Assembly: GCA_038125285.1 (NCBI GenBank)
Contig: JAYPDO010000008.1
Coordinates: 1-51,595, forward strand
Reading direction: 5' to 3'
From: Opitutia bacterium
GTDB taxonomy: Bacteria > Verrucomicrobiota > Verrucomicrobiia > Opitutales > JABJCN01
DNA: 51,595 nt
Shown here: in pieces, positions 1 through 51,595 of the stretch
How positions within the stretch are numbered: position 1 is the stretch's first letter
How the letters are laid out: each line of letters begins with the position of its first letter
Notes under the pieces: generated by a model
What the model was told of the DNA's origin: nothing
Databases searched by the model: none
What the model saw: the letters and a program-made list of their open reading frames with translations, nothing else
Position numbers and translations under genes: made by a program

Positions 1-121
1 GGACATCCATCTTCGCGAACCCGATTTGGGCTTTGTAGAATTTACGTGCCAAGTCGGCTCCTGCAAAATTATGGAGCGAGAGTGCGGTCAGTAGGATTAG
101 GATTCTGGCGGGTGTTCTCAT
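1..121 (-). CDS. N-terminal fragment of a probable secreted hypothetical protein (continues past left edge)
   Basis: ATG at 119-121 on the minus strand. My hand translation is MRTPARILILLTALSLHNFAGADLARKFYKAQIGFAKMDV..., with a basic N-terminus and a hydrophobic core (signal-peptide-like). The frame stays open to position 1. It is too short for the ORF track. Confidence 0.35.
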   Translation of the reverse strand, partial: MRTPARILILLTALSLHNFAGADLARKFYKAQIGFAKMDV

Positions 122-218
122 GAGTGGTTGCGAGTAGCTTGTGGATCGGTTCATCCTGATCAACGGAAAAGAAAGGTTTGGGAAGGGATGGGTACTTGCA
201 GCCGTCATTATAGACTGA

Positions 219-820
219 TTACCACTTCCTTGAACAATTTCCCGCTCTCATACTCTTCGTGGAGGTTTTTTGCCCAAGTTCGTTCTCGGCCTGCCAGACA
301 ACATGGCGGCTGCCTTCCCAATGGTATTCGACATCCATTTTCAACCCGTGGTGGTAACCTCTTTTCACTATGTTGATGATCCCATGCTCGAAGGTGATCC
401 TGAGGGCTGGTTTCCGAGAAGAATGGTTGGTGCCTATTACCTCGGTCAAGGGTATCCTTAGTTCAGGGTCATCATAAAAGCGTCCTTCCTTTAGTAAAGT
501 TACTAACTTTCCCCATAGCGAAGGTTCACGGACTCGATCTTTTTCACCGGGCGGGACTCCCTAAATAAAAGCCCGTCCCAATTGCCGTAGTCGGGCCGGC
601 TCCTTTGCAGGACGCCCAGTTCCCCGTCCCTTTCGAAGACCAGGGATAGGTTCTGCTGCTTGTAGTCCTGTAGGATGTAGCTCCCTGCCCGATCCCCTAC
701 TCCTATCCACTTCTTGAACTTGGTGTCCTTGTTATGGATGCTGAAATTGGCCGGCTTGCCCGGAACTTTGAAGTGGCCAAGGTAGGTCACAGTTTGGGCG
801 GGGCAGAAGCCATCGGCAGG
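219..820 (-). pseudogene. decayed YwqK/MORN-variant repeat paralogue (no start, frame break near 500)
   Basis: ORFs 503-790 and 219-449 lie in different frames and both resemble the adjacent 225-aa gene. GHFKVPGKPANFSIHNKDTKFKKWIGVGDRAGSYILQDY matches KGMFKLRGNAKFNIYNKENQSSKWLKIGQRTGDYTLKSY. KRGYHHGLKMDVEYHWEGS matches KRGYKDGKKHGETVEWFPNG. There is an in-frame TAG at 821-823 with no ATG or signal peptide after it, and TAG-TAA at 500-505. Homology resumes in another frame (LKEGRFYDDPELRIPLTEVIG...). Confidence 0.55.
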
Positions 821-901
821 CTAGGCAAAAGAAAAGAGAGTCGGAAGGATGCCTCTGGTCACGCGGTTCAAATCGAGTTGCATGCCTGGGCACAAAAAAG
901 G

Positions 902-1579
902 TTATTCCAACGGCAGGTTCCGCTTGAATTGGTTTTTTTCGTACTCCCTCTTCGCGGTCAGTTTTCCATTTTGATCCCAATAAGACCAGACTCCCGTCCG
1001 CTGATTGTCATCGTAGTACATCTCGTATTTTTTTTGCCCGTTCGGGAACCACTCGACGGTTTCGCCGTGTTTTTTGCCATCTTTGTAGCCCCGTTTGTAC
1101 CAAGGTTTTCCAGTCGGGTAATCCTTAACCACACTGCCGCTGAAGGGCGTTTCTTCTTTTCCGAGTTCGTAGTATAAACCGTTCTTGAATCGGAGGTTGG
1201 TGGATTCGATCTCTGGACCCTTGCTTCCGCCGATCCCTCCAACGGGGTTTCCTGCCGCTTTCGCTTGTGCAAGGCCGAGGGTACCTTCTTCCCCGTCTGC
1301 GTTTTCAAAGATTAGGTTCCCCCCGTCCTCGTCATAGCTCTTAAGGGTATAATCCCCTGTCCGTTGGCCTATTTTCAGCCATTTGCTGGACTGGTTTTCC
1401 TTGTTGTAGATGTTGAACTTCGCATTTCCGCGTAGTTTGAACATCCCTTTGAATTGTAGGTTTTCCGCTGGGTCGAAGGCAGACAATTGCCCGGAAAATA
1501 CGGCCAATGAGAGGATTGAAAACACCTGCAGTGGGAGGCACAATTTGCCAAATAGGAGTTTTTGAGCTTTCATTAGCAT
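902..1579 (-). CDS. secreted YwqK-family (MORN-variant repeat) protein
   Basis: 225-aa ORF with an N-terminal hydrophobic leader (LCLPLQVFSILSLAVFSGQLSA). The C-terminal repeats are of the YwqK/MORN type: G-x-W-Y-KRGYKDGKKHGETVEWFPNGQKKYEMYYDDNQRTGVWSYWDQNGKL. Confidence 0.85.
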   Translation of the reverse strand: MLMKAQKLLFGKLCLPLQVFSILSLAVFSGQLSAFDPAENLQFKGMFKLRGNAKFNIYNKENQSSKWLKIGQRTGDYTLKSYDEDGGNLIFENADGEEGTLGLAQAKAAGNPVGGIGGSKGPEIESTNLRFKNGLYYELGKEETPFSGSVVKDYPTGKPWYKRGYKDGKKHGETVEWFPNGQKKYEMYYDDNQRTGVWSYWDQNGKLTAKREYEKNQFKRNLPLE

Positions 1580-1681
1580 TATTTTATGGGCAGCAAGTGG
1601 AATAGTGCAAGCCCCTGGTTGGATCCTGGGTTAAGGTTGGTGATACAAGAGGGTTATCACCGGTTATTGTCTGCTTTGAGT

Positions 1682-4600
1682 TCATGGTGCGGTGATACGG
1701 AGGCGGAGGAAAAGGGAAGTTCGCATACCGGCGATTTGTTTGCCCTGGATAGTTGTGGTGGTGTTGCCGTCTACGGTTTGGGTTGATAAAGTTTGGGTTT
1801 GGCCGGTTTGCCAGGCCTTGAGGTCGAAAGAAGATTCGGGGACGAAGTCCAAGTAGGTTGCGGATTCTGGCGATGTCCATGTTAGCTGGATGTAGCCTTC
1901 AGGGGATATTGTGGCTTGGGGGAGGTTTTTGGAGTAAGGATCCATGGGGTCGGCTCCGAAGGCAAATTCCAGAAGGTTTGGTAGGCCATCGTGGTCGGGG
2001 TCATCCAGGTAGGATTGGTCGAGGGAGGCGAAATGTGAGTTTTCCCAGTCATCTGGAAGTCCGTCGGAATCGTTGTCGTTGCCCTCGTAGGGTTCGCCAT
2101 CCCCCGGTGTTCCCCCGGTCACTGTACTGGCGTGCCAATTTGTGGCGATGGCAGGATCACGGGATGTCCTGAGCACGAGGGACTTCCCCCCTTTTGCGGC
2201 AGCTTGTGGCCAGGGTGCTTGGTTGTCGTATTTGAAATCCAGGAGGATGGAGCCGTCCGGCCCGGTAAGGCGGAGGTTTTCCCCTGCGTTGTTGAGTTTG
2301 CCTGCATATTGGCCTGCGATGTTGGCCGTGCTTCCGTGACGGAGTTCGAAGGCGGAAAGGTTGGACGCGAGAATCAAACGGGCACCAGGGTCGAGCACCA
2401 AGCCGTTTGGGAAGGGGAAGTCGATGCCGTCGGTAAAACGAAGGCCGTCTAGGTGAAGGGATTGGTGTTGGCTGGTGTTTTTGAGTTCGATGAACTCGAA
2501 GTCGCTGGCATCGAAACCTTGGTTAGTCTCTGCCTGGGTTGGTACTTTAGGGGCATAGTGGATCTCTGTGATGGCCAAGTTGGCCGGTGTCGGGATGGCT
2601 GGGTCGACGAGGAAGGTGGCTTGGTCGATAGCAGACCATTCGTTGCCAGATTTAGCGCGGGCGCTGACTTGGATGCTCGCGCCTTGGAGTGTGAATGCTT
2701 GGGTGTAGCGGCGGGCAGAGATGTCGAGGCCTCCTCCGGGGGAACGGGGGTCCTTGCCGTCCAAGGTGTAGTAGATGTCCCCGGTTTGCGAGGAGAGGCT
2801 CAGGGAATAACCAATCGGGACTTCACCTCCGCGTTGGGAGAAAGTAGGTGGGTCCAGGGTAGGGTAGGCCCCGGTAGCCCTTAGTTGTTGGATCACGACA
2901 TCCCTCCGGTTGGGAAAGTAGTTTTGGAGGAGGTTGTCCCGTTCGGCGACCCAGTCCTCGGAGGTGTAGGGTTGCGCCCTCTGGTTATCTCCCCATCGGG
3001 CGGATTCCGCGATGATGGCGCGTTCGATTTGGGCGGTTTTGTAGGCATAGTAGGCCGAGGACTTTTCAGGGGAGAGGACGCCTCCGTTGAAGAGGTGCTT
3101 GTAGGTGAGGTCGGCGAAGATGGCCCGGTAGTCGGGATGGGCCTTGAGTTGGTGGTGGATGCGGGTTGGCCCGCCGAGGTTGTCCCGGGTAGTGGCGATT
3201 TGGTTCAGCTCCTCCATGATGTGCTCGGCGTCCCAATGATGGTACTGCCATTTGCGTTCTGGGTCGGTGCGGTGGGTGGAGGCGTACCAGTTTTGGTGTC
3301 CCCAATCCGTGTTCCCAAGGTAGAAGTTCAGGAGCATGTAGTTAATGAATTGCCCGAGGTCCAGCATGGAGAGGACGGCATCGTAATTGGCTTGGATGGA
3401 GAGGTCTTGGTTGGCAGCGGAAACGAGGGCGAGATAGGAGTCGTTTGTCCCATGGACGACTGTGCTGGTTCGGTGTTTCATCACGTCGTAGTCGTCCGGG
3501 GATCCTCCCCTGTATTGGCGGACAAAGTTTTCGTCGGGCCGCTCGTGGAGGGTATGGAGACCCCAATAGAGGCCGTCGATGTAGAGGTGGATGTTGTAGC
3601 CGTGGGGGGAGTGCCCACCGAGTTGGCGATGGAGGTCGGATACGTATTGGTCTCGCAGATATTGGGCGCGCTGGCGCTGGAGGGTAGGGCTGGAGCTGCC
3701 TCCGTAAGACCAGACGTTGTTGAGGTGGGCATCGACGACGAGGGTATCAAATTCCTGGGCCGCACTTTCTCCGAAGACAGGGAATTCGAGCTTTGGCGGG
3801 CCGTATTCGGATGTGAACTTTAGTCGTAGGGAGAGTTTGTCCGTCTTCCAGCGGTTGACCGAGCTGCCGCCGACGACTTGGACGGATGCGTCGATTTGGA
3901 AACCGTCCTTGCCGTCTGGGAGGATGAGTTCCGCGGAGACAGGTTTTTCCACGCTTTCCCCCTTTGGGTAAATGCCTTGGGTCGCGTCGAAAAAGTCGTC
4001 CCGGTCGAGGACGAGGGAAAGGGTTGGCACGGATTGGAGGTCGTCCTCGATGTGGGTGCGCCAACGGGGGTCATCGACAATTTCCGGATCCATCGCGTAG
4101 TCGGCGGTGTGGCCGTTCCATGTGGAAGGGAATCCTGGCGGGACTATGGGTTGGCGGACGATATCCGCAGGGAAGAGGTAGGTCTGTGTATCGACATTGG
4201 TAGGAACGTAACCTGGCTTTGTGGCAATGGCGCGGAGGGTTGTGGTCGTGTCGATCCGAATGGGTTTTGTGTAAAGGGTACCATTTTGGTCTGAGGGGAG
4301 GGAACCGTCCGTCGTGTAATGGAAGGTCGCCTGGTCGGTCTTTGTCCCGATGACCAGGTCAAAGGGCTGGCTGAAGAAACCTCGTTTGTGGCTGAACTTG
4401 GTGTCCTGGACAATCCCAGCAACGCCGTCGCCGTTGGCTTCTCCTGGGGTAGGGACATCGAAAAAGCGGGGCTTTCCGGTGTTGTTGGCCAATCCGTAGG
4501 AAAATCCCTCCCTTTGAGTAGGGTAATTGTGAAACATTTGCACCATGTGGCCGTTTGGGTCAGTGAGGGAGAGGAACCCTCCTTCCTGGGATGACAGCTT

Positions 4601-7600
4601 GAAGGGCGCATGGAGTTCCACTTGGGGCGACGGGGATTTAGCGGATGCAAACACGACGAGGTAGCTTCCGGGGGCAAGTGATGTGCCGGGAGGGAAGATC
4701 CAGCGTGACGGTTCGTCTGGATCGTCAGTCAATGCCCATCCGGTGAGGTCTGCCGTGGAACCACCGGGGTTGTGGAGTTCGATCCAATCGGTGAAGTTTC
4801 CTTCGGCATCGGGGTAAACGTCCCGGTTTAATGCCATGAATTCCGTGACCAGGATGGGCGAGGAGGGCACTCCCAGTATTTCGTCCGTCCCAGGCGTGCC
4901 ACCAGCCACCAATGAGGCTTTCCAGGAGGACGGGCTTGAGTGGTCCGTTTCTGGCGAAAGCGGGGCAAGCACCATCGAATGCCCGGCATTGGCTGGCCAT
5001 GGCGGGTTGTTGCTATATTCCATCTCATGGATGGCAATCCCTGCGCCCAGGGACAACTTGATACGTTCCCCTGCATTGTCGAGTTTTCCTTTGAACTGGC
5101 CTGCTACAGGAAGCCCTGGGCCGTACCGGGATTCGAAGGCGGCTAGGTTGGCTACAAGCAGGGTAATTCCTCCCGAATCCAGCCTCGTTCCTTCTGGGAA
5201 ATTGAAATCGACCCCTTTGGTGAAGCGGACATCGGAGAGGTCAAGCGCGTTGCTTCCTACGTTTTTCAACTCGATGAACTCAAAGTCCGAAGTAGCGTAT
5301 CCCGCGAGCATTTCCTCCGTTGTGGCGGGTGCAGGATCGTAGTGGACCTCGGAAATGGCCAGGTTTTGCTGTAGGGTTGGCAGGGAAATGGGTGGCCCTG
5401 GAACGAATTGGACAGCCTTGGACCAATGGCTCCAACGTCCGGTATTGTCCTTGTGGCGGACACGCGCGCTGTATGTGCGGCCTTCAACCAAGCTACGGGC
5501 AGGGACACGGACAGTGCTGGAAAAGGTGGGTAATTCCCCAGAATCCCAGTCTGCATACCACTCCAGCACTGGCTTTGCCCCTCTTGTGAGTTCGGGGACT
5601 TCGATATCCCCGACTTCGGCGACCCTCCATTGCATGGCTGCCAAGGTGCCGTCGGCCTGGGGATCATTGAAGGCAGAGGACTGGAGGATTATCCCGTCCA
5701 GTGGTTGGCCGGAGTCCCCGACGTACGAGATCGCCGGGGTGAAGGGAATGTCCAGGTCGAGGGAAAGGTAGTCCAGATGTCCGGCACGCCCGCCGGAAGG
5801 CACATCGGGGCCGGTACTCCCTGTCCAACCCACGAAGGCAAATTCCTTCATGTCCTGCACTTTCCACTCCATTGTTCCATAGTCTTGGCTGCCTGCGCTG
5901 GCCGGGGCGTCTTTCCACCGGCCACGGTCAGCGGGGACAAAGTCCCTGATCTTGTCGGCAAGGCGGTCGACCATTGGGTTAATTACCCCTTCGGTCCAGA
6001 GGAGGTCGCGGAATTCGCGGATGAAGTTTTTGTAGTCCCGGACAAAATCCGGCTTGCCGCCGTTGGCCACGATGGCGGCGTTATGGGAATAATCGATCCC
6101 CGCCCCCCAGTTCGGCCCCCAGCTGGCGTCGGAATCCCATGGCAGGGTCCAAAGGCGGCCAAGGGGATTGCCCGGGTAGGGATTGAAGAACCAGGCGCGG
6201 TTCTTCGAATGGGAGTCTGCGGGCCGGACATCGTAATGACGGACGGCTTCGTTAATTGTGTGGTAGCGGAAGGACTTGTCGTAATTGACATGGATGTTGA
6301 GCCAGCTGTCGGAACGCTCGGGACGGAGATTGTTCCGGATGTTCTGGAAATCGGAGTCCCCGGTTGTGGATTTGGTGCCTTGGTGCCGCTTGACCAAGTT
6401 TCCGTCGAAGACCTGGTCCTTCAACTTGTAGAGGTTGCCGTCGGGCATGCGATGGGTTTTCAGGAAAGTGCCGTCGTAGTTTTCAAACACGAGTTGGAAT
6501 CCCTGGAAATCGCCGTTGTATTGGTCGGGCTGTTCTTCTGCGGTTTTGACGACCCTGAAATGGAACCACCACGTATGCGGGGCGGGGACGTCCACCATGT
6601 TCCAAAGCAGGGAGTTCATGGTCTCGGTGATGCCGAAGTTCCCGACCCCCTTGTTGTCTGACATTTTGCCAGTGTTGATGGTCCTGACCTTGTTGGGGAA
6701 GAGGTTCCCGTTGATGTCGCGGGGATGGAAGAGGTGGCCATGGTTGAAGCGGAACCGCATGCTGCGTTTGCCATTGGTGCCAGTCCTTTGGCTATAGCGG
6801 TCGTTGGCCTGCCGGAGCCGGTATTGGATGTGGTCATAGACGACGCCTTCGTAAACGAACGTGCCGAACCAATGGAACTCGCTCCGGGCGTCCTTATTCG
6901 TTTTCGGGATGCGGTCAGCTGGGTTGTAGCCGTAACACATGGCGTAGGCAGCAGGATCGGTGATGAGTTGGTAAACCGGGAGGCTCGTCATGACTTGGCG
7001 CGGATAGGTGTGCCCGGCGCCATCGGGATGGACGGAGTTTTGTGAGGCCACGTATTCTGGGACTCCATTGTACACGAAGTAGGCGAAGTTCAGTGAGGGG
7101 TCGTCCTGTTGTGGTGCGCGGGCCGCTTCCCCGTTTTTGTCCGTCGCGAAGATCCTGTAGCGCACGAGGGTACGGTTCGGTTGGTTGGGTAGTCTCGCTG
7201 TGTAGATGGACTCGCCTTGGGCAAAGTCGCGAGCCATTGGTACGATTTGCCAGTTAGCTGGGTCTTCGAAAGAGGGGTTGGCAGCGTGCGGATCCAGGGG
7301 GGCATTAAGGATTTCGGAAAGAGCCTTGGGTTGGTAGGCACTAAAATAGGAACCAGGCGGAACCACTTGATAGTGGAGTTCTACTGACTGGACAAGGTCG
7401 GTGTCAGAAACCTTGGCTTGGACAACCGGTTGTTCGAAATCGCGAGGTTGCTGTGGGGAATGGGATACCTTCCGGATTTGGGGTGGCGCATCGGCGGAAT
7501 AAACCGAGTTTTGGGCCGCAGGGGTAGGGGAGGACAAGCAAGGGCGCCAACTCCCGCCCAGCCCGTTGTCCAGGCCAGGGTTGATTAGTTCGAGGGAAGG

Positions 7601-8047
7601 CCCCTGGCCTCCAGGTGTGACCGGCCAGGGGAACTCGGATTTGTAGTCAACCTCGTCCACCTTGTTGCCTTCCTTATCCCTTAACGTGAGGTTTTCGCCT
7701 TCGTTCGCCAGGCTTCCTGACTGGAATAGCCCGAACGGGTCTGCCCGGTAGTTTGCCCGGTAGTGGGCCTTGTTTTCAGCAATGGCCAAGTACCCCGCAG
7801 CAGCGATCGAAGATCCTTCAGGAAAGGTATAGGAGATGCCCGAAGAGAAATACCACCCGGAAAGGCTGATGTCGGAGCCACTGGGGTTATGGATCTCTAC
7901 AAATTCAGTCAGCGAGGAAGGTGAATCGGGGTCAAAGTGGATTTCGTTGATGACTACTTGGGCAGGCGCGGGGACAGTGGCCAGGATGCCTGCCAACAAG
8001 GCAACACAACGGGTCAAAACATTTAAAATCGGGCAAATTCTACGCAT
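1682..8047 (-). CDS. giant secreted lamin-tail-domain (LTD) / CotH kinase-like multidomain protein (2,121 aa from internal ATG)
   Basis: Four LTD-like modules: VVINEIHFDPD..FVEIHNPSGSDISLSGWYF; AISEVHYDP..FEFIELKNVGSNALDLSDVRF; ILVTEFMALN..WIELHNPGGSTADLTGWAL; AITEIHYAP..FEFIELKNTSQHQSLHLDGLRF. Two CotH-like cores: KRSMRFRFNHG; VPTLSLVLDRDDFFD..GIYPKG..KLSLRLKF..YGPPKLEFPVF. Chitobiase-C-like motifs: FHYTTDGSLPS, IYYTLDGKDPRS. Asp-rich tail: NDNDSDGLPDDWE...DDPDHDGLPNLLEF. I set the start to ATG 8045-8047, which gives the signal peptide MRRICPILNVLTRCVALLAGILATVPAPAQ. Confidence 0.9.
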   Translation of the reverse strand: MRRICPILNVLTRCVALLAGILATVPAPAQVVINEIHFDPDSPSSLTEFVEIHNPSGSDISLSGWYFSSGISYTFPEGSSIAAAGYLAIAENKAHYRANYRADPFGLFQSGSLANEGENLTLRDKEGNKVDEVDYKSEFPWPVTPGGQGPSLELINPGLDNGLGGSWRPCLSSPTPAAQNSVYSADAPPQIRKVSHSPQQPRDFEQPVVQAKVSDTDLVQSVELHYQVVPPGSYFSAYQPKALSEILNAPLDPHAANPSFEDPANWQIVPMARDFAQGESIYTARLPNQPNRTLVRYRIFATDKNGEAARAPQQDDPSLNFAYFVYNGVPEYVASQNSVHPDGAGHTYPRQVMTSLPVYQLITDPAAYAMCYGYNPADRIPKTNKDARSEFHWFGTFVYEGVVYDHIQYRLRQANDRYSQRTGTNGKRSMRFRFNHGHLFHPRDINGNLFPNKVRTINTGKMSDNKGVGNFGITETMNSLLWNMVDVPAPHTWWFHFRVVKTAEEQPDQYNGDFQGFQLVFENYDGTFLKTHRMPDGNLYKLKDQVFDGNLVKRHQGTKSTTGDSDFQNIRNNLRPERSDSWLNIHVNYDKSFRYHTINEAVRHYDVRPADSHSKNRAWFFNPYPGNPLGRLWTLPWDSDASWGPNWGAGIDYSHNAAIVANGGKPDFVRDYKNFIREFRDLLWTEGVINPMVDRLADKIRDFVPADRGRWKDAPASAGSQDYGTMEWKVQDMKEFAFVGWTGSTGPDVPSGGRAGHLDYLSLDLDIPFTPAISYVGDSGQPLDGIILQSSAFNDPQADGTLAAMQWRVAEVGDIEVPELTRGAKPVLEWYADWDSGELPTFSSTVRVPARSLVEGRTYSARVRHKDNTGRWSHWSKAVQFVPGPPISLPTLQQNLAISEVHYDPAPATTEEMLAGYATSDFEFIELKNVGSNALDLSDVRFTKGVDFNFPEGTRLDSGGITLLVANLAAFESRYGPGLPVAGQFKGKLDNAGERIKLSLGAGIAIHEMEYSNNPPWPANAGHSMVLAPLSPETDHSSPSSWKASLVAGGTPGTDEILGVPSSPILVTEFMALNRDVYPDAEGNFTDWIELHNPGGSTADLTGWALTDDPDEPSRWIFPPGTSLAPGSYLVVFASAKSPSPQVELHAPFKLSSQEGGFLSLTDPNGHMVQMFHNYPTQREGFSYGLANNTGKPRFFDVPTPGEANGDGVAGIVQDTKFSHKRGFFSQPFDLVIGTKTDQATFHYTTDGSLPSDQNGTLYTKPIRIDTTTTLRAIATKPGYVPTNVDTQTYLFPADIVRQPIVPPGFPSTWNGHTADYAMDPEIVDDPRWRTHIEDDLQSVPTLSLVLDRDDFFDATQGIYPKGESVEKPVSAELILPDGKDGFQIDASVQVVGGSSVNRWKTDKLSLRLKFTSEYGPPKLEFPVFGESAAQEFDTLVVDAHLNNVWSYGGSSSPTLQRQRAQYLRDQYVSDLHRQLGGHSPHGYNIHLYIDGLYWGLHTLHERPDENFVRQYRGGSPDDYDVMKHRTSTVVHGTNDSYLALVSAANQDLSIQANYDAVLSMLDLGQFINYMLLNFYLGNTDWGHQNWYASTHRTDPERKWQYHHWDAEHIMEELNQIATTRDNLGGPTRIHHQLKAHPDYRAIFADLTYKHLFNGGVLSPEKSSAYYAYKTAQIERAIIAESARWGDNQRAQPYTSEDWVAERDNLLQNYFPNRRDVVIQQLRATGAYPTLDPPTFSQRGGEVPIGYSLSLSSQTGDIYYTLDGKDPRSPGGGLDISARRYTQAFTLQGASIQVSARAKSGNEWSAIDQATFLVDPAIPTPANLAITEIHYAPKVPTQAETNQGFDASDFEFIELKNTSQHQSLHLDGLRFTDGIDFPFPNGLVLDPGARLILASNLSAFELRHGSTANIAGQYAGKLNNAGENLRLTGPDGSILLDFKYDNQAPWPQAAAKGGKSLVLRTSRDPAIATNWHASTVTGGTPGDGEPYEGNDNDSDGLPDDWENSHFASLDQSYLDDPDHDGLPNLLEFAFGADPMDPYSKNLPQATISPEGYIQLTWTSPESATYLDFVPESSFDLKAWQTGQTQTLSTQTVDGNTTTTIQGKQIAGMRTSLFLRLRITAP

Positions 8048-8155
8048 TCCCGGCCTTCGGCTATAAAAGGGTGTGCGAGAACTTACGCCCGCGCCAATGA
8101 AGCGCAAGCTGGAATCCATACACTGTGGCGGGGACAACGCTGTCCGGCTTGCCCC

Positions 8156-10444
8156 TTAATCCAGAGGGGCAGGCTCGTAGTCGGAGGGGATTACCCAACC
8201 GGTACCCATCTTTTCCCCAGACATGTACTTTTCGTAGAAATCGTTCCAATTCCCGACGAAGGGGAATTCTTCGAATACATGGCCTTTCCCCTCCATCCGG
8301 GCGTCCCCTTGGGCCTTCAGTTCTGCCTCCAATTGTTGACGCAACTTTTGGGCTTGGGGGGCATGGGTTGGATTTCCAGCCAAGTTTTCTACGCAGTCCG
8401 GGTCGCACTTGGTGTTGAAAAGTTCCTCCCCCGGCCTTTTTCCGAAGTTCATTTGCCAGAAACTGGGCTCCCCGTCCCTCCGTTGTTGGAGGATCAAGGA
8501 TTTTGTGGGGCCAGCGTCGCAGTTCAAGTATCCAGTCTCCGGATTGCCGATTGGCCAGCGTGAGGGTTCGTAGTTCCGTAGGTAAAGCCATTGCCCGTCC
8601 ATGATCCCCCGGATGGGGTAACCCCAGTTGTGCGGACGCCCGACATCGTGCCTCTCCTTGCCGACCAGGACATGGTCACGGGAAGGGATGAGGTGGCCGG
8701 AGCCCGGGTGGTTGAAGATTTCTTGCAAAGATCGGCCCGAAACTGGCTCCATGATGCCACCTCCAGGAGTGACCCCGGCAACGCCGAGGAAGGTTGGGGC
8801 CAAGTCTACGAAACTTACAAAGTCCTCCACCTTGCGCCCATTGCCTTTGATCCCCCCTGGCCACATGATTGCCAAGGGGATGTGGTTGGAGTACTCATAG
8901 GCTTGCCCTTTGCAACGGGGGAAAGGCATTCCGTGGTCGGAGGTGGCGACAACCAAAGTGTTGGCAAGCAGGCCAGCCTGCTCCAACTGGTCCAAGATTT
9001 GTCCAAGGTGGTTGTCAAAATGCTCCACTTCGAATGCATAATCTAGCATGTCGTTGCGGACTGTCCCATTGTCCGGCCAGAAGGATGGGACGTGCCCGAT
9101 ATCGGATGGTTTCTTCCCATGCTTTGCGCCGACTCCGGCTTCATATCCCCTGTGGGGCTCCGTAGCACCATACCAAAAGCACCATGGTTCACCTCCCTTT
9201 TCCGCTTTCATGAATTCAGCAAAATTTCCCGCATAATCATTGTTGCTGATAGCCTTGGCGGGAGGTGCTTTTTTCTTCGATTGGAATGGCCTGCCGGTGA
9301 TCAACCTTTTGTTGCCGGAAGCATCATTGGCAATCCCTGGCGCCCAGCCTTTACCCGTGTAGCCGGTGAAGTATCCCGCGGCCTCCAGTTGCTCCATGAA
9401 ACTTCCGTACTTTGGGGGGAAGAAGTTCATGTGGTTGGCCGCCTCCCCGAGTTGCCAGGAATAACGGCCTGTTAAAATCGCCGCCCTGGACGGGGCACAT
9501 TTTGCGTTCGGGGTGTAGGCACGGGTGAACAGGATCCCGTCCTTGGCGACCCTGTCAAAAGCGGGTGTATTTACCCACTTGCAACCGTACGCACTTGCAT
9601 GGCCGAAGGACCAGTCGTCCGCAATGGCGAAAAGGATGTTGGGGCGTGGCTTCGATACAGCGGACTGGAGCCCTTTCATTGCCTCCGCATAACGCCGGCC
9701 AAGTTCCCTGGCGCTTTCCGCGCTGAAATGTACCTTGTCGCCTTTGTCCCCCAGACCCTCCGCACTGGCGAAGGCAGTGTTGGCTACTTTCAGGGGTAAT
9801 TCCCTGTGGGCTTTGTCGACCATTGCCTTGGGTTCCGGCCATTCACTGAAGATCCCCATTTGCCCGGCCACGAAGGGTAGCCCTGGGGCTCCGAATTCCT
9901 TACGGAACCTAGCTACCACATCATGCAGGCGGGCCTCATATAATCCAGCTTTGGCGGTATTTGAATCGGATTCCCCCTGGTGCCAAATAATTCCTTTCAA
10001 CGTGCCTTTCCCTAGGGCCACTTTCGCACGGGCTAGGGTATCGTCCCATGGATGGCCTTTGGTCTGGCCGTGGTATCCGCCAGGAACCCATGTCTCGATG
10101 GGCGAGCCTCCATGGGCACAGGGCACCAAGCCAATGACCACTTCCGGTCCCGCCGCCTTCAGCATGCCGAGGCCGAAGGACTTGCCTGGGCCGACCCCGG
10201 CGCTGGGTTTGTCAAAATGAAGCGGGTCCACTGCGGGTACCCATCCATTGGCTTTGTCCAGCATGAACAGGCGGGGATCGACAATCTTGTCCTTCTCCTC
10301 GATCTTCCCCCGTCCAGCCATGTTCGACTGCCCGGCCAGGATGTATATGTGGAAGTTTTCCTTCGGGATTTCTGGGAGTTGGCCGTAGGAGATACCGGCA
10401 AAAATGGCTGGGACAAGGATGGATAATCGGTTTCGCATGGTCAT
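8156..10444 (-). CDS. fusion protein: SASA/sialate-O-acetylesterase-like domain + formylglycine-type sulfatase domain
   Basis: The N-terminal half has [13 protein letters not shown] and IIWHQGESD (SASA/DUF303-type esterase motifs). The C-terminal half has [11 protein letters not shown]...[18 protein letters not shown] (sulfatase C-x-P-x-R) and ATSDHG. The start was trimmed to M10/M12 (10444/10438), giving the leader [21 protein letters not shown]. Confidence 0.9.
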
Positions 10445-10519
10445 TCGGTGTTTCGGTACAAAAGGGTACAATTGACTGGTCGGGAAGTTTTCAATCGCGC
10501 CGGGATCTGGACGCTGGCT

Positions 10520-11161
10520 TCATACTTCCAGGACTTCATCCCAATCCAGTCCATAATCTTCGGATAAGGTGGACACCAGCATCCCCGCGCTCCGTTCCTT
10601 GCAGGTGTTTTGCAACATCCAAATGGCCATTTTCGTGTTCTCTGGATCCAGGTGGCTGAAGGGCTCGTCCAGCAAGAGGAATTGGAAAGGCTGGAGCAAT
10701 GCCCGGAGGATTGCGAAGCGTTGTTGCTGGCCGTAGGATAGCTTGCCGCATGGATTATCCAAGTAGGGATGGACTCCCAGTCCCTGGGCTTTCGATTCCA
10801 TGTCGACCGGGTCCGTGGGTACATCTTGCAAGGCGCTTTTGAGCTCCAGGTTTTGCCGTGCCGTGAGTTGGGGCAAGAGCCTCAGGTCTTGGAATACGAT
10901 CCCGAAAGGTCCGCTCCGGAGGGTTGCCCAGTCCTGCGGCATAAAATCACGCCCATCCTTGCCATCGACCGTGAACCGGCCGGTATAGTTTTTCCTGATC
11001 CCGCAAAGGATATGCAGGAACGTACTTTTCCCCCGGCCTGATGTCCCCTTGAGCAGGTAGTTTTTTTTTGTGTCGATGACCAGGTTGTCTCTCCAGACGG
11101 TACCTTCCACTGTGTTCAATGGCAACCCTTCGGGACGCAGGGAGTGGGCGTGGATTTCCAT
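10520..11161 (-). CDS. stand-alone ABC-type ATP-binding protein (single NBD, FtsE/LolD size) with non-canonical motifs
   Basis: Walker A is GTSGRGKST, the Q-loop is VFQD, the signature is LSYGQQQR and Walker B is LLLDEPFSHLD. The H-loop position reads VSTLSED. The gene starts 15 nt after the upstream YwqK-type gene ends. Confidence 0.85.
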   Translation of the reverse strand: MEIHAHSLRPEGLPLNTVEGTVWRDNLVIDTKKNYLLKGTSGRGKSTFLHILCGIRKNYTGRFTVDGKDGRDFMPQDWATLRSGPFGIVFQDLRLLPQLTARQNLELKSALQDVPTDPVDMESKAQGLGVHPYLDNPCGKLSYGQQQRFAILRALLQPFQFLLLDEPFSHLDPENTKMAIWMLQNTCKERSAGMLVSTLSEDYGLDWDEVLEV

Positions 11162-11176
11162 TCGGAAGGCGGTTGG

Positions 11177-12712
11177 TCAGGGAAGGATGTTCCCTTTGGC
11201 GTCCCATTTGCGCTCAAGGCAGGTTTCCCCGTCTGCATAGACCGTTTGCGTGGCGATTGTCCCGTCCGGATACCATATGGAGTGCTTCCCGTGCCTGTTC
11301 CCATTCTTGTAATACCCTTCGATTTTCAGGACGCCGGTTTGGTAGTAGTCGATCGCTTTTCCGGTGAAGGGGGTATCCTCCCCGAACTCATAGAACTTGT
11401 GGTTCTCCCTTTGAAGGATGTGGGCTACCCCGACCGTCCTGGTGTCAATACGATGTTCATTATATTCCGGATGGGAATTCAACCATTGGGAAGCATGTTC
11501 CGAACCAGGGGTGGGTTTGGTTTGGATATGGAGGTTACGGACAACGTGTTGGGAGGCAACTTTCCCATTGGCCGCCGTAATGGCAAGGTGCCTCGGATCC
11601 GACGGGTATGCCGGGGAAGGGAACTCGATCACCTGTGAACCGTCCAGCTTGACCACAATGTTGTCCAAGTCCGCGATGATCCGGAGGTGCCTCCAATCCT
11701 TACCGCTGCTGGGCGAAGCATTGGAGCGGGATACCCGTTTGCCGTCCGGGTCGAACAGGCTTATTCCTTTCCACCGGCTGTTGGTCACTAACTGGAGGGT
11801 GTACCCGCCTGTTCCCGGTATCATGCCCGGATCCTCCTCGATTCCCGGCCCGAATTTCGGTACGTCCTTACAACCAAAGAGCACCGCCATTGCGGAACTC
11901 CCGAAATTGAGGGCGTTGGACTTGGTCGGTATGGCAAGATATTCGAGGGAAAGTTCGAAGGGCGGGTTGACCGGAGGGGTTAGCCAGATGTGCGCAGTTG
12001 ATTTTTTATTTTTTCCGTTTGTCAGCTCCAGTTCGGGTTTTCCATCCACATCGGTCATTTGCGGATAACCCGGGTTGTTGGATTGGAAGGGTTCGTACTG
12101 CTGCTTTTCCAGGATCCCTGAGAAGAGCTGCGATGGATTTTGGTCTTGTTCCAATTCGTAGTCCGGGGATTTCCGGGTGAGGGCAAGTTTTCCTTGGAAA
12201 TAAATCCTGTGGGACGAGATGTTCCCCACCTTGTCGTAAACGATGAACGGGCCGTGGATCTTCCCATGGTCAAAGAAAATGTCCATTTGCCGCCTCCCGT
12301 CGTCATGGAACGAGGTCATTTTCCCATGGCGCCCCCCTTTTTCGTAATGGATGGCGAACTGGAGCTTTCCGTTTTTGTGCCAATTTTCTTCCCGCCCTTG
12401 CTGGACTCCATGGTTGTACCTGGCGCAGAACATCTTGTTGCCGTTCTCATGGTATATGGTGACCAACCCGTGCGGTTTGCCATCAATGATGTGGGCATCG
12501 TAACGGGGTGTGCCATCCTCAAAGGTCGAATAAGCCCGGCCTGTAAAGGGTTCGCTCTCGGTGTCGAAGAAGTAAATATTTTCCCATTTCACCAACATTT
12601 CCCCGTCCACCGTCCTCTCTGCGTTCTGGGGAATGCCATCCTTTGCCTCCTCGCTGGCAAGCAGCGAAACCAGGGGCAAAAGTGCCAAGGCGATGGGATA
12701 CCGTAGAAGCAT
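11177..12712 (-). CDS. secreted YwqK/MORN-variant repeat protein with central beta-sandwich (LamG/concanavalin-like?) region
   Basis: Leader MLLRYPIALALLPLVSLLASEEA. N-terminal repeats: FTGRAYSTFEDGTPRYDAHIIDGKPHGLVTIYHENGNKMFCARYNHGVQQGREENWHKNGKLQ. C-terminal repeats: FTGKAIDYYQTGVLKIEGYYKNGNRHGKHSIWYPDGT. The middle ~200 aa is beta-rich (WRHLRIIADLDNIVVKLDGSQV). Confidence 0.8.
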   Translation of the reverse strand: MLLRYPIALALLPLVSLLASEEAKDGIPQNAERTVDGEMLVKWENIYFFDTESEPFTGRAYSTFEDGTPRYDAHIIDGKPHGLVTIYHENGNKMFCARYNHGVQQGREENWHKNGKLQFAIHYEKGGRHGKMTSFHDDGRRQMDIFFDHGKIHGPFIVYDKVGNISSHRIYFQGKLALTRKSPDYELEQDQNPSQLFSGILEKQQYEPFQSNNPGYPQMTDVDGKPELELTNGKNKKSTAHIWLTPPVNPPFELSLEYLAIPTKSNALNFGSSAMAVLFGCKDVPKFGPGIEEDPGMIPGTGGYTLQLVTNSRWKGISLFDPDGKRVSRSNASPSSGKDWRHLRIIADLDNIVVKLDGSQVIEFPSPAYPSDPRHLAITAANGKVASQHVVRNLHIQTKPTPGSEHASQWLNSHPEYNEHRIDTRTVGVAHILQRENHKFYEFGEDTPFTGKAIDYYQTGVLKIEGYYKNGNRHGKHSIWYPDGTIATQTVYADGETCLERKWDAKGNILP

Positions 12713-12914
12713 AAGATGATCACAATGTATAAAGTGCTTACGGAATCAAGGCATGTTCGCTGGATAATTGCATCCGGGTTGGGACGACTTGAAGATTTTA
12801 CCGATGGGGCATCCCGATAGGGCGGCGGGTTCCCCTTGCGTGAATGGAGGATTGACCAGTGCCTCGTTATTCTCGATATGTACCTACACTACTTTTCCAA
12901 ACATAGAAATAACG

Positions 12915-13979
12915 ATGACGCACGAACCTTCCTTCCGAAATAAAACCAAGCATTTTACTTGCCTACTCCCAATTGCCCTACTTGCCCTTGCCGCTTGCAC
13001 CGGCAAGCAAGACGTCGGAGAGACGCAACCAGCAGGGGGTGGGGAGCCCGAAAAAACAATCAGAGTGGCCTTTGTTACCAATATGATTGCCGACTTCTGG
13101 AATATCGCCAAGGCCGGGTGCCGTGATGCAGAGAAGGACTTGCATGTCAAAGTTGAGGTGAAGATGCCCAGCCAAGGCACGGTCGAGAAGCAAAAGCAAA
13201 TCGTGGAAGACCTCATTTCCTCCGGTATCAATGGCATTGCCATTAGCCCCCTGGATGCGGACAACCAAGTCGCCTGGTTGGACGAAATCGCATCGAAAGT
13301 TCCCCTCATCACCCATGATTCGGACTGTCCTGGATCCAAACGCCTTTGCTACATCGGCATGGACAATTACAAGGCCGGGCGCATGTGCGGGGAGCTTGTT
13401 AAGGACGCGATTCCTGGAGGAGGGGAAGTGATGCTGTTCATCGGCCGCCTGGAGCAAGATAATTCAAAATACCGCCGCCAAGGCGTTATCGACGAACTCA
13501 TGGGGCGCCCAGTGCCTGAAAACTTGGCTAACTTGGCTTATGACCCGGAAGGCCAGCCGGTTGTAGGTGAAAAGTTCACAGTCCTGGATACCCTGACGGA
13601 CCAGGGGAAGCCCGAAGTTGCCAAGCAGAAAGCTGCGGACGCCATCAATGCCTATCCCCAGATGAAAGCGATGGTTGGCCTGTTCGAGTACAATCCCCCC
13701 GCCTGTTACCAAGCCCTGAAGCAAGCAGGGAAACTCGGCGCGATCGAGCTGATTGGCTTTGATGAGAACAATGTGACTTTGCAAGGGATCAAGGATGGTA
13801 CAATCAAAGGCACTGTCGTCCAAAACCCCTACGAATACGGTTACCAATCTGTGCAGATCCTCAAGGACATCCTGGAGGGGAACGAGCCTCGCACTTACAT
13901 CGACATCCCCCCCAGGAAAATTACCGAAGAAAACGTGGATGATTTTTGGGCCGACCTGAAAGCCAAGAAAGAAGGCTGA
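12915..13979 (+). CDS. sugar ABC transporter substrate-binding lipoprotein (RbsB / periplasmic-binding-protein type I-like)
   Basis: The internal ATG at 12915 gives MTHEPSFRNKTKHFTCLLPIALLALAAC with a lipobox (LAAC). The body has IRVAFVTNMIADFWN...GINGIAISPLD...YIGMDNYKAGR, typical of ribose/monosaccharide binding proteins. Confidence 0.9.
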   Translation: MTHEPSFRNKTKHFTCLLPIALLALAACTGKQDVGETQPAGGGEPEKTIRVAFVTNMIADFWNIAKAGCRDAEKDLHVKVEVKMPSQGTVEKQKQIVEDLISSGINGIAISPLDADNQVAWLDEIASKVPLITHDSDCPGSKRLCYIGMDNYKAGRMCGELVKDAIPGGGEVMLFIGRLEQDNSKYRRQGVIDELMGRPVPENLANLAYDPEGQPVVGEKFTVLDTLTDQGKPEVAKQKAADAINAYPQMKAMVGLFEYNPPACYQALKQAGKLGAIELIGFDENNVTLQGIKDGTIKGTVVQNPYEYGYQSVQILKDILEGNEPRTYIDIPPRKITEENVDDFWADLKAKKEG

Positions 13980-14003
13980 GCGCCCCTTCCCGGCGAGTTT
14001 TCC

Positions 14004-15527
14004 ATGGACAGCCCCTCCGGACAGGATGCCCCCCCACGGCTGGAGGTGAGGAAAGTCGGGAAGGAATTCCCTGGTGTCCGTGCTTTGCATGAAGTCGACC
14101 TTGTCCTACGCCAAGGCGAAGTCCTTGCCCTGATAGGGGAAAACGGGGCGGGCAAAAGCACGCTCATGAAAATCCTTGCCGGGGTCCAACCCCCGGGGAG
14201 TGGCCAAGTCCTGGCCAACGGGTGTCCGAACCAAGTGTTTTCTGTCCAGGAAGCCATGCGCCATGGGATCTCGCTAATCCACCAGGAGCTGAACTTGGCG
14301 GACAACCTGGATGTCGGGGCCAATGTCTACCTCGGGCGCGAACCGCTCAAAAACGGCCTGATCGACAAGGCCAAAATCCGTGAAGACTCTAAAAAGTACC
14401 TGGATGCCGTAGGGCTTGACGTCGACCCCAATACACTGGTGTCGCAACTGACCATCGGTAGGCAACAAATGGTGGAAATTGCCAAGGCCCTGTCCATGGA
14501 CTCCAAAGTCCTGATCATGGACGAGCCGACTTCCAGCCTTTCCCAGGCGGAAACCGAGAACCTCTTCAAAGTGATCAAAGACCTCCGCGCCAAAGGGGTC
14601 AGCATCATTTACATTTCCCACCGCCTTGGGGAGGTCATCGAGTTGGCCGACCGGGTGACTGTGTTGCGGGACGGGGAAAATGCAGGGGAACTTTCCAGGG
14701 AGGAAATCAACCATGACAACATGGTCCGGATGATGGTCGGGCGGGATATCTCCAGCTACTTCCAACGCAATCCCCATGCCCCAGGGGCAGTCGTCCTCGA
14801 AGCCCGCAAATTGAGGACGCCTGCGAACCCTGACCATGAACTCGATTTTTCCATCCGTTCAGGCGAAATCGTCGGCGTTGCAGGGTTGGTCGGGGCGGGA
14901 AGGACGGAAATGTTGGAAGCCCTTTTCGGAGTTAAACCTGCATTGGGCGGGGAAATTCTTGTCCGGGGCAAAGCAACCGGGGTTTCGACCCCCCGTGATG
15001 CCATCAAGGCCGGGTTGGCCCTTGCACCGGAAGACCGTAAATCCCAAGGCCTTGTCATCGAAATGAGTGTCCGTGAAAACATTTCCCTTGCCTCCCTCCG
15101 CAGGGACAGCAAGCCGGGCGGTTTCCTGGACTTTCAAAAAGAGGCGGGTACCAGTAGCCAAATGATCAGGAGGATGGGGGTAAAAACCCCGGGCGACGGC
15201 CAAATCATCCGATACCTTTCCGGGGGCAACCAACAAAAGGTCGTCCTTGGCAAGTGGTTGTCGATGGAACCGGGAATCCTCTTGCTCGACGAGCCTACCC
15301 GGGGGATCGACATCGGGGCAAAACGCGAGATCTACGCATTGATGGAGGAGCTGGCATCCGGTGGGGTGGCGATCCTGTTTGTCTCCAGTGAAATGGAGGA
15401 GGTACTTGGAATGGCCGACCGGGTCTTGGTCATGCACGAAGGCAGGATTTCAGGGGAACTTCAGCGCGAAGAAATGTCCGAAGAAGCCATTATGAGGCTG
15501 GCTGTGGGCAAAACCAGTGAACCATAA
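14004..15527 (+). CDS. sugar ABC transporter ATP-binding protein (tandem NBDs, RbsA/MglA-like)
   Basis: 507 aa. First NBD: GENGAGKSTLMKILAG, LTIGRQQMVEIAKAL, LIMDEPTSSL. Second NBD: LSGGNQQKVVLGKWL, LLLDEPTRGIDIGAK. Confidence 0.93.
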   Translation: MDSPSGQDAPPRLEVRKVGKEFPGVRALHEVDLVLRQGEVLALIGENGAGKSTLMKILAGVQPPGSGQVLANGCPNQVFSVQEAMRHGISLIHQELNLADNLDVGANVYLGREPLKNGLIDKAKIREDSKKYLDAVGLDVDPNTLVSQLTIGRQQMVEIAKALSMDSKVLIMDEPTSSLSQAETENLFKVIKDLRAKGVSIIYISHRLGEVIELADRVTVLRDGENAGELSREEINHDNMVRMMVGRDISSYFQRNPHAPGAVVLEARKLRTPANPDHELDFSIRSGEIVGVAGLVGAGRTEMLEALFGVKPALGGEILVRGKATGVSTPRDAIKAGLALAPEDRKSQGLVIEMSVRENISLASLRRDSKPGGFLDFQKEAGTSSQMIRRMGVKTPGDGQIIRYLSGGNQQKVVLGKWLSMEPGILLLDEPTRGIDIGAKREIYALMEELASGGVAILFVSSEMEEVLGMADRVLVMHEGRISGELQREEMSEEAIMRLAVGKTSEP

Positions 15528-15554
15528 GAAAATACCCAACCCATCTCCAAAACC

Positions 15555-17039
15555 GTGAATATCAAAGTCTTAGGAATCGGAATCCTCCTCATCGTCCTCT
15601 GGGTAATCCTGGCCGTCGCCGTACCCGAGTCATTCTTGGCCGGGAACAATATTGAAAACCTCCTCCGGCGGACAGCCATGTACGGGATTCTGGGCATCGG
15701 GGTGTCCTTTGTCATCATCACGGCCGGGATCGATCTGTCCATCGGTTCCATGGTCTGTCTGAGTGCCTGCTTCCTGACTATTTTCCTGAAGGTCGACTAC
15801 CTCCCGGCCGGAGGCTCGGAAGTCTTGTCCGTAGCCCCTGCCTCCTCGGAGATCATCATCCAAGGACAATCTGGAGGCTTTGCAAATGGGGATAAAGTCC
15901 GGTACTTCGGCGGCCGCAGGGCCAGGAGCGCGCTGGTGACTGTGGTCTCTGCAGAAAGGACAACCCACAAGTCGGAGGGCGGGAGGGACATCCCGGCTAC
16001 CCGGCTTAAGGTCGAAGGCCTTACCGGGAACGCAGACCGTCGGGGGACGGTTGCCCGCGTCTTCCCTGTGTTGGAGGTTATTCCTGATGGGGATGGCAAC
16101 GCATCGGTCTCGATTGGTGGTGGGCATCCATTGGCTCAACGGGACCGCATCACCTTCATCCATCCGGAATCAGGCCTATCAGACAAACAGGTGGTTTCAG
16201 CCCGGATTTCAGGGGACAAGACTGAATTGTCGTTGGACAGCAGTGTAGGAACCGTGACCAACGAGTGGTTTGCCATGCCCGTCAATCGCCATCAGAAAAT
16301 GCCGGTACTGATGGCCTTGATTTTGGTATTGGGAATAGGGTTGGTTCTTGGATGCTTCCATGGGTTCCTGGTCACGAAAGTCAAACTCCAGCCCTTTGTC
16401 GTCACCCTCTGCGGGCTTTTGTTTTACCGCGGGGTCTCCCGTTGGAGCGTGGACGACCAGACGGTAGGGTTGGGCAACGAATACGATGCCTCCCTAGCCC
16501 CCATTGCCTCGGGGAAACTGGCCATCACCCTGGATTTCGGGATCCCTTACCCCTTCTTCATCCTCATCGTGGTGGCCATACTTGCGGCCATCTTCTTGAA
16601 CAGGACAATCTATGGCCGCTACATGCTGGCCTTGGGGCGGAACGAGGAGGCTGCCAGACTCTCCGGGATCGATACATCCAGGATGACCGTCGTCGCCTAT
16701 GTCATCTGCACTTGCCTGGCCGCCCTCGGGGGGATCCTGTTTGCCATCGATTCCAACTCCGTCGCGCCTTCCAGCTTCGGCAACTTCTTCGAGCTATACG
16801 CCATCGCCGCCGCAGTCCTGGGAGGATGCAGCTTGCGGGGTGGGGAAGGGAGCATCCTCGGCGTGGTAATCGGTACTGCGGTAATGCAGACTTTGTACAA
16901 CCTGATCATCCTCCTGAAAATTTCCGACACCTTGGAGTTTGCGATCATTGGCGCGGTCATCCTGGCCGGCGTGATCGCGGATGAAATGATCAAACGTGCG
17001 GTTACCAAGCGCCGCCAATCCAAGGCTGCCACAGCATGA
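15555..17039 (+). CDS. sugar ABC transporter permease (RbsC/BPD_transp_2-like) carrying a ~160-aa internal insertion
   Basis: GTG start. N-terminal TM segments plus the C-terminal core (LCGLLFYRGV..., GRYMLALGRNEEAARLSGI, FELYAIAAAVLGGCSLRGGEGS) are typical of ribose-type permeases. Residues ~80-245 are hydrophilic and have no counterpart in ~320-aa RbsC. Confidence 0.88.
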   Translation: MNIKVLGIGILLIVLWVILAVAVPESFLAGNNIENLLRRTAMYGILGIGVSFVIITAGIDLSIGSMVCLSACFLTIFLKVDYLPAGGSEVLSVAPASSEIIIQGQSGGFANGDKVRYFGGRRARSALVTVVSAERTTHKSEGGRDIPATRLKVEGLTGNADRRGTVARVFPVLEVIPDGDGNASVSIGGGHPLAQRDRITFIHPESGLSDKQVVSARISGDKTELSLDSSVGTVTNEWFAMPVNRHQKMPVLMALILVLGIGLVLGCFHGFLVTKVKLQPFVVTLCGLLFYRGVSRWSVDDQTVGLGNEYDASLAPIASGKLAITLDFGIPYPFFILIVVAILAAIFLNRTIYGRYMLALGRNEEAARLSGIDTSRMTVVAYVICTCLAALGGILFAIDSNSVAPSSFGNFFELYAIAAAVLGGCSLRGGEGSILGVVIGTAVMQTLYNLIILLKISDTLEFAIIGAVILAGVIADEMIKRAVTKRRQSKAATA

Positions 17040-17344
17040 TATCGATGAATCCTTCCGAAGATGGAAAAGTAGCCCCCCCGGGGAATGTTGAATTTGTAAA
17101 CCGCGAATCCCATTTGCGGAGCTTGCTGAAGGGATTGACTTGGAGGGTTTTGGCAACACTGACCACCATTTGCGTTGCCTACTTCATCTTGCACGAAAGG
17201 GAGAATGCCATACGCGAGGCAGCTATGATCGGGGCGGTGGAATTCTTTGCTAAACTAGGGATCTACTATTTGCACGAGCGCGCCTGGCAAAAAGTCCCCA
17301 TCGGGACAGTCCGGAAAATGGCGGGCAATAGCAAGAAACCCTAG
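17036..17344 (+). CDS. DUF2061-family small membrane protein
   Basis: 102 aa. RSLLKGLTWRVLATLTTICVAYFI...GAVEFFAKLGIYYLHERAW matches the DUF2061 pattern. The ATG overlaps the permease stop (ATGA at 17036-17039). Confidence 0.75.
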   Translation: MISMNPSEDGKVAPPGNVEFVNRESHLRSLLKGLTWRVLATLTTICVAYFILHERENAIREAAMIGAVEFFAKLGIYYLHERAWQKVPIGTVRKMAGNSKKP

Positions 17345-17390
17345 ACCCCCAAATTTCTTGGGTATTGGCAGGTTGGACTCATCCCTTTTT

Positions 17391-19088
17391 TCACATGGCT
17401 TCGCCGAGGATTCCGGCCAACTTTTTGGAGGCTTTCGCACCTTCGACATATTTTGCAATCGTGACCCTTTTTCCTGAATGCAATTCCGCCACCACTTTGT
17501 AATAGTGTTTGCTTCCGGAGCGCATGGAGGAATACAGGTCGAAACCCAGGATTTCTTCCCTTGTGATGTCGAACTTTTTAGGTAGTGGAAACCAACCGCG
17601 TTCAACGTGGACGCCTTGCCCATCCACCTGGATGGATGAGGATTGGAGGAAGATGTCCACGGCACCCAAAAGCGAGAAGAAACCTATCAGTGCAACAGGG
17701 AATAGGATCCAGGCCGTATGCACAAAGAGAATGCTCAGTGAGACAGCAATCCAGATTAACGCGAAGAAAAACAGGCCGAAAACCGCTCCAAGGTTACGGA
17801 ATGGCCGTACCTTAATCCGGGTCGTGCCGTCTACACCCTTGTCGATATGGATGCCTGCCTTCTTCAGCGGTTCGGATTCAGCGACAAGATTGGCTAACTT
17901 TGGCTTGCCCCCGGTTGGTTGCCCCCGGCTCTCTTTGGTCTTGAAGACTGGCACCTCAAAGTTCGCCTTGTAATCGACACCGGGGATCCTTGCGCTCGAT
18001 AGTAGGTTCCAGGTCACTTTGCGGTGGCCTTGGCAAACCGTGTTTTCCGACTCATGCGGGATCTGGAAATACACGGGAATGGCCATCTTCCCGTCGATCT
18101 CCCCAAGTTGGGCGGCATCAAGGTTTTGGCTGACTTCATAAAGGGTCTCTACGTCGTCCGGGTCGTCGCCCCTGGATATGCTTACTTGGCAGCATAACCG
18201 CAGGTCAATCCCTTCATCTGGGTAGAACCGCTTTTCAATGAGGATTGCACCCTCCAATGCCCCGCCGATTTCCCCAGGGTTGTGAAGCATGTGGAAGTGG
18301 CTCGCCCCATACTTGTTACGCCGGAGCACTGCCCGGATTGCAAAGGCCGCGATCAATATCCCAATGGCCGGGATAATCATCCCTACCCATGCCCAAGGAT
18401 GCCCGGTATAGATTTTCCAAGGGCAAACAACCCAGAGGGGGATGCAGGCCATGTTCCAATAGGCCATGATGAAGATGGGTAACCGGGTGTCGTTTCCATT
18501 GGAAGGATCGACGATGCCTTCCAGCCATCCCCGGTTCCATTTCCATGGCTCGTCCGGATGGAGTTTTTCCAGTTCCGAGGAGTCCTTCAGGTCCTTGCCC
18601 CAAATCGCCGCTGCAACAAGCCCCCCGAGCCCTACCAACCCAAAAACTTCTGCAAAGACAGTGAAAAAGGCCAGGAATTCCCAGCGCAGGGTGCGGTCGA
18701 GGATCGCCTCGGAAGGCTTCTTTGGGTTAACGTAACAAGGCAGGGGTTTGCGGGAGCGTTTGTGCTTCCCCAATTTATTACCTAAGTCGTCTTGGTAGCT
18801 TCCGAAGTTGTCTGAGGCTTTATAGAGGCTTACGTTCTTTGACTGATAGGTTTGGCCCTGCCATTGGTATTCAAAAGTGCCTGTCGCTTTTCTGGAATCG
18901 TCCCCACGGACGATGGACGCTTCCAGTACTGTCGCAGGGGTTTCTTTCCAAGTTTGCGCCTTTGCCCAGTTGGCCAGGGTCCAAACAACCATGCCCAATG
19001 TCCCGATGCCACCAGCGGCGAAGGGCAACAGGAACAGGATGGCACACCCGATGCCGCCCGAGGTCTTGGATTTGATCCTTTTGGCCAT
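17391..19088 (-). CDS. DUF3592-like multi-pass membrane protein
   Basis: 565 aa. An N-terminal TM is followed by TWKETPATVLEASIVRGDDSRKATGTFEYQWQGQTYQSKNVSL (DUF3592 pattern). There are several further TM segments and a C-terminal TM pair followed by a small soluble domain. The gene starts 13 nt after the uxuA stop. Confidence 0.75.
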   Translation of the reverse strand: MAKRIKSKTSGGIGCAILFLLPFAAGGIGTLGMVVWTLANWAKAQTWKETPATVLEASIVRGDDSRKATGTFEYQWQGQTYQSKNVSLYKASDNFGSYQDDLGNKLGKHKRSRKPLPCYVNPKKPSEAILDRTLRWEFLAFFTVFAEVFGLVGLGGLVAAAIWGKDLKDSSELEKLHPDEPWKWNRGWLEGIVDPSNGNDTRLPIFIMAYWNMACIPLWVVCPWKIYTGHPWAWVGMIIPAIGILIAAFAIRAVLRRNKYGASHFHMLHNPGEIGGALEGAILIEKRFYPDEGIDLRLCCQVSISRGDDPDDVETLYEVSQNLDAAQLGEIDGKMAIPVYFQIPHESENTVCQGHRKVTWNLLSSARIPGVDYKANFEVPVFKTKESRGQPTGGKPKLANLVAESEPLKKAGIHIDKGVDGTTRIKVRPFRNLGAVFGLFFFALIWIAVSLSILFVHTAWILFPVALIGFFSLLGAVDIFLQSSSIQVDGQGVHVERGWFPLPKKFDITREEILGFDLYSSMRSGSKHYYKVVAELHSGKRVTIAKYVEGAKASKKLAGILGEAM

Positions 19089-19101
19089 GGATTTTCCCAG
19101 C

Positions 19102-20034
19102 CTACATTAACGCCCGCAAATACCCTGCTGCGAAGAGGCGTCCCAGCATTTCGTAACCGGGGGTCTCGTTGGTTTCCCCGGCCATGGATGGGGCGTGGTC
19201 CGGTCGGAGGGCCCCGGAGAACCCGATCCCGCGCAAGGCACACATGATGGCGTGGAGGTCGAGGTCGCCGTTGTCGTGCCAGGTTTCGGTGAATTTTTCT
19301 GCTGTCCCCCGGATGTTTCGGATATGGGCAAAGACGATGTACGGGGCAAGGCGTTGGATCCCCATGACCAAGTCTTCGCCTGTCGGACCCAGCGAGCCCG
19401 TGCAGTAGCAAATTCCGTTGGCCGGGCTGTCGACCAGTTGCACCACCTTTTCGTAGGCTGCGTGGTTGGTGATGATGCGGGGTTGGCCTTGGAGTATGGG
19501 CAGGGGCGGGTCGTCGGGGTGGAGGGCGAGCTTGATCCCCGCGTCCTCGCAGGTCGGGACGAGTTCGTTGAGGAATCGTTCCAGGTTGTCCCAAAGTTCT
19601 TCGGCGGAGGTAACTTTCTCCGGCCTGCCGTCCGCATCGGTGGGGTTTTTGCCGGAGATTTGGGTTATGTCGAAGGCGGTTACCTTGGAGCCCCCACGTT
19701 CCGTTGCTTCCGCGGTCGTCCTGTGCCAGTCTTCATTGGGCATCCAATTGTAGCACAGCACTTCCATCCCAGCCTCTCCCATGTTGCGTACGAGTTTTTT
19801 GATCGTTTCCATTTCCTGCTCCCGCCCAGGGAGGTTGTGGACGTTTTTCAAATGGGGGAGTTTGCGCTCAACATGGGTCAACCGCATGCCGAATGACTCG
19901 ACCATCCGCTTGGTTTCTAGCAGGGAGGCCAAATCCGTACCGGGATAGGGGATCACGATGTCTTCCACCCCTACTTGGGCTGCGAGCTGGAGGTTCCGTC
20001 CAGAAAACGGATTGACGATCATGGAAAGACGCAT
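19102..20034 (-). CDS. uxuA: mannonate dehydratase
   Basis: VLCYNWMPNEDWHRT, LALHPDDPPLPILGQPRII, YCTGSLG, FAHIRNI, RPDHAPSM and PGYEMLGRL match conserved UxuA blocks (E. coli: VCYNFMPVLDWTRT, AVHPDDPPRPILGLPRIV, MCTGSYG, FTHLRS, RPDHGHQM, PGYSAIGRL). The start was trimmed to ATG 20032-20034 (MRLSMIV...). Confidence 0.85.
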   Translation of the reverse strand: MRLSMIVNPFSGRNLQLAAQVGVEDIVIPYPGTDLASLLETKRMVESFGMRLTHVERKLPHLKNVHNLPGREQEMETIKKLVRNMGEAGMEVLCYNWMPNEDWHRTTAEATERGGSKVTAFDITQISGKNPTDADGRPEKVTSAEELWDNLERFLNELVPTCEDAGIKLALHPDDPPLPILQGQPRIITNHAAYEKVVQLVDSPANGICYCTGSLGPTGEDLVMGIQRLAPYIVFAHIRNIRGTAEKFTETWHDNGDLDLHAIMCALRGIGFSGALRPDHAPSMAGETNETPGYEMLGRLFAAGYLRALM

Positions 20035-20144
20035 GGCGGAGGATGAAATGATGGCTCGGGAACCTGGGCAAGCAGATTGGGACGGGGTTGGGTTGGAAAA
20101 TGAATCGGCTCGCAATCCCTTGCCGGAGCGCCCATCAAAGGGTC

Positions 20145-22259
20145 ATGCGTATTGTTACCCAATCCCTCGCCCTTGGTTTGATTCTTTTCACAATGACGTC
20201 CCGTGCCTATCCCGGCTCTTTTAAGGCCGGAGCCGTTGTTGTCGATGTGACCCCCAGGAAGTTGCCAGTCATCGTCAATGGTGGGTTCACCTCCAGGAGT
20301 TTTGACAAAGTATTGTCCCCTCTGAGTGCCCGGGCATTGGCCTTCTCCGATGGGAAGACACAGGTCGTCCTTGTCGCGGTGGACAGTTGCATGATGCCCC
20401 GGGACTTACTGGACGAGGCCAAGGCATTGGCCTCGGAAAAGACTGGTGTGCCTACCGCCAACATCCTTATTTCCGCGACCCATACCCACACTGCCGGTTC
20501 CTGCATGGGGGCGCTGGGAACCCCTGCCGACCCCGTTTATCCCCATTTCCTGAAGGGCAAACTGGTCGAGGCCATTGCTGGGGCATTGGGCAAGCTCCAG
20601 CCTGCCAGGGTCGGCTTTGCCAGGGTCAATGCAGCCAAGTACACCGCCTTGCGCCGTTGGGTCCGACGGCCCGACCGTATCGAGCTCGACCCTTTCGGCA
20701 ACCCCACTGTCAGGGCAAACATGCACGCCGGACGCGATTGGGACAACGTGACCGGCGAGTCCGGCCCTGAAGACCCGTGGCTTTCCCTGGTCTCCGTACA
20801 AAACGCCGATGGGAAGCCCCTCTGTGTTTACGCCAATTTCTCCATGCACTATTTCGGAGGCGGCCCCGGCATCCATGCCGACTACTACGGCTTGTTTTGC
20901 GATGGCTTGAAGCAGAAGTTGGCACCCGAAGGGGACTTTGTCGGGATCATGTCCCATGGGTGCAGCGGGGACATTTGGAGGAGGGATTACACTGACCCTG
21001 ATTCCTGGGATCCCAGCTTGACCATGGAAGCCTATGCCGACGCCATGGTATGGATTGCGGCCAAGGCTTTGGAAGATATCCAATACGATGGGTCGGCTGA
21101 TTTGGCCATGGCCGAGAGGCGTCTGGACTTGGCTTACCGCGTACCGGACGCCCAACGCCTTGAGTGGGCAAAGAAAATTGTAGTTGGCTTGGAAGGCCGT
21201 TTGCCCAAGACCAAGGAAGAAGTTTATGCGGTCGACCAAGTCATCCTCCATGAGCGCCAGCGTACGGAAGTCGTCACCCAAGCCCTGCGGATCGGCGACA
21301 TTGCCATCGCCACTACCCCGAATGAGACCTACGCGATCACCGGCCTGAAAATCAAGGCCGCCAGCCCATTGGAAAAGACCATCGTCCTTGACCTCGCTAA
21401 CGGTGGCGATGGTTACATCCCGCCTCCTGAACAGCACTTGCTCGGTGGATACAACACATGGGCGGCAAGGTCGGCAGGTTTGGAACCCATGGCCGAGCGG
21501 AAGATCGCGGAGTCCTGTATTGCATTATTGGAGGAGGTGTCGGGCAACCCCCGTAAATTCCCTGTCCAAAGCAAAGGCCCGGCTGCAAAAGTCATCCTCG
21601 GGTTGGAGCCACTGGCTTATTACCGCATGGACGAGTTCCAGGGGGCACGTGCATTGGATTCCTCGGGAAACCACCGTGACGGGATTTACGAACCCCAAGT
21701 CGCCTACTACCTGGAGGGGCCGCTTTCCACCGCTTTCAATGGCGCAGGGGAGCCAAACCGCTCAGTCATGTTCACTGGAAACCGGATGTGTGCCCACCTC
21801 CCGGAACTGGGTGCCGACTGGTCGGTGTCCCTCTGGTTCTGGAACGGGATGCCCAATGACGGCCGCGAATTCAGCGGCTGGATATTGTCCAGGGGAAATG
21901 GCCATGGGCTAAGTAACAACTCCTTGCACCTTGGGGTCGGTGGGAAAAGTGGATACACAGGGCGGTTAGTCCTGCAAGCTGGGGCAAAGGGCGGCGATGT
22001 GATCCCCGGGCAGACTTCGACACCGCGTTGGGAATGGAAACACCTCTTGCTTTCCAAGTCCGGATCCAATGTCCGGGTTTATCTGGACGGGGAGTTGGAA
22101 ATCTGTGCCAGGGATGTTGGCGTCGGGGCTTTCCAGGACATGTTTTTCGGGGGGCGTAGCGACAACGATTCCAACTGGGAAGGACGCCTGGACGAGATTG
22201 CGGTGTTTGGCCGGGCGCTCGGGCCTGAAGAAGCCCTTGTTCTGGCCGGGAAAAACTAG
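20145..22259 (+). CDS. neutral/alkaline ceramidase-like N-terminal domain protein fused to a LamG/concanavalin-like C-terminal domain
   Basis: The internal ATG at 20145 gives the leader MRIVTQSLALGLILFTMTSRAYP. AGAVVVDVTP...LSARALAFSDGKTQVVLVAVDSCMM...ISATHTHTAGS is the ceramidase-N pattern. The C-terminus WSVSLWFWNG...VRVYLDGELE...GRLDEIAVFGRAL is a LamG-type pattern. Confidence 0.85.
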   Translation: MRIVTQSLALGLILFTMTSRAYPGSFKAGAVVVDVTPRKLPVIVNGGFTSRSFDKVLSPLSARALAFSDGKTQVVLVAVDSCMMPRDLLDEAKALASEKTGVPTANILISATHTHTAGSCMGALGTPADPVYPHFLKGKLVEAIAGALGKLQPARVGFARVNAAKYTALRRWVRRPDRIELDPFGNPTVRANMHAGRDWDNVTGESGPEDPWLSLVSVQNADGKPLCVYANFSMHYFGGGPGIHADYYGLFCDGLKQKLAPEGDFVGIMSHGCSGDIWRRDYTDPDSWDPSLTMEAYADAMVWIAAKALEDIQYDGSADLAMAERRLDLAYRVPDAQRLEWAKKIVVGLEGRLPKTKEEVYAVDQVILHERQRTEVVTQALRIGDIAIATTPNETYAITGLKIKAASPLEKTIVLDLANGGDGYIPPPEQHLLGGYNTWAARSAGLEPMAERKIAESCIALLEEVSGNPRKFPVQSKGPAAKVILGLEPLAYYRMDEFQGARALDSSGNHRDGIYEPQVAYYLEGPLSTAFNGAGEPNRSVMFTGNRMCAHLPELGADWSVSLWFWNGMPNDGREFSGWILSRGNGHGLSNNSLHLGVGGKSGYTGRLVLQAGAKGGDVIPGQTSTPRWEWKHLLLSKSGSNVRVYLDGELEICARDVGVGAFQDMFFGGRSDNDSNWEGRLDEIAVFGRALGPEEALVLAGKN

Positions 22260-23854
22260 CTGTTCCCTTCGGCTCCATTTTTCCTCGGGAATCGGGAGTG
22301 GAGCATGGGGATAACAAGGATGCTAATGAATCCAGCGGTCAGGCAGATCCATGGATTGGTTCCAAAGCCCAATGGAAGGAACCCACAAACCGATGCGACC
22401 ATGGCTGCGGTCAGGGCATACGGAAGTTGGGTTTGAACATGTACAAACGGTTCCAAGTCGCAGGACATGGCGGACACAATGGTCGTGTCGCTCAACGGGG
22501 AACAATGGTCACCGAATACCGCCCCGCTGAACACGGCCGCCACTACCGAAGCCACCATTGCCTCGTTTCCAGGGGCGAGGGCGAAGCACACAGGCAATGC
22601 CAGTGGCATCAGGACGCCCATGGTGCCCCAGGATGTGCCCGTGGTGAAGGACACCAGCACTCCCAAGAGGAAAACGGCCAAAGGAAAGAGTTGTGGGGGG
22701 AGGTTTCCCTTCAAGAGGATGGACAAGTATCCGGAGGCGTCCAGTTGCGATAAAGTGCTGCCTAGGCACCATGCGGCAACAAGGATGAGGCAGGGCGAAA
22801 AGAACCGCTGCATCCCGTCCATAAAGACTTTGCCCGGATCCTGCTTGCTTTCCAATATCGGTGAGGCGTTGCAGGCCCATGCCACAAGGCAAGCGGTGGC
22901 CGATGCGTAGAGCAGGACCAAGTTGGATCTGGCATCGCCGAAGGCTTCTTTCAGTTTCCCAAGGGACAACGGGAAGGCATCTCCTCCAGAACCGTCGATA
23001 TAAAGCCCCGCGAACAAGCAAAATACCAGGGCAATCAACGGGACGGTTGCCCTCCACGCCTGGCCCTGCAAGCCGACGTGCTGGAGGCTTGTTTTGTTAC
23101 CCCCTGTCTTGTCCTCGTGCTTTCCCATCGGTCCGGGGTTCCATGGCTTCCGGATCGCCACCGCAAGGAGCGCCAAGGTGAACCAGCAATAGTAGTTCCT
23201 AGGGATGGATTGCAGGAAGACCGAAAAAGGGTCGTTCCCGACGATACCGGCTTGGGCATAGCCTTCCCGGATCATGGAAAGTTGGTAGGCGATCCAGGTT
23301 GACATGATCGCCACACAAGCCACCGCAGAACTTGTGCTGTCCACGATGTACGCCAACTTTGCCCGTGAAACGCCTGTCTTGTCCGCCAATGGCCGTATGG
23401 CTTTGCCTGTAAGCAGGCTGCTGGCCAGGCCATCGAAAAAGCAAATGGTACCCATTGCGTATGCAGACCATTGCACCCTCTTCCCCGTGTTCCCATTTCC
23501 CCGTAGGAACCATCCCAATATCCCCTCGAAACCTCGTCCGGATTCCAGCAATGCGGCAAATCCGCCCAGTAAGAAGGTGAAGGCCAATACGCTCAGGTTC
23601 CATTCGCTTTGCAGGGACGGTAGCAAATGGTTGGTAAAGAAAGAGGTGGATGCCCTTACCGGTTGGCCTTCACAAAGCAGGATTGAGCCGCACGCCGCCC
23701 CAATCAACAGGCCGGGAAGGGCACTACGGAAAAGGATGACCGCCAGGATAGCTACCAAGCTGGGCCATAGGCAAAGGATTCCGGCCTCCATCCGGGCCAG
23801 GATGAAAGTCGCCCCCAGCAAGGAGAGCGCAAGGAGGGTTTGGGGCTTTGCCAT
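22256..23854 (-). CDS. NhaC-family (Na+/H+ antiporter-like) membrane transporter
   Basis: About 532 aa from ATG 23852-23854 (MAKPQTLLALSLLG...). It is highly hydrophobic throughout with roughly 11-12 predicted TM segments. The NhaC-like family call is by overall pattern only. It converges on the preceding gene with a 4-nt overlap. Confidence 0.75.
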   Translation of the reverse strand: MAKPQTLLALSLLGATFILARMEAGILCLWPSLVAILAVILFRSALPGLLIGAACGSILLCEGQPVRASTSFFTNHLLPSLQSEWNLSVLAFTFLLGGFAALLESGRGFEGILGWFLRGNGNTGKRVQWSAYAMGTICFFDGLASSLLTGKAIRPLADKTGVSRAKLAYIVDSTSSAVACVAIMSTWIAYQLSMIREGYAQAGIVGNDPFSVFLQSIPRNYYCWFTLALLAVAIRKPWNPGPMGKHEDKTGGNKTSLQHVGLQGQAWRATVPLIALVFCLFAGLYIDGSGGDAFPLSLGKLKEAFGDARSNLVLLYASATACLVAWACNASPILESKQDPGKVFMDGMQRFFSPCLILVAAWCLGSTLSQLDASGYLSILLKGNLPPQLFPLAVFLLGVLVSFTTGTSWGTMGVLMPLALPVCFALAPGNEAMVASVVAAVFSGAVFGDHCSPLSDTTIVSAMSCDLEPFVHVQTQLPYALTAAMVASVCGFLPLGFGTNPWICLTAGFISILVIPMLHSRFPRKNGAEGNS

Positions 23855-23981
23855 GGCTTGATTTTTGTTCGGGTGTATGGATCCTACAAGTCCCAAAAAA
23901 GGAAGAGGCTTTGGCCGCCCTGCTGGAAGCCAGCACTTTGGGACGGCCAAAGCCTCATAAGAATAAATATGGACAGAAGGG

Positions 23982-24362
23982 TCAGTTCCTTGACGCAAGT
24001 TCGAGCGCCTTGCGGGCGGCCTTCTTCTTTACCATGTTCCGGGCTTTGGAAGGGGTGACCCATTTGCGGTCACGCTGACGGTGTTCAGGCCAACGGTTCA
24101 GTTCTTTCTTAACCTCCATCGGCCAGAAGAAGATACTGTCTTCTCGCGAAGGACTGTACTTCTTCCCCCTCTCTCCTAAACGCCCAAGAATACCGGCCTC
24201 TTCGAAGGCCTCTCGCAACGCTGTTTTGCGGGCACCGATTTTCTTGATCAAGTTCCCTTTCGGGAGTCCCCAATTTCGGTTTCGGGTCGTGATCAATAGT
24301 ACCTGGACTTTTCCCTTCTTCCTGCGGAAGGGGACGACGCCCCACTTTTTCTCCTTTGCCAT
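23982..24362 (-). CDS. NUDIX hydrolase family protein
   Basis: 126 aa. Near-canonical Nudix box GNLIKKIGARKTALREAFEEAGI (REUxEExGU present; the first Glu position reads Ile). Confidence 0.8.
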   Translation of the reverse strand: MAKEKKWGVVPFRRKKGKVQVLLITTRNRNWGLPKGNLIKKIGARKTALREAFEEAGILGRLGERGKKYSPSREDSIFFWPMEVKKELNRWPEHRQRDRKWVTPSKARNMVKKKAARKALELASRN

Positions 24363-24443
24363 AATGTATCCTCATTTTGCTGTCTCATTTGTTGTTTGTG
24401 TCTTGTTGTCTTCAGCTAGGTCTCACTTAGCTAAAAGGGTGTC

Positions 24444-24602
24444 CTAATAGGCGGGATTACCCGTGACGTCAACGCCAAACCAGCTTGGCGGCTGGAAGGA
24501 TGGGGCTTGGAGCCCGTCTTGGAATTCGGTTTCAATGAGGAGAAGGCCTTCGTTTTCCCCCTCGAAATTGTCGATTTTTGCGACCAGACACCAATCGTGC
24601 AT
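24444..24602 (-). pseudogene. C-terminal remnant of a CYTH-domain (CyaB/ThTPase-like) gene
   Basis: Hand translation: MHDWCLVAKIDNFEGENEGLLLIETEFQDGLQAPSFQPPSWFGVDVTGNPAY*. This matches the CYTH C-terminal consensus (..vFeGel.GLvlaEvEF.s...a..F.pP.WfG.eVTgdprY). The N-terminal ~100 aa, including the ExExK motif, is absent. The frame is open from 24679, directly behind the stop of the 24680-27496 gene. Confidence 0.5.
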
Positions 24603-24679
24603 ACCCTTGCTACGAGGAGCAGGCTTGCCAGGCTGTTTCTTTCAGGGAAAGCTATTGCAAGAACCTCAGAGGAGAGGCA

Positions 24680-27496
24680 TTACTTCCTAGACCACTTCGT
24701 CCGGGCGCGGAGCCCGTCTTGCTCGAAAGTGAGGCCGAAGGAGGCGTGTTGGAGGCCGTTAAAAAAGGAAGGCGCCTCGCAGGGCATCTTGGGTTTGGAA
24801 GGATGCCCGAACACGGTCGAGACATAGGAGCCTGCTGCTTCGTCCCAGACATATTCCCCGCCCCCAGGGCATTCCAGTCTGGTATGCCAGTTGGCCAGAT
24901 GGTATTCCCCTGCGTCTTCGATACCCAGGTTCCTCCTCCATTCGTTGAGGATTTGCAGGTTGTTCCAAGAGCGGGATTGAAGCGAGTTGAGCATTTGCTC
25001 TCCGGCCAAGTTCTGGATTTGGGGGATGGCTTGGCCATTGATTTGCACACCCATGCTTTCCCCTGCCCAATGATGGCTTTCCGGCACTTCGCCTGGTGCC
25101 TCCATGGATTTCTGGATGACGTCTTCCCGTAGGGATAGGGTCAGCAGGGTCGGTTCGACACGGTAGTACAGCGCGATTTCCTTCCAACCGGAATCCCCCT
25201 CCATCTTTTTCTTCGTTGTCTCGGTCAGGCCGACCCTGACATAAGTCTGGTCATTGTGGGTGCGGTTGTCCCATGCCAACATGCCGGGGGAGGTCTGGTC
25301 GAGGAATGCCCGGAAGGTTCCCAGGAAGGCCGTCATGACAAACGGGTTTTTGACATCCAACTTGGCCAGAACCGGGAGCCGGTGGATGTTTTGTTCGACG
25401 AAGTTTTCCGGGTCTCTCCCCCCGGCCACCTCAACGGCTAGGTCCTTCCAAAAAGGGGCGTCCATTAACTGGATGGAGGCATGCTTCCCAAGCCAACTCA
25501 AGGCATTGACCCCCAGGGTCGGGCTCGTTCGGGATGCAAACGTGCCTACCCGGCGCATGTCCGGACCTTGCGTGTCCAGGGCGATGATGGCGTGGAGGAG
25601 GGAGTCGGGGGACGGATTGGCCGCGTCGCTAGCGAAACGTACATTACCCGCGACGTCCCTGATCTCGTTGTACTCGCTTCCCTCGATTAGGGGGAGCACG
25701 GTGATGTCCACTTCGGAATCTCTCTCCCCGATGGAGATTGTCCCCCCGATGGGGTCGAAAAAGTTGCGCCAGCGGGATTGGTAGCGGTTGCGGAAGTTGT
25801 TGTAGGCTCGGTGTTCCCTCGGGGTGACCAGGTCGATTTCCAGTTCCGAGATAGGGGTCAGGAATGCCAAATTCCCATAGGTCGAAGATTGGGGGCCGGC
25901 TTCCAGCATCGTCACTTCGCCGAGCCAATCAGGTATCTCGCTTTTGCAAATTTTGAAATCCTCCGGTCCAGCAATTTTGCGGGCTTGGAGTTCTGCCAAG
26001 ATGGCCGCAGCCTGGGTTCGCCTGGAATTGCCAATCCTCCATTGAGGACTACACCAACGGCGGATGGCAGCATCGGTGACCAGGAAAAAGGGCTTTAGGT
26101 TGCCTTCGTAGCGTTGCCGGAACCAAGTGTACTCGGGGAGGGAACTGATCGCCTTCGATCCCTCCAGGCCAAGGATTACGCCCAGGATTTTCTTCAATTG
26201 GCCTTTGGAGTTAGATACCACGACAGTTTTCCCGTGCATCGCCAGGAAGGAGCGGGTCGAGCCATCTTCGGTTTCAATTCCTTGGAAGGATAATCCATGG
26301 AGTTCCCCTTTCGTCGCTTTGGCAGGGGTCGTAAAGCCTGCCGCCTTCATGCGCAGCGCGAGGAGGGTGTGGAGTGCCTTCGGGTCTTTGGCTTGGAGGA
26401 GGATGGTTACGTCCGTCCCTGTACGGAAATTGGGGTCCGAGCCTGTGACCGCCACTGCTTCCACCAACTTCGGGCCAAACTTCCGTACCGCCTCGTCCAG
26501 AGGCAGCAGGAGTTGGTCTTCGTAACGTTCAAAAGTCTGGGCATTTTCCGAACGGTTTTCAACGAGCCTTTGCAGGGGCGTCCCTTGGGCGAGGGAATTG
26601 TCTACCAGCCCCACCAGTTGGGCAAAACTTTGGAAATGGATGAAGTATTGGTCGTGCGGGACTGCATTGGCCAAGGGGAGGGGAGCCACCCCCAGGTTTG
26701 CATCAATTCGGTTTTCCCAGTCCATTTCGGCAATGGTGATCCCCGGTATGGTCTTTGCTTCCACGCTCCTCACATCGTCCCCATCATCCTTCTTGCCTCC
26801 TTCTCGGATCCGCAGGTCTCGGTCGAGTTGCAAGTTTTCGCTGACTGCCCGGCCGCCGGAAACGAGGTTGTAGGTGTTGTCCAGGTTCCCCCGGTTCCAG
26901 TTCCGTGAGGCATTGGCATTGAGGGGCAGGTTGTAGTCGTTCCAGTCGAGAACCTTCTCCAGTTCTTCCCTGGTCACCTCGATTTGGTGCCGGTACCAAG
27001 CCGATCCGGGGACACCAAGGTTTTGTAACCTTTGGTAGTGAGCGGCTTTGGTCTGGAAAAAGTGGGCCTTCGCCTCTTTCTGCCTCACCGGGACGGAGGT
27101 GAGTTGGAAGGTGTAGGCATCCATCCCCGTCCAGTCCTGGTTTGGCAAGTAGACCTTTCCGGACGGGGTGGCCGAGGAATCCGCCTCCGCACAGATCCGG
27201 ATGGAGGACAACTGGTTGCCTATGGACCTGCGGGGATCCATGCCCGAGCGTTCCCTGGCCAGGAAGATGGTTTGTCCTTCCGACACAACTACATAAGGGA
27301 ACATCGAGTCGGCCAACCTGTTCCTCGTGCGCCAGTTTGACTTGTTGAACTTTTCCGCGGCCGGCCCGGCCTTGGGGAACTCGCTCCCTTCCGTCAGTTG
27401 CACTTTGTCCAGGGTCGTGGAGTAATAGAGCGTTTTTCCTTCCGCAAGGACCGAGGAGATGGAGAAGGTGAAGAGTATGGGTAACCAGGTTTTCAT
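24680..27496 (-). CDS. large secreted hypothetical protein (938 aa), no recognisable domain
   Basis: Long uninterrupted ORF. The internal ATG 27494-27496 gives the signal peptide MKTWLPILFTFSISSVLAEG. Composition is protein-like throughout, and I recognise no family motif. Confidence 0.8.
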   Translation of the reverse strand: MKTWLPILFTFSISSVLAEGKTLYYSTTLDKVQLTEGSEFPKAGPAAEKFNKSNWRTRNRLADSMFPYVVVSEGQTIFLARERSGMDPRRSIGNQLSSIRICAEADSSATPSGKVYLPNQDWTGMDAYTFQLTSVPVRQKEAKAHFFQTKAAHYQRLQNLGVPGSAWYRHQIEVTREELEKVLDWNDYNLPLNANASRNWNRGNLDNTYNLVSGGRAVSENLQLDRDLRIREGGKKDDGDDVRSVEAKTIPGITIAEMDWENRIDANLGVAPLPLANAVPHDQYFIHFQSFAQLVGLVDNSLAQGTPLQRLVENRSENAQTFERYEDQLLLPLDEAVRKFGPKLVEAVAVTGSDPNFRTGTDVTILLQAKDPKALHTLLALRMKAAGFTTPAKATKGELHGLSFQGIETEDGSTRSFLAMHGKTVVVSNSKGQLKKILGVILGLEGSKAISSLPEYTWFRQRYEGNLKPFFLVTDAAIRRWCSPQWRIGNSRRTQAAAILAELQARKIAGPEDFKICKSEIPDWLGEVTMLEAGPQSSTYGNLAFLTPISELEIDLVTPREHRAYNNFRNRYQSRWRNFFDPIGGTISIGERDSEVDITVLPLIEGSEYNEIRDVAGNVRFASDAANPSPDSLLHAIIALDTQGPDMRRVGTFASRTSPTLGVNALSWLGKHASIQLMDAPFWKDLAVEVAGGRDPENFVEQNIHRLPVLAKLDVKNPFVMTAFLGTFRAFLDQTSPGMLAWDNRTHNDQTYVRVGLTETTKKKMEGDSGWKEIALYYRVEPTLLTLSLREDVIQKSMEAPGEVPESHHWAGESMGVQINGQAIPQIQNLAGEQMLNSLQSRSWNNLQILNEWRRNLGIEDAGEYHLANWHTRLECPGGGEYVWDEAAGSYVSTVFGHPSKPKMPCEAPSFFNGLQHASFGLTFEQDGLRARTKWSRK

Positions 27497-27877
27497 GGGC
27501 TTTCTAGAGATAGCGTGGATTGATTGTGGATTGGAAGTCCGTCCCTTATGCCAATCCCATGCCAATCTTTTGTGTCTGGCAAATCCCTTTCCAGGAGGGG
27601 GGGATCCAGTGTCCCTGTGATTTTCGATTGAGCTAAAAATGTACCTTTTGTGGCCAATAATGTCCACGATGGCCGATTTCCATGGTTTACTTCTTTAGTG
27701 AACCAGGGTAGTTTGTTTCCGTCTCTGACTGGGATCAGTTCCGGCACTTGCGGTGTCGTGCCAATCGGCGCAGGAAACGGCGGTTGGTGTTTCCGAAAAG
27801 GGCGCTGGCTTCAATGGTTTGCTCCGTTCCATTTTCGGTGAGGATTAGTCCTTCATTGCCAATTTTAATCCATGAAC

Positions 27878-28099
27878 CTACGGCGATGGTGTCTCTTCAT
27901 TTGGTTCCAGCCCAGAGGCAAATTCAATCAAGTTTCCATCCCCGTCGCTATATGCATCATTTAGCTTCATAAGTGTTCTCGGAAGTACCGATGGATTTAC
28001 AGCAAATCCAACATCGCCCGAAACATCGAAAGGCCGCCTGAACTCCGTGCCATTTGAGATAGCCCAGTTTACCAATTTTACTCGGCTAAATGGGAGCGG
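27878..28099 (-). pseudogene. possible C-terminal remnant of a VOC/glyoxalase-family gene
   Basis: The open frame has no ATG (only a TTG). It reads ...FRRPFDVSGDVGFAVNPSVLPRTLMKLNDAYSDGDGNLIEFASG. The ending resembles the VOC C-terminal beta-strands (..f.DPDGN.iEl). It is bounded upstream by TAG at 28100-28102. Confidence 0.3.
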
Positions 28100-28206
28100 C
28101 TAATCCTCATTTTTCCATAAAATATTGACGGGAGAAAGTTTGTGGCAGCATTGCTCCACGAGTCGTAAGACCTATCCTTTGTTTGCTAGGTTGAAATGTG
28201 GATGGG

Positions 28207-29079
28207 TCACTTGAGGGTCTTAATGAGTTTACCGTCTTCGTAGCGTTTGAGGGAAACCAGTTCGCCTTCCTGAGACCATTCGTAGCTGTATCCCCAGAGT
28301 TTGCCGTTGCGCCATCCGTTTTCTATCCATTTTTTGCCGGGAGCGTACCATGCGGTGATGCGTTTGGGCTCCGACCCGATGATTTCACCTACTCGGTATG
28401 GGGTGCCGTTTTGGTACCAGCCTTGGATTTTCCCGGAGGCGATACCGTGTTCGTATGAGGACTGGAGGGCTTTTTGGCCGGATTGGAACCATTCAGTGGC
28501 CACCCCGTGGACGACGCCTTCTTTGTAGGGGTATTCGCTCTTTTTACTGCCGTCGGGATACCATCCGGTTGCGGTCCCTGTGGCTTGGTTGCCGTCCATC
28601 GCAACTTTGAAGCTGGGTTGCCCGTTGGGGTGGAATTGGGTGAGGGTGCCTTCGGTGGAACCGTTGACGTAGGTGACTTCGAAGCTACGGGTGCCGTCCG
28701 GGTGGGTGCGGTAGGCCAACCCGGTGAACGGTTCCATGTCCCCGACCAGGTAGACTTTGTCGGTCTTTCGAAGCTTAAATTGGTCGATTTCATCGTAATG
28801 GACTTCGCGTAGTGGCTTGGCTGACCCTGGGGGCGGGGTAACCGGTGCGGGTAGTGGCGGTTGGAGGGCAGGGATGGAATCTTCCGATCTGGAAGAGGTT
28901 GCTGTAATTGCGATCGGGGGAACGATCGCAGGAGTTTGGGGCGAGGGTTGGTCCTGGGGTGGGGCAGGGGGCGAGGGCTTGTGGTAAGCGTGCTTGGTGG
29001 GCGCGGGTTCACAACCCCACATCCCGAGCAGGAGAGGGATGCAGGCCAGGAGGGTTTGTCGTAAGGTCTTTGGGGTCAT
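28207..29079 (-). CDS. YwqK-family (MORN-variant repeat) lipoprotein with Pro-rich linker
   Basis: Lipobox LLLGMWGC, then a Pro-rich segment (PSPPAPPQDQPSPQTPAIVPP...), then repeats FTGLAYRTHPDGTRSFEVTYVNGSTEGTLTQFHPNG...GWYPDGSKKSEYPYKEGVVHGVATEWFQSGQK. It starts 10 nt after the FtsX-like gene stop. Confidence 0.85.
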   Translation of the reverse strand: MTPKTLRQTLLACIPLLLGMWGCEPAPTKHAYHKPSPPAPPQDQPSPQTPAIVPPIAITATSSRSEDSIPALQPPLPAPVTPPPGSAKPLREVHYDEIDQFKLRKTDKVYLVGDMEPFTGLAYRTHPDGTRSFEVTYVNGSTEGTLTQFHPNGQPSFKVAMDGNQATGTATGWYPDGSKKSEYPYKEGVVHGVATEWFQSGQKALQSSYEHGIASGKIQGWYQNGTPYRVGEIIGSEPKRITAWYAPGKKWIENGWRNGKLWGYSYEWSQEGELVSLKRYEDGKLIKTLK

Positions 29080-29089
29080 CGGCGTCGTT

Positions 29090-30277
29090 TTAGGAACGGG
29101 CGAGTTTATAAAGTGTTGAACGTATGGAAATGGCCTGAGCCAAGGTTAATAGCAACACTGGGATGGATGCGTGTAAAAAAACTTGCGTCCAGGCGGGGGC
29201 TAGCAGGTCCAGTCCGAGGTGGCTGATGAGGCTTTCGCTGTATTTCAGGGCTCGGACGGACGCGAGGGTCGAGAGGGTGAGCAAGGTTGTGGAAATGGCG
29301 AGGAGGATCCGAAGGTAGTGCTGGAAGAGGGCGTTGGGAGGGTAGCCGATGGAGAGGAGGGTCTGGAGGTGGCTATTGGAGCGGTGGAGGATCATCTGGA
29401 AGCTCAACCAGTAGGCAAGAAAGGCGACCAAGAGGAGGGCTAGCCCTATGCTGCCGGTCGTGCCGAGGGCGGCTTTCAGGAGTTGATTGGCCTTGGATTC
29501 GGCGAGGAGTTCCCTGTTGGTCTCGTATTGATCGAGTTTTGCTGAAAGCTGCTGGCTTAGTGGGGTTTGCGCCTTGAGCAGCACCCTGTGGACTTCGTCC
29601 TTTGCTTTGGAGGCGGGTTGCAATGCGTTTGCCCAGTCGAGGAAGGATTTGGGGACGAGGATGGTGGTGATGCGGTCGCTGAAGGCCGAGATCCTGGCGT
29701 CGATTGGCAGGGGTTTCCCGTTCGGACCTGGGATGACCAAGGTGAGCGGGACTTTACCGACCGCTCCTTTGGAAACTTGGGGGTAACCGTTGGCGGGGGC
29801 GAACCCGAAGTTGTAGAGTTGGAGGAAGCTGTTGGGAAGGAGGGCTGGCAAACGGGGACTGCCGGGTTGCCAGTCCCAATTCTCCGGCGGGTTTTCCAGG
29901 AACCTGGGGGGGAGGGCTTCGAGGAAGAGTTCCGTCCGGTAGGCTTTGAACGCCCCGACTTTGAAAATGACTTCGGCTTGGAAGTTCGCGGTGGTGAAGG
30001 GCGTGATGTCTTCGACGCCCGGCGTGTCCCGTAATTCTTCGATCTCCTTTGTTTTGAAAAGGGGCTTGAACCCTGGGAGGTTGCTCATCAGGGAGACTTT
30101 GTGCGCCAGGGTGAGGTAGCGGGGCGGGAAGAGTTCGTCCTGTTTTGCGAGGTAAACCTGGAAGGATTTGTGGGTTTCCCATGCCAGCACTAGCAATGTG
30201 ACCCCAAAGAATGCGCCGGTACAAGCCAGTAGGACTTGCCAGAGAGGTTGGTTGCGCCATAGGACTCGGTATAGCAT
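29090..30277 (-). CDS. FtsX-like (MacB/LolCE-type) ABC permease-like membrane protein
   Basis: From ATG 30275-30277 (MLYRVLWRNQPLWQVLLACTGAFFGVTLLVLAW): one N-terminal TM, a ~250-aa extracytoplasmic domain, then three C-terminal TMs. An FtsX-type loop lies between them: LSFQMILHRSNSHLQTLLSIGYPPNALFQHYL (cf. eR.rEigiLkalGa....i). Confidence 0.75.
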   Translation of the reverse strand: MLYRVLWRNQPLWQVLLACTGAFFGVTLLVLAWETHKSFQVYLAKQDELFPPRYLTLAHKVSLMSNLPGFKPLFKTKEIEELRDTPGVEDITPFTTANFQAEVIFKVGAFKAYRTELFLEALPPRFLENPPENWDWQPGSPRLPALLPNSFLQLYNFGFAPANGYPQVSKGAVGKVPLTLVIPGPNGKPLPIDARISAFSDRITTILVPKSFLDWANALQPASKAKDEVHRVLLKAQTPLSQQLSAKLDQYETNRELLAESKANQLLKAALGTTGSIGLALLLVAFLAYWLSFQMILHRSNSHLQTLLSIGYPPNALFQHYLRILLAISTTLLTLSTLASVRALKYSESLISHLGLDLLAPAWTQVFLHASIPVLLLTLAQAISIRSTLYKLARS

Positions 30278-30552
30278 GGGGATCGATTTTGGTGGCAACC
30301 CCGCCCTTGTGCAACGGGAAAGAAGGGGTGCCATTGCGGCGGAGGTTTGGATCGAGTGGGAATATCGTCGCCTGGTTCGGTGACCGGACCAGGCTCTTAG
30401 CTTGAATGCTTGGATTTGGATCCAATTCTGTTGTAGCCCGCTATCTCTGTTTCCTACTGTTCAAGACAAGGTTCCAAGGGATCGCAGGGGATGCAAGTGG
30501 TCAGGTAAGGACGGGCTTGCCAGGTGGGGCCATTTTTGTTGAGCCGTAGCAG

Positions 30553-31254
30553 ATGGATTGGACAACGCAACGGAGGGTGGTCATCTCAGAGATCGCCGAA
30601 AAGATCCTCCGGATTAAGCTACCGCACCCGGTGCGGGTCGGGATTGACGGTGGTAGCGCGTCGGGAAAGACAGTGTTTGCCGACCAACTGGCAGAATTGG
30701 TTCGTGAGAAGGGCAGGGAAGTGATCCGGGCAGGAATCGACGGTTTTCACAACCCACCGGAAATCCGCCACCGCCAGGGTCCGTTGAGCGTGGATGGCTA
30801 TGTGGAGGATTCATTTGATTATCGGGGCGTACGGGAGCATGTCCTCAATCCATTGGGGAGAGGGGGGAGTCGGGAGTACCGGCACACGATCTTCGACCAT
30901 AAGGCCGGGAGGAGCGATTTTGCGGCCACTTTGGTTGCGTCGGATGACGCAGTCCTTATTTTCGAGGGGGTCATGCTTTTTAACCGGGAAATTGTGGAGG
31001 GGTTTGATTTCAAAGTCTCCATCGAGGTGCCGGAAGAGGTTTGCCTCGAACGGGCGAAGGTCCGTGACTTGGGGCATTTCGGCAGCATCGAAACCTTGCT
31101 GGAGAAATACCACTCGCGCTTCTTTCCCGGCCAAGCCTTGCACCGGGAGCGGCACCGCCCGTCCGAGGCCGCGGATGTCGTGGTTTGCAACAAAGACCAC
31201 CGGGCACCCGCGTTGAGGTGGAATTCCCGGCATCACCAAGCTCGACATACCTAA
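30553..31254 (+). CDS. uridine kinase / PRK-family P-loop kinase-like protein
   Basis: P-loop VGIDGGSASGKT near the N-terminus, a later DxxxIFEG-type block (DDAVLIFEGVMLF), and a size of ~230 aa. Confidence 0.7.
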   Translation: MDWTTQRRVVISEIAEKILRIKLPHPVRVGIDGGSASGKTVFADQLAELVREKGREVIRAGIDGFHNPPEIRHRQGPLSVDGYVEDSFDYRGVREHVLNPLGRGGSREYRHTIFDHKAGRSDFAATLVASDDAVLIFEGVMLFNREIVEGFDFKVSIEVPEEVCLERAKVRDLGHFGSIETLLEKYHSRFFPGQALHRERHRPSEAADVVVCNKDHRAPALRWNSRHHQARHT

Positions 31255-31278
31255 CCCGTCCCCTCCAATCTCTGGGAT

Positions 31279-32586
31279 ATGAAACCCTGTCCCTTCCCGT
31301 TCTTCTGCCTCCTCCTTGTCCCTGCGCTCCTTCCTGCCGCACCCAACCTCAAGGACGTTCTTAACGACGATCATGCCCGCGGGGTCAACCACTGGATTTA
31401 CAACGATTTTGCGGAGGCCAAGGAAGCCGCAGCGCGTGAGAACAAGCCCATCTTTGTCACTTTCCGGTGTGTCCCTTGTAAGAATTGCAACGGGTTCGAT
31501 GCGGAAGTTACCAAGGGCAGCGAGGTCATCCGCGATTTGGCGGTCTCGAAATTCGTTCCCCTTCGGCAGGTAGAAATGAAAGGAGTCGACCTCTCCCAAT
31601 TCCAATTCGACTACGACCTGAATTGGGCGGCCATGTTCATCAATGCGGATGGCACGGTTTACGGGCGTTATGGGACGCAATCCTCTGAAGGGCCGGATGC
31701 TTATAATTCCATCGGTTCCCTGGAAAAGGCCATGCAAAGAGTGCTCCAACTCCACAAGGGGTATCCCGCCAACAAGGCTTATTTGAAAGACAAAGTTGGC
31801 AGGCCCAAGCCCTACAAAACTGCCTTAGAAATGCCTGGGCTCTCCGAAAAAGGGAAATATGCCGGGGCGACCGCTCGGAACAACTGCATCCACTGCCACA
31901 ACATCCATGACGCCGAAAGCGAGCATCTCAAGGCGACCGGGAACTTCACCAACGAAAGCCTATGGCGTTATCCCCTCCCCGACAATGTTGGGATCCAAAT
32001 CAACCCTGCGGACGGCCAGTTGGTGAAATCCATACAACCAGGGAGCCCGGCCGACCTCGCCGGGTTGAAGGCCAATGACCGGGTCGTCACTGTCAACGGG
32101 CAGGCCATCATCTCCATCGCTGACATCCAGTGGGTCTTCCACAACTTGCCAAATGATAGGGTGCCGATCCGTTTCGATGTGGTGAGGGACGGCCAAATGC
32201 AATCCCTTACGCTAACCACTGCCCTAGGATGGAAAAAGACGGACATCAGCTGGCGGGGTTCCATCTGGCACCTCTCCCCTAGGCTCCAAGTCTGGATGCC
32301 TGAAGCAATGGAGGACGAAAACCGCCGCATCGGCCTGCCCGAAGGGGAAACGGCGCTGAAGGTGAAATGGATCAACCGTGGGGGTCCCGGAGGCAAGTCT
32401 GCCTTCAATGCAGGATTGAGGGAAGGGGACTACATCATTAAACTTGCAGGCAAGCCTGTACCCCCGGATCCCCGGTTGTTCACTGTGGAGGTGAAACTCA
32501 ATTACAAACCTGGGGACAAAATGCCCGTCACCCTCTGGAGAAACGGCAAGACCTTCGACTTCGATTGGCCTTTGGTGGACGAATGA
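31279..32586 (+). CDS. secreted thioredoxin-fold (Thioredoxin_7-like) protein with two PDZ domains
   Basis: Signal peptide MKPCPFPFFCLLLVPALLPAAP. KPIFVTFRCVPCKNCNGFD is a C-x-x-C-x-x-C motif in a Trx-like context. PDZ-like segments: GIQINPADGQLVKSIQPGSPADLAGLKANDRVVTVNG and GKSAFNAGLREGDYIIKLAGKPV. Confidence 0.85.
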   Translation: MKPCPFPFFCLLLVPALLPAAPNLKDVLNDDHARGVNHWIYNDFAEAKEAAARENKPIFVTFRCVPCKNCNGFDAEVTKGSEVIRDLAVSKFVPLRQVEMKGVDLSQFQFDYDLNWAAMFINADGTVYGRYGTQSSEGPDAYNSIGSLEKAMQRVLQLHKGYPANKAYLKDKVGRPKPYKTALEMPGLSEKGKYAGATARNNCIHCHNIHDAESEHLKATGNFTNESLWRYPLPDNVGIQINPADGQLVKSIQPGSPADLAGLKANDRVVTVNGQAIISIADIQWVFHNLPNDRVPIRFDVVRDGQMQSLTLTTALGWKKTDISWRGSIWHLSPRLQVWMPEAMEDENRRIGLPEGETALKVKWINRGGPGGKSAFNAGLREGDYIIKLAGKPVPPDPRLFTVEVKLNYKPGDKMPVTLWRNGKTFDFDWPLVDE

Positions 32587-32598
32587 CCCTGCCCCCTT

Positions 32599-33192
32599 TT
32601 ATGTCCCGTAAGTCCTCTGTCTGACGACCTCGTAGAGTGCGACCCCGGCCGCCACGCTTACATTCAAGCAGTTGACCTTGCCTGACATCGGGATCTTGGC
32701 CAGTTCGTCGCAAGCCAGGCGGTTCAGCCTGCGGATGCCCTTGTCTTCCGCCCCCATTACCAGGACGAGCGGCCCCGTCATGTCTATGTCGTACAGTTCG
32801 TTTTCTGTATGTTCGGAACAACCGACCACCCGTAGCCCGCATTCCTTGAGGCTGGCCAAGGTGTCGGCGATGTTCCTTACCTCAACCACTGGCACATGCT
32901 CCGCAGCGCCCCTTGCTATGCTGACCGCCGTATCCGTCAAGGGGGCTGCCCTGTCTTTGGCGATAATGATCGCGTCTACCCCGGTTGCGTCGGCGGTACG
33001 GAGGCATGCCCCGAGGTTGTGCGGGTCCTGCACCCTGTCCAATACAAGGAGCAACGGTTCTTCCAATGTGTCCAATAGGTTGAAGAGGAATTCGTCCCTC
33101 TGCACGATGGGTGCTTTGGACGGGAGCTTGCGGTAGGACTTGTCGTTCCGTCCTTGGGAATGCCCGCCTGGATGGTTCCGTTTTCGTGACAT
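32599..33192 (-). CDS. SpoU/TrmH-family RNA 2'-O-methyltransferase (RlmB-like catalytic domain)
   Basis: LLLVLDRVQDPHNLGACLRTADATGVDAIII...LVLVMGAEDKGIRRLNRLACDELAKIPMSGKVNCLNVSVAAGVALYE is near-colinear with the E. coli RlmB C-terminal domain. The start could be 33192 (MSRKRNH...) or 33273. Confidence 0.85.
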   Translation of the reverse strand: MSRKRNHPGGHSQGRNDKSYRKLPSKAPIVQRDEFLFNLLDTLEEPLLLVLDRVQDPHNLGACLRTADATGVDAIIIAKDRAAPLTDTAVSIARGAAEHVPVVEVRNIADTLASLKECGLRVVGCSEHTENELYDIDMTGPLVLVMGAEDKGIRRLNRLACDELAKIPMSGKVNCLNVSVAAGVALYEVVRQRTYGT

Positions 33193-33500
33193 ATGGACAA
33201 TAGGAAATGTCCTGGCGGACTCCCATAGCAAGTCCAATGTAGGGTTGGGGCGTTTCTTGAAAGTAGTGTCCAAATCTTCGGATCCAGAATTTAGGCACGG
33301 CCAAGGAAGCCCATGCCACGATTAGCCCCGAACCGGAAATTACCCTTTAAGGATGATATATGTTGTGCGTTTTCCTGACCCGAGTCGGATCAAACGTAGT
33401 GCCGCCATGGTTTCAATTTTTCCTACAAGCCTGTCTTGTAATTCATCGTGCCAAGGTGCGCCTTGTCCTCCCTCATCCTGTGATTTCTCTTGGATTTGTC

Positions 33501-33692
33501 ATGAATGGATTGGTAACCTTTGCGTCCCTTGCGTCCTGGATGGCCTTTCGGTTGGCCGCAAATGTGGGTGGGGAAATTGATTTCAATACCAGCATCCGAC
33601 CCATACTGGCTGGGAAGTACTTTTCTTGCCATGGCTCGGATGCCCACCATCGGGAAGCCAGATTAAGGATTACCTACGAAGATGCCAAGGGA
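33501..33692 (+). pseudogene. 5' remnant of a PSCyt1 (planctomycete cytochrome c domain) gene
   Basis: MNGLVTFASLASWMAFRLAANVGG (leader) followed by EIDFNTSIRPILAGKYFSCHGSDAHHREARLRITYEDAKG matches the start of PSCyt1/DUF1549-DUF1553 proteins (.DFnRDIRPILsdkCFaCHGpD...RkagLRLDt.EGa). The first Cys of CxxCH is Tyr here. Homology ends at about 33692 and the frame runs into the 3' end of the converging BNR gene. Confidence 0.5.
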
Positions 33693-33732
33693 ACTTCTTG
33701 CACAAGTTTTACAGGCTGTTTTCTTTTCCGGC

Positions 33733-34821
33733 TCAGTCCACCCGGTTCACCTTGCCGTGAACGACAAAAGCCATGTCCCAACTGACATCTTCTTTCGGGG
33801 CTTGGAAAACGGTTTCCCAGGTCCTCCCTCCATCCGTACTACGTTTGATGTCGTATCTGCCCCGCTCCACATTGATGATCGTATCGTTTTCCGATTGGGC
33901 AAATATCCCACCGGGGGTGCCTTTCGGGAGGTCTTCCCATGTGATCCCGTCCTTGCTCTTGCGGGCATGGGAAGCTTTCTTTGCCGTGAGCCAGAATTCC
34001 CCGTTTACAAAGGCCAACCCTCGCCACGCCTTGCCCCAGCCTTTCCGGCCATGTTCATGCAAAGTCCATGTCGCTCCTCCGTCGGACGACCGGGCTACAT
34101 GGTTATCGAAGCTACAAAGGAATACTCCGTTGCCGTAGGCGACGTGGTCTTGCCCTGTGCCAGCGCCTTCAGGGATCTGGCTATGTTTCCACTCCTTGCA
34201 ATTCTTGCTGTAAAAGACATGGTTGTTGTCGCCCACAATGATGTACCTTCCTCCGTCATAATCCCCGAAGCCTGCGATCATGTGGTGGGTCTTTCCCCCG
34301 TCCAGGAGGTCTTTCACGCTGTGCTTGGCAAAATCCCCCTGCCTAGCATCCACGCTGGTCATCCCGCGCCATTGGTCCGCACTGGTTAGGAATTTCCCGT
34401 TCCCGGCTGTGGCTCCCCAAACGCTCCCGAGGCGTTCGTCTGGCTTTGCGTTCAAATGCCTCCAACTCACCCCGTCGTCCGAACCGATGTAAACCCCCGG
34501 CGTGCCCCATCCGGAGAAGACTCCAATTACCCCTAGGGTATAAGCCATCCCGTAGACCGCAAAGGTGCCGTGCCAACCCCCGTCCTCCAGGGAATCGGTA
34601 CCCAGAAAGGTTTGGACCCAGGTTTTGCCATCGTCTCGTGATACCAGTACCCGCATCCCCTGTTTGGAGGAGACTGCGAAGACCGGTTCCTCCATCCTCG
34701 GGTCCAGGTTACCCCCAAAGGGAATGTCGGCAGGGACTTCGGCATGTTTCTTTTGAGCCTGGAGCGGAAGTGTCGCGGCCAGGATAAGGAGGGCGGGAGA
34801 AAGGGATTGTTTGCTTGCCAT
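33733..34821 (-). CDS. secreted BNR/Asp-box repeat beta-propeller protein (sialidase-like fold)
   Basis: Five Asp-boxes: SRDDGKTW, SDDGVSW, SSDGGATW, SKDGITW, STDGGRTW. The internal ATG 34819-34821 gives the leader MASKQSLSPALLILAATLPLQAQ. Confidence 0.85.
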   Translation of the reverse strand: MASKQSLSPALLILAATLPLQAQKKHAEVPADIPFGGNLDPRMEEPVFAVSSKQGMRVLVSRDDGKTWVQTFLGTDSLEDGGWHGTFAVYGMAYTLGVIGVFSGWGTPGVYIGSDDGVSWRHLNAKPDERLGSVWGATAGNGKFLTSADQWRGMTSVDARQGDFAKHSVKDLLDGGKTHHMIAGFGDYDGGRYIIVGDNNHVFYSKNCKEWKHSQIPEGAGTGQDHVAYGNGVFLCSFDNHVARSSDGGATWTLHEHGRKGWGKAWRGLAFVNGEFWLTAKKASHARKSKDGITWEDLPKGTPGGIFAQSENDTIINVERGRYDIKRSTDGGRTWETVFQAPKEDVSWDMAFVVHGKVNRVD

Positions 34822-35310
34822 GGGATGTTGGATGGATTGGTTGATTACCAAGTAGATGCCATTCCCCAGCTTCTGCCAAGCTGTAAGTGATTTTATTAAA
34901 TAGTAACTTTTACCTCCCTTGCCTGCCTTCTAATGGATGCGTTTTTCCATCCTTGTTTTCGTGGCGTTAACCCTCCGCAAATTGTACAGAGGGAAGGAGT
35001 TTTTTTGAAGTCTAGGTTTTTTGTTCAGGGCTTTGGGGCAGTGGGGATGGTGATCTCCGGATGGTTTTTTACCCAGGCGGCCTGGGTCTTGGCCAAGGAA
35101 GGGGAGGGGAAAATGTCCGAAGCGAGGAGGTAAACCATCTCCTCCACCTTTAAGATTGGTAGTGTGGGCGTGCTGGAAGGAGTTGGTTGAGTTTAGTATT
35201 AATACGATAATAATGGGGCGGGGGATCCCTTTCCTCACTTATTACACTCTTGCAAAGTGGGGCAGTTTCAGGGTTTAAGGATTGTGAGAAATCCTCAGCC
35301 GACCCGAATT

Positions 35311-36597
35311 ATGCGCCACCAGCCCATCGATTGCTCCCTCTTTAAAAACAACCGGAAAAATCTATCCAAGATGCTCCCCTCCGGTTGCCTCGCTGCCGTC
35401 AACGCCAACGATGTCCTCCCGACCAATGCGGACGGCGTCCTGATGATGCATCCGAATTCGGATTTGTTTTACCTGTCCGGGATCGAGCAGGAGGAGAGTG
35501 TCCTTGTGCTTTTCCCCGATGCCGTGGACCCGAAAAACAGGGAAGTCCTGTTCCTCCGCGAACCAAACGAACATTTGGCAGTATGGGAAGGGCACAATCT
35601 GACAAAGGAACAGGCTCAGGAGTTATCAGGGATCGAGAATGTCAAATGGTTGGACGAATTCCCCGTGCAGTTCCGCATCCTGATGTGCCAAGCCGAGGGG
35701 GCATGCCTCAATACCAACGAACATGCCCGGGCGGTGACAACAGTGCAGACCCGGGACCTGCGTTTTATCCAGGAATGCAAAGGGCAATTCCCTCTCCACC
35801 AATACCATCGCCTAGCCCCGTTCATGCATCGCCTCAGGGCAGTGAAATCCCAGGGCGAAATTGAACTGCTCCAGAAGGCCATCGACATCACCTCCAGCGG
35901 TTTCCAACGGCTACTGCGGTTCGTCAAACCGGGGGTCTGGGAAAACGTGGTCGAGGCTGAACTTGCCCATGAGTACATCTCCAACCGGGGGAAATTCGCC
36001 TACCTTCCCATCATTGCTTCAGGTAAAAACAACTGCATCCTCCACTACATTGAGAACGACAAGGAGTGCAAAGACGGCGACCTACTCCTGCTGGATTGCG
36101 CGTCCAGTTATGCCAATTATAATGCCGACCTCACCCGGACCATCCCTGTCAACGGCAAGTTCACCCAACGCCAAAAAGACGTCTATAATGCCGTCCTCCG
36201 TGTCCTCCGGGCAGGGATCCAAGGTGCCGTCCCTGGGAAAAAGCACATGGACTGGCAAAAGGAGTCCGAACTCATGATGAATGAGGAAATGCTGGCGCTC
36301 GGGCTTATTACCAAAGAGGACATTGCCAATGAGACCCCGGAAAAACGGGCCTGCCGCAAATACTTCATGCACGGGTTGGGGCATCCGCTCGGCCTGGATG
36401 TACACGATATCGCCAGTGCCCGGGAGCCTTTCCAGGAGGGCTATGTCCTGACTGTCGAGCCTGGCATTTACATACCGGAGGAAGGCTTCGGGGTCAGATT
36501 GGAAGACAACATCCTTGTCACCGCCGGAGAACCTGTAAACCTGATGGCCCACATTCCCATTGAGGCCGAGGAAATTGAAAGCCTGATGAGCGCCTGA
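35311..36597 (+). CDS. pepP: Xaa-Pro aminopeptidase (M24B, with AMP_N-type N-terminal domain)
   Basis: DLFYLSGIEQEESVLVLFP (AMP_N). DGDLLLLDCASSYANYNADLTRT, HGLGHPLGLDVHD, VLTVEPGIY and RLEDNILVT carry the M24 metal-ligand blocks. The start was trimmed to ATG 35311. Confidence 0.88.
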   Translation: MRHQPIDCSLFKNNRKNLSKMLPSGCLAAVNANDVLPTNADGVLMMHPNSDLFYLSGIEQEESVLVLFPDAVDPKNREVLFLREPNEHLAVWEGHNLTKEQAQELSGIENVKWLDEFPVQFRILMCQAEGACLNTNEHARAVTTVQTRDLRFIQECKGQFPLHQYHRLAPFMHRLRAVKSQGEIELLQKAIDITSSGFQRLLRFVKPGVWENVVEAELAHEYISNRGKFAYLPIIASGKNNCILHYIENDKECKDGDLLLLDCASSYANYNADLTRTIPVNGKFTQRQKDVYNAVLRVLRAGIQGAVPGKKHMDWQKESELMMNEEMLALGLITKEDIANETPEKRACRKYFMHGLGHPLGLDVHDIASAREPFQEGYVLTVEPGIYIPEEGFGVRLEDNILVTAGEPVNLMAHIPIEAEEIESLMSA

Positions 36598-36630
36598 CCT
36601 TCTCCCCCAACCCATATTTCCCAACACACC

Positions 36631-37665
36631 ATGTCAGATACTACTGCATACTACTACGCCGGATTGGATATCGGCGGCTCAACGGTAAAATCCACCCTCG
36701 TCGATTCCGAAGGCAAGTCCACCGAAGCGCTTGTCGAGGTAAAGAGCTTGGTCAAAGATGGATACCAAGCCACTTTCGGCCAATTGGAGGAAGCGCTTTC
36801 CCAATTAGCCTCCCAAGCAGGGATCGAGGTTTCCCAGATCAAGGGTGCCGGTCTAGATGTCCCCGCACCGAACAGCAATGGAGTCATCTGGACCAGGGCG
36901 AACCTTGGCGACGACTGGGTGGGGACGGACATCCGTGGGGAACTGTCCAAGCAACTTGGCATCCCCATTTACATGACCAATGACGGCAATGCCGCAGCCG
37001 TGGGCGAATACGCCGTCCGTCCCGATTACAACGGCGGACTTCTCCTCGTTGCCCCCGGAACCGGGCTCGGGGGGGGGCTTGCCATTCCTGGTGGCAAGAT
37101 TTACGAAGGCGCCAACGGCCTTGCCTTGGAAGTCGGGCACATCTCCGTCCCCCACCGGGAAGAAGACGGCAACTTGCCCGACTGTACCTGCGGATGGAAA
37201 GGTTGCGCCGAAGCCTGGGTTTCCCTGGTCGCCTTGCGCCGCAGGGTTGCCATCGAACTTGCCAAGCCCCAGTGGGCCAAGCATCCCCTCAATACGGACG
37301 AGCTTAGTATCGTGGAAAAGGCTTTCAAACTCCGTGACTATGCCGAAGCGGATGACGAACTGGCTATCAGCATCTTCCGCCAACAAGGGCAAATCCTCGG
37401 TTACGCCCTGGGGGACCTGGTTCGTGTCTTCGACCCTGGCATGGTAGTCATTGGGGGGGGGCTTGCGGAAACTAGCAACGCTTTCCGCGACAGCTACATG
37501 GGCTGGGTGCAAGAAGGCTTCATCGAACGAGCTTGGCCGGCCTACCGCCATAGCCCGCTGGACGAGAGCCAAGTCACCACCCGGTTCGAATGGGCCAGAG
37601 GTGGTGACTATGCCGCCGCACTCGGGATGGGCTTTGTCGCCCGTGAACAGTTCCACAATGCCTGA
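36631..37665 (+). CDS. ROK-family sugar kinase
   Basis: GLDIGGSTVKS (ATP-binding DxGxT), LVAPGTGLGGGLAIPG, and the ROK zinc motif HISVPH...CTCGWKGCAEAW. Confidence 0.9.
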   Translation: MSDTTAYYYAGLDIGGSTVKSTLVDSEGKSTEALVEVKSLVKDGYQATFGQLEEALSQLASQAGIEVSQIKGAGLDVPAPNSNGVIWTRANLGDDWVGTDIRGELSKQLGIPIYMTNDGNAAAVGEYAVRPDYNGGLLLVAPGTGLGGGLAIPGGKIYEGANGLALEVGHISVPHREEDGNLPDCTCGWKGCAEAWVSLVALRRRVAIELAKPQWAKHPLNTDELSIVEKAFKLRDYAEADDELAISIFRQQGQILGYALGDLVRVFDPGMVVIGGGLAETSNAFRDSYMGWVQEGFIERAWPAYRHSPLDESQVTTRFEWARGGDYAAALGMGFVAREQFHNA

Positions 37666-38578
37666 CGCACCTTCCAGTAGCCACGCAGGAGATCACGTGG
37701 CTACCCCATTGCCGGAATGGCTCCGGGCAGAGTACCCGTTCGGCCAACATTCCCACCTGCTGGACAGCGGGCACCGGATGAACTACGTCGACCACGGGCA
37801 AGGGGAGCCCGTGCTCTTGCTCCATGGGAACCCGACTTGGTCCTATTTTTACCGAAAAACCATCCTTGCTTTGGCGGGGAAAGGATTCCGTTGTATTGCC
37901 CCTGACCACATAGGATGCGGCTTTTCGGACAAGCCCCAGGATTACCGGTACACACTGGCCAACCATATTGGGAACCTGGAAAACTTGGTCTCCAAGCTGG
38001 GGTTGGAGGGAGTCCATCTCGTCGTACACGATTGGGGAGGGGCGATCGGGTTTGGTTGGGCCACCCGCAATGTCTCCAAGCTCCGTTCCCTCACCGTCCT
38101 CAATACCGCGGCCTTTCGCTCCAAGCACATCCCCTTACGGATCGCAGTGTGCAAAATCCCCTGGTACGGAGAGTTCATTGTCCGGCAATTCAATGCCTTC
38201 GCCGGTCTCGCTACGACTATGGCCGTCGAAAAGCCTTTGCCCAAGGATGTGGCCAGGGGCTTCACTTATCCGTACGGGAACTACGCTGACCGGATTGCTA
38301 CCGCCAGGTTTGTGCGGGACATCCCGATGCATCCCGGGCACCCAAGCTGGGAGACCCTTGCCGGCATCGAGCAAAAACTCCCTGGATTGACGCACCTCCC
38401 TATGCAAATCCACTGGGGGATGAAGGATTGGTGTTTCAGCCCACGTTTCCTGGAAAAGTGGAAACAATTTTTCCCTGCCGCAAAGGTGCAGGAATATGCT
38501 ACCGCAGGACATTATCTCCTCGAAGACGAAGGGAGCCAGATCCTGCCTGCCCTTGTCGATTTTTTAGAAAAATCATGA
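37658..38578 (+). CDS. alpha/beta hydrolase of the haloalkane-dehalogenase-like clade (OleB-like)
   Basis: LLLHGNPTWSYFYR, PDHIGCGFSDKPQDYRYTL, the nucleophile block LVVHDWGGAIG, FVRDIPMHPGHPSW, WGMKDWCF and AGHYLLED. The ATG at 37658 overlaps the ROK stop (ATGCCTGA). Confidence 0.88.
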   Translation: MPDAPSSSHAGDHVATPLPEWLRAEYPFGQHSHLLDSGHRMNYVDHGQGEPVLLLHGNPTWSYFYRKTILALAGKGFRCIAPDHIGCGFSDKPQDYRYTLANHIGNLENLVSKLGLEGVHLVVHDWGGAIGFGWATRNVSKLRSLTVLNTAAFRSKHIPLRIAVCKIPWYGEFIVRQFNAFAGLATTMAVEKPLPKDVARGFTYPYGNYADRIATARFVRDIPMHPGHPSWETLAGIEQKLPGLTHLPMQIHWGMKDWCFSPRFLEKWKQFFPAAKVQEYATAGHYLLEDEGSQILPALVDFLEKS

Positions 38579-39582
38579 AAACCCAAACTTCGGCCATCCT
38601 GCTCATGGCAGGGATTCTCCCGTTCCACCAAACTTTCTCCGATCCCGCCGAATACCGGTGGCGGTTGACGAGTTTGTTCCAGCTAGACCGGGTTTCGGAG
38701 GTAAAAGCTGACATCGAGTCACTGGAAGGTGTCGAAGTTATCGGCATCGATTTCGATACCGCCATCGCGACAGTCCGTTTGGATGCGGCAGAGCTTTACC
38801 GGAATGCCAAAAACGAAGACCAAATCCGGGAGGAGTTCAGCCGGCGATTACGGACGCAAACCCGTGGTACGGTGGAAGCCTTGCCCCTATCTGATACCCC
38901 GGCTGGAAATACCAAGGAGGTCAGGATACCCATTGCTGGCTTGGATTGCAAGGGATGCTCGTTTGGCGCCTACCTCGCCGTAAATAAAATCGAAGGGGTT
39001 GATTACTGCACCGCCAGCTTCCATACCGGGGAAATTTTTGCGCGTATCGATACCCGCACTGGCACTACCGAGGAAACCCTGAGGGAAGCCCTCCTGAAAA
39101 AGCAGGTCGTACTCAATTACCAACTGCCTGTAAACCCGGCCCGCATCCCTGGGAGGGAAATCAAGGTACTTCGGGTCTCCAGCGAGGAACCAAGGCAAGA
39201 CCAGGAGGCTTCCAAGGCGTTTGATGGGGATCCGCAAACCCTCTGGCACACCAAATATGCCATCGACGAACTCCCACCCCGTCCACACGAGATCGTCCTC
39301 GACCTTGGGAAGACCCGAAACATCAAAGGATTTGAGTATTTGGCGCGGCAAACCGGGGAAAATGGTGTTTTTGCAGGCACCTCTTTTTTTCTTAGCGACG
39401 ACCCTAAGGCTTTCCCATCAAGTCCTGCGGCAAAGACTACCTTCGAGGGAACAAAGGTCGCCCAATCCGTAGATTGCCCGAAAACTGCCAGCGGCCGGTA
39501 CCTGCTTGTCCAGATCCATTCCACAGTAGGGGACAATCCCCATTCCTCCGCAGCCGAGATCGGGATCCTGGAAGCCAAGTAG
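38575..39582 (+). CDS. secreted protein: two HMA-like (ferredoxin-fold) domains + F5/8 type C (discoidin) domain
   Basis: The ATG at 38575 overlaps the previous stop (ATGA). Leader MKTQTSAILLMAGILPF. The second HMA-like unit is VRIPIAGLDCKGCSFGAYLAVNKIEGVDYCTASFHTGEIFARID (CxxC); the first unit lacks Cys. The C-terminus EASKAFDGDPQTLWHTKY...PHEIVLDLGKTRNIKGFEYLARQ is discoidin-like. Confidence 0.8.
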   Translation: MKTQTSAILLMAGILPFHQTFSDPAEYRWRLTSLFQLDRVSEVKADIESLEGVEVIGIDFDTAIATVRLDAAELYRNAKNEDQIREEFSRRLRTQTRGTVEALPLSDTPAGNTKEVRIPIAGLDCKGCSFGAYLAVNKIEGVDYCTASFHTGEIFARIDTRTGTTEETLREALLKKQVVLNYQLPVNPARIPGREIKVLRVSSEEPRQDQEASKAFDGDPQTLWHTKYAIDELPPRPHEIVLDLGKTRNIKGFEYLARQTGENGVFAGTSFFLSDDPKAFPSSPAAKTTFEGTKVAQSVDCPKTASGRYLLVQIHSTVGDNPHSSAAEIGILEAK

Positions 39583-39593
39583 TTTAGCAGGAG

Positions 39594-39612
39594 CGGCGAT
39601 TTCTAATCGCCG
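39594..39612 (+). terminator. hairpin 12 nt after the stop of the pepP-ROK-hydrolase-HMA operon (possible intrinsic terminator)
   Basis: Perfect 8-bp stem CGGCGATT / AATCGCCG with a 3-nt loop (TCT), followed by TTATAGTG. The U-tract is weak. Confidence 0.4.
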
Positions 39613-39763
39613 TTATAGTGCCTGGGTAATGCCAATCTCGTAGCACGCACTTACAACTCGTGCTTAGAACCACGAATGAACGCGAATAGATGCGAATATT
39701 TAGTTCTAGCTATGCCAGTTTAGGGGAAAGCCTAAAATGGAAATACTATCCTCCGGCCTGTAA

Positions 39764-41776
39764 CTAATTCCCCCGGAGGAAGTTGTTGAGCAAGCCCTTG
39801 ACTGCGTCTTCATTGCTTGGTTGCTTCTTTTCCTCCTCCTTACCCGTTTCTGCCGCTGGTTTTTCCTCACTTGGCTTTGATTGTGGGAATAATCCACCGG
39901 GCAATTTGAACCCGCTTCCCCCCCCGATTTTGGGAAGTTGGATGCCTTGTCCGCCTTCGCCAGTTCCGGGGATCAGCCCTTGGGGCAGTTTGTCCCCAAG
40001 TTTGTCCTTCAGGAATGATGCCCCTTTTTCTTGGATCAATTGCTTACCTCCACTCAGGGCGGCATCTTTCGCCGCTGCGACCACTTGTTTGGAATCGACC
40101 TTGATCCGTGGGTTGTCCAGGGGACCCTTCACAGCGATCGGCAAGGCCAGTTGGCCTAACGTCGTCGTGCCAAGGTGGGGGATTTCAAGCTGGGCATTGT
40201 TCAAAGTCACCAATAACGGCAAGTCCACTACCATGCCGTCTCCCTGGTTGCTCCAAACCCCTTGGGTGGAGATGTCCAACGTCCCCCCTTTAAGCGGATT
40301 TTTCCCTCCGATTTTGATTCCTCCCACAATGTCTTCCGCAGGAATCCCCTTGTAGTGGAATTCCATCGCCTTGCCGTTCTCCGAACCGCTTTCCGCGCCA
40401 CCCAGGGATATCCTTGCCCCAAACGTCCCTTTGGATGACTTCAGGGCGATTTCCTTTTCCGCATCGACCAACCATGGGTGTGAGGAGAGGTTTTTCCCTC
40501 GGATTTCCACAGGCTCTTCTTCCAATCCCGGCACTTTGACTTTCTCCGCCAAAACTTCCCCGACCAATACTGCCGGGATTTCTTCCAACAAATGCAATGC
40601 CCTGACCGAGCCATGCCCGAACTCCTCGATTTGCCTTTTGATTTCTTCTGCCCGCGTTTTCTTTGGAGTGGATGCGCCTTTGCCTTTGTCGCCAGCTTTA
40701 TCGTCACCCTCTTTATCCCCGGACATGCCTTCAACCCATTCCTTCAGTTTGGCCAGCTTCTGTTTGATCTCCGTCGCCTGCTTCACGTAGTCATCAATCG
40801 TCTTTTGTTCCGGATCATTGGACGCAGGAGGTTCAGAGACCTTGGGCGGTTTCCCTACGTGCTCCCCCGGACGGTCGCGCTTTTCCCCATGGGTGGCATT
40901 CCGCACCAGGATCCGGTCTAGCTTGATCCGCTTCCGTAGCAAATCCTTGGTGTTGATGTCCGCCTCCAGCTTTTCAGCGCGGAAAAGGTCGGTTTCCAAG
41001 TTCGAGGCATCCGCGATGGCCAGCCCTTCCACGGTCAACTTGTTCGACTTGAAATCCACTTCGGCCTTGTCCACCTCGACCGTTGCACCATTGGCCCGCT
41101 CCAAGCCCTCCCGTAGCACCGTGGTCAGGATATCTTCCTTCATCAGCAGCCCCAAGCTATAAAATAAGAGCCCTAGGAAGACCACGAAAACGATACCCAA
41201 CGGCCTTACTGGGTTTCCGATCTTTTTGCCGAGGAATTCCTCGTAGGATTTCTTCTTCTTGCGTCCTCCGAGGAAGACCCAGGACAAGATCTTTACCCCG
41301 ATATTGGAAGACCATTTGATGAATTTCTCACTCCCTTTTTCCAGTGCCACCATCTGCTTCCTGAACTTGGTGACAAGCCAGGCCGCAGCAACCCCGGTCA
41401 AGACCCCAAAGAGCAGTCCCACGGCTTGCCCCCCTGCCACCAAGTAGTGCTCGAAGCCGAAGAAGGCAAGTACCGGGCTGTTCACCATCACTTTGAAGAT
41501 GCCCTGCAACGGGCCGTCCAGCAGGAACCTGCCGACTTCGAAGCTGACAGGAACAAGTGGGATCGAGACCAATTTCGCCAGGCCACCAATTAGGGCCGAC
41601 ATACCCAGGTTAGCATTGACGATGATCAGGAGGAAGACCATGCACAGCAGTAAGCCCGGAGCCTCCCTAAAGCTCGGCACAAAAGCAAGCATGCTGGCAA
41701 GGATGCAAGCAGCCATGAGTTGGAATGGGGTGGAATCCCCCCTGAGGATTGAGCCGATACTCCTGGATAATGACAT
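39764..41776 (-). CDS. membrane protein fusing a TIGR03546-like N-terminal module to a TIGR03545-like (AsmA-like) body
   Basis: From ATG 41774-41776. The N-terminal ~150 aa (FQLMAACILASMLAFVP...NANLGMSALIGGLAKLVSIPL...LVTKFRKQ) resembles TIGR03546. A TM then leads into ANGATVEVDKAEVDFKSNKLTVEGLAIADASNLETDLFRAEKLEADINTKDLLRKRIKLDRILVRNATHGEKR, which resembles the start of TIGR03545. Assigned from memory of these families. Confidence 0.75.
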   Translation of the reverse strand: MSLSRSIGSILRGDSTPFQLMAACILASMLAFVPSFREAPGLLLCMVFLLIIVNANLGMSALIGGLAKLVSIPLVPVSFEVGRFLLDGPLQGIFKVMVNSPVLAFFGFEHYLVAGGQAVGLLFGVLTGVAAAWLVTKFRKQMVALEKGSEKFIKWSSNIGVKILSWVFLGGRKKKKSYEEFLGKKIGNPVRPLGIVFVVFLGLLFYSLGLLMKEDILTTVLREGLERANGATVEVDKAEVDFKSNKLTVEGLAIADASNLETDLFRAEKLEADINTKDLLRKRIKLDRILVRNATHGEKRDRPGEHVGKPPKVSEPPASNDPEQKTIDDYVKQATEIKQKLAKLKEWVEGMSGDKEGDDKAGDKGKGASTPKKTRAEEIKRQIEEFGHGSVRALHLLEEIPAVLVGEVLAEKVKVPGLEEEPVEIRGKNLSSHPWLVDAEKEIALKSSKGTFGARISLGGAESGSENGKAMEFHYKGIPAEDIVGGIKIGGKNPLKGGTLDISTQGVWSNQGDGMVVDLPLLVTLNNAQLEIPHLGTTTLGQLALPIAVKGPLDNPRIKVDSKQVVAAAKDAALSGGKQLIQEKGASFLKDKLGDKLPQGLIPGTGEGGQGIQLPKIGGGSGFKLPGGLFPQSKPSEEKPAAETGKEEEKKQPSNEDAVKGLLNNFLRGN

Positions 41777-42295
41777 AGCACCCGTATGAAAAGTGGGGCT
41801 AACCGACAGTGCAAGGGGCAACTCGCGTCAAGGAAACTTTGCCAGAAATTCCCCGAATGCGGATGCGTACATCGGAATCCTTGAATACATGGTGTCGGCC
41901 AGGTACTCCCTTAGTTTCCCCACCATACCCTTTAAGCTCTCAATTCGGCTAGGAAGCTCCCTTAGGCATGTGAAATGGACAGTGGAAGGGACGTAGGGAT
42001 TGCACTTTCCCTGAATTTGGGTTTCACGCGGTCAAAATCGACCCAACTGACCGTCATGACCTTCGGCAAGGCTTCGACCCTTGTCTGGATGGCCTGCACA
42101 GTTCTTTCCGGCAGCGGGTTCCCATCCAGGAACTCGAACCCCAAATCTAAATCCGCTCCCAAGGCCACACATTTGGTTGCCAGAATTTCCTACTCTTGGA
42201 TCAACCTCTGGGGTACGGGATATTTTTGGAGTCTTGGTGCATTTTGGATGGCTGTCCTTCATGCCCGGGACTCACAAGGAATCAAGCATTCCGGC

Positions 42296-43222
42296 TCACC
42301 ATTTGCCTTCCGTCGCCAGCAAAGCCCAGCAGGTCGCCGATATTGAGATAAACTGGTCTTTGCCATGGGGAAACCCGCTCTCGAAATACTTTTGGATGGG
42401 TTTGCTCCGGCTCTGGACGAGCCAGGTGCCGTCCGGTTGTTGGTGCCTGGCGAGCCACTGCTTGCCGAGTTCAAATGCGGGGCACGATTCCGATATTTGG
42501 CCAGATTCGAGGAGGGCTACCAACGCTTGCCCGGTTGCATAGGCATCACTTTCCATACCCGGAAGCTGTGCCCATCCTCCCTCCTCCCTTTGAAGTGAAA
42601 GAAGGGCTTTGCCCGCATCATCAGTATCTTTGCCTGCCCAGTACAACCCGAGCAACCGGAACGCATGGCCTTCTGTTGAATCGGGGCGGTTAATCCTTAA
42701 CCAATTGGCACCTGCCTCCACTTGGCCTCCAACAGTATCCGAATAGTTTTGGAGGCCTTGGATTGCAAGGGCTGTCGCTGTGAAGTGGCTATCCTCAAGG
42801 GGTGGCCTGTGGGTAAGGATCCTCCAACTTCCGTCCTTTTGCTGCGTCTCCAACAAATACTTTACCAGTGCCTGTGTTGTCCCGTCTGGCCTGACTTCTG
42901 CTTCGGCCAATCCAAGCAGGGCATAGCCCGCAGTATAAGGCCCGCCCGGCACGCCTTGTCCCTGGGAAAGTTTGCCTGCAAGCCCTTTGAAATATTCCAA
43001 TGTAAAGGCGCTTTGAGCCTCGATTACCTTTATGGATTCCAAAGGCGAGCACCTGGCCATGACCCATAAAGGGAGGGCTTGGTGGTGGCAGGAAAAACAT
43101 TCCTTTTGTGCAATGTATGTGATGGAACTTTGTCGGATCAAACCGATGGCCGCATTTGGATTCGAGCCAACAAGCCCATGCCAAGCAAGGGAGCCTACGG
43201 CCATGATAAAAACCGCCCTCAT
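42296..43222 (-). CDS. prenyltransferase/squalene-oxidase-repeat (alpha/alpha-toroid) protein with an N-terminal CxxCH motif
   Basis: CFSCHH (c-type haem motif) near the N-terminus. Repeated QxxDGSW-type units: QQKDGSWRI, QREEGGWAQ, QQPDGTWLV. It is the last gene of the minus-strand operon, 39 nt after the preceding stop. Confidence 0.75.
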   Translation of the reverse strand: MRAVFIMAVGSLAWHGLVGSNPNAAIGLIRQSSITYIAQKECFSCHHQALPLWVMARCSPLESIKVIEAQSAFTLEYFKGLAGKLSQGQGVPGGPYTAGYALLGLAEAEVRPDGTTQALVKYLLETQQKDGSWRILTHRPPLEDSHFTATALAIQGLQNYSDTVGGQVEAGANWLRINRPDSTEGHAFRLLGLYWAGKDTDDAGKALLSLQREEGGWAQLPGMESDAYATGQALVALLESGQISESCPAFELGKQWLARHQQPDGTWLVQSRSKPIQKYFESGFPHGKDQFISISATCWALLATEGKW

Positions 43223-43261
43223 CCTAGGCCATTCATCAGGTTAGGGAAGGGGACTGGTCCT

Positions 43262-44158
43262 TTACGAGATCAGTTTCCTTAGTTCCGCCAAATACTGAGG
43301 TACGGCGTCGAAGGGATTTTCATTGGCTTCGTATTCCAGGACGACGTACCCCCTGTATTTCGCTTCCTTCAGTATGCTGACGAACCGTCCCAGGTCCGCC
43401 GGGATCTTTTTTCCAGATTCGTCCCTCACCTCCACCTTCAATTGGACGGTGGCGGCATAGGGTGCGGAGCGCGCGAAAGCTTCGTAGGGATCTTTGTCGA
43501 TGAAATTCCCTGAATCGAGGTTTACCGCGAACCATGGCGAATCCACCCGTTTCACGATCGCTTCCAGCCTCTTGGAATCCATGAGGAAATCATGGTTTTC
43601 CAAGGCAAGGATGACCCCACTTTCGCCCGCCCGTTTGCAGGCCTTTTCCAAGTTCCGTACCGCATTGTCAATCGCCTCTTCTTCAGAGACACCCTTGGGT
43701 GCCTTCCCAGCGAATACACGGATGATCGGGCACCCGATTGCAGCATAGTAATTGACCCAAGTGTCCACATGGTCGTGCCATTTGTCCAATTCCGGTCCGT
43801 CGGGTAGGGTGAAAACATTACGGATTGCCCCGCTGCTGATGTCCAGGCCGTTGAGGTGCGCCCTTCGCTTCAACTGGGCAAGGAAAGCAGGCGTGACCAC
43901 TTTCGGGAAGAAATAGGAGGTCGGTTCCACGGCATCCAAATCCTGACCAGCCGCCCAGTCTACAAAGCCTAACATGTCCATTGCCCCTGGGGTGCCGGGT
44001 GCGGCAGTCAATTGGGTGCGGAAGGAGTAAGCGGCCAGGCTCAATTTGAGCTTGGATTTGCAGCTGCGCGGGATCGGTTCGATGGCGGCAAGGCCAGCAC
44101 CCAAACACAGGGCTACCGAAGCGGTGGAAGTGGTTTTGAGGAATGTACGGCGGTTCAT
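43262..44158 (-). CDS. TAT-exported sugar phosphate isomerase/epimerase-family (xylose-isomerase-like TIM barrel) protein
   Basis: Twin-arginine leader MNRRTFLKTTSTASVALCLGAGLAA. IIRVFAG, ILALENH and VNLDSGNF are typical AP_endonuc_2/TIM-barrel metal-ligand blocks. Confidence 0.88.
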   Translation of the reverse strand: MNRRTFLKTTSTASVALCLGAGLAAIEPIPRSCKSKLKLSLAAYSFRTQLTAAPGTPGAMDMLGFVDWAAGQDLDAVEPTSYFFPKVVTPAFLAQLKRRAHLNGLDISSGAIRNVFTLPDGPELDKWHDHVDTWVNYYAAIGCPIIRVFAGKAPKGVSEEEAIDNAVRNLEKACKRAGESGVILALENHDFLMDSKRLEAIVKRVDSPWFAVNLDSGNFIDKDPYEAFARSAPYAATVQLKVEVRDESGKKIPADLGRFVSILKEAKYRGYVVLEYEANENPFDAVPQYLAELRKLIS

Positions 44159-44173
44159 ATTACAACTTTTGGT

Positions 44174-45733
44174 TCAAGTGAGGGTCCCATATAGCAAGTA
44201 AAACCCGATGACTGCAAAACAAGCGAAAGAGATCCACAGGAACAAATCCCAAGCCTTGCCGGCCAGTAGTCGCTTGTCGGTTTTCTTATAGCGGAAATAA
44301 AGGACGGATGCCCCCAGCATGGGTAACATCAAAGACTGCATGGCACCTGATATCATTACCAGTACAACTGGCTTCTCGACATACATAAAAAATAAGAGGC
44401 TGATGACGGCGAATAATACGTTACAAACCTTCACGTATTTTACCCGTTTGGCTTCATCTTCCAACTTGATGATACCGAGGAGGTTTGTGACGTCCACAAA
44501 CAGCCTCGACTGGGCCGCAATCGCGACAAAGAATGTGCTAAATAATACTGCGAACGCCCCGACAAGGAATATCATCTGTGCGGATTTGCCAAAAACCGGT
44601 TCATACATGACGGACAGCGTGCGGATCATTTCCGTCCCTTCGGGAACCAGACCCGTCCTTCCCAGGATAGCGGCGCCAAGCAGGTAAAACGCAAGGGTAC
44701 AAAACGTGTAGACAAACATGGATCCCCATGCGTCGAATTGCATCACCTTCAACCATCCTTTCGCCCTGGTAAGCCATTTGTCGCCTTCTTCCTTTGGCCC
44801 GACATGTTTCCCGTACCCCTTTTCCAGGCACCAGTAAGGATAAGCAAGGAGTTCCGAAGCCCCGACACCGATTATACCAAAGGTCATCAGTGCCGTCCCT
44901 AACGGAGATTTACCAGCCGCTTTTTCAGCATCCGATACATCAGGGAAACCGAAGGACATCCCGTCCAGGAATTCCTTCATCGTCACCGCCCACTCCGGTT
45001 TGGACTGGAGGGCGAACAGGTTGTAAATCGTTATGACGCTGAAGGAGCAAACGAGGAACATGCAAAATTTCTCGATGAAAGAAAAGTTGCCCCAGACTAG
45101 TAAGATACATGCGACAAAGGTCAGGATTGCGGCCCAGATTTTTGCATCGTTACTTCCAGATTCTGCATCTGATTTTTGGGAAGATACCAATGTTTCCAAA
45201 CTATCTACCCTGGCTTTGGTTTTTTCCAATGCATCAGGTGAACTTTTCAGCCTGCCGTCTTGGTAGGCTGCCAGCATATTTTTGGAGACTTCCAGGCTGA
45301 CCTTGTTGTCCAATATTTCATTGTAAAATTTCCCTTGCTCCGTCAATGGGGCGCTGATGGCTAGGGCTTGGCCGACACCACCGACGATCCCGCCCTGCTG
45401 GGCAAGGGTAGCAATGAACATCAGGAACCAGTACCAGATGATCAGGTTCCCCCCGTGCATCTTCGGCCCGGGGACTTCGTTGAGCATCACGAGGGTAGTC
45501 TTGCCCGATGAAATGGCGTAACGTGCCAGTTCGATTTGGGTGAAGACTTTGATGATGCAGCCGATGAGGATGAGCCAAAGGAAGCTGAAATTGGCTTCCG
45601 CCCCCGTGCGGGTCGTGGCGATCAATTCCCCTGAACCGACGATGGAGCCTGCAAGGATCATCCCCGGGCCGAGGTGGGAGATGATGCCTTTTAGGTGCGT
45701 GGGTGCTGGAAGGGTCTGGTTTTCGTTGATCAT
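44174..45733 (-). CDS. Nramp-family-like (LeuT-fold) transporter, non-canonical metal-site residues
   Basis: LGPGMILAGSIVGSGELIATTRTGAEANFSFLWLILIGCIIKVFTQIELARY follows the Nramp TM1-TM2 pattern, but GSGE sits where DPGN is expected. There is a ~65-aa hydrophilic insertion (EQGKFYNEILDNK...SQKSDAESGSNDAK). The start overlaps the sulfatase stop (ATGA, 45730-45733). Confidence 0.8.
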   Translation of the reverse strand: MINENQTLPAPTHLKGIISHLGPGMILAGSIVGSGELIATTRTGAEANFSFLWLILIGCIIKVFTQIELARYAISSGKTTLVMLNEVPGPKMHGGNLIIWYWFLMFIATLAQQGGIVGGVGQALAISAPLTEQGKFYNEILDNKVSLEVSKNMLAAYQDGRLKSSPDALEKTKARVDSLETLVSSQKSDAESGSNDAKIWAAILTFVACILLVWGNFSFIEKFCMFLVCSFSVITIYNLFALQSKPEWAVTMKEFLDGMSFGFPDVSDAEKAAGKSPLGTALMTFGIIGVGASELLAYPYWCLEKGYGKHVGPKEEGDKWLTRAKGWLKVMQFDAWGSMFVYTFCTLAFYLLGAAILGRTGLVPEGTEMIRTLSVMYEPVFGKSAQMIFLVGAFAVLFSTFFVAIAAQSRLFVDVTNLLGIIKLEDEAKRVKYVKVCNVLFAVISLLFFMYVEKPVVLVMISGAMQSLMLPMLGASVLYFRYKKTDKRLLAGKAWDLFLWISFACFAVIGFYLLYGTLT

Positions 45734-47157
45734 CGCCAGTGTTCAGTTCGGTTTGAGGTGTGGATGGTTCCCCGGATGTGCCAGTCCCGGATCACCCCGA
45801 GTAGGTGGTCTCGGGTGTCGCGGTGTTCTGGGTTATGCCAGAGGTTGTCTAATTCGTCCGGGTCGCTCCGGAGGTCAAAGAGTTGGCCGCAGGGCTCGTC
45901 CAGAAAATGGACGAGTTTCCATTCTTTCGTCCTTACCATGGTCTGGTACTGGCCTTCGGTGTAATTTTTATCCCTGACTTGCTCGGCGAAAACGTAATCA
46001 CGCCCTTCGAAGGGTTGGCCAGCGAGGGCAGGGCCGAAGGAACGGGCTTGAAAAGTTTCCGGGATCGCGACACCTGCATATTCCAGGATGGTCGGGCCGA
46101 CATCCATGAGTTGGACTTGGGCCTCGCATTTTGCACCTGCCTCCACTTTGCCTGGTGCCCAGACGATGAGGGGGACTTTCGTCACGGTGTCGTACATCGT
46201 CCATTTTTGGCTATGGCCGTGGTCGGACAGGCAATCCCCGTGGTCAGAACTGAAGAAGATGAGGGTATTGTCGAGTTTGCCTGCCGATTCCAGCGCCCCT
46301 ATGATTTCACCGACTTTGTCGTCGATCATGGTCACATTGGCCAGATAGTGCTCCCGTTGGTCCCGGCGTTGGCTTTCCGTAGGTTCGAGGAGATGGACGA
46401 CCGAGTCGTGGTCAAACCCTGCATTGTGCAGACGCATCCCTTTGTAGGATTCCGGTTGGTTCTCCATGTCGTGCTTGTGGACAGGTTGGAGGGGGATGTC
46501 CTTGTCTTTATACCTATCCAAGTGCCCAGGGAGCGGGTCGTAGGGCGGGTGCGGGCCAGGGAATCCAACCTGAAGGAAGAAGGGTTTTTCTTCCTTGTAT
46601 TTTTGTATCCATTCGACCGCCCTGTCCCCAACATAATAGTCGGAATGGGTTTCCGGGGGAAGATCCCATGTGAAGGCTCCCATCCGATCTTTGTAATCCA
46701 GCCTTTTCCGGTATTCCTCCCGCTTTTGCTTCTTGTGGCCATTTCGCAACAGGTACTTGTCCCATTCATCCTGGTATTCCCCTCCTTCGAGGAAACGGTC
46801 TTTGTTTTCTACAATATGGCGTTCGTGGAATCCGCAGGGTGCCTCGAACGGCCAAGTGTGCATCTTCCCGATGTTTGTGCAGTGGTAACCTGACGCGGCC
46901 AGGTCTTCAACCCAGCCATGTGTCCAGGTGTCTGCATTTTGGAGGATGCCTGTAGTATGAGGATAATAACCCGTGAAAAGGCTTGCCCTGGATGGGGCGC
47001 AGGAAGGTGCCGTCACATGGCAATCCGTGAAGTGGCATCCCTCCTGTATCAGGCGGTCGAGGTTCGGGGTTTCCATGCAGGGGAACCCCAAACCTGCGAT
47101 CGTGTCGTACCTCTGTTGGTCCGTCAGGATAAAGACGATGTTCGGGCGGGTGGCCAC
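45730..47157 (-). CDS. sulfatase (formylglycine type), no signal peptide
   Basis: The GTG start at 47155-47157 is followed at once by ATRPNIVFILTDQQRYD...VTAPSCAPSRASLFTGYY (C-x-P-x-R) and SSDHGD. An in-frame TAA lies two codons upstream (the stop of the DUF1080 gene), so there is no room for a leader. Confidence 0.9.
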   Translation of the reverse strand: MATRPNIVFILTDQQRYDTIAGLGFPCMETPNLDRLIQEGCHFTDCHVTAPSCAPSRASLFTGYYPHTTGILQNADTWTHGWVEDLAASGYHCTNIGKMHTWPFEAPCGFHERHIVENKDRFLEGGEYQDEWDKYLLRNGHKKQKREEYRKRLDYKDRMGAFTWDLPPETHSDYYVGDRAVEWIQKYKEEKPFFLQVGFPGPHPPYDPLPGHLDRYKDKDIPLQPVHKHDMENQPESYKGMRLHNAGFDHDSVVHLLEPTESQRRDQREHYLANVTMIDDKVGEIIGALESAGKLDNTLIFFSSDHGDCLSDHGHSQKWTMYDTVTKVPLIVWAPGKVEAGAKCEAQVQLMDVGPTILEYAGVAIPETFQARSFGPALAGQPFEGRDYVFAEQVRDKNYTEGQYQTMVRTKEWKLVHFLDEPCGQLFDLRSDPDELDNLWHNPEHRDTRDHLLGVIRDWHIRGTIHTSNRTEHWR

Positions 47158-47163
47158 GGGTGG

Positions 47164-47982
47164 TTATTCCGCGGCTTCGTCGTAGTTCCCGAGATTGCGG
47201 ATCCAGATGTTGCGGAAACGCATTGGGTTGCCGTGGTCCTGGAGGACGATGGGACCCTTGGGGTCGTGCTTTTTCGAATAGTTGGCCACACGCTTGTGTT
47301 GGACTGTCCCGATGAACTCTTTGCGGTGGTGCAAAAGGACGCCATTGTGGATCACGGTGACGTTTGCATTTTTCACGAGTTTATCACCTTCCCACAGGGC
47401 ACTTTCAAAGATGACGTCATAGGTCTGCCATTCGCCCGGCTTTTTAACGGCGTTGCGAAGGGGAGGGTACTGCCCGTACATTGCCCCGCACTGGCCGTCT
47501 GCATAGCTCTTGTTGTCGTAGGAATCGAGGAGCTGGACTTCATAGTTCCCGAAGATGATCAGGCCACTGTTGCCGCGACCCTGGCTGTCCCCTTTGACTT
47601 CGGCAGGGGTGGCGAATTCCAAGTGGAGTTGGAAGTCCCCGAAATTCTCCTTGGTCTTGATCGTCCCGGACTTGGGTGTGACTTCCATGAAATTGCCGAT
47701 GATTTTCCATTCGACGGGCTTCCCTGGCTTTGTGTTCTCCCAGCCATCCAGACTTGTGCCGTCGAAGAGGACCGTGGCGTCGGATGGAGGGGGTGCCAAG
47801 TGGCTGAATGATTGGCCTGGGGTGACGACTTGAGGGCGGGGGCGGTTGTCGTCATGGACACGCCACTTTCCGTCCGGAAGGAACGGGGTGTCCGTGTAAC
47901 CGGTTGCGGGCTTGTTGTTATCGGCAGCTTGGAGCAATGAAGCTGTAGTGAGGGCAAGGAGGGTGGTTGTGAGGATTTTCAT
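47164..47982 (-). CDS. DUF1080 ('3-keto-disaccharide hydrolase') family secreted protein
   Basis: The internal ATG 47980-47982 gives MKILTTTLLALTTASLLQA. LFDGTSLDGWEN, FGDFQLHLEF, NSGLIIFGNYEVQLLD and IVLQDHGNPMRFRNIWIRNL are DUF1080 hallmarks. Confidence 0.88.
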   Translation of the reverse strand: MKILTTTLLALTTASLLQAADNNKPATGYTDTPFLPDGKWRVHDDNRPRPQVVTPGQSFSHLAPPPSDATVLFDGTSLDGWENTKPGKPVEWKIIGNFMEVTPKSGTIKTKENFGDFQLHLEFATPAEVKGDSQGRGNSGLIIFGNYEVQLLDSYDNKSYADGQCGAMYGQYPPLRNAVKKPGEWQTYDVIFESALWEGDKLVKNANVTVIHNGVLLHHRKEFIGTVQHKRVANYSKKHDPKGPIVLQDHGNPMRFRNIWIRNLGNYDEAAE

Positions 47983-48020
47983 GGGTTTCGTAAGTGGGTT
48001 TAAGGATAAATGGGGACGGG

Positions 48021-49430
48021 TCACACCATCTTGTAGAACTGCTCCCATCCCTTGCGTGGGGGTGGGCCTTCGAGGAGTGCATTGGCCTTGGCTTGGTTGC
48101 TGCCTCTGAACCGTTCCTTTTTCGTGTCGAATTCCAAGGTCTCATTGAGGGTTTGGCAGATGACACCGAGCATGAGGGTCTTGGTCAGGTCGCCTGCGAC
48201 TTGGAAATTGGACTGGGTTTTGGTCTCGCCCATGCAGGCCGCGGTAAATGCGGACTGGTGGTTGTACTTCGGGTTTTCCGCACGAAGGTGCTCCCGGAGT
48301 TCTGTGCGCTTTTCCGTGTTGATGATATTGGAAGTGCTGGAGTGGGAACCTCGGGTGATGGCGTAATCGGCTCCTTCCGGGTAGAGGATAGTGCCCGCAC
48401 CACCCAGCTTTGGGGTGGTAGGGTTCCCATCGTCCTCCTTGTCCATGAACTTGTCAGCGATTGCGGGATGGCAATCCTCGCCATCACGCCAGATGAGTTC
48501 GACTGCCTTCCGCTCGCAGTTGGATGCGAACTCCATTTTCATGTGGGAACTGAGGGGAAAAATCACGTCGTTGTGGTCGTCCATCAGGAGCGGGGTGATT
48601 TTGTGGGGTTGGCCGAGTTTTAGAAAGTCGTGGGCGAAGTCGATGATGTGGGCGCCCCAATCCCCTAGCATCCCATTGCCGTAGAGGTAGAAACCGCGCC
48701 AACTGAAGGGATGGTACTTGCTGCTGAATGGCTTCATCTGCGCGGGGCCGCACCAAAGGTCCCAATCCAGCGATGCCGGTTTTTCCTCGGGGGCGGGATA
48801 GGTGGAGAAGCGGGCATTTTTGTTCATGAAGAAAAGCCCTGGCGTTTTCCATGCTTCGATTTTGGTGATGTCCTTGACGATGCCATTCTTGACCAAACTC
48901 TTAAATTGCTCCGAACCGGCGGAGGTGTGGCCTTGGTTCCCCATTTGGGTGACTACGCCGAACTTCTTCTCCGCCTTCATGAGGAGGTCGGCTTCCCAGT
49001 AGGAGTGGGTCAGGGGTTTCTCTACATAAACATGCTTGCACATGGACATCGCCAACATGGCGGCAGGGAAGTGGGTGTGGTCGGGAGTGCAAACTGTGAC
49101 GGCGTCCACGTCCTTGCCCATTTTTTCGAGCATGACGCGGAAGTCCTGGAATTGCTTGGCGTCTGGGAAGCGCTCCAGGTTCTTCTCAATCCCCCCACGC
49201 TTGAAATCTACGTCACACCATGCTGTCACTTCAGCGCCCCCTGCACAAACGCCCGGAACGACTCCGTTAGCCCTGCCCCCGCATCCGATGACCCCGAGAT
49301 TGACCCGCTTGCTCGGGGGCAATTTCCCCTTTTCGTCGGGCTTTCCGGTCACCAAGTAGGAGGGCAGTACGGTAAAGCTGGAGATAGCTACGGATTTCTT
49401 GAGGAAGGAGCGGCGTTGGATTGGGTTCAT
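48021..49430 (-). CDS. TAT-exported Gfo/Idh/MocA-family oxidoreductase
   Basis: Twin-arginine leader MNPIQRRSFLKKSVAISSFTV. Rossmann block VNLGVIGCGGRANG. DAVTVCTPDHTHF and VYVEKPL are blocks typical of the family. Confidence 0.9.
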   Translation of the reverse strand: MNPIQRRSFLKKSVAISSFTVLPSYLVTGKPDEKGKLPPSKRVNLGVIGCGGRANGVVPGVCAGGAEVTAWCDVDFKRGGIEKNLERFPDAKQFQDFRVMLEKMGKDVDAVTVCTPDHTHFPAAMLAMSMCKHVYVEKPLTHSYWEADLLMKAEKKFGVVTQMGNQGHTSAGSEQFKSLVKNGIVKDITKIEAWKTPGLFFMNKNARFSTYPAPEEKPASLDWDLWCGPAQMKPFSSKYHPFSWRGFYLYGNGMLGDWGAHIIDFAHDFLKLGQPHKITPLLMDDHNDVIFPLSSHMKMEFASNCERKAVELIWRDGEDCHPAIADKFMDKEDDGNPTTPKLGGAGTILYPEGADYAITRGSHSSTSNIINTEKRTELREHLRAENPKYNHQSAFTAACMGETKTQSNFQVAGDLTKTLMLGVICQTLNETLEFDTKKERFRGSNQAKANALLEGPPPRKGWEQFYKMV

Positions 49431-49560
49431 TCTTTGGTAGGGTGCTGTGAAATATCGGGTTACTTCCGGAGAGGGGGATGGATTTGCCGGAGGGGCAATG
49501 TGGTGTCAAGGCCCGCATGGACGTTGACCCCAAATAGTTTTTGTCCATTCCATCAAGCCT

Positions 49561-50232
49561 ATGAAATTCGCCATCCCTGCCATCCTCCCCCTCCTTCCCT
49601 TTGCCCTCCTTGCCGGCCCTTGTTGGGTCGACCTAGGAAAGGACGACTTTGTCCAGCTCAACTGTGACCCGGATACATTCCAATTCAAGGAGGGGAACCT
49701 TATCTACTGCACTGGCAAGCCTATCGGCGGCCTGCGTTCCGCCAAGCCCTACAAAAATTTTGAACTGGAAGTCGAGTGGCGCCACCTGAAATACGCAGGG
49801 AATTCCGGCCTCTTCATCTGGTCTCCCAAAGATGTCCTCGACAAACTTCCCCGTAACACACTTCCCCAAGGCATCGAAATCCAAGTCCTCGACATCGGTT
49901 ACGAAGAAAACTGGCTCAAGAACAAGGGCAAACCCTCCGATTGGTTCACTAGCCACGGGGATGTTTTTCCTGTCGGGGTTTCCGACATGAAGCCCTTTCC
50001 CCCAGCCGCGCCGAATGGCAAACGCAGCTTTCCCAGCAAGCGGCTCAGCAAACCCTCCCCGGAATGGAACCATTACCACATTACCGCAATCGACGGGGTT
50101 GTCCGCCTTTCCGTCAATGGCGAAGAGGTGTCGGGGGGAAAGGAATGCAAACCTAGCGAAGGGTATCTCGTCCTTGAGTCCGAAGGGGCACCTGTGGAAT
50201 TCAGGGGACTGCGGATCAAAGAGCTCCCGTAA
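49561..50232 (+). CDS. DUF1080 ('3-keto-disaccharide hydrolase') family secreted protein
   Basis: Leader MKFAIPAILPLLPFALLAG. FELEVEWRHLKYAGNSGLFIW, GIEIQVLD and GYLVLESEGAPVEFRGLRIKEL. It is divergent from the Gfo/Idh/MocA operon. Confidence 0.88.
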   Translation: MKFAIPAILPLLPFALLAGPCWVDLGKDDFVQLNCDPDTFQFKEGNLIYCTGKPIGGLRSAKPYKNFELEVEWRHLKYAGNSGLFIWSPKDVLDKLPRNTLPQGIEIQVLDIGYEENWLKNKGKPSDWFTSHGDVFPVGVSDMKPFPPAAPNGKRSFPSKRLSKPSPEWNHYHITAIDGVVRLSVNGEEVSGGKECKPSEGYLVLESEGAPVEFRGLRIKELP

Positions 50233-50245
50233 GGTTCCGTGCCTC

Positions 50246-51097
50246 TTATTTCCCGGCGGGTTTGGCGAGTCCTGAGGTTTCGAGGATGAATTGGGCAAAG
50301 TCCGCCTGTTTCTGCTCGTCCTTGCCAAAGGTCCCGTGTGTGCCTGGATATTCCTTGTATGTGATGTCTTCCGGCGCCTGCTTGGCGTAGCGGATCATCA
50401 TGGAGACGAAGAGTTTGTTTTCTTCCTGGCGGCTTGGGTAATCGTTGTCCCCGCATTGGATGAAGATGGGGAAGGGTGTCTGGCGGACGTGGTATAGGGG
50501 GGCGAACTCGTCAGAAAGTCCGGTACGTGCTTCCAAGCCGCGTTCCTTGCGGACCGTGAAGTGGGTGATCATATGGCCACTGATAGGCAAAAGCCCGGCG
50601 ATGCGGTCGACATTGATCCCGCGATTATCCATCCAGCTTTTGTCCATTGTGATCATCGAGGCGATGTAACTGCCTGCCGACATGCCGCCGACAAAGATGC
50701 GGTCCGGATCCCCTCCGTACTGGCAGATGTTCTTAAATGTCCAAGCCAGGGCATCGGCCGCGTCGTCCAAGTACTCGGGGCATTTGGCTTGCGGGCTGAG
50801 GCGGTAGGAAGGCGCGACCAGGCAGACGCCTTGAGAGGTCAGGTTCGGGCCGCCCCTGCTCCCTCCTGTGATGCCTCCGCCGTGGAAGTAAACCAGCACG
50901 GGGAATTTCCCCTCTTGGGCCGCCGGCAAATAGATGTCGAGCTGGCACTTTTCACGTTGGTATTCCGAGGCATCCTCCGGGCCATAGTAGATTCCTTTGT
51001 GGACGGTGTCCGCGGAGGCATGAAACGTGGTTGTGGAGAAGGCGAGGAATGCCAGAGCCAGGCATGGGTTGGATATGGTGATTTTATTCGGTATCAT
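50246..51097 (-). CDS. secreted alpha/beta-hydrolase esterase (HGGG / GxSxG type)
   Basis: The internal ATG 51095-51097 gives MIPNKITISNPCLALAFLAFSTTTFHASA. Oxyanion block VLVYFHGGGITGG and nucleophile elbow GGMSAGS. Confidence 0.85.
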   Translation of the reverse strand: MIPNKITISNPCLALAFLAFSTTTFHASADTVHKGIYYGPEDASEYQREKCQLDIYLPAAQEGKFPVLVYFHGGGITGGSRGGPNLTSQGVCLVAPSYRLSPQAKCPEYLDDAADALAWTFKNICQYGGDPDRIFVGGMSAGSYIASMITMDKSWMDNRGINVDRIAGLLPISGHMITHFTVRKERGLEARTGLSDEFAPLYHVRQTPFPIFIQCGDNDYPSRQEENKLFVSMMIRYAKQAPEDITYKEYPGTHGTFGKDEQKQADFAQFILETSGLAKPAGK

Positions 51098-51128
51098 TAC
51101 TTCAAACTTTTGTACTGTATCTGTAGCT

Positions 51129-51595
51129 TTACAGGCGGGGAAGGGATTTGTTAAGTTGGTTGAGTTGCTGCCATAGGGTAATGGCGATGCGGCGGTGCCC
51201 CCTGTCATTGGGGTGTGCACCGTCCAGGGTATGGCCGGTGGCGAGGGTGTCGTGGAGGTCTATGTAGCCCCAACCATTTTCCTTTGCGGCATTGGCATAG
51301 GCTTCGCCTAATTTGGCCAGCCAGGGGGGAGATTGGTCGTTGAAACCGGCTTTCCGAAGGCGTGCGTCCAATTCAGAGGGAACCATGGTGGGCGGGGATA
51401 GAAGAACGAGCCTGGCTTTGGGTGCTTTCCTTTGGAATTGCCGGAGGATTTTTACAATGTTCCTGGCTGTTGCAGTTACGGTATCATCCGAGTGGCCATG
51501 GACACGGAGGTCGTTCGCTCCAAGTTGGAGGAGGATCCAGTCTGAATTTTCCGGGATTTTAGAAAGGGTTTCTTTCATCTTTCGGAGGTACGTGG
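51129..51595 (-). CDS. SGNH/GDSL-family hydrolase (partial; N-terminus beyond right edge)
   Basis: LLQLGANDL (block III) and DGAHPNDRGHRRIA (block V, DxxH). The frame stays open upstream of the listed Met to the window edge (..TYLRKMKETL), and the catalytic GDS block is not inside the window. Confidence 0.8.
   Translation of the reverse strand, partial: TYLRKMKETLSKIPENSDWILLQLGANDLRVHGHSDDTVTATARNIVKILRQFQRKAPKARLVLLSPPTMVPSELDARLRKAGFNDQSPPWLAKLGEAYANAAKENGWGYIDLHDTLATGHTLDGAHPNDRGHRRIAITLWQQLNQLNKSLPRL

Follow-up and report, generated by a model that had tools for sequence, protein, structure and literature searches.

The window analysed here is a 51,595-nucleotide stretch of DNA from an uncultured estuarine Opitutia (Verrucomicrobiota) bacterium, in which six minus-strand reading frames form a 12.5-kb same-strand run, referred to below as the block. 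Domains, co-directionality and gene order are as described in the initial annotation, in agreement with the coordinates and Pfam matches:

11177–12712, minus strand: MORN511, 511 aa with a signal-type N-terminus (Pfam MORN_2, 8.4e-17); first gene of pair A
10520–11161, minus strand: NBD213, short ABC ATPase of 213 aa (Pfam ABC_tran, 3.6e-24); second gene of pair A
8156–10444, minus strand: SASA-type (SGNH-like) carbohydrate esterase fused to an S1 formylglycine sulfatase, 762 aa from ATG, secreted (Pfam SASA, 7.4e-60; Sulfatase, 7.9e-42); first gene of pair B
1682–8047, minus strand: LTD/CotH giant, 2121 aa from ATG, secreted (Pfam LTD, 1.2e-58; CotH, 2e-30; Fn3_assoc; CHB_HEX_C_1); second gene of pair B
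902–1579, minus strand: MORN225, small secreted protein of 225 aa (Pfam MORN_2)
219–~841, minus strand: decayed tandem paralogue of MORN225, a pseudogene (tblastn, 36% identity over 111 aa)

Six co-directional genes in a row are nothing unusual for a bacterial genome. The intergenic gaps calculated from the coordinates are 15, 75, 108 and 102 nt, followed by ~80 nt, and signal-type hydrophobic N-termini are seen by inspection on every protein of the block except the ATPase, both as annotated before. Contigs from four estuary metagenome runs span every gene junction, and an independent ENA contig (L030) carries the identical gene order, indicating a genuine arrangement rather than an assembly artefact. 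Searches of the gaps between the block genes for intrinsic terminators and sigma-70-like promoters found none, which together with the common orientation and the short gaps would be compatible with a single transcript in this lineage today. Metatranscriptome contigs of 150–235 nt match three of the block genes, none of them crossing a junction; the MORN511 fragments derive from salt-marsh metatranscriptomes, and a MORN225 fragment covers positions 921–1093.

The block separates into smaller units in related genomes

Gene contexts were sampled at about 50 loci. The full block was found only in L030, from a strain 95–99% identical, and the juxtaposition was kept throughout four metagenome samples. 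Among more distant relatives within Opitutia the block falls into three units, A (MORN511 and the short ATPase), B (the SASA-sulfatase fusion and the LTD/CotH giant) and C (MORN225 and its decayed duplicate), and its two halves are separate in every more distant relative examined.

Unit A is a tight pair kept in four lineages and the tightest adjacency that we observed. A MORN protein of about 510 residues and the ATPase recur together in L031–33 (67% and 60% identity, respectively), L038–43 (52% and 49%) and L044–46 (37% and 48%), the MORN511 orthologues (37–67% identity) lying directly upstream of the short ATPase with gaps of 13–29 nt in L031, L038 and L044. On its other side, MORN511 is divergent from a CUT2-type sugar ABC importer consisting of a binding protein, a double ATPase and a permease (12768–17039, plus strand; Pfam Peripla_BP_4, two ABC_tran, BPD_transp_2), and the same layout in L030, L031, L038 and L044 identifies this importer as a conserved neighbour of pair A. 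Of the block genes, the ATPase orthologues (48–60% identity) retain only the MORN gene upstream of them; on the downstream side the context varies, with either an SBF transporter or a sulfatase in convergent orientation, or a PRK gene and a permease.

Unit B is kept in three lineages, and in the two besides that of the window it stands apart from unit A. The fusion and the giant adjoin in L048 (72% and 75% identity) and L049 (66% and 64%), with no MORN or ATPase gene near them in either locus. Likewise, no LTD/CotH, short-ATPase or MORN gene was found near the relatives of the SASA-sulfatase at 29 other loci, six of which encode full-length fusions with 63–68% identity. Tetranucleotide composition is similar between L031 and L048, which come from one sample, and between L038 and L049, suggesting that each of these two couples stems from one lineage; if so, pairs A and B are unlinked there.

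The initial annotation had proposed the block as one module, a view that this distribution, with only sub-pairs conserved in divergent relatives, largely contradicts. A single co-regulated module for surface glycan processing or adhesion, dependent for secretion or assembly on the ATPase and on the YwqK/MORN proteins at either side, would fit the shared orientation, the short gaps without detected terminators, the signal sequences on all products except the ATPase, the retention of the arrangement in L030 and the four metagenome samples, and the transcript fragments for three genes. It is, however, difficult to reconcile with a neighbourhood that is lost beyond a near-identical strain, with the separation of the halves in the more distant relatives, with an ATPase that has its own permease elsewhere and with orthologous giants that lack MORN225 beside them, and we consider it unlikely. 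The block is probably a recent lineage-specific juxtaposition of the independent units A, B and C rather than one system. The proposed role of YwqK-type proteins bracketing the enzymes and aiding their export is not supported either, as MORN511 goes with an ABC system and MORN225 is absent beside the orthologues of the giant.

The short ATPase has a predicted partner in a distant type VII permease

MORN511 carries MORN_2 repeats at its amino- and carboxy-terminus, flanking an unassigned middle domain. For this middle part a 3-keto-disaccharide hydrolase (DUF1080) domain was considered, but the Pfam match stayed below the cut-off (24.2 bits, with 26.8 required) and an hhalign comparison with the window's own bona fide family member gave a probability of 0.8%; the β-sandwich domain previously assigned to this protein is thus not supported.

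NBD213 contains the Walker A (GTSGRGKST, residue 39), Q-loop (FQDLRL, 90), ABC signature (LSYGQQQR, 141) and Walker B (LLLDEP, 162) motifs, and an alignment of 12 family members showed all four to be conserved, including the catalytic glutamate of Walker B. The H-loop histidine is missing in NBD213 and in all 12 aligned members, so that normal ATPase cycling is not assured. Best sequence matches in the PDB were YtrE, PsdA, MacB, LolD and YbbA. Unlike true members of the LolD, FtsE and MacB families, NBD213 scores far below the NCBIfam equivalog cut-offs (83 versus 308, 93 versus 265 and 77 versus 966, respectively).

Outside the block, the window encodes three further genes of relevance:

28207–29079, minus strand: MORN290, probable lipoprotein, 10 nt downstream of the permease (Pfam MORN_2, 3.9e-10)
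29090–30274, minus strand: type VII (MacB/LolCE/FtsX-fold) ABC permease (BLASTP, 1e-34; AF2 and Foldseek)
30553–31254, plus strand: P-loop gene of the PRK/uridine-kinase family, divergent from the permease (Pfam PRK)

The permease start at 30274 was placed by alignment to homologues of 395 aa, and its BLASTP match (1e-34) is to the permease that follows an ATPase homologue in L036. Its homologues carry PF28574, PF28560 and PF28576, and a search of PDB sequences gave no match. The AF2 model (pLDDT 80) predicts a helix at residues 11–44, a mixed α/β domain at 53–252 and helices at 261–393, corresponding to four transmembrane helices with a large periplasmic domain between the first and the second in a MacB-like fold. 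Foldseek returned LolE/LolC, MacB, BceB, HrtB, YtrF, YbbP and FtsX as top matches with E-values down to 4e-12, and each of the 48 matches at E ≤ 0.001 was to a type VII permease or to the periplasmic domain of one. The signal sequence of MORN290 ends in LLGMWGC and is followed by a Pro-rich linker and MORN_2 repeats.

The adjacency of permease and MORN gene is kept in L047 (56% identity) and L044/45 (52%), and PRK orthologues were detected by tblastn in L044–46 (54% identity) and L047 (59–69%). In L044–46 the genes form the contiguous order MORN507–ATPase–PRK (opposite strand)–permease–MORN253, with identities of 48–52% to the window's proteins, and 37% for MORN507. TARA contigs likewise hold the MORN, ATPase, permease and second MORN genes together. 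An ATPase homologue adjoins a PCD-like/Transporter_C permease in L034–37 as well as in L044–46; the pair in L034–37 is without a MORN neighbour, indicating that the MORN association is clade-limited. In the window, the permease retains its PRK and MORN neighbours and the ATPase gene lies 16 kb away. The earlier description of an orphan nucleotide-binding domain therefore applies locally, where NBD213 is without a permease, but not to the family, whose homologues adjoin one.

From the genomic adjacency in L034–37 and L044–46, NBD213 is predicted to be the motor of the 29090–30274 permease. Alternatively, NBD213 and MORN511 could be a self-contained unit with a regulatory or non-transport ATPase independent of this permease, the permease-adjacent ATPase of other genomes being a different paralogue. 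The particularly tight MORN–ATPase adjacency in four lineages, flanks devoid of a permease in those examined for three of the four, and the missing H-loop histidine would all fit such a unit. Since MORN511 is secreted and the ATPase cytoplasmic, however, a direct complex of the two would need a membrane partner; moreover, both pairs are contiguous in L044–46, and neither the ATPase nor the permease of the window has another local partner. We regard a self-contained pair as quite improbable and favour a split MacB/Lol-like ABC system, not described so far, whose partners are MORN-repeat proteins and whose ATPase half is unit A.

Comparison with known type VII ABC systems (MacAB-TolC, LolCDE, FtsEX-EnvC, YtrEF, BceAB, HrtBA, YbbAP) is consistent with this assignment, as the ATPase is a separate, short protein and the permease is modelled with a large periplasmic domain between one amino-terminal and three carboxy-terminal helices. 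EnvC is the target of FtsEX and LolA that of LolCDE, and, as in these systems, genes for accessory periplasmic proteins or lipoproteins share the locus. By analogy, ATP hydrolysis by an ATPase dimer would drive movements of the periplasmic domain of the permease, and the two periplasmic MORN proteins might either be acted on by these movements or read them. The system differs from the known ones in an ATPase family without the H-loop histidine, in MORN_2-repeat accessory proteins and in genes that are 16 kb apart; a description of MORN_2-repeat accessory proteins with any ABC system was not found in the literature.

The esterase-sulfatase fusion and the LTD/CotH giant form a second pair

The fusion protein displays the esterase motifs GQSNM (residue 38) and HQGESD (155), as found in SASA/SGNH esterases, and the sulfatase motif CAPSR (316), which conforms to the S1 pattern C/S-x-P-x-R; the catalytic motifs of both domains are intact. 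Among solved structures it is closest to the S1_8A sulfatase 9bb9 (5e-35) and the esterase 1zmb (7e-31), and it shares the CxPxR motif and the sulfatase and SGSH_C domains with S1 sulfatases (9bb9, SGSH-like). In contrast to single S1 sulfatases and SASA esterases, both predicted activities are joined in one secreted protein. At least nine lineages of Opitutia have this fusion, and its orthologues lie upstream of those of the giant in L048 and L049. A sister clade of the fusion adjoins a TonB-dependent receptor.

The giant consists of a duplicated [LTD–CotH–Ig-like–LTD] arrangement followed by an Asp-rich carboxy-terminal region. Its first half comprises LTD (residues 26–136), CotH (511–736), an Ig_Rha78A_N-like domain (832–882) and LTD (894–970), and its second half LTD (1077–1170), CHB_HEX_C_1/Fn3_assoc (1223–1290), CotH (1462–1716), CHB_HEX/Fn3_assoc (1741–1798) and LTD (1820–1935). 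The CotH family match, over the two CotH stretches, reached 106.8 bits against a Pfam cut-off of 23.8; a sequence match to solved CotH structures was not detectable. Orthologues share 63–75% identity, within a family whose members number in the thousands across Planctomycetota and Verrucomicrobiota. With two CotH and four LTD domains above threshold, the giant resembles CotH kinases and the 'lamin tail domain-containing proteins' of PVC bacteria, thousands of which have this architecture. CotH itself is an atypical protein kinase from the spore coat of Bacillus subtilis (PMC7821199), whereas the giant is secreted, internally duplicated and without spore-coat context.

The recurrence of the two adjoining genes in two further lineages makes a secreted glycan-processing or adhesion pair plausible. 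To this extent the surface or extracellular glycan-processing or adhesion function assigned before can be retained for unit B, but not for the whole six-gene block. Unit B most likely acts at or outside the cell surface, on substrates that would be acetylated and sulfated glycans: the esterase-sulfatase might remove these decorations, while binding or modification of the polymer or of the surface would fall to the giant.

Marine Verrucomicrobiota have polysaccharide utilisation loci and sulfatase-rich CAZyme clusters (PMC8857213). The locus resembles these in its secreted sulfatase and esterase and in a surrounding genome region rich in sulfatase, 3-keto-disaccharide hydrolase-like and GFO/IDH/MocA genes; unlike them, the block is devoid of glycoside hydrolases, of a SusC/D pair and of a TonB receptor.

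MORN225 is a lineage-restricted protein with a decayed duplicate

MORN225 combines a private amino-terminal domain with about three MORN_2 repeats. Only 3–5 clusters of 1.84 billion representatives cover the amino-terminal domain, all other matches being confined to the repeats, and to judge from these sequence comparisons MORN225 is a tiny lineage-restricted family. In L048, L049 and L050 it is absent from the downstream side of the giant. The adjoining paralogue, also present in L030, retains an open remnant of 95 aa (503–790, minus strand). Its signal-peptide region is interrupted by an in-frame stop, and its reading frame changes past position 503 and the double stop at 500–505, which, along with its tblastn match, bears out the earlier call of a YwqK pseudogene at the block end. 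Unit C (1579–219) is best explained as a young MORN gene next to a decayed copy of it.

In B. subtilis, YwqK confers immunity to the LXG toxin YwqJ, and NCBI-style naming calls MORN_2 proteins 'YwqK family antitoxin'. This naming, together with a decaying tandem duplicate as often seen in immunity-gene arrays, would suit a polymorphic-toxin or defence locus in which the MORN_2 proteins confer YwqK-type immunity. The proteins of the window share the MORN_2 repeat (Pfam PF07661) with YwqK; unlike YwqK, which is cytoplasmic, all three have export signals (signal peptide or lipoprotein signal), and MORN genes are conserved beside ABC components. In addition, there is no toxin-like gene or toxin domain among the neighbours, and PADLOC gave no match for the MORN proteins and partial P-loop matches only for the ATPase. 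We accordingly rejected a YwqK–YwqJ-type immunity/toxin pair, there being no adjacent toxin gene and no cytoplasmic location, and a defence locus in the wider sense is very improbable.

Discussion

The modestly novel part of these findings is the MORN-associated, H-loop-less type VII ABC system proposed here. Tentatively, as a reading that is possible rather than probable, we propose that Opitutia have an undescribed type VII ABC 'mechanotransmission' system, in which a short H-loop-less ATPase and a permease of predicted MacB/LolCE fold would have two exported MORN_2 proteins as partners, one soluble with an unassigned middle domain and one a lipoprotein with a Pro-rich linker. Independently of this, the LTD/CotH giant may work together with the SASA-sulfatase fusion as a unit of two proteins. 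If true, the ABC–MORN system would be the first envelope function for MORN_2 or 'YwqK-like' proteins, and the SASA-sulfatase/giant unit would offer a first functional handle on the abundant, uncharacterised LTD/CotH proteins of PVC bacteria.

Gene content of the minus-strand block

We re-examined the minus-strand genes lying between 12712 and 219, with the following assignments:

11177–12712, minus strand: MORN511, a MORN_2 protein of 511 aa (Pfam)
10520–11161, minus strand: ABC ATPase of 213 aa (Pfam)
8156–10444, minus strand: SASA–sulfatase fusion of 762 aa (Pfam)
1682–8047, minus strand: LTD/CotH giant of 2121 aa (Pfam)
902–1579, minus strand: MORN225, a MORN_2 protein of 225 aa (Pfam)
503–790, minus strand: ORF remnant of a decayed MORN225 paralogue (similarity to MORN225)

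The six-gene order from 12712 down to 219, the intergenic gaps of 15, 75, 108 and 102 nt, and a hydrophobic signal-type N-terminus on every product save the ATPase were as described in the initial annotation, whose Pfam-level domains for the block were all upheld. The proposed YwqK pseudogene likewise held: the remnant shares 36% identity over 111 aa with MORN225, and has an in-frame stop where the signal peptide lies, its frame changing after 503. MORN225 and this pseudogene would represent a young local duplication. The beta-sandwich or 3-keto-disaccharide hydrolase assigned to the middle of MORN511 corresponded to a sub-threshold Pfam match (24.2 vs 26.8 bits), and an hhalign comparison of the MORN511 family with a genuine member of that hydrolase family gave it no support. 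An AF2 model of MORN511 from the single sequence was unusable (pLDDT 33).

Each block junction was spanned by contigs from four estuary metagenome runs, and an independent ENA contig of a near-identical strain (L030) contained the entire block in the same gene order with 95–99% protein identity (95% for the ATPase), together indicating that the block is real. The nearest named relatives were Opitutia/Opitutales MAGs of marine and estuarine origin. Three window proteins were looked up by exact match and had no record, and scanning the window for Rfam families and tRNAs found none.

Conserved neighbourhood of the MORN511–ATPase pair

The family of the 213-aa ATPase is well populated, its members being ~212 aa long; we followed it across comparison loci from other genomes and metagenomes. 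In L031–L033 (ATPase identity 60%), a MORN protein of 521 aa lies 18 nt upstream, the divergent sugar ABC importer is kept, and a convergent SBF transporter follows the ATPase; L038–L043 (49%) carry a 509-aa MORN protein and the ATPase, then an unrelated convergent sulfatase. In L034–L037 (45%; a Verrucomicrobia MAG) a 454-aa permease comes directly after the ATPase and bears two new Pfam families, PCD-like and Transporter_C. A permease of the same family, 397 aa long, occurs in L044–L046 (48%; TARA and other marine assemblies), where the contiguous order is sugar importer (opposite strand), 507-aa MORN protein, ATPase, PRK gene (opposite strand), permease and 253-aa MORN protein. A metagenome scan with the MORN511 alignment yielded only two loci, just one of them new.

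The CUT2-type sugar ABC importer (window 12768–17039, plus strand) is a conserved divergent neighbour of the MORN~510–ATPase pair in four lineages, the others being represented by L031, L038 and L044. In three of the four, importer and pair are separated by a Mala_s_1-like gene, sometimes accompanied by an SDR gene; the window is devoid of the Mala_s_1-like gene. The listed TTG start at 12768 is probably too far upstream, as the corresponding gene call in L030 is 354 aa.

A candidate partner permease in the window

The ATPase had been described as an orphan ABC subunit. This holds within the block, where no permease is encoded, but a candidate partner, with homologues beside the ATPase in relatives, was found elsewhere in the window:

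29090–30274, minus strand: type VII ABC permease (MacB/LolCDE/FtsEX kind; homology to the L036 permease, fold)
28207–29079, minus strand: MORN290, a MORN_2 protein of 290 aa whose lipoprotein-like signal precedes a proline-rich linker (Pfam, sequence)
30553–31254, plus strand: PRK-family gene, divergent from the permease (Pfam)

The ORF 29090–30334 gave only a weak FtsX match in Pfam and is homologous to the L036 permease (BLASTP 1e-34); alignment with homologues placed the true start at 30274, and PF28574, PF28560 and PF28576 occur on all of these homologues. A sequence search of the PDB gave no meaningful match for the permease. Its AlphaFold model (pLDDT 80) starts with an N-terminal helix and ends in a bundle of C-terminal helices, with a periplasmic domain of mixed alpha/beta structure between them, and Foldseek against the PDB retrieved type VII ABC permeases only (LolE/LolC, MacB, BceB, HrtB, YtrF, YbbP and FtsX; E down to 4e-12).

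MORN290 begins 10 nt after the permease, and the PRK–permease–MORN290 arrangement exactly matches the right half of L044–L046. The same order recurs in L047 (permease 79% identical), together with a homologue of the protein that comes next in the window. That 995-aa protein of the window (24680–27667, minus strand), devoid of a Pfam match, lies 540 nt downstream of MORN290 and may belong with the permease–MORN pair, given the shared order and 59% identity in L047.

The best solved relatives of the ATPase are YtrE, PsdA, MacB, LolD and YbbA, and it scored far under the LolD, FtsE and MacB family cut-offs. Walker A, Q-loop, the LSYGQxQR signature and LLLDEPFSHLD are kept in the family, and the H-loop histidine is absent from all 12 aligned members. 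At the H-loop the family shows vSLGE in place of vTHd. A His is invariant in its D-loop (FSHLD), and its signature (LSYGQ) has a Tyr.

A reading of the MORN–ATPase pair as a permease-independent unit, which the lack of a permease within the flanks examined in three of its lineages would favour, gets lower confidence given the contiguous arrangement in L044–L046. Judged from homology and gene order, the genes at 28207–31254 rather appear to be the missing half of the ATPase's system, contiguous with it in L044–L046. MORN511 and the ATPase would then supply the ATPase side of a type VII ABC system whose genes are split, with the permease and a second MORN protein at 28207–30274. Such a machine may pass ATP-driven movements to exported MORN proteins, by analogy with FtsEX–EnvC and LolCDE–LolA. 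We found no description of a MORN plus ABC/FtsX-type system in the literature.

The esterase–sulfatase fusion and the LTD/CotH giant

In Planctomycetota and Verrucomicrobiota, LTD/CotH proteins are extremely frequent, and the synteny of the giant was assessed on full-length orthologues at three loci (L048, L049 and L050). In L048 (giant 75% identical) and L049 (64%), the giant is directly preceded, on its own strand, by a SASA–sulfatase fusion of 761 and 759 aa, respectively (72% and 66% identity to that of the window), across gaps of 329 and 312 nt. This establishes fusion and giant as neighbours whose pairing is conserved in three lineages. In both loci the genes that follow the giant are convergent and unrelated, and no MORN or short ATPase gene is nearby. 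MORN225 does not belong to the pair; its N-terminal domain is common to only three to five of 1.84 billion cluster representatives. L050 (giant 63% identical) has other neighbours: a plain sulfatase, a small MORN gene 4.6 kb upstream, a Pkinase–FGE fusion and a second giant. Its tandem giants (5907–21391) enclose an 869-aa Pkinase–FGE–sulfatase fusion gene, with genes for a small MORN_2 protein, a cytochrome c-domain protein and a sulfatase upstream.

Scanning one genome per species, we obtained 29 loci with relatives of the fusion, six of them full-length (63–68% identity, flanks up to 10 kb); tblastn with all block proteins detected LTD/CotH, short ATPase or MORN511/225 homologues in none of the 29. 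In this sister clade the fusion has a TonB-dependent receptor downstream and a PSCyt2/PSD1 plus DUF1501 pair upstream. Such PSCyt2/PSD1 (DUF1549/DUF1553) plus DUF1501 pairs repeatedly adjoin sulfatase-containing loci in several relatives (L004/L008 6350–9796, L049 14365–18149, L038 10499–14687).

In the fusion, the GQSNM and HQGESD esterase motifs and the CAPSR formylglycine motif are intact. Its sulfatase half is nearest to a solved S1_8A sulfatase and SGSH-like enzymes, its esterase half to 1zmb. The giant is internally duplicated, with the layout signal peptide, LTD, CotH, Ig-like, LTD, LTD, CHB_HEX_C/Fn3_assoc, CotH, CHB_HEX_C/Fn3_assoc, LTD and Asp-rich tail. The spore-coat CotH of B. subtilis is a Ser/Thr kinase (PMC7821199). 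When the PDB was searched by sequence, neither the giant nor its second CotH domain found a meaningful match, and our literature search found no description of LTD/CotH proteins in PVC bacteria or of the fusion–giant pair.

Transcription and composition

Terminator-like or promoter-like sites were absent from the block gaps, overall counts being at or below shuffle expectation, and the four gap sequences folded no better than shuffles (z-scores −0.3 to −0.7). Short contigs from salt-marsh metatranscriptomes matched MORN225 (921–1093), the ATPase (10583–10733) and MORN511 (11180–12071) and crossed no junction, indicating that these three genes at least are expressed in situ by close relatives.

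Plus-strand GC skew is strongly positive (0.19–0.27) at 1–8000 and 28000–31000, over the giant and the permease/MORN290 genes, whose coding strands are thus markedly richer in C than elsewhere in the window. The region 42296–51220 is a typical PVC carbohydrate-catabolism neighbourhood, with a GFO/IDH/MocA oxidoreductase, a xylose-isomerase-like TIM barrel, an esterase and:

45730–47157: further sulfatase
47164–48048 and 49561–50232: two 3-keto-disaccharide hydrolase-family genes

Discussion

The initial annotation proposed the 12.5-kb block as one glycan-processing or adhesion module. An operon-like module would fit the complete block in L030, but MORN511–ATPase and fusion–giant occur separately in the more distant relatives examined, which leaves the single system unsupported and this reading at lower confidence; co-directionality and short gaps are no mark of a system here. 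By tetranucleotide profile, L031 clusters with L048, from the same sample (r = 0.94), and L038 with L049 (r = 0.90), which is consistent with, though only suggestive of, the two pairs being unlinked in these lineages. The glycan-processing proposal stays plausible for the fusion–giant pair, kept in three lineages, but not for MORN511/ATPase and MORN225, which are not part of it. The best-supported reading is a recent juxtaposition of separate units, in which fusion and giant would form a secreted unit, probably directed at acetylated and sulfated glycans or the cell surface.

Every component is a member of a known superfamily. What stands are the ABC–MORN lead, which we consider moderately interesting, and the conserved enzyme–giant pair, two testable leads in poorly studied marine polysaccharide degraders. 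A polymorphic-toxin/immunity reading, with the MORN proteins as immunity proteins, had lower confidence and was rejected; PADLOC assigns no defence system. MORN_2 proteins, routinely mislabelled YwqK antitoxins, appear here to be kept as partners of a divergent ABC machine of the MacB/Lol kind, whose envelope role they could account for. For the LTD/CotH giants, abundant as they are in Planctomycetota and Verrucomicrobiota, we know of no role, and their conserved esterase–sulfatase neighbourhood points to acetylated, sulfated glycans as the place to look.

Follow-up and report, generated by a model that had tools for sequence, protein, structure and literature searches.

The window, the 51.6-kb stretch of DNA analysed here, carries an FtsX-like permease gene that is followed after 10 nt (29080-29089) by the gene for a MORN_2 lipoprotein. 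At a distance of ~17.9 kb from this locus lies the gene for a small ATPase (NBD), and 15 nt upstream of it is the gene for a secreted MORN_2 protein of 511 aa. The genes considered below are the following:

902-1579: third MORN_2 gene, 36.4 bits (cut-off 29.6), adjoining no ABC part
10520-11161, minus strand: ATPase (NBD), 213 aa
11177-12712, minus strand: secreted MORN_2 protein, 511 aa
24680-27496, minus strand: 938-aa secreted protein without a Pfam domain, downstream neighbour of the MORN lipoprotein
28207-29079, minus strand: MORN_2 lipoprotein with a YwqK-type repeat, 290 aa
29090-30277, minus strand: permease, 395 aa
30553-31254, plus strand: P-loop kinase of the PRK/uridine-kinase family, divergent from the permease

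The permease ORF spans 29090-30334, and the start was placed at Met20 (position 30277) because the homologues are 395 aa long, in agreement with the start chosen originally. The lipoprotein matches MORN_2 with 39.2 bits and the 511-aa protein with 59.7 bits (Pfam gathering cut-off 29.6). These matches and the minus-strand ORFs bear out the two gene pairs of the original prediction, an FtsX-like permease followed by a YwqK/MORN lipoprotein and a small NBD ~18 kb away preceded by a secreted YwqK-type gene. The NBD was also said to be the only small one in the window. This holds for the genes before 47164, among which the single other NBD found is a 507-aa tandem NBD that belongs to a sugar importer with its own permease. 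No permease gene adjoins the NBD at 10520-11161 in the window. An Rfam scan gave no match, whether run on the full window or on the long gap at 27497-28206, and promoter and terminator scans returned background levels only. MORN_2 genes number three among the ~43 genes of the window. Since this background is not negligible, adjacency inside one genome could arise by chance; the pairing is more than chance because it is conserved across genomes (see below).

The permease has the topology that was originally proposed, with one TM helix, a large outer domain and three further TM helices. In the AlphaFold2 model (pLDDT 80), TM1 is followed by a PCD-like outer domain of ~200 aa (approximately residues 50-260) and then by TM2-4; the helices span residues 12-45, 262-299, 314-353 and 363-394, and a mixed alpha/beta domain spans 54-253. 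The top Foldseek match of this model in the PDB is LolE (9rld_E, E 2.5e-12). Further matches are MacB (2e-10), LolC, BceB, HrtB, YbbP, YtrF and FtsX, the alignments covering ~400 columns and the FtsX matches being far weaker (E 1e-4 to 1e-2), and all 50 matches listed are type VII permeases, complexes or periplasmic domains thereof. Because the model matches LolE, LolC, MacB, BceB and FtsX, a type VII ABC fold is predicted for the permease, and judged by this modelled fold it is a member of an uncharacterised type VII (MacB/LolC/FtsX-fold) ABC family. The family has 1786 representatives at 50% identity. Against Pfam FtsX (PF02687) the permease scores 21.8 bits, where the gathering cut-off is 25.5, and many homologues have precomputed PF02687 matches. 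Other precomputed families on the homologues are PF28574 (Transporter_N), PF28560 (PCD-like) and PF28576 (Transporter_C). Pfam MacB_PCD gave no match in the permease, and no NCBIfam family matched it, the Lol permease models included. The top PDB sequence match of a permease profile is YtrF (E 1.2e-3), with low similarity that does not extend beyond the C-terminal FtsX region. In the outer domain, conservation is strongest at LYNFGFAP and AFSDRI. These residues are common to relatives without MORN genes, which points to a common substrate and not to a MORN-specific docking site.

The NBD matches Pfam ABC_tran with 86 bits. Its Walker A, Q-loop, signature (LSxGQ) and Walker B-Glu are intact and are conserved in the family. 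The H-loop His is replaced by Leu199, and Leu is found in 170 of the 177 family members, while the D-loop is SHLD with a His that is invariant in the family. Normal ATP turnover by this NBD is not certain, because the H-loop His is missing. The top PDB match is YtrE (E 7.5e-23), and YtrEF of B. subtilis (PDB 9o9x) is the solved complex closest in sequence to both halves. It differs in coming from a Gram-positive source, and YtrE has the canonical H-loop His224 where the NBD here has Leu199. The NBD scores 83.3 bits with the NCBIfam LolD model TIGR02211, far under the cut-off of 307.75, and 92.7 bits with the FtsE model TIGR02673 (cut-off 264.85). JGI gives its homologues the generic COG name 'ABC-type lipoprotein export system ATPase subunit'.

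The permease and the NBD had been proposed to be the halves of one MacB/LolCDE/FtsEX-style machine, and gene order in other genomes agrees with this. Of the 73 assessable distant (non-Opitutales) loci, mostly of Bacteroidota, 56 have an NBD orthologue immediately before the permease gene, with 35-48% identity and 120-214 bits, compared to 50-64 bits for unrelated NBDs there. The cross-genome scan profile was a 17-sequence alignment minus three divergent sequences. In a sister Opitutales clade (clade B) the order is contiguous and runs MORN511 (the 511-aa protein)-NBD-kinase (opposite strand)-permease-MORN lipoprotein-940-aa protein, as present in loci L003, L089, L096-L098, L101 and L103. The oppositely oriented gene means that NBD and permease do not form one transcript in these relatives. 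Given the synteny in ~60 other loci and in the contiguous relatives, sequence comparison indicates that the permease and the distant NBD are very probably cognate halves of one type VII ABC system. The permease could instead work with another ATPase encoded outside the window, as the NBD gene lies 18 kb away in another transcription unit and the visible portion of the genome is 51.6 kb. Pairing with another NBD had been named in the original prediction as a refuting outcome. We regard this as highly improbable, since the permease family pairs with the same NBD family to which the NBD at 10.5 kb is orthologous, and this NBD carries the family marks, the SHLD D-loop and the H-loop Leu. Its lack of an adjoining permease also has a parallel in L104 and L105, where NBDs without a nearby permease likewise keep only the MORN partner.

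The MORN lipoprotein is encoded directly downstream of the permease in all 12 assessable Opitutales-type loci, which represent 9 of 9 distinct lineages, at 47-80% identity. The permease is separated from the next called gene by 7 nt (L001), 15 nt (L003) or 48 nt (L002), suggesting co-transcription. Full-length orthologues of the 511-aa protein are found directly upstream of the NBD in L003, L089/L096/L097, L098, L101, L103, L104 and L105. The last two keep the MORN511-NBD pair within different flanks and have no permease within the sequence examined (~8 kb). In all the flanking DNA of the related loci, MORN homologues occur at these two positions only, which argues against the absence of enrichment over the genomic background that the original prediction had itself considered. 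These gene-order comparisons support a stable pairing of each half with a MORN_2 protein, as had been claimed from the window, across ~11 Opitutales lineages, and both pairs survived the split of the locus. No MORN gene was found in any of the 83 non-Opitutales loci, and the association is absent from L106; other Verrucomicrobia relatives have the NBD-permease pair without an accessory gene. The association is restricted to one Opitutales clade and probably derives from a single acquisition; being limited to one clade, it amounts to one maintained evolutionary event and not a repeated gain. Since each half kept its own secreted MORN protein, the MORN proteins are good candidates for periplasmic partners.

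The MORN lipoprotein has a signal peptide, a lipobox Cys23, a Pro-rich linker of ~70 aa and a MORN_2 domain of ~195 aa, and the lipobox Cys, the long linker and the C-terminal MORN domain are kept in nine orthologues. The 511-aa protein has a signal peptide, and its central DUF1080/3-keto-disaccharide-hydrolase-like beta-sandwich (matched by the 3keto-disac_hyd domain) is flanked by MORN_2 domains on the N-terminal and the C-terminal side. Its N-terminal MORN_2 domain and the MORN domain of the lipoprotein are homologues (hhalign probability 98.6). PDB sequence searches with the two proteins gave no meaningful match. YwqK-type antitoxin or immunity proteins (B. subtilis YwqJ-YwqK) are cytoplasmic and are encoded beside an LXG or polymorphic toxin. 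This identity was ruled out for the MORN proteins here, as both start with export signals and the lipobox Cys is conserved. No toxin-like gene was called next to either MORN gene, and the NCBIfam antitoxin models gave no match.

It may be that the adjacency of MORN and ABC genes is inherited gene order without functional coupling, and that the MORN_2 proteins, adhesin-like or immunity-like in kind, belong to the envelope or surface independently of the ABC machine. The restriction of the association to a single clade would fit this, as would the abundance of MORN_2 in this genome, the third copy that is unlinked to ABC genes and a weak match of the 511-aa protein to a Leptospira adhesin model. 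We consider such a lack of coupling unlikely, because the flanks change between lineages but both pairs stay, even after the locus has split, and because of the short spacings and the confinement of MORN homologues to these two positions in the flanks of related loci.

LolCDE and LolDF resemble the system in having a ~220-aa ATPase as a separate protein and a ~400-aa four-TM permease whose outer domain of ~200 aa is inserted between TM1 and TM2, and they hand cargo to a periplasmic partner via the outer domain. The system here is unlike LolCDE in that its accessory genes encode MORN_2 or DUF4836 proteins, in the absence of the H-loop His and in the low score with the LolD model. The annotated loci contain no called LolA-family gene, although lolA may lie elsewhere in a genome. 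MacAB-TolC and YbbAP have the same fold (MacB and YbbP matches), and MacAB-TolC with the YbjP lipoprotein (PDB 9qgy) is a precedent for a lipoprotein bound to a type VII pump. A difference is that the NBD here is not fused to the permease. A MacAB-type efflux pump was rejected, since no membrane-fusion (HlyD-family) gene was called in any annotated related locus; these loci have no TolC gene, and nothing HlyD-like is found among the Pfam-annotated frequent neighbour clusters.

FtsEX-EnvC works as a mechanotransducer: it moves no solute but acts on a protein partner in the periplasm. FtsX is unlike the permease here in being ~300 aa long with a smaller outer domain, and the called neighbours include no EnvC or M23 gene and give no cell-division context. 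A pull-down in F. nucleatum yielded two MORN/YwqK proteins with FtsX as well as with EnvC (PMC5915739), and this is the sole experimental connection of MORN_2 proteins to a type VII permease that was found. The specificity of this pull-down is low, because it used cross-linking and gave 16 shared proteins (PMC5915739). Literature searches on DUF4836/PF16120, on MORN repeat variants together with ABC transporters and on type VII ABC systems together with Bacteroidota returned nothing relevant. The MORN-ABC association is real, conserved and undescribed as such, in keeping with the original prediction, but the F. nucleatum result means that it is not entirely without precedent.

The Bacteroidota operon DUF4836-NBD-permease is built from the same families, with 25-34% identity for the permease and 35-48% for the NBD. 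In 51 loci, mostly of Bacteroidota, the gene immediately before the NBD encodes DUF4836, an exported protein of ~520 aa that has about the same size as the 511-aa MORN protein and the same slot. The operon differs in having DUF4836 in place of MORN511, no MORN gene and no kinase, and its NBD and permease genes are adjacent or overlapping.

The 938-aa protein belongs to a 940-aa family whose members follow the MORN lipoprotein in all 11 assessable Opitutales-type loci. The family has >500 homologues in Verrucomicrobia, Planctomycetes and Lentisphaerae. The sole structural match of the AlphaFold2 model of the 938-aa protein (pLDDT 88.7) is the T. pallidum lipoprotein TP0453, and this match is weak (E 1.6e-3, TM 0.47). 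TP0453 is a membrane-inserting lipoprotein. The 940-aa protein was rejected as an obligate subunit, as it is found across PVC phyla and also occurs without ABC genes, and the 938-aa protein is a possible member of the system. Every assessable Opitutales-type locus has the kinase gene immediately upstream of the permease and on the other strand; in the contiguous relatives it sits between NBD and permease. Both the 940-aa protein and the divergent kinase are as conserved as the MORN neighbours, and neither was part of the original prediction.

The MORN lipoprotein, and perhaps the 511-aa protein too, may instead be the cargo. The machine would then be a dedicated Lol-like extractor that passes this lipoprotein or a lipid from the inner membrane to a carrier in the periplasm, with the TP0453-like 940-aa protein or DUF4836 as candidate carriers. 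Structurally, the permease comes closest to LolE and LolC in their lipoprotein-bound form, the gene downstream of the permease always encodes a lipoprotein with a conserved lipobox, and the next gene is the one with TP0453, a treponemal lipoprotein, as its sole structural match. An entire ABC machine for one lipoprotein would be unusual, however, and relatives in Bacteroidota and other Verrucomicrobia keep the outer-domain motifs without a MORN lipoprotein. Given also the results with the Lol models, the weakness of the TP0453 match and the occurrence of the 940-aa protein without ABC genes, we rate a cargo role as quite unlikely.

We moderately favour reading the window as the split operon of one type VII ABC machine with two dedicated MORN_2 accessory proteins. 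A dimer of the 395-aa permease would rest on a pair of 213-aa ATPase subunits. By analogy with other members of this architecture, closure of the ATPase dimer on ATP would be passed through the long TM1 and TM2 helices to the PCD-like outer domain, which would perform mechanical work in the periplasm and not the transfer of a solute across the membrane. A soluble MORN-beta-sandwich-MORN protein would be produced together with the ATPase, and a lipoprotein MORN domain on a flexible tether of 70-150 aa together with the permease. These MORN proteins may dock on the outer domain or receive cargo from it, and they would fill the place that DUF4836 has in Bacteroidota. It is likely that the MORN proteins act in the same pathway as the ABC machine. 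That they are direct partners of the outer domain is a more tentative proposal, with a chance somewhat short of even; we infer the MORN-permease contact, as well as the direction of action (adaptor or cargo) and the substrate.

The type VII ABC systems, which include Lol, FtsEX, MacB, Bce and YbbAP, are central to envelope building, and each is defined by the periplasmic partner that it moves. A large unstudied branch now gains clear candidate partners, which differ between phyla, and an ATPase whose catalytic site is laid out unusually. Verrucomicrobia, Bacteroidota, Fusobacteria and Leptospira are very rich in MORN_2/YwqK proteins, to which hardly any function besides toxin immunity has been assigned. 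The genetic link to an ABC machine suggests a concrete, testable role for at least some of them and gives a rationale for the unexplained F. nucleatum proteomic result. A bolder interpretation, to which we give a small chance, is that the family forms an undescribed branch of type VII mechanotransducers, in which the switch His has moved from the H-loop to the D-loop and lineage-specific exported partners serve a new envelope pathway for lipid or lipoprotein. Such a branch would have ~1800 representatives at 50% identity, mainly from Bacteroidota and Opitutales, with DUF4836 as the partner in Bacteroidota and two MORN_2 proteins, possibly with the TP0453-like 940-aa protein, in Opitutales. If this were true, MORN_2/YwqK repeats would serve FtsX-fold permeases in general as docking modules, and the FtsX/EnvC pull-down in F. 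nucleatum would be explained as well.

DUF4836 was also compared directly with the Opitutales proteins. It was rejected as a remote homologue of the 511-aa protein, the MORN lipoprotein and the 940-aa protein (hhalign probabilities 0.1-1.8%, with 0.1 for the 511-aa protein, and not significant even with a 73-sequence profile), and PDB sequence searches with DUF4836 as a single sequence or a profile gave no meaningful match. The Bacteroidota operon is surrounded by housekeeping genes (S20, RadC, HPPK, SppA and a DEAD helicase), which give no functional clue. The comparison did show one locally similar stretch, with ...GE.-S.A.TG... and ...VTNS... motifs, which may serve as a lead.

The permease and the NBD (a small ATPase) are encoded about 17.9 kb apart, each beside a gene for an exported MORN protein that belongs to PF07661:

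29090-30334, minus strand: permease ORF, start set at Met20 (30277)
28207-29079, minus strand: MORN_2 lipoprotein, 10 nt 3' of the permease
10520-11161, minus strand: NBD, 213 aa, 15 nt downstream of the 511-aa protein
11177-12712, minus strand: 511-aa protein (MORN-511), MORN_2 with a central 3-keto-disaccharide-hydrolase (DUF1080-like) domain

The permease start was placed at Met20 because the homologues are 395 aa long, which agrees with the start at 30277 in the original prediction. The coordinates and Pfam matches also bear out both gene pairs described there, a permease followed after 10 nt by a MORN_2 lipoprotein (39.2 bits), and an NBD (ABC_tran, 86 bits) preceded across a 15-nt gap by a secreted YwqK-type protein (MORN_2, 59.7 bits, plus the central hydrolase-like domain). 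The permease itself matches FtsX at 21.8 bits, below the cut-off of 25.5, and its homologues carry the recent families Transporter_N (PF28574), PCD-like (PF28560) and Transporter_C (PF28576) in precomputed Pfam annotation. The one other NBD found in the window (genes before 47164), a tandem ATPase of 507 aa, belongs to a sugar importer complete with a binding protein and permease of its own. A 771-aa fusion of SASA (sialate O-acetylesterase-like) and sulfatase domains, at 8156-10471 (-), lies 48 nt 3' of the NBD on the same strand, and in this genome may share a transcript with MORN-511 and the NBD; its position is filled by other genes in relatives.

The permease has the fold and the topology of a type VII ABC permease. 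Its AlphaFold2 model (pLDDT 80.2) places an outer domain of about 200 aa, mixed alpha/beta, between TM1 and three more TM helices, and all 50 of the 50 Foldseek matches listed against the PDB are type VII ABC permeases, their complexes or periplasmic domains, among them LolE (E 2.5e-12), MacB, LolC, BceB, HrtB, YbbP, YtrF and FtsX. The permease family is distinct and medium-sized, with 1786 members, nearly all of about 395 aa, in a profile search of 1.84 billion representatives. Curated models for LolCDE and FtsEX do not match the system, and a MacAB-type pump was rejected since none of the annotated related loci has a membrane-fusion gene. No paper was found on the permease family, DUF4836 or the MORN-ABC gene linkage, although literature coverage was incomplete and absence is not proven.

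The two loci are halves of one system, as had been predicted, and this cognate-pair result is solid. Among 106 related loci from genomes and metagenomes, searched with the window's proteins, an NBD orthologue lies directly 5' of the permease in 56 of the 73 non-Opitutales loci with enough upstream sequence, mostly Bacteroidota. These NBDs have 35-48% identity to the window NBD (120-214 bits), compared with only 50-64 bits for unrelated NBDs in the same loci. B. subtilis YtrEF is the best PDB sequence match for both proteins. In a sister Opitutales clade (L003, L089/L096/L097, L098, L101 and L103; permease identity to the window's 47-53%) the genes are contiguous, in the order MORN-511, NBD, PRK-family kinase (on the opposite strand), permease, MORN lipoprotein and a 940-aa protein. 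The window's own clade (L001, L002, L008/L091 and L102; 56-80% identity) retains the kinase, which is always divergent from the permease, but has no NBD in the 2-6 kb upstream, and the separation is therefore a derived rearrangement. The permease also lacks an adjoining NBD in L016, L037, L049, L051, L054, L057, L070, L072, L077, L081-L083 and L085, mostly labelled Saprospiraceae, where the operon seems to have been split in a similar way, independently of Opitutales.

The NBD has an unusual active site. Walker A, the Q-loop, the signature (LSxGQ) and the Walker B-Glu are all conserved, but Leu199 aligns with the H-loop His224 of YtrE, and the protein ends only about 14 residues further on. 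Of 177 family members (the window's NBD and 176 others, from the loci plus the further sequences P0149-P0268), 170 have Leu at the H-loop position and one has His, while the D-loop reads S-H-L-D with a His that is invariant (177/177). In ABC ATPases the H-loop His is normally required for hydrolysis, and the D-loop touches the active site of the opposite monomer; it is therefore a reasonable hypothesis, from the alignment, that a relocated D-loop histidine acts in trans. Alternatively, the NBD may be a slow or non-hydrolysing ATPase.

The MORN pairing makes a weak case for more than chance from the window alone, where three of about 43 genes are MORN_2 genes and the third (902-1579) adjoins no ABC gene. 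The comparison between genomes makes a strong one. About 11 lineages (91% identity or less) are represented by the 20 Opitutales-type loci, and in all 12 that extend 1 kb or more beyond the permease a lipoprotein orthologue lies directly 3' of it in the same orientation (9/9 lineages). MORN-511 is directly 5' of the NBD in every contiguous locus, and the pair also occurs in L104 and L105, with different other flanks and no permease within about 8 kb on either side. MORN homologues appear in the flanking DNA of related loci at those two positions only. In the lipoprotein orthologues (9/9) a lipobox cysteine is followed by a Pro/Ser/Thr-rich linker of 70-150 aa and, at the C-terminus, by a MORN domain of about 200 aa. 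The MORN domains of the lipoprotein and of MORN-511 are paralogues (hhalign probability 98.6). Outside the Opitutales clade the pairing is absent: there is no MORN match in the 83 other loci, and the other Verrucomicrobia relatives L050 and L106 have neither a MORN match nor a MORN_2 gene call. The association is confined to one clade, probably as a single acquisition that was then maintained. A role as YwqK-type antitoxins is ruled out, as the proteins are exported and no toxin gene adjoins them. The third MORN_2 protein (225 aa, minus strand) forms another pairing, just 3' of a 2151-aa secreted protein at 1682-8137 (-) with four lamin-tail domains, CotH kinase-like regions and Fn3-associated domains.

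An exported DUF4836 protein of about 520 aa is encoded directly 5' of the NBD in 51 loci, most of them from Bacteroidota. Its place in the locus and its approximate length match those of MORN-511, yet no homology between the two was detectable; the slot for an exported accessory is thus conserved, with an occupant that varies between phyla. Profile comparison gave no link among DUF4836, the MORN proteins and the 940-aa protein. The conserved three-gene operon of Bacteroidota, DUF4836-NBD-permease (L010-L087, e.g. L040:3958-5487 and L010:7721-9358), is surrounded by the housekeeping genes rpsT, radC, HPPK and sppA. Thioredoxin-like genes (DUF4369 with AhpC/TSA) lie just 3' of the permease in 14 Bacteroidota loci (L013, L030 and 12 more), and a secreted thioredoxin-like protein with a PDZ domain is encoded beside the kinase gene in the window (kinase 30553-31254, +; thioredoxin-like 31279-32586, +). 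This could reflect a redox neighbour that recurs, or coincidence.

MacB, LolCDE and FtsEX are established to work by ATP-driven closure that moves periplasmic domains. By analogy, ATP binding would close the NBD dimer, and the movement would pass through the TM1/TM2 stalk helices to let the PCD-like domains act in the periplasm. The most conserved permease residues are in the outer domain (LYNFGFAP and AFSDRI) and recur whether or not a lineage carries MORN genes, an argument for one shared substrate or mechanism. For contact with this domain, the best candidates are the tethered MORN lipoprotein and the soluble MORN-beta-sandwich-MORN protein. An adaptor or partner role is favoured over cargo, because relatives work without MORN proteins. 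Going by its Pfam family only, the lectin-like beta-sandwich in the middle of the 511-aa protein may bind a glycan or envelope polymer. An experimental precedent comes from F. nucleatum, where two MORN/YwqK proteins are among 16 cross-linked to both FtsX and EnvC (PMC5915739).

The 938-aa secreted protein (24680-27496, -), or its orthologue, lies 3' of the lipoprotein in all 11 assessable loci, and is a possible component of the system. Its family spans Verrucomicrobia, Planctomycetes and Lentisphaerae and numbers more than 500 proteins, 35-40% identical from end to end and always annotated as hypothetical, and one member is found without ABC genes in a Puniceicoccaceae contig. Pfam gave no domain for the family, with DUF3352 just under threshold in one homologue. 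The AlphaFold2 model is confident (pLDDT 88.7) and has a sole structural match, the Treponema pallidum lipoprotein TP0453 (E 1.6e-3). In L090 (3580-5962 and 8001-10802), a Pirellulaceae contig, a distance of 2 kb separates a homologue from an unrelated MacB_PCD/FtsX permease of 526 aa with its NBD, a single case that could be coincidence. The gap between the lipoprotein and 938-aa genes (27497-28206) is 710 nt in the window, compared with about 140-160 nt between called genes in L003 and L089, and has no Rfam match. It holds a 65-aa ORF (27878-28075, minus) whose tail, '...DGDGNLIEFASGLEPNE', is similar to the motif at the C-terminus of the 2151-aa protein, and which may therefore be a gene remnant.

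Follow-up and report, generated by a model that had tools for sequence, protein, structure and literature searches.

A six-gene locus in a marine Verrucomicrobiota bacterium as a possible variant of the 3-keto-glycoside pathway acting on sulfated glycosides

The window, as the term is used here, is the whole stretch of 51,595 nucleotides that was analysed, from an Opitutia bacterium (contig JAYPDO010000008.1, assembly GCA_038125285.1). As a preliminary description of the sequence had stated, its ORF listing contains six co-directional genes on the minus strand and a divergent DUF1080 gene, arranged as follows.

48021..49430, minus strand: oxidoreductase, 469 aa; TAT-exported Gfo/Idh/MocA protein, BT2158/AL3-like candidate periplasmic glycoside 3-dehydrogenase
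47164..47982, minus strand: DUF1080a, 272 aa with the start at 47982; Sec-exported PF06439 protein of the 4qhz-type subfamily, candidate 3-keto-glycoside lyase/hydratase
45730..47157, minus strand: sulfatase, 475 aa, GTG start; leaderless (predicted cytoplasmic) Cys-type S1 sulfatase
44174..45733, minus strand: permease, 519 aa; Nramp-superfamily inner-membrane permease without the metal-binding motifs
43262..44158, minus strand: TIM barrel, 298 aa; TAT-exported xylose-isomerase-like protein of the 4ovx-type subfamily, candidate keto-sugar lyase or isomerase
42296..43222, minus strand: toroid protein, 308 aa; exported (alpha/alpha)6-toroid with an invariant CxxCHHQ, probably a neighbour and not a pathway member
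49561..50232, plus strand: second DUF1080, divergent; PF06439, E = 6.5e-26

Recomputation of the junctions between the six genes gave the spacings already described, 38, 6, -4, 15 and 39 nt; the -4 junction is an ATGA overlap, in which the permease start lies over the sulfatase stop. The length of 272 aa for DUF1080a assumes the start at 47982 within a full ORF of 47164-48048; the independent gene predictions of JGI for identical metagenome contigs agree with the lengths of 272, 475, 519, 298 and 308 aa. We assume that the six genes form one operon. Twin-arginine motifs were read from the sequence in the oxidoreductase (RRSFLK) and in the TIM barrel (RRTFLK), and Sec-type hydrophobic N-termini in DUF1080a and in the toroid protein. 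All six family assignments of the preliminary description were upheld in Pfam and NCBIfam searches. The window contains three DUF1080-like genes and two sulfatases in all.

The oxidoreductase, DUF1080a and the TIM barrel had been proposed to form a 3-keto glycoside-cleavage trio. Genes BT2156-BT2160 of Bacteroides thetaiotaomicron and AL1-AL5 of Alistipes encode a pathway of this kind, in which 3-keto-glycosides undergo oxidation, elimination and hydration (Liu et al. 2021, PMC8121099; Nasseri et al. preprint, 10.1101/2024.03.25.586180). The oxidoreductase has the N- and C-terminal GFO_IDH_MocA domains (Pfam), and its residues 5-443 match the NCBIfam model BT_2158_fam ('glycoside 3-dehydrogenase') with 279 bits, far under the equivalog cut-off of 750 bits; any other Gfo family in NCBIfam scores at most 46 bits. 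The closest solved structures in the PDB are 8tdf (E = 6e-50; 32% identity to the chain) and 8tdh (E = 2e-48), followed by the C-glycoside 3-oxidase DgpA. Gln161, Asp248 and His252 (AL3 numbering) are kept and are invariant across the family of the oxidoreductase, and the sugar contacts Arg192 and Tyr349 of AL3 are replaced by Pro and His. The conserved Gln is an NAD contact, and the Asp and His are located at O3. These comparisons support the view that the oxidoreductase, a full-length homologue, belongs with the BT2158/AL3 glycoside 3-dehydrogenases.

DUF1080a matches PF06439 (E = 3e-42) and PDB entry 4qhz (E = 5e-57), and no significant similarity to BT2157/AL2 (8tda/8tde) was found in a pairwise comparison (E = 2). 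Its motifs E..N..ExQ..Y..QxH, identified by eye and not by alignment, are arranged as has been reported for BT2157; the second DUF1080 has ESE where DUF1080a has QxH. The TIM barrel matches PF01261 (xylose-isomerase-like, E = 3e-29), and showed no significant pairwise similarity to BT2156/AL1 or to any chain that could be recognised as AL1/BT1. The nearest functionally characterised solved relatives of its family are the alpha subunits of 3-keto-C-glycoside lyases, and the family also resembles epimerases. By sequence, DUF1080a and the TIM barrel belong to subfamilies other than those of BT2157 and BT2156, and "same family" holds only at the Pfam level; their putative lyase and hydratase roles are extrapolated from that kinship. 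The proposed trio thus stands as regards the BT2158/AL3-like dehydrogenase and the three shared Pfam families, but not as regards pairwise similarity of the other two members.

The three proteins might instead serve the salvage of monosaccharides or cyclitols, with non-glycosidic substrates such as inositols, anhydrosugars or keto-sugar acids. The Gfo/Idh/MocA family includes inositol and levoglucosan dehydrogenases, to which there are weak matches here, and the divergent sugar-binding residues, the epimerase-like kinship of the TIM family and the resemblance of the permease's TIM partner in Opitutia to IolO, an inositol-pathway enzyme, would be in keeping with this possibility. However, the score of the dehydrogenase on the glycoside 3-dehydrogenase model is about six times that on the models for inositol or levoglucosan dehydrogenases, and the window enzymes are exported, whereas the characterised enzymes of the inositol and levoglucosan pathways are cytoplasmic. 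We regard such a salvage role as improbable.

The sulfatase (PF00884, E = 5e-51; also SGSH_C) begins with MATRPNIVFILTDQQR, without a leader, and has a Cys-type CAPSR motif. All of its orthologues with a complete N-terminus start no more than a few residues away from RPNI(V/I)F, are leaderless and carry C-x-(P/A/S)-x-R, and the gene is repeatedly coupled to the transporter, in agreement with the earlier description of the sulfatase as leaderless. The closest solved match is 7oz8 (BT1918, an S1_46 3S-GlcNAc sulfatase; E = 5e-56).

The permease matches PF01566 (Nramp, E = 2e-15) and scores 98 bits on NF037982 ('Nramp family divalent metal transporter'), above the cut-off of 50 bits. It could, therefore, be an importer of Mn, Co or Ca that feeds the nearby sulfatase, TIM-barrel lyase and DUF1080. 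A weak NCBIfam match of the sulfatase to 'manganese-dependent arylsulfatase' is consistent with this idea, as are the Co2+/Mn2+ need of AL1/BT1-type lyases and the abolition of the pathway by EDTA (10.1101/2024.03.25.586180). However, at the position of the metal-binding Asp/Asn motif of TM1 (DPGN/DPSN in Nramp proteins) the permease has an invariant GSGE, and DPGN and MPH are both absent from all of 12 diverse proteins of its family. Matches to solved transporters of the Nramp, NRMT and NRAT groups are marginal (E = 6e-4 at best) and confined to TM1-2, and two of the three metalloenzymes are located in the periplasm, where import into the cytoplasm would be of no use to them. Judging from the missing motifs, the permease is probably not a metal transporter, and metal import for these enzymes seems to us very improbable. 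The label "Nramp-like" is correct for the fold but misleading as to function.

Sulfatase and permease genes are adjacent in 15 of the 77 genome loci, distributed over Opitutia, Verrucomicrobiales and one planctomycete, and the orthologous sulfatases of permease-adjacent loci share 55-62% identity. The pair is accompanied by a lactonase in loci L085 and L086 and by an IolO-like epimerase in L008, L010 and L023; partners of the permease also include an IolO/TM0416-like keto-sugar epimerase, a lactonase, an SDR and a cytoplasmic Gfo protein. Among the same 77 loci, the pair never adjoins the dehydrogenase or DUF1080a beyond the closest relatives. It is conserved far more widely than the whole block.

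Conservation of the gene order had been named as a check on the proposed route. In L172, a relative at about 82% identity, five of the six window genes stay together at 81-84% identity in the order GFO-fbp-DUF1080a-SULF-NRAMP-TIM, with 4-nt overlaps at SULF/NRAMP and at NRAMP/TIM. An orthologue of the second DUF1080 (84% identity) lies upstream of the block here too; apart from it, both flanks differ from those of the window. L084 has GFO-fbp-DUF1080a-NRAMP, without the sulfatase, and L004 keeps NRAMP-TIM. The order is, however, not retained at greater distance: oxidoreductase orthologues at 75, 68 and 64% identity have no adjoining DUF1080, TIM or permease genes, so that the oxidoreductase-DUF1080 adjacency is lost at or below 75% identity. 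The block is also loose, because a housekeeping class 1 FBPase gene (fbp) sits in the middle of it in the relatives and because L084 lacks the sulfatase.

This pattern bears on whether two unrelated modules simply lie side by side. The sulfatase-permease pair, with or without the TIM barrel, might be self-contained and serve free small sulfated compounds of seawater, the dehydrogenase and DUF1080 being general periplasmic keto-sugar enzymes for other glycans. Candidate compounds would be sulfated monosaccharides or other sulfate esters. The wider occurrence of the pair with quite different neighbours, the sulfatase-free arrangement in L084 and the other neighbours of distant dehydrogenase orthologues all argue for such independence. 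Moreover, PVC genomes are very rich in genes for DUF1080, Gfo, TIM and sulfatase proteins, and this abundance, together with the number of DUF1080-like and sulfatase genes in the window, raises the chance of coincidental adjacency. On the other hand, L172 keeps the five-gene order although both flanks are rearranged, and the junctions are very short throughout. In L084, furthermore, it is the permease and not the sulfatase that accompanies GFO-DUF1080a, which ties the permease to the periplasmic enzymes. We consider the independence of the two modules rather unlikely, but a serious alternative.

The toroid protein lies outside the conserved block. It has squalene-cyclase/prenyltransferase toroid repeats and carries CFSCHH; C42, C45, H46, H47 and Q48 are invariant among 15 homologues. 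Its AF2 model (pLDDT 85.7) resembles single-domain class II terpene cyclases, C3d and GH88. The preliminary description had cast the protein as a haem-containing re-oxidant of the dehydrogenase, which would make the pathway respiratory and not redox-neutral. The invariant CxxCH(HQ), signal-like N-termini that fit periplasmic haem attachment and the 39-nt gap to the TIM gene are compatible with this role, and cytochrome re-oxidation has been called conceivable (Nasseri preprint, 10.1101/2024.03.25.586180). Yet in L172 the TIM gene is followed by an HMA-like gene and a PQQ_2 beta-propeller gene, with no toroid gene, and across 80 other (metagenome) loci the toroid family has no constant partner, the sole Gfo match being weak (30% identity), on the opposite strand and present at one locus. 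The synteny of the toroid gene is instead with the downstream TIGR03545-like gene: the order TIM-toroid-TIGR03545 recurs only in L088, and L089 repeats toroid-TIGR03545. A fold search with the model found no haem protein, and the characterised homologous enzymes recycle their tightly bound NAD via the 3-keto sugar, with no cytochrome required (10.1101/2024.03.25.586180). The haem role is thus not sustained, and we judge it very improbable. The protein belongs to a large family, uncharacterised and marked by an invariant CxxCHHQ, and is probably a neighbour of the pathway; we assign no function to it.

We tentatively propose that two modules act in series on sulfated glycosides and that the cluster is a possible, though not a probable, variant of the known pathway. 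In the periplasm, the TAT-exported BT2158/AL3-like dehydrogenase, with tightly bound NAD, would oxidise the 3-OH of the non-reducing-end sugar, and DUF1080 and the TAT-exported TIM barrel would then release the aglycone by 1,2-elimination and hydrate the enone, so that the sugar is freed without a Koshland glycosidase. Sulfate esters would be tolerated except at C3; AL3/BT3 requires only the 3- and 4-OH groups, and a related four-enzyme cluster cleaves 6-sulfo- and 6-phospho-glycosides (10.1101/2024.03.25.586180). In the inner membrane, the Nramp-fold permease, its metal site lost, would import the released sulfated (keto)sugar, and in the cytoplasm the leaderless Cys-type S1 sulfatase, presumably coupled in its translation to the permease, would strip the sulfate.

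In favour of this two-module reading we count the BT_2158_fam match, the solved relatives and catalytic residues of the dehydrogenase, the synteny in L172, L084 and L004, the 15 of 77 paired loci, the three Pfam families and export pattern shared with AL1-3/BT2156-58, the sugar-enzyme partners of the permease and its lack of DPGN and MPH, and the kinship of the TIM barrel to C-glycoside lyases. Against it we count the subfamily mismatch, the sub-cut-off BT_2158_fam score, the Arg192 and Tyr349 changes and the lost adjacency at 75% identity or less. In addition, the closest solved sulfatase is a 3-O-sulfatase, and a 3-sulfate would block C3 oxidation. If correct, the two-module reading would describe a plausible route for feeding on sulfated sugars, in which relatives of the "oxidise-then-eliminate" enzymes are combined with an atypical transporter and an intracellular sulfatase.

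By Pfam and NCBIfam, the permease belongs to the superfamily of Nramp/MntH, NRMT (Mg) and NRAT (Al), and its TM1-2 align weakly to the NRAT and NRMT structures. Unlike Nramp/MntH, however, it has the invariant GSGE and GVGA(S/A)E in place of DPGN (TM1) and MPH (TM6) and a hydrophilic insert of about 70 residues after the third hydrophobic region, and its genomic partners include the sulfatase and sugar enzymes; no metal-homeostasis genes occur among its annotated neighbour families. The sulfatase is, like BT1918, an S1 formylglycine sulfatase, and BT1918, its best full-length solved relative, acts on a sulfated monosaccharide. The match is distant (194 bits), the HATCY specificity motif is absent, and the window protein, unlike BT1918, is Cys-type and leaderless.

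In the C-glycoside deglycosidases DgpA/DgpB-C and CarA/CarB-C (Mori et al. 2021, PMC8563793), as proposed here, a Gfo-type 3-oxidase precedes a TIM-barrel lyase whose substrate is the 3-keto sugar. The TIM family is nearest to the alpha subunits of these enzymes, with 4OVX as the link between both, although similarity to DgpC is low (E ~1e-13 with the family profile, 0.035 pairwise). In contrast to the Dgp and Car systems, the window has no beta subunit gene, its enzymes are exported and nothing in it points to C-glycoside substrates.

BT2156-60/AL1-5 belong to gut Bacteroidota, and the window to a marine member of the Verrucomicrobiota. The window cluster differs in the subfamilies of DUF1080a and the TIM barrel and in the replaced AL3 substrate contacts, has neither a second cytosolic Gfo reductase (BT2159/AL4 equivalent) nor a SusR-type regulator, and carries a sulfatase and a permease embedded between its enzymes. 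With BT2156-58/AL1-3 it shares a TAT-exported, full-length-homologous Gfo/Idh/MocA dehydrogenase that keeps the catalytic Gln, Asp and His, together with an exported DUF1080 protein and an exported xylose-isomerase-like TIM barrel in one co-directional cluster.

The six consecutive open reading frames between 42296 and 49430 run in the same direction on the minus strand, as the preliminary description had stated, and its family calls all held when the products were compared with Pfam and NCBIfam profiles. The genes, together with a divergent second DUF1080 gene whose presence Pfam confirmed, are:

48021-49430, minus strand: GFO, a Gfo/Idh/MocA oxidoreductase (Pfam, NCBIfam)
47164-47982, minus strand: DUF1080a, matching PF06439 over the whole profile (E = 3e-42)
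45730-47157, minus strand: SULF, an S1 sulfatase (PF00884, E = 5e-51)
44174-45733, minus strand: NRAMP, an Nramp-like permease (PF01566, E = 2e-15)
43262-44158, minus strand: a xylose-isomerase-like TIM barrel (PF01261, E = 3e-29)
42296-43222, minus strand: TOROID, a CxxCH protein with squalene-cyclase/prenyltransferase-type toroid repeats
49561-50232, divergent from the cluster: DUF1080b, the second DUF1080 protein

Recomputed from GFO onwards, the junctions measure 38, 6, -4, 15 and 39 nt, the values originally claimed, given a DUF1080a start at 47982. The longest reading frame of this gene begins at 48048 and overlaps the upstream gene; 47982 is the start set by the JGI gene caller on three metagenome contigs bearing a 99-100% identical copy of the cluster, where the listed products are 272, 475, 519, 298 and 308 aa long. 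A scan for consensus promoters and terminators over 41700-49800 showed no excess of sites over shuffled sequence and placed none of them between genes, and the full length of the window gave no Rfam or tRNA feature. As read from the sequence, GFO and the TIM barrel carry twin-arginine motifs (RRSFLK and RRTFLK, respectively), DUF1080a and TOROID have Sec-like hydrophobic N-termini, and SULF, which begins with MATRPNIVFILTDQQR and carries SCAPSR, has no leader. Every function that we assign to the cluster below is one that we infer.

The combination of a Gfo enzyme, a DUF1080 protein and a TIM barrel, on which the preliminary description built its proposal of oxidative glycoside cleavage, is established biochemistry in Alistipes (AL1-AL3) and Bacteroides thetaiotaomicron (BT2156-BT2158, or BT1-BT3). 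In this pathway, described earlier by Liu et al. 2021 (PMC8121099), AL3/BT2158 is a TAT-exported Gfo enzyme with tightly bound NAD that oxidises C3; AL1/BT2156, a TIM-barrel "sugar phosphate isomerase" with Co2+, is a 3-keto-beta-glucoside 1,2-lyase; AL2/BT2157, a DUF1080 protein, is both a 3-keto-alpha-glucoside lyase and a 2-hydroxyglucal hydratase; and NAD is recycled via reduction of the 3-keto sugar product (Nasseri et al., 10.1101/2024.03.25.586180).

Residues 5-443 of GFO matched the NCBIfam model NF058561 (BT_2158_fam, glycoside 3-dehydrogenase) with 279 bits, and the other Gfo models (levoglucosan, inositol and UDP-GlcNAc dehydrogenases) scored at most 46 bits. Because 279 bits is well under the equivalog cut-off of 750 bits, we regard GFO as a homologue of BT2158/AL3 and not as an equivalog or orthologue. 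Its N-terminus, MNPIQRRSFLKK, is followed by a hydrophobic stretch, forming a twin-arginine signal; AL3 and BT2158 are likewise TAT substrates. The best solved relatives were 8tdf (E = 6e-50) and 8tdh (E = 2e-48); next came DgpA, a C-glycoside 3-oxidase. The 8tdf chain was rebuilt from the printed alignment and aligned with six members of the GFO family. The residues listed for AL3 are Gln161, Arg192, Trp195, Asp248, His252 and Tyr349 (Nasseri et al., 10.1101/2024.03.25.586180), and since the positions of these six residues in the 8tdf chain all differ by the same 29 from their AL3 numbers, we infer that 8tdf is AL3. In AL3 numbering, Gln161 (NAD) and Asp248 and His252 (O3) were invariant in the six family members. 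In place of Arg192 (O5/O6 of glucose in AL3) there is Pro, and the position varies; Trp195 corresponds to Phe or Trp, so that the aromatic character is retained, and Tyr349 (the O2 contact in AL3) to an invariant His. The altered contacts at Arg192 and Tyr349 suggest a different substrate for GFO. The claim that GFO is a true relative of the glycoside 3-dehydrogenases was thus borne out by the NF058561 match, by 8tdf and 8tdh, and by the conserved Gln, Asp and His. GFO retains the catalytic machinery in a different sugar pocket, and glycoside 3-oxidation is its predicted activity; that the oxidative trio acts instead on a substrate other than a glycoside strikes us as improbable.

DUF1080a and the TIM barrel match the characterised enzymes only at the Pfam level. 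The best PDB match of DUF1080a was 4qhz (E = 5e-57), a structural-genomics protein without known function, and the solved BT2/AL2 chains gave no significant match in a pairwise PDB search (8tda/8tde, E = 2; 8v31, E = 0.7). The conserved channel residues of BT2157 are Glu103, Asn134, Glu164, Gln166, Tyr190, Lys245, Gln273 and His275 (Nasseri et al., 10.1101/2024.03.25.586180). Reading by eye, not from an alignment, we found E122, N138, E148-x-Q150, Y169 and Q248-x-H250 of DUF1080a in the BT2157 order at other spacings; DUF1080b has ESE at the place of QxH. The TIM barrel combines the PF01261 fold with an export signal (RRTFLK), and its only match in a pairwise PDB search was 4ovx. We gathered its family from a library of 1.84 billion proteins (1,972 representatives at E <=1e-3), aligned 47 full-length members and ran the resulting profile against the PDB. 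The top matches were 4ovx (E = 2e-38) and Art22 (E = 2e-26), on which we found nothing relevant in the literature, then the C-glycoside deglycosidase alpha subunits 7bvr, 7xrf and DgpC1 (E = 1e-17 to 1e-13), and then L-ribulose-5-phosphate and ketose 3-epimerases. No chain identifiable as AL1/BT1 was among the top PDB matches, either pairwise or with the 47-sequence profile. The AL1/BT1 subfamily is marked by His-Asp-His metal ligands and a catalytic Glu; the residues conserved in the 47-member alignment, not mapped onto AL1, are H189, D215, K241 and E275.

SULF has the sulfatase fold and the active-site motif SCAPSRASLFTG, of the form C/S-x-P/A-x-R. Its best full-length solved relative was 7OZ8 (E = 5e-56), which is BT1918, an S1_46 enzyme that takes the 3-sulfate off the monosaccharide 3S,6S-GlcNAc (PDB 7OZ8); the remaining matches, GlcNAc-6-sulfatases included, aligned chiefly via the C-terminal subdomain. 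The distance to 7OZ8 is too great for a specificity to be assigned to SULF. Activity on a monosaccharide, as in BT1918, is the property that a cytoplasmic end-stage sulfatase should have. If SULF were a 3-sulfatase, a simple order of periplasmic oxidation followed by cytoplasmic desulfation would need revision, because a 3-O-sulfate would block oxidation at C3. There is precedent for a sulfate being tolerated at positions other than C3, since AL3/BT3 require only the 3- and 4-OH groups and accept 6-phospho-glucose, and 6-sulfo and 6-phospho glycosides are cleaved by another cluster, of four enzymes, that comes from a Gram-positive source (Nasseri et al., 10.1101/2024.03.25.586180). Among the papers listed by our literature searches, none joins the 3-keto pathway with sulfatases.

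The permease scored above the profile cut-offs for PF01566 (57 bits; cut-off 29.8) and NF037982 (98 bits; cut-off 50), and the latter names it an Nramp divalent-metal transporter. The solved structures of Nramp, NRMT and NRAT transporters gave marginal matches (E = 6e-4 or worse) that did not extend beyond TM1-2, with the DPSN of NRAT aligned to GSGE in the window protein. None of 12 members of the permease family, 51-85% identical to the window protein, has DPGN, DP[GSA]N, MPH or PHN; invariant or nearly so in them are GSIVGSGELIATT and GVGA(S/A)EL..YPYWC.EKGY. The protein also has a hydrophilic insert of about 70 residues. Several of the genes that accompany the permease code for sugar enzymes (keto-sugar epimerases, a lactonase, an SDR and a cytoplasmic Gfo protein) or for a cytoplasmic sulfatase, and its planctomycete neighbourhoods are heterogeneous. 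Because the metal-binding motifs are absent, the similarity to Nramp proteins is marginal and the partners are a sulfatase and sugar enzymes, the window permease is probably not a metal transporter. We accordingly give very little credence to a role as metal supplier, which the motifs contradict. An organic substrate, most simply that of SULF, is the most economical reading; possibly, the permease instead exports sulfate or transports cations. The family is very large in PVC bacteria: a single search gave more than 7,400 proteins, and the genome loci number at least 594. Its automatic annotations read 'Nramp family divalent metal transporter' and 'Mn2+/Fe2+ NRAMP family transporter'. In the stead of DPGN and MPH, its members have invariant GSGE and GVGA(S/A)E along with YPYWC.EKGY, and this functional annotation is probably wrong. 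None of the papers listed by our literature searches associates Nramp-like transporters with sulfatases in PVC bacteria.

The closest relatives of every cluster protein came from metagenome-assembled genomes (MAGs) of marine Verrucomicrobiota (Opitutae/Opitutia, Verrucomicrobiales), and more distant ones from Planctomycetota. In the locus L172, whose GFO is 82% identical to that of the window, the order is GFO, a class 1 fructose-1,6-bisphosphatase (FBPase), DUF1080a, SULF, NRAMP and TIM barrel, all at 81-84% identity, with overlaps of 4 nt at SULF/NRAMP and NRAMP/TIM; DUF1080b and an extra sulfatase lie on the opposite strand. The outer flanks of L172 and of the window have nothing in common. 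A second locus, L084, has GFO, FBPase, DUF1080a and NRAMP, without sulfatase or TIM barrel; a third (L004) retains NRAMP and TIM barrel; and L088 has TIM barrel, TOROID and a TIGR03545-like gene, the downstream half of the window. In L172 and L084, the two closest relatives, the FBPase gene (10469-11491 and 1315-2373, respectively) stands between GFO and DUF1080a, where the window has just the 38-nt gap; it is an ordinary class 1 fbp, and we treat it as an insertion without a role in the pathway. Near GFO orthologues at 75, 68 and 64% identity, no DUF1080, TIM or permease gene was found within 9 kb; their neighbours are sulfatases, an SDR, GH127 and GH106.

We also ran the permease profile over 185,579 species genomes and kept the best 80 loci, of which 77, with the permease ORF recovered and the neighbours clustered, were counted. 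An orthologous sulfatase (55-62% identity) adjoins the permease in 15 of the 77, mostly directly upstream on the same strand, in Opitutia, Puniceicoccaceae, Verrucomicrobiales and one planctomycete. The ATGA overlap of sulfatase and permease recurs in two further MAGs. All the sulfatase orthologues whose N-terminus is on the contig have no leader, and all those covering the active site are of the Cys type, C-x-(P/A/S)-x-R. Nine Opitutia loci have, upstream of the permease or the pair, a leaderless IolO/TM0416-like keto-sugar epimerase with a TIM-barrel fold; at 23% identity (E = 0.011), it is not an orthologue of the window TIM barrel. This protein, of the 5-keto-L-gluconate/ketose 3-epimerase type, is directly upstream of the permease or pair in L008, L010, L011, L012, L014, L020 and L023, and in seven of the nine loci an unannotated protein of about 355 aa follows immediately downstream, and then a pseudouridine synthase.

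This layered conservation indicates that the five-gene block from GFO to the TIM barrel is real but phylogenetically shallow, and that deep conservation belongs to the sulfatase-permease pair, with the permease as the hub to which the other pieces of the neighbourhood connect. Of the proposed gene order, five of the six genes stay together in L172 and the pair does so more widely, and the adjacency of GFO and DUF1080 is lost in the GFO orthologues at 75% identity or lower. DUF1080, Gfo, TIM-barrel and sulfatase genes are very common across Verrucomicrobiota and Planctomycetota, so chance adjacency must be weighed. The main alternative, conceivable if somewhat unlikely, is that the pair is an autonomous unit for uptake and desulfation whose adjacency to the oxidative enzymes here is not functional. 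The depth of its conservation speaks for such a unit; survival of the block in L172 despite rearranged flanks, and the permease staying with GFO and DUF1080a in L084, speak against it.

TOROID does not share in this conservation. The preliminary description had suggested that this haem-motif protein could re-oxidise the periplasmic dehydrogenase, an element of its interpretation that is better dropped. In L172, its place is taken by an HMA-like protein and a PQQ_2 beta-propeller. In 80 metagenome loci we found no constant partner, just small, lineage-specific neighbour clusters; no homologue of the window TIM barrel lay near TOROID in any of the 80, and a Gfo match did so in just one (L098), weak, at 30% identity and on the opposite strand. 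A recurrent 295-aa protein upstream of TOROID (as in L087) is not a TIM barrel. The synteny of TOROID is with a downstream fused TIGR03546/TIGR03545 gene; in the window this is a 685-aa ORF (39764-41821, minus strand) with a TIGR03546-like N-terminal and a TIGR03545/DUF748/AsmA-like C-terminal part, syntenic with TOROID also in L088 and L089. Moreover, AL3/BT2158 work without an external electron acceptor (Nasseri et al., 10.1101/2024.03.25.586180). Absence from the L172 block, lack of a partner, a synteny of its own and dehydrogenases that need no acceptor together set TOROID apart from the pathway, and an electron-accepting role, which would be an addition to our main model and not an exclusive alternative, appears highly improbable.

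The TOROID family comprises more than 4,500 proteins at E <=1e-3 among the candidates scored, mostly of about 311 aa and from Verrucomicrobiota, with the invariant motifs CxxCHHQ, THRPPLEDSHF, SDAYATGQAL and FPHGKDQFIS. CFSCH (CFSCHH in the window) was invariant in 15 homologues and follows a hydrophobic N-terminus, the pattern of an exported CxxCH protein. Neither Pfam nor NCBIfam gave a cytochrome match. The confident AF2 model (pLDDT 85.7) is an (alpha/alpha)6 toroid. A fold search of the PDB placed it near complement C3d, GH88 and the single-domain class II terpene cyclases, with TM-scores around 0.6 and no haem protein among the neighbours. A protein that is exported and has CxxCH in all its relatives might well have haem c attached, and the family may represent a new kind of haem protein. 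Its members (loci L087-L171, alignment A2) go by the names 'terpene cyclase/mutase family protein' and 'N-acyl-D-amino-acid deacylase' in their sources; none is solved or characterised, and no gene accompanies the family consistently.

Elsewhere, the window is rich in glycan-related genes. Besides an esterase-sulfatase fusion and a third DUF1080-like protein, both described below, they code for UxuA, a ROK-family protein (sugar-kinase/repressor family), a sugar ABC transporter, and proteins with BNR and F5/8-type-C domains. The following minus-strand genes were also seen. At 8156-10471, a 771-aa fusion of a sialate O-acetylesterase-type (SASA) domain with an S1 sulfatase domain suggests that a glycan is de-O-acetylated and desulfated in a coupled manner. 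Beside it (1682-8137) is a giant 2,151-aa protein with four lamin-tail domains and CotH kinase-like, Fn3-associated and chitobiase C-terminal domains. Three MORN-repeat-variant proteins are encoded at 11177-12712, 902-1579 and 28207-29079, the first with a weak region (E = 4e-5) that makes it a third DUF1080-like protein of the window. The ORFs at 24680-27667 (995 aa) and 29090-30334 (414 aa) had no Pfam match at E <=1e-4. Beside DUF1080b lie a BD-FAE/hormone-sensitive-lipase-type esterase with a signal-like N-terminus (50246-51220) and a second, provisionally GDSL-like ORF (51129-51578); comparable esterases recur close to TOROID and Gfo homologues (L087, L173).

We tentatively favor, at somewhat below an even chance, an integrated route in which GFO, DUF1080a and the TIM barrel would free a sulfated sugar by oxidative cleavage in the periplasm, the Nramp-fold permease would take it up, and the leaderless SULF would desulfate it in the cytoplasm. 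A bolder and unlikely extension is that the permeases form an unrecognised PVC class of the Nramp fold, in which the metal site has become an organic-anion site, importing sulfated (keto)sugars for a dedicated cytoplasmic sulfatase and fed here by a periplasmic module of oxidative, non-Koshland glycoside cleavage. On this bolder reading, sulfated glycans could be taken apart one sugar at a time with no need for their desulfation outside the cell beforehand. Marine Verrucomicrobiota and Planctomycetota play a major part in degrading the sulfated polysaccharides of algae, and their genomes abound in Gfo/Idh/MocA, DUF1080, TIM-barrel and sulfatase genes that are uncharacterised. If the integrated route is correct, the cytoplasmic location of some S1 sulfatases would be explained, and a definite role, that of a non-metal permease, would fall to a large family annotated as 'Nramp family divalent metal transporter'. 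The current annotation of this family, which is without the metal-binding residues, calls for caution in any case.

The chemistry itself is already known from the work of 2021 and 2024. If the route holds, a pathway demonstrated to date in bacteria of the gut (Bacteroides, Alistipes and the Gram-positive source) would reach marine lineages and sulfated substrates. What would be new is this chemistry in marine PVC bacteria, with different DUF1080 and TIM-barrel subfamilies, its physical coupling to a sulfatase, and a non-metal permease of the Nramp fold.
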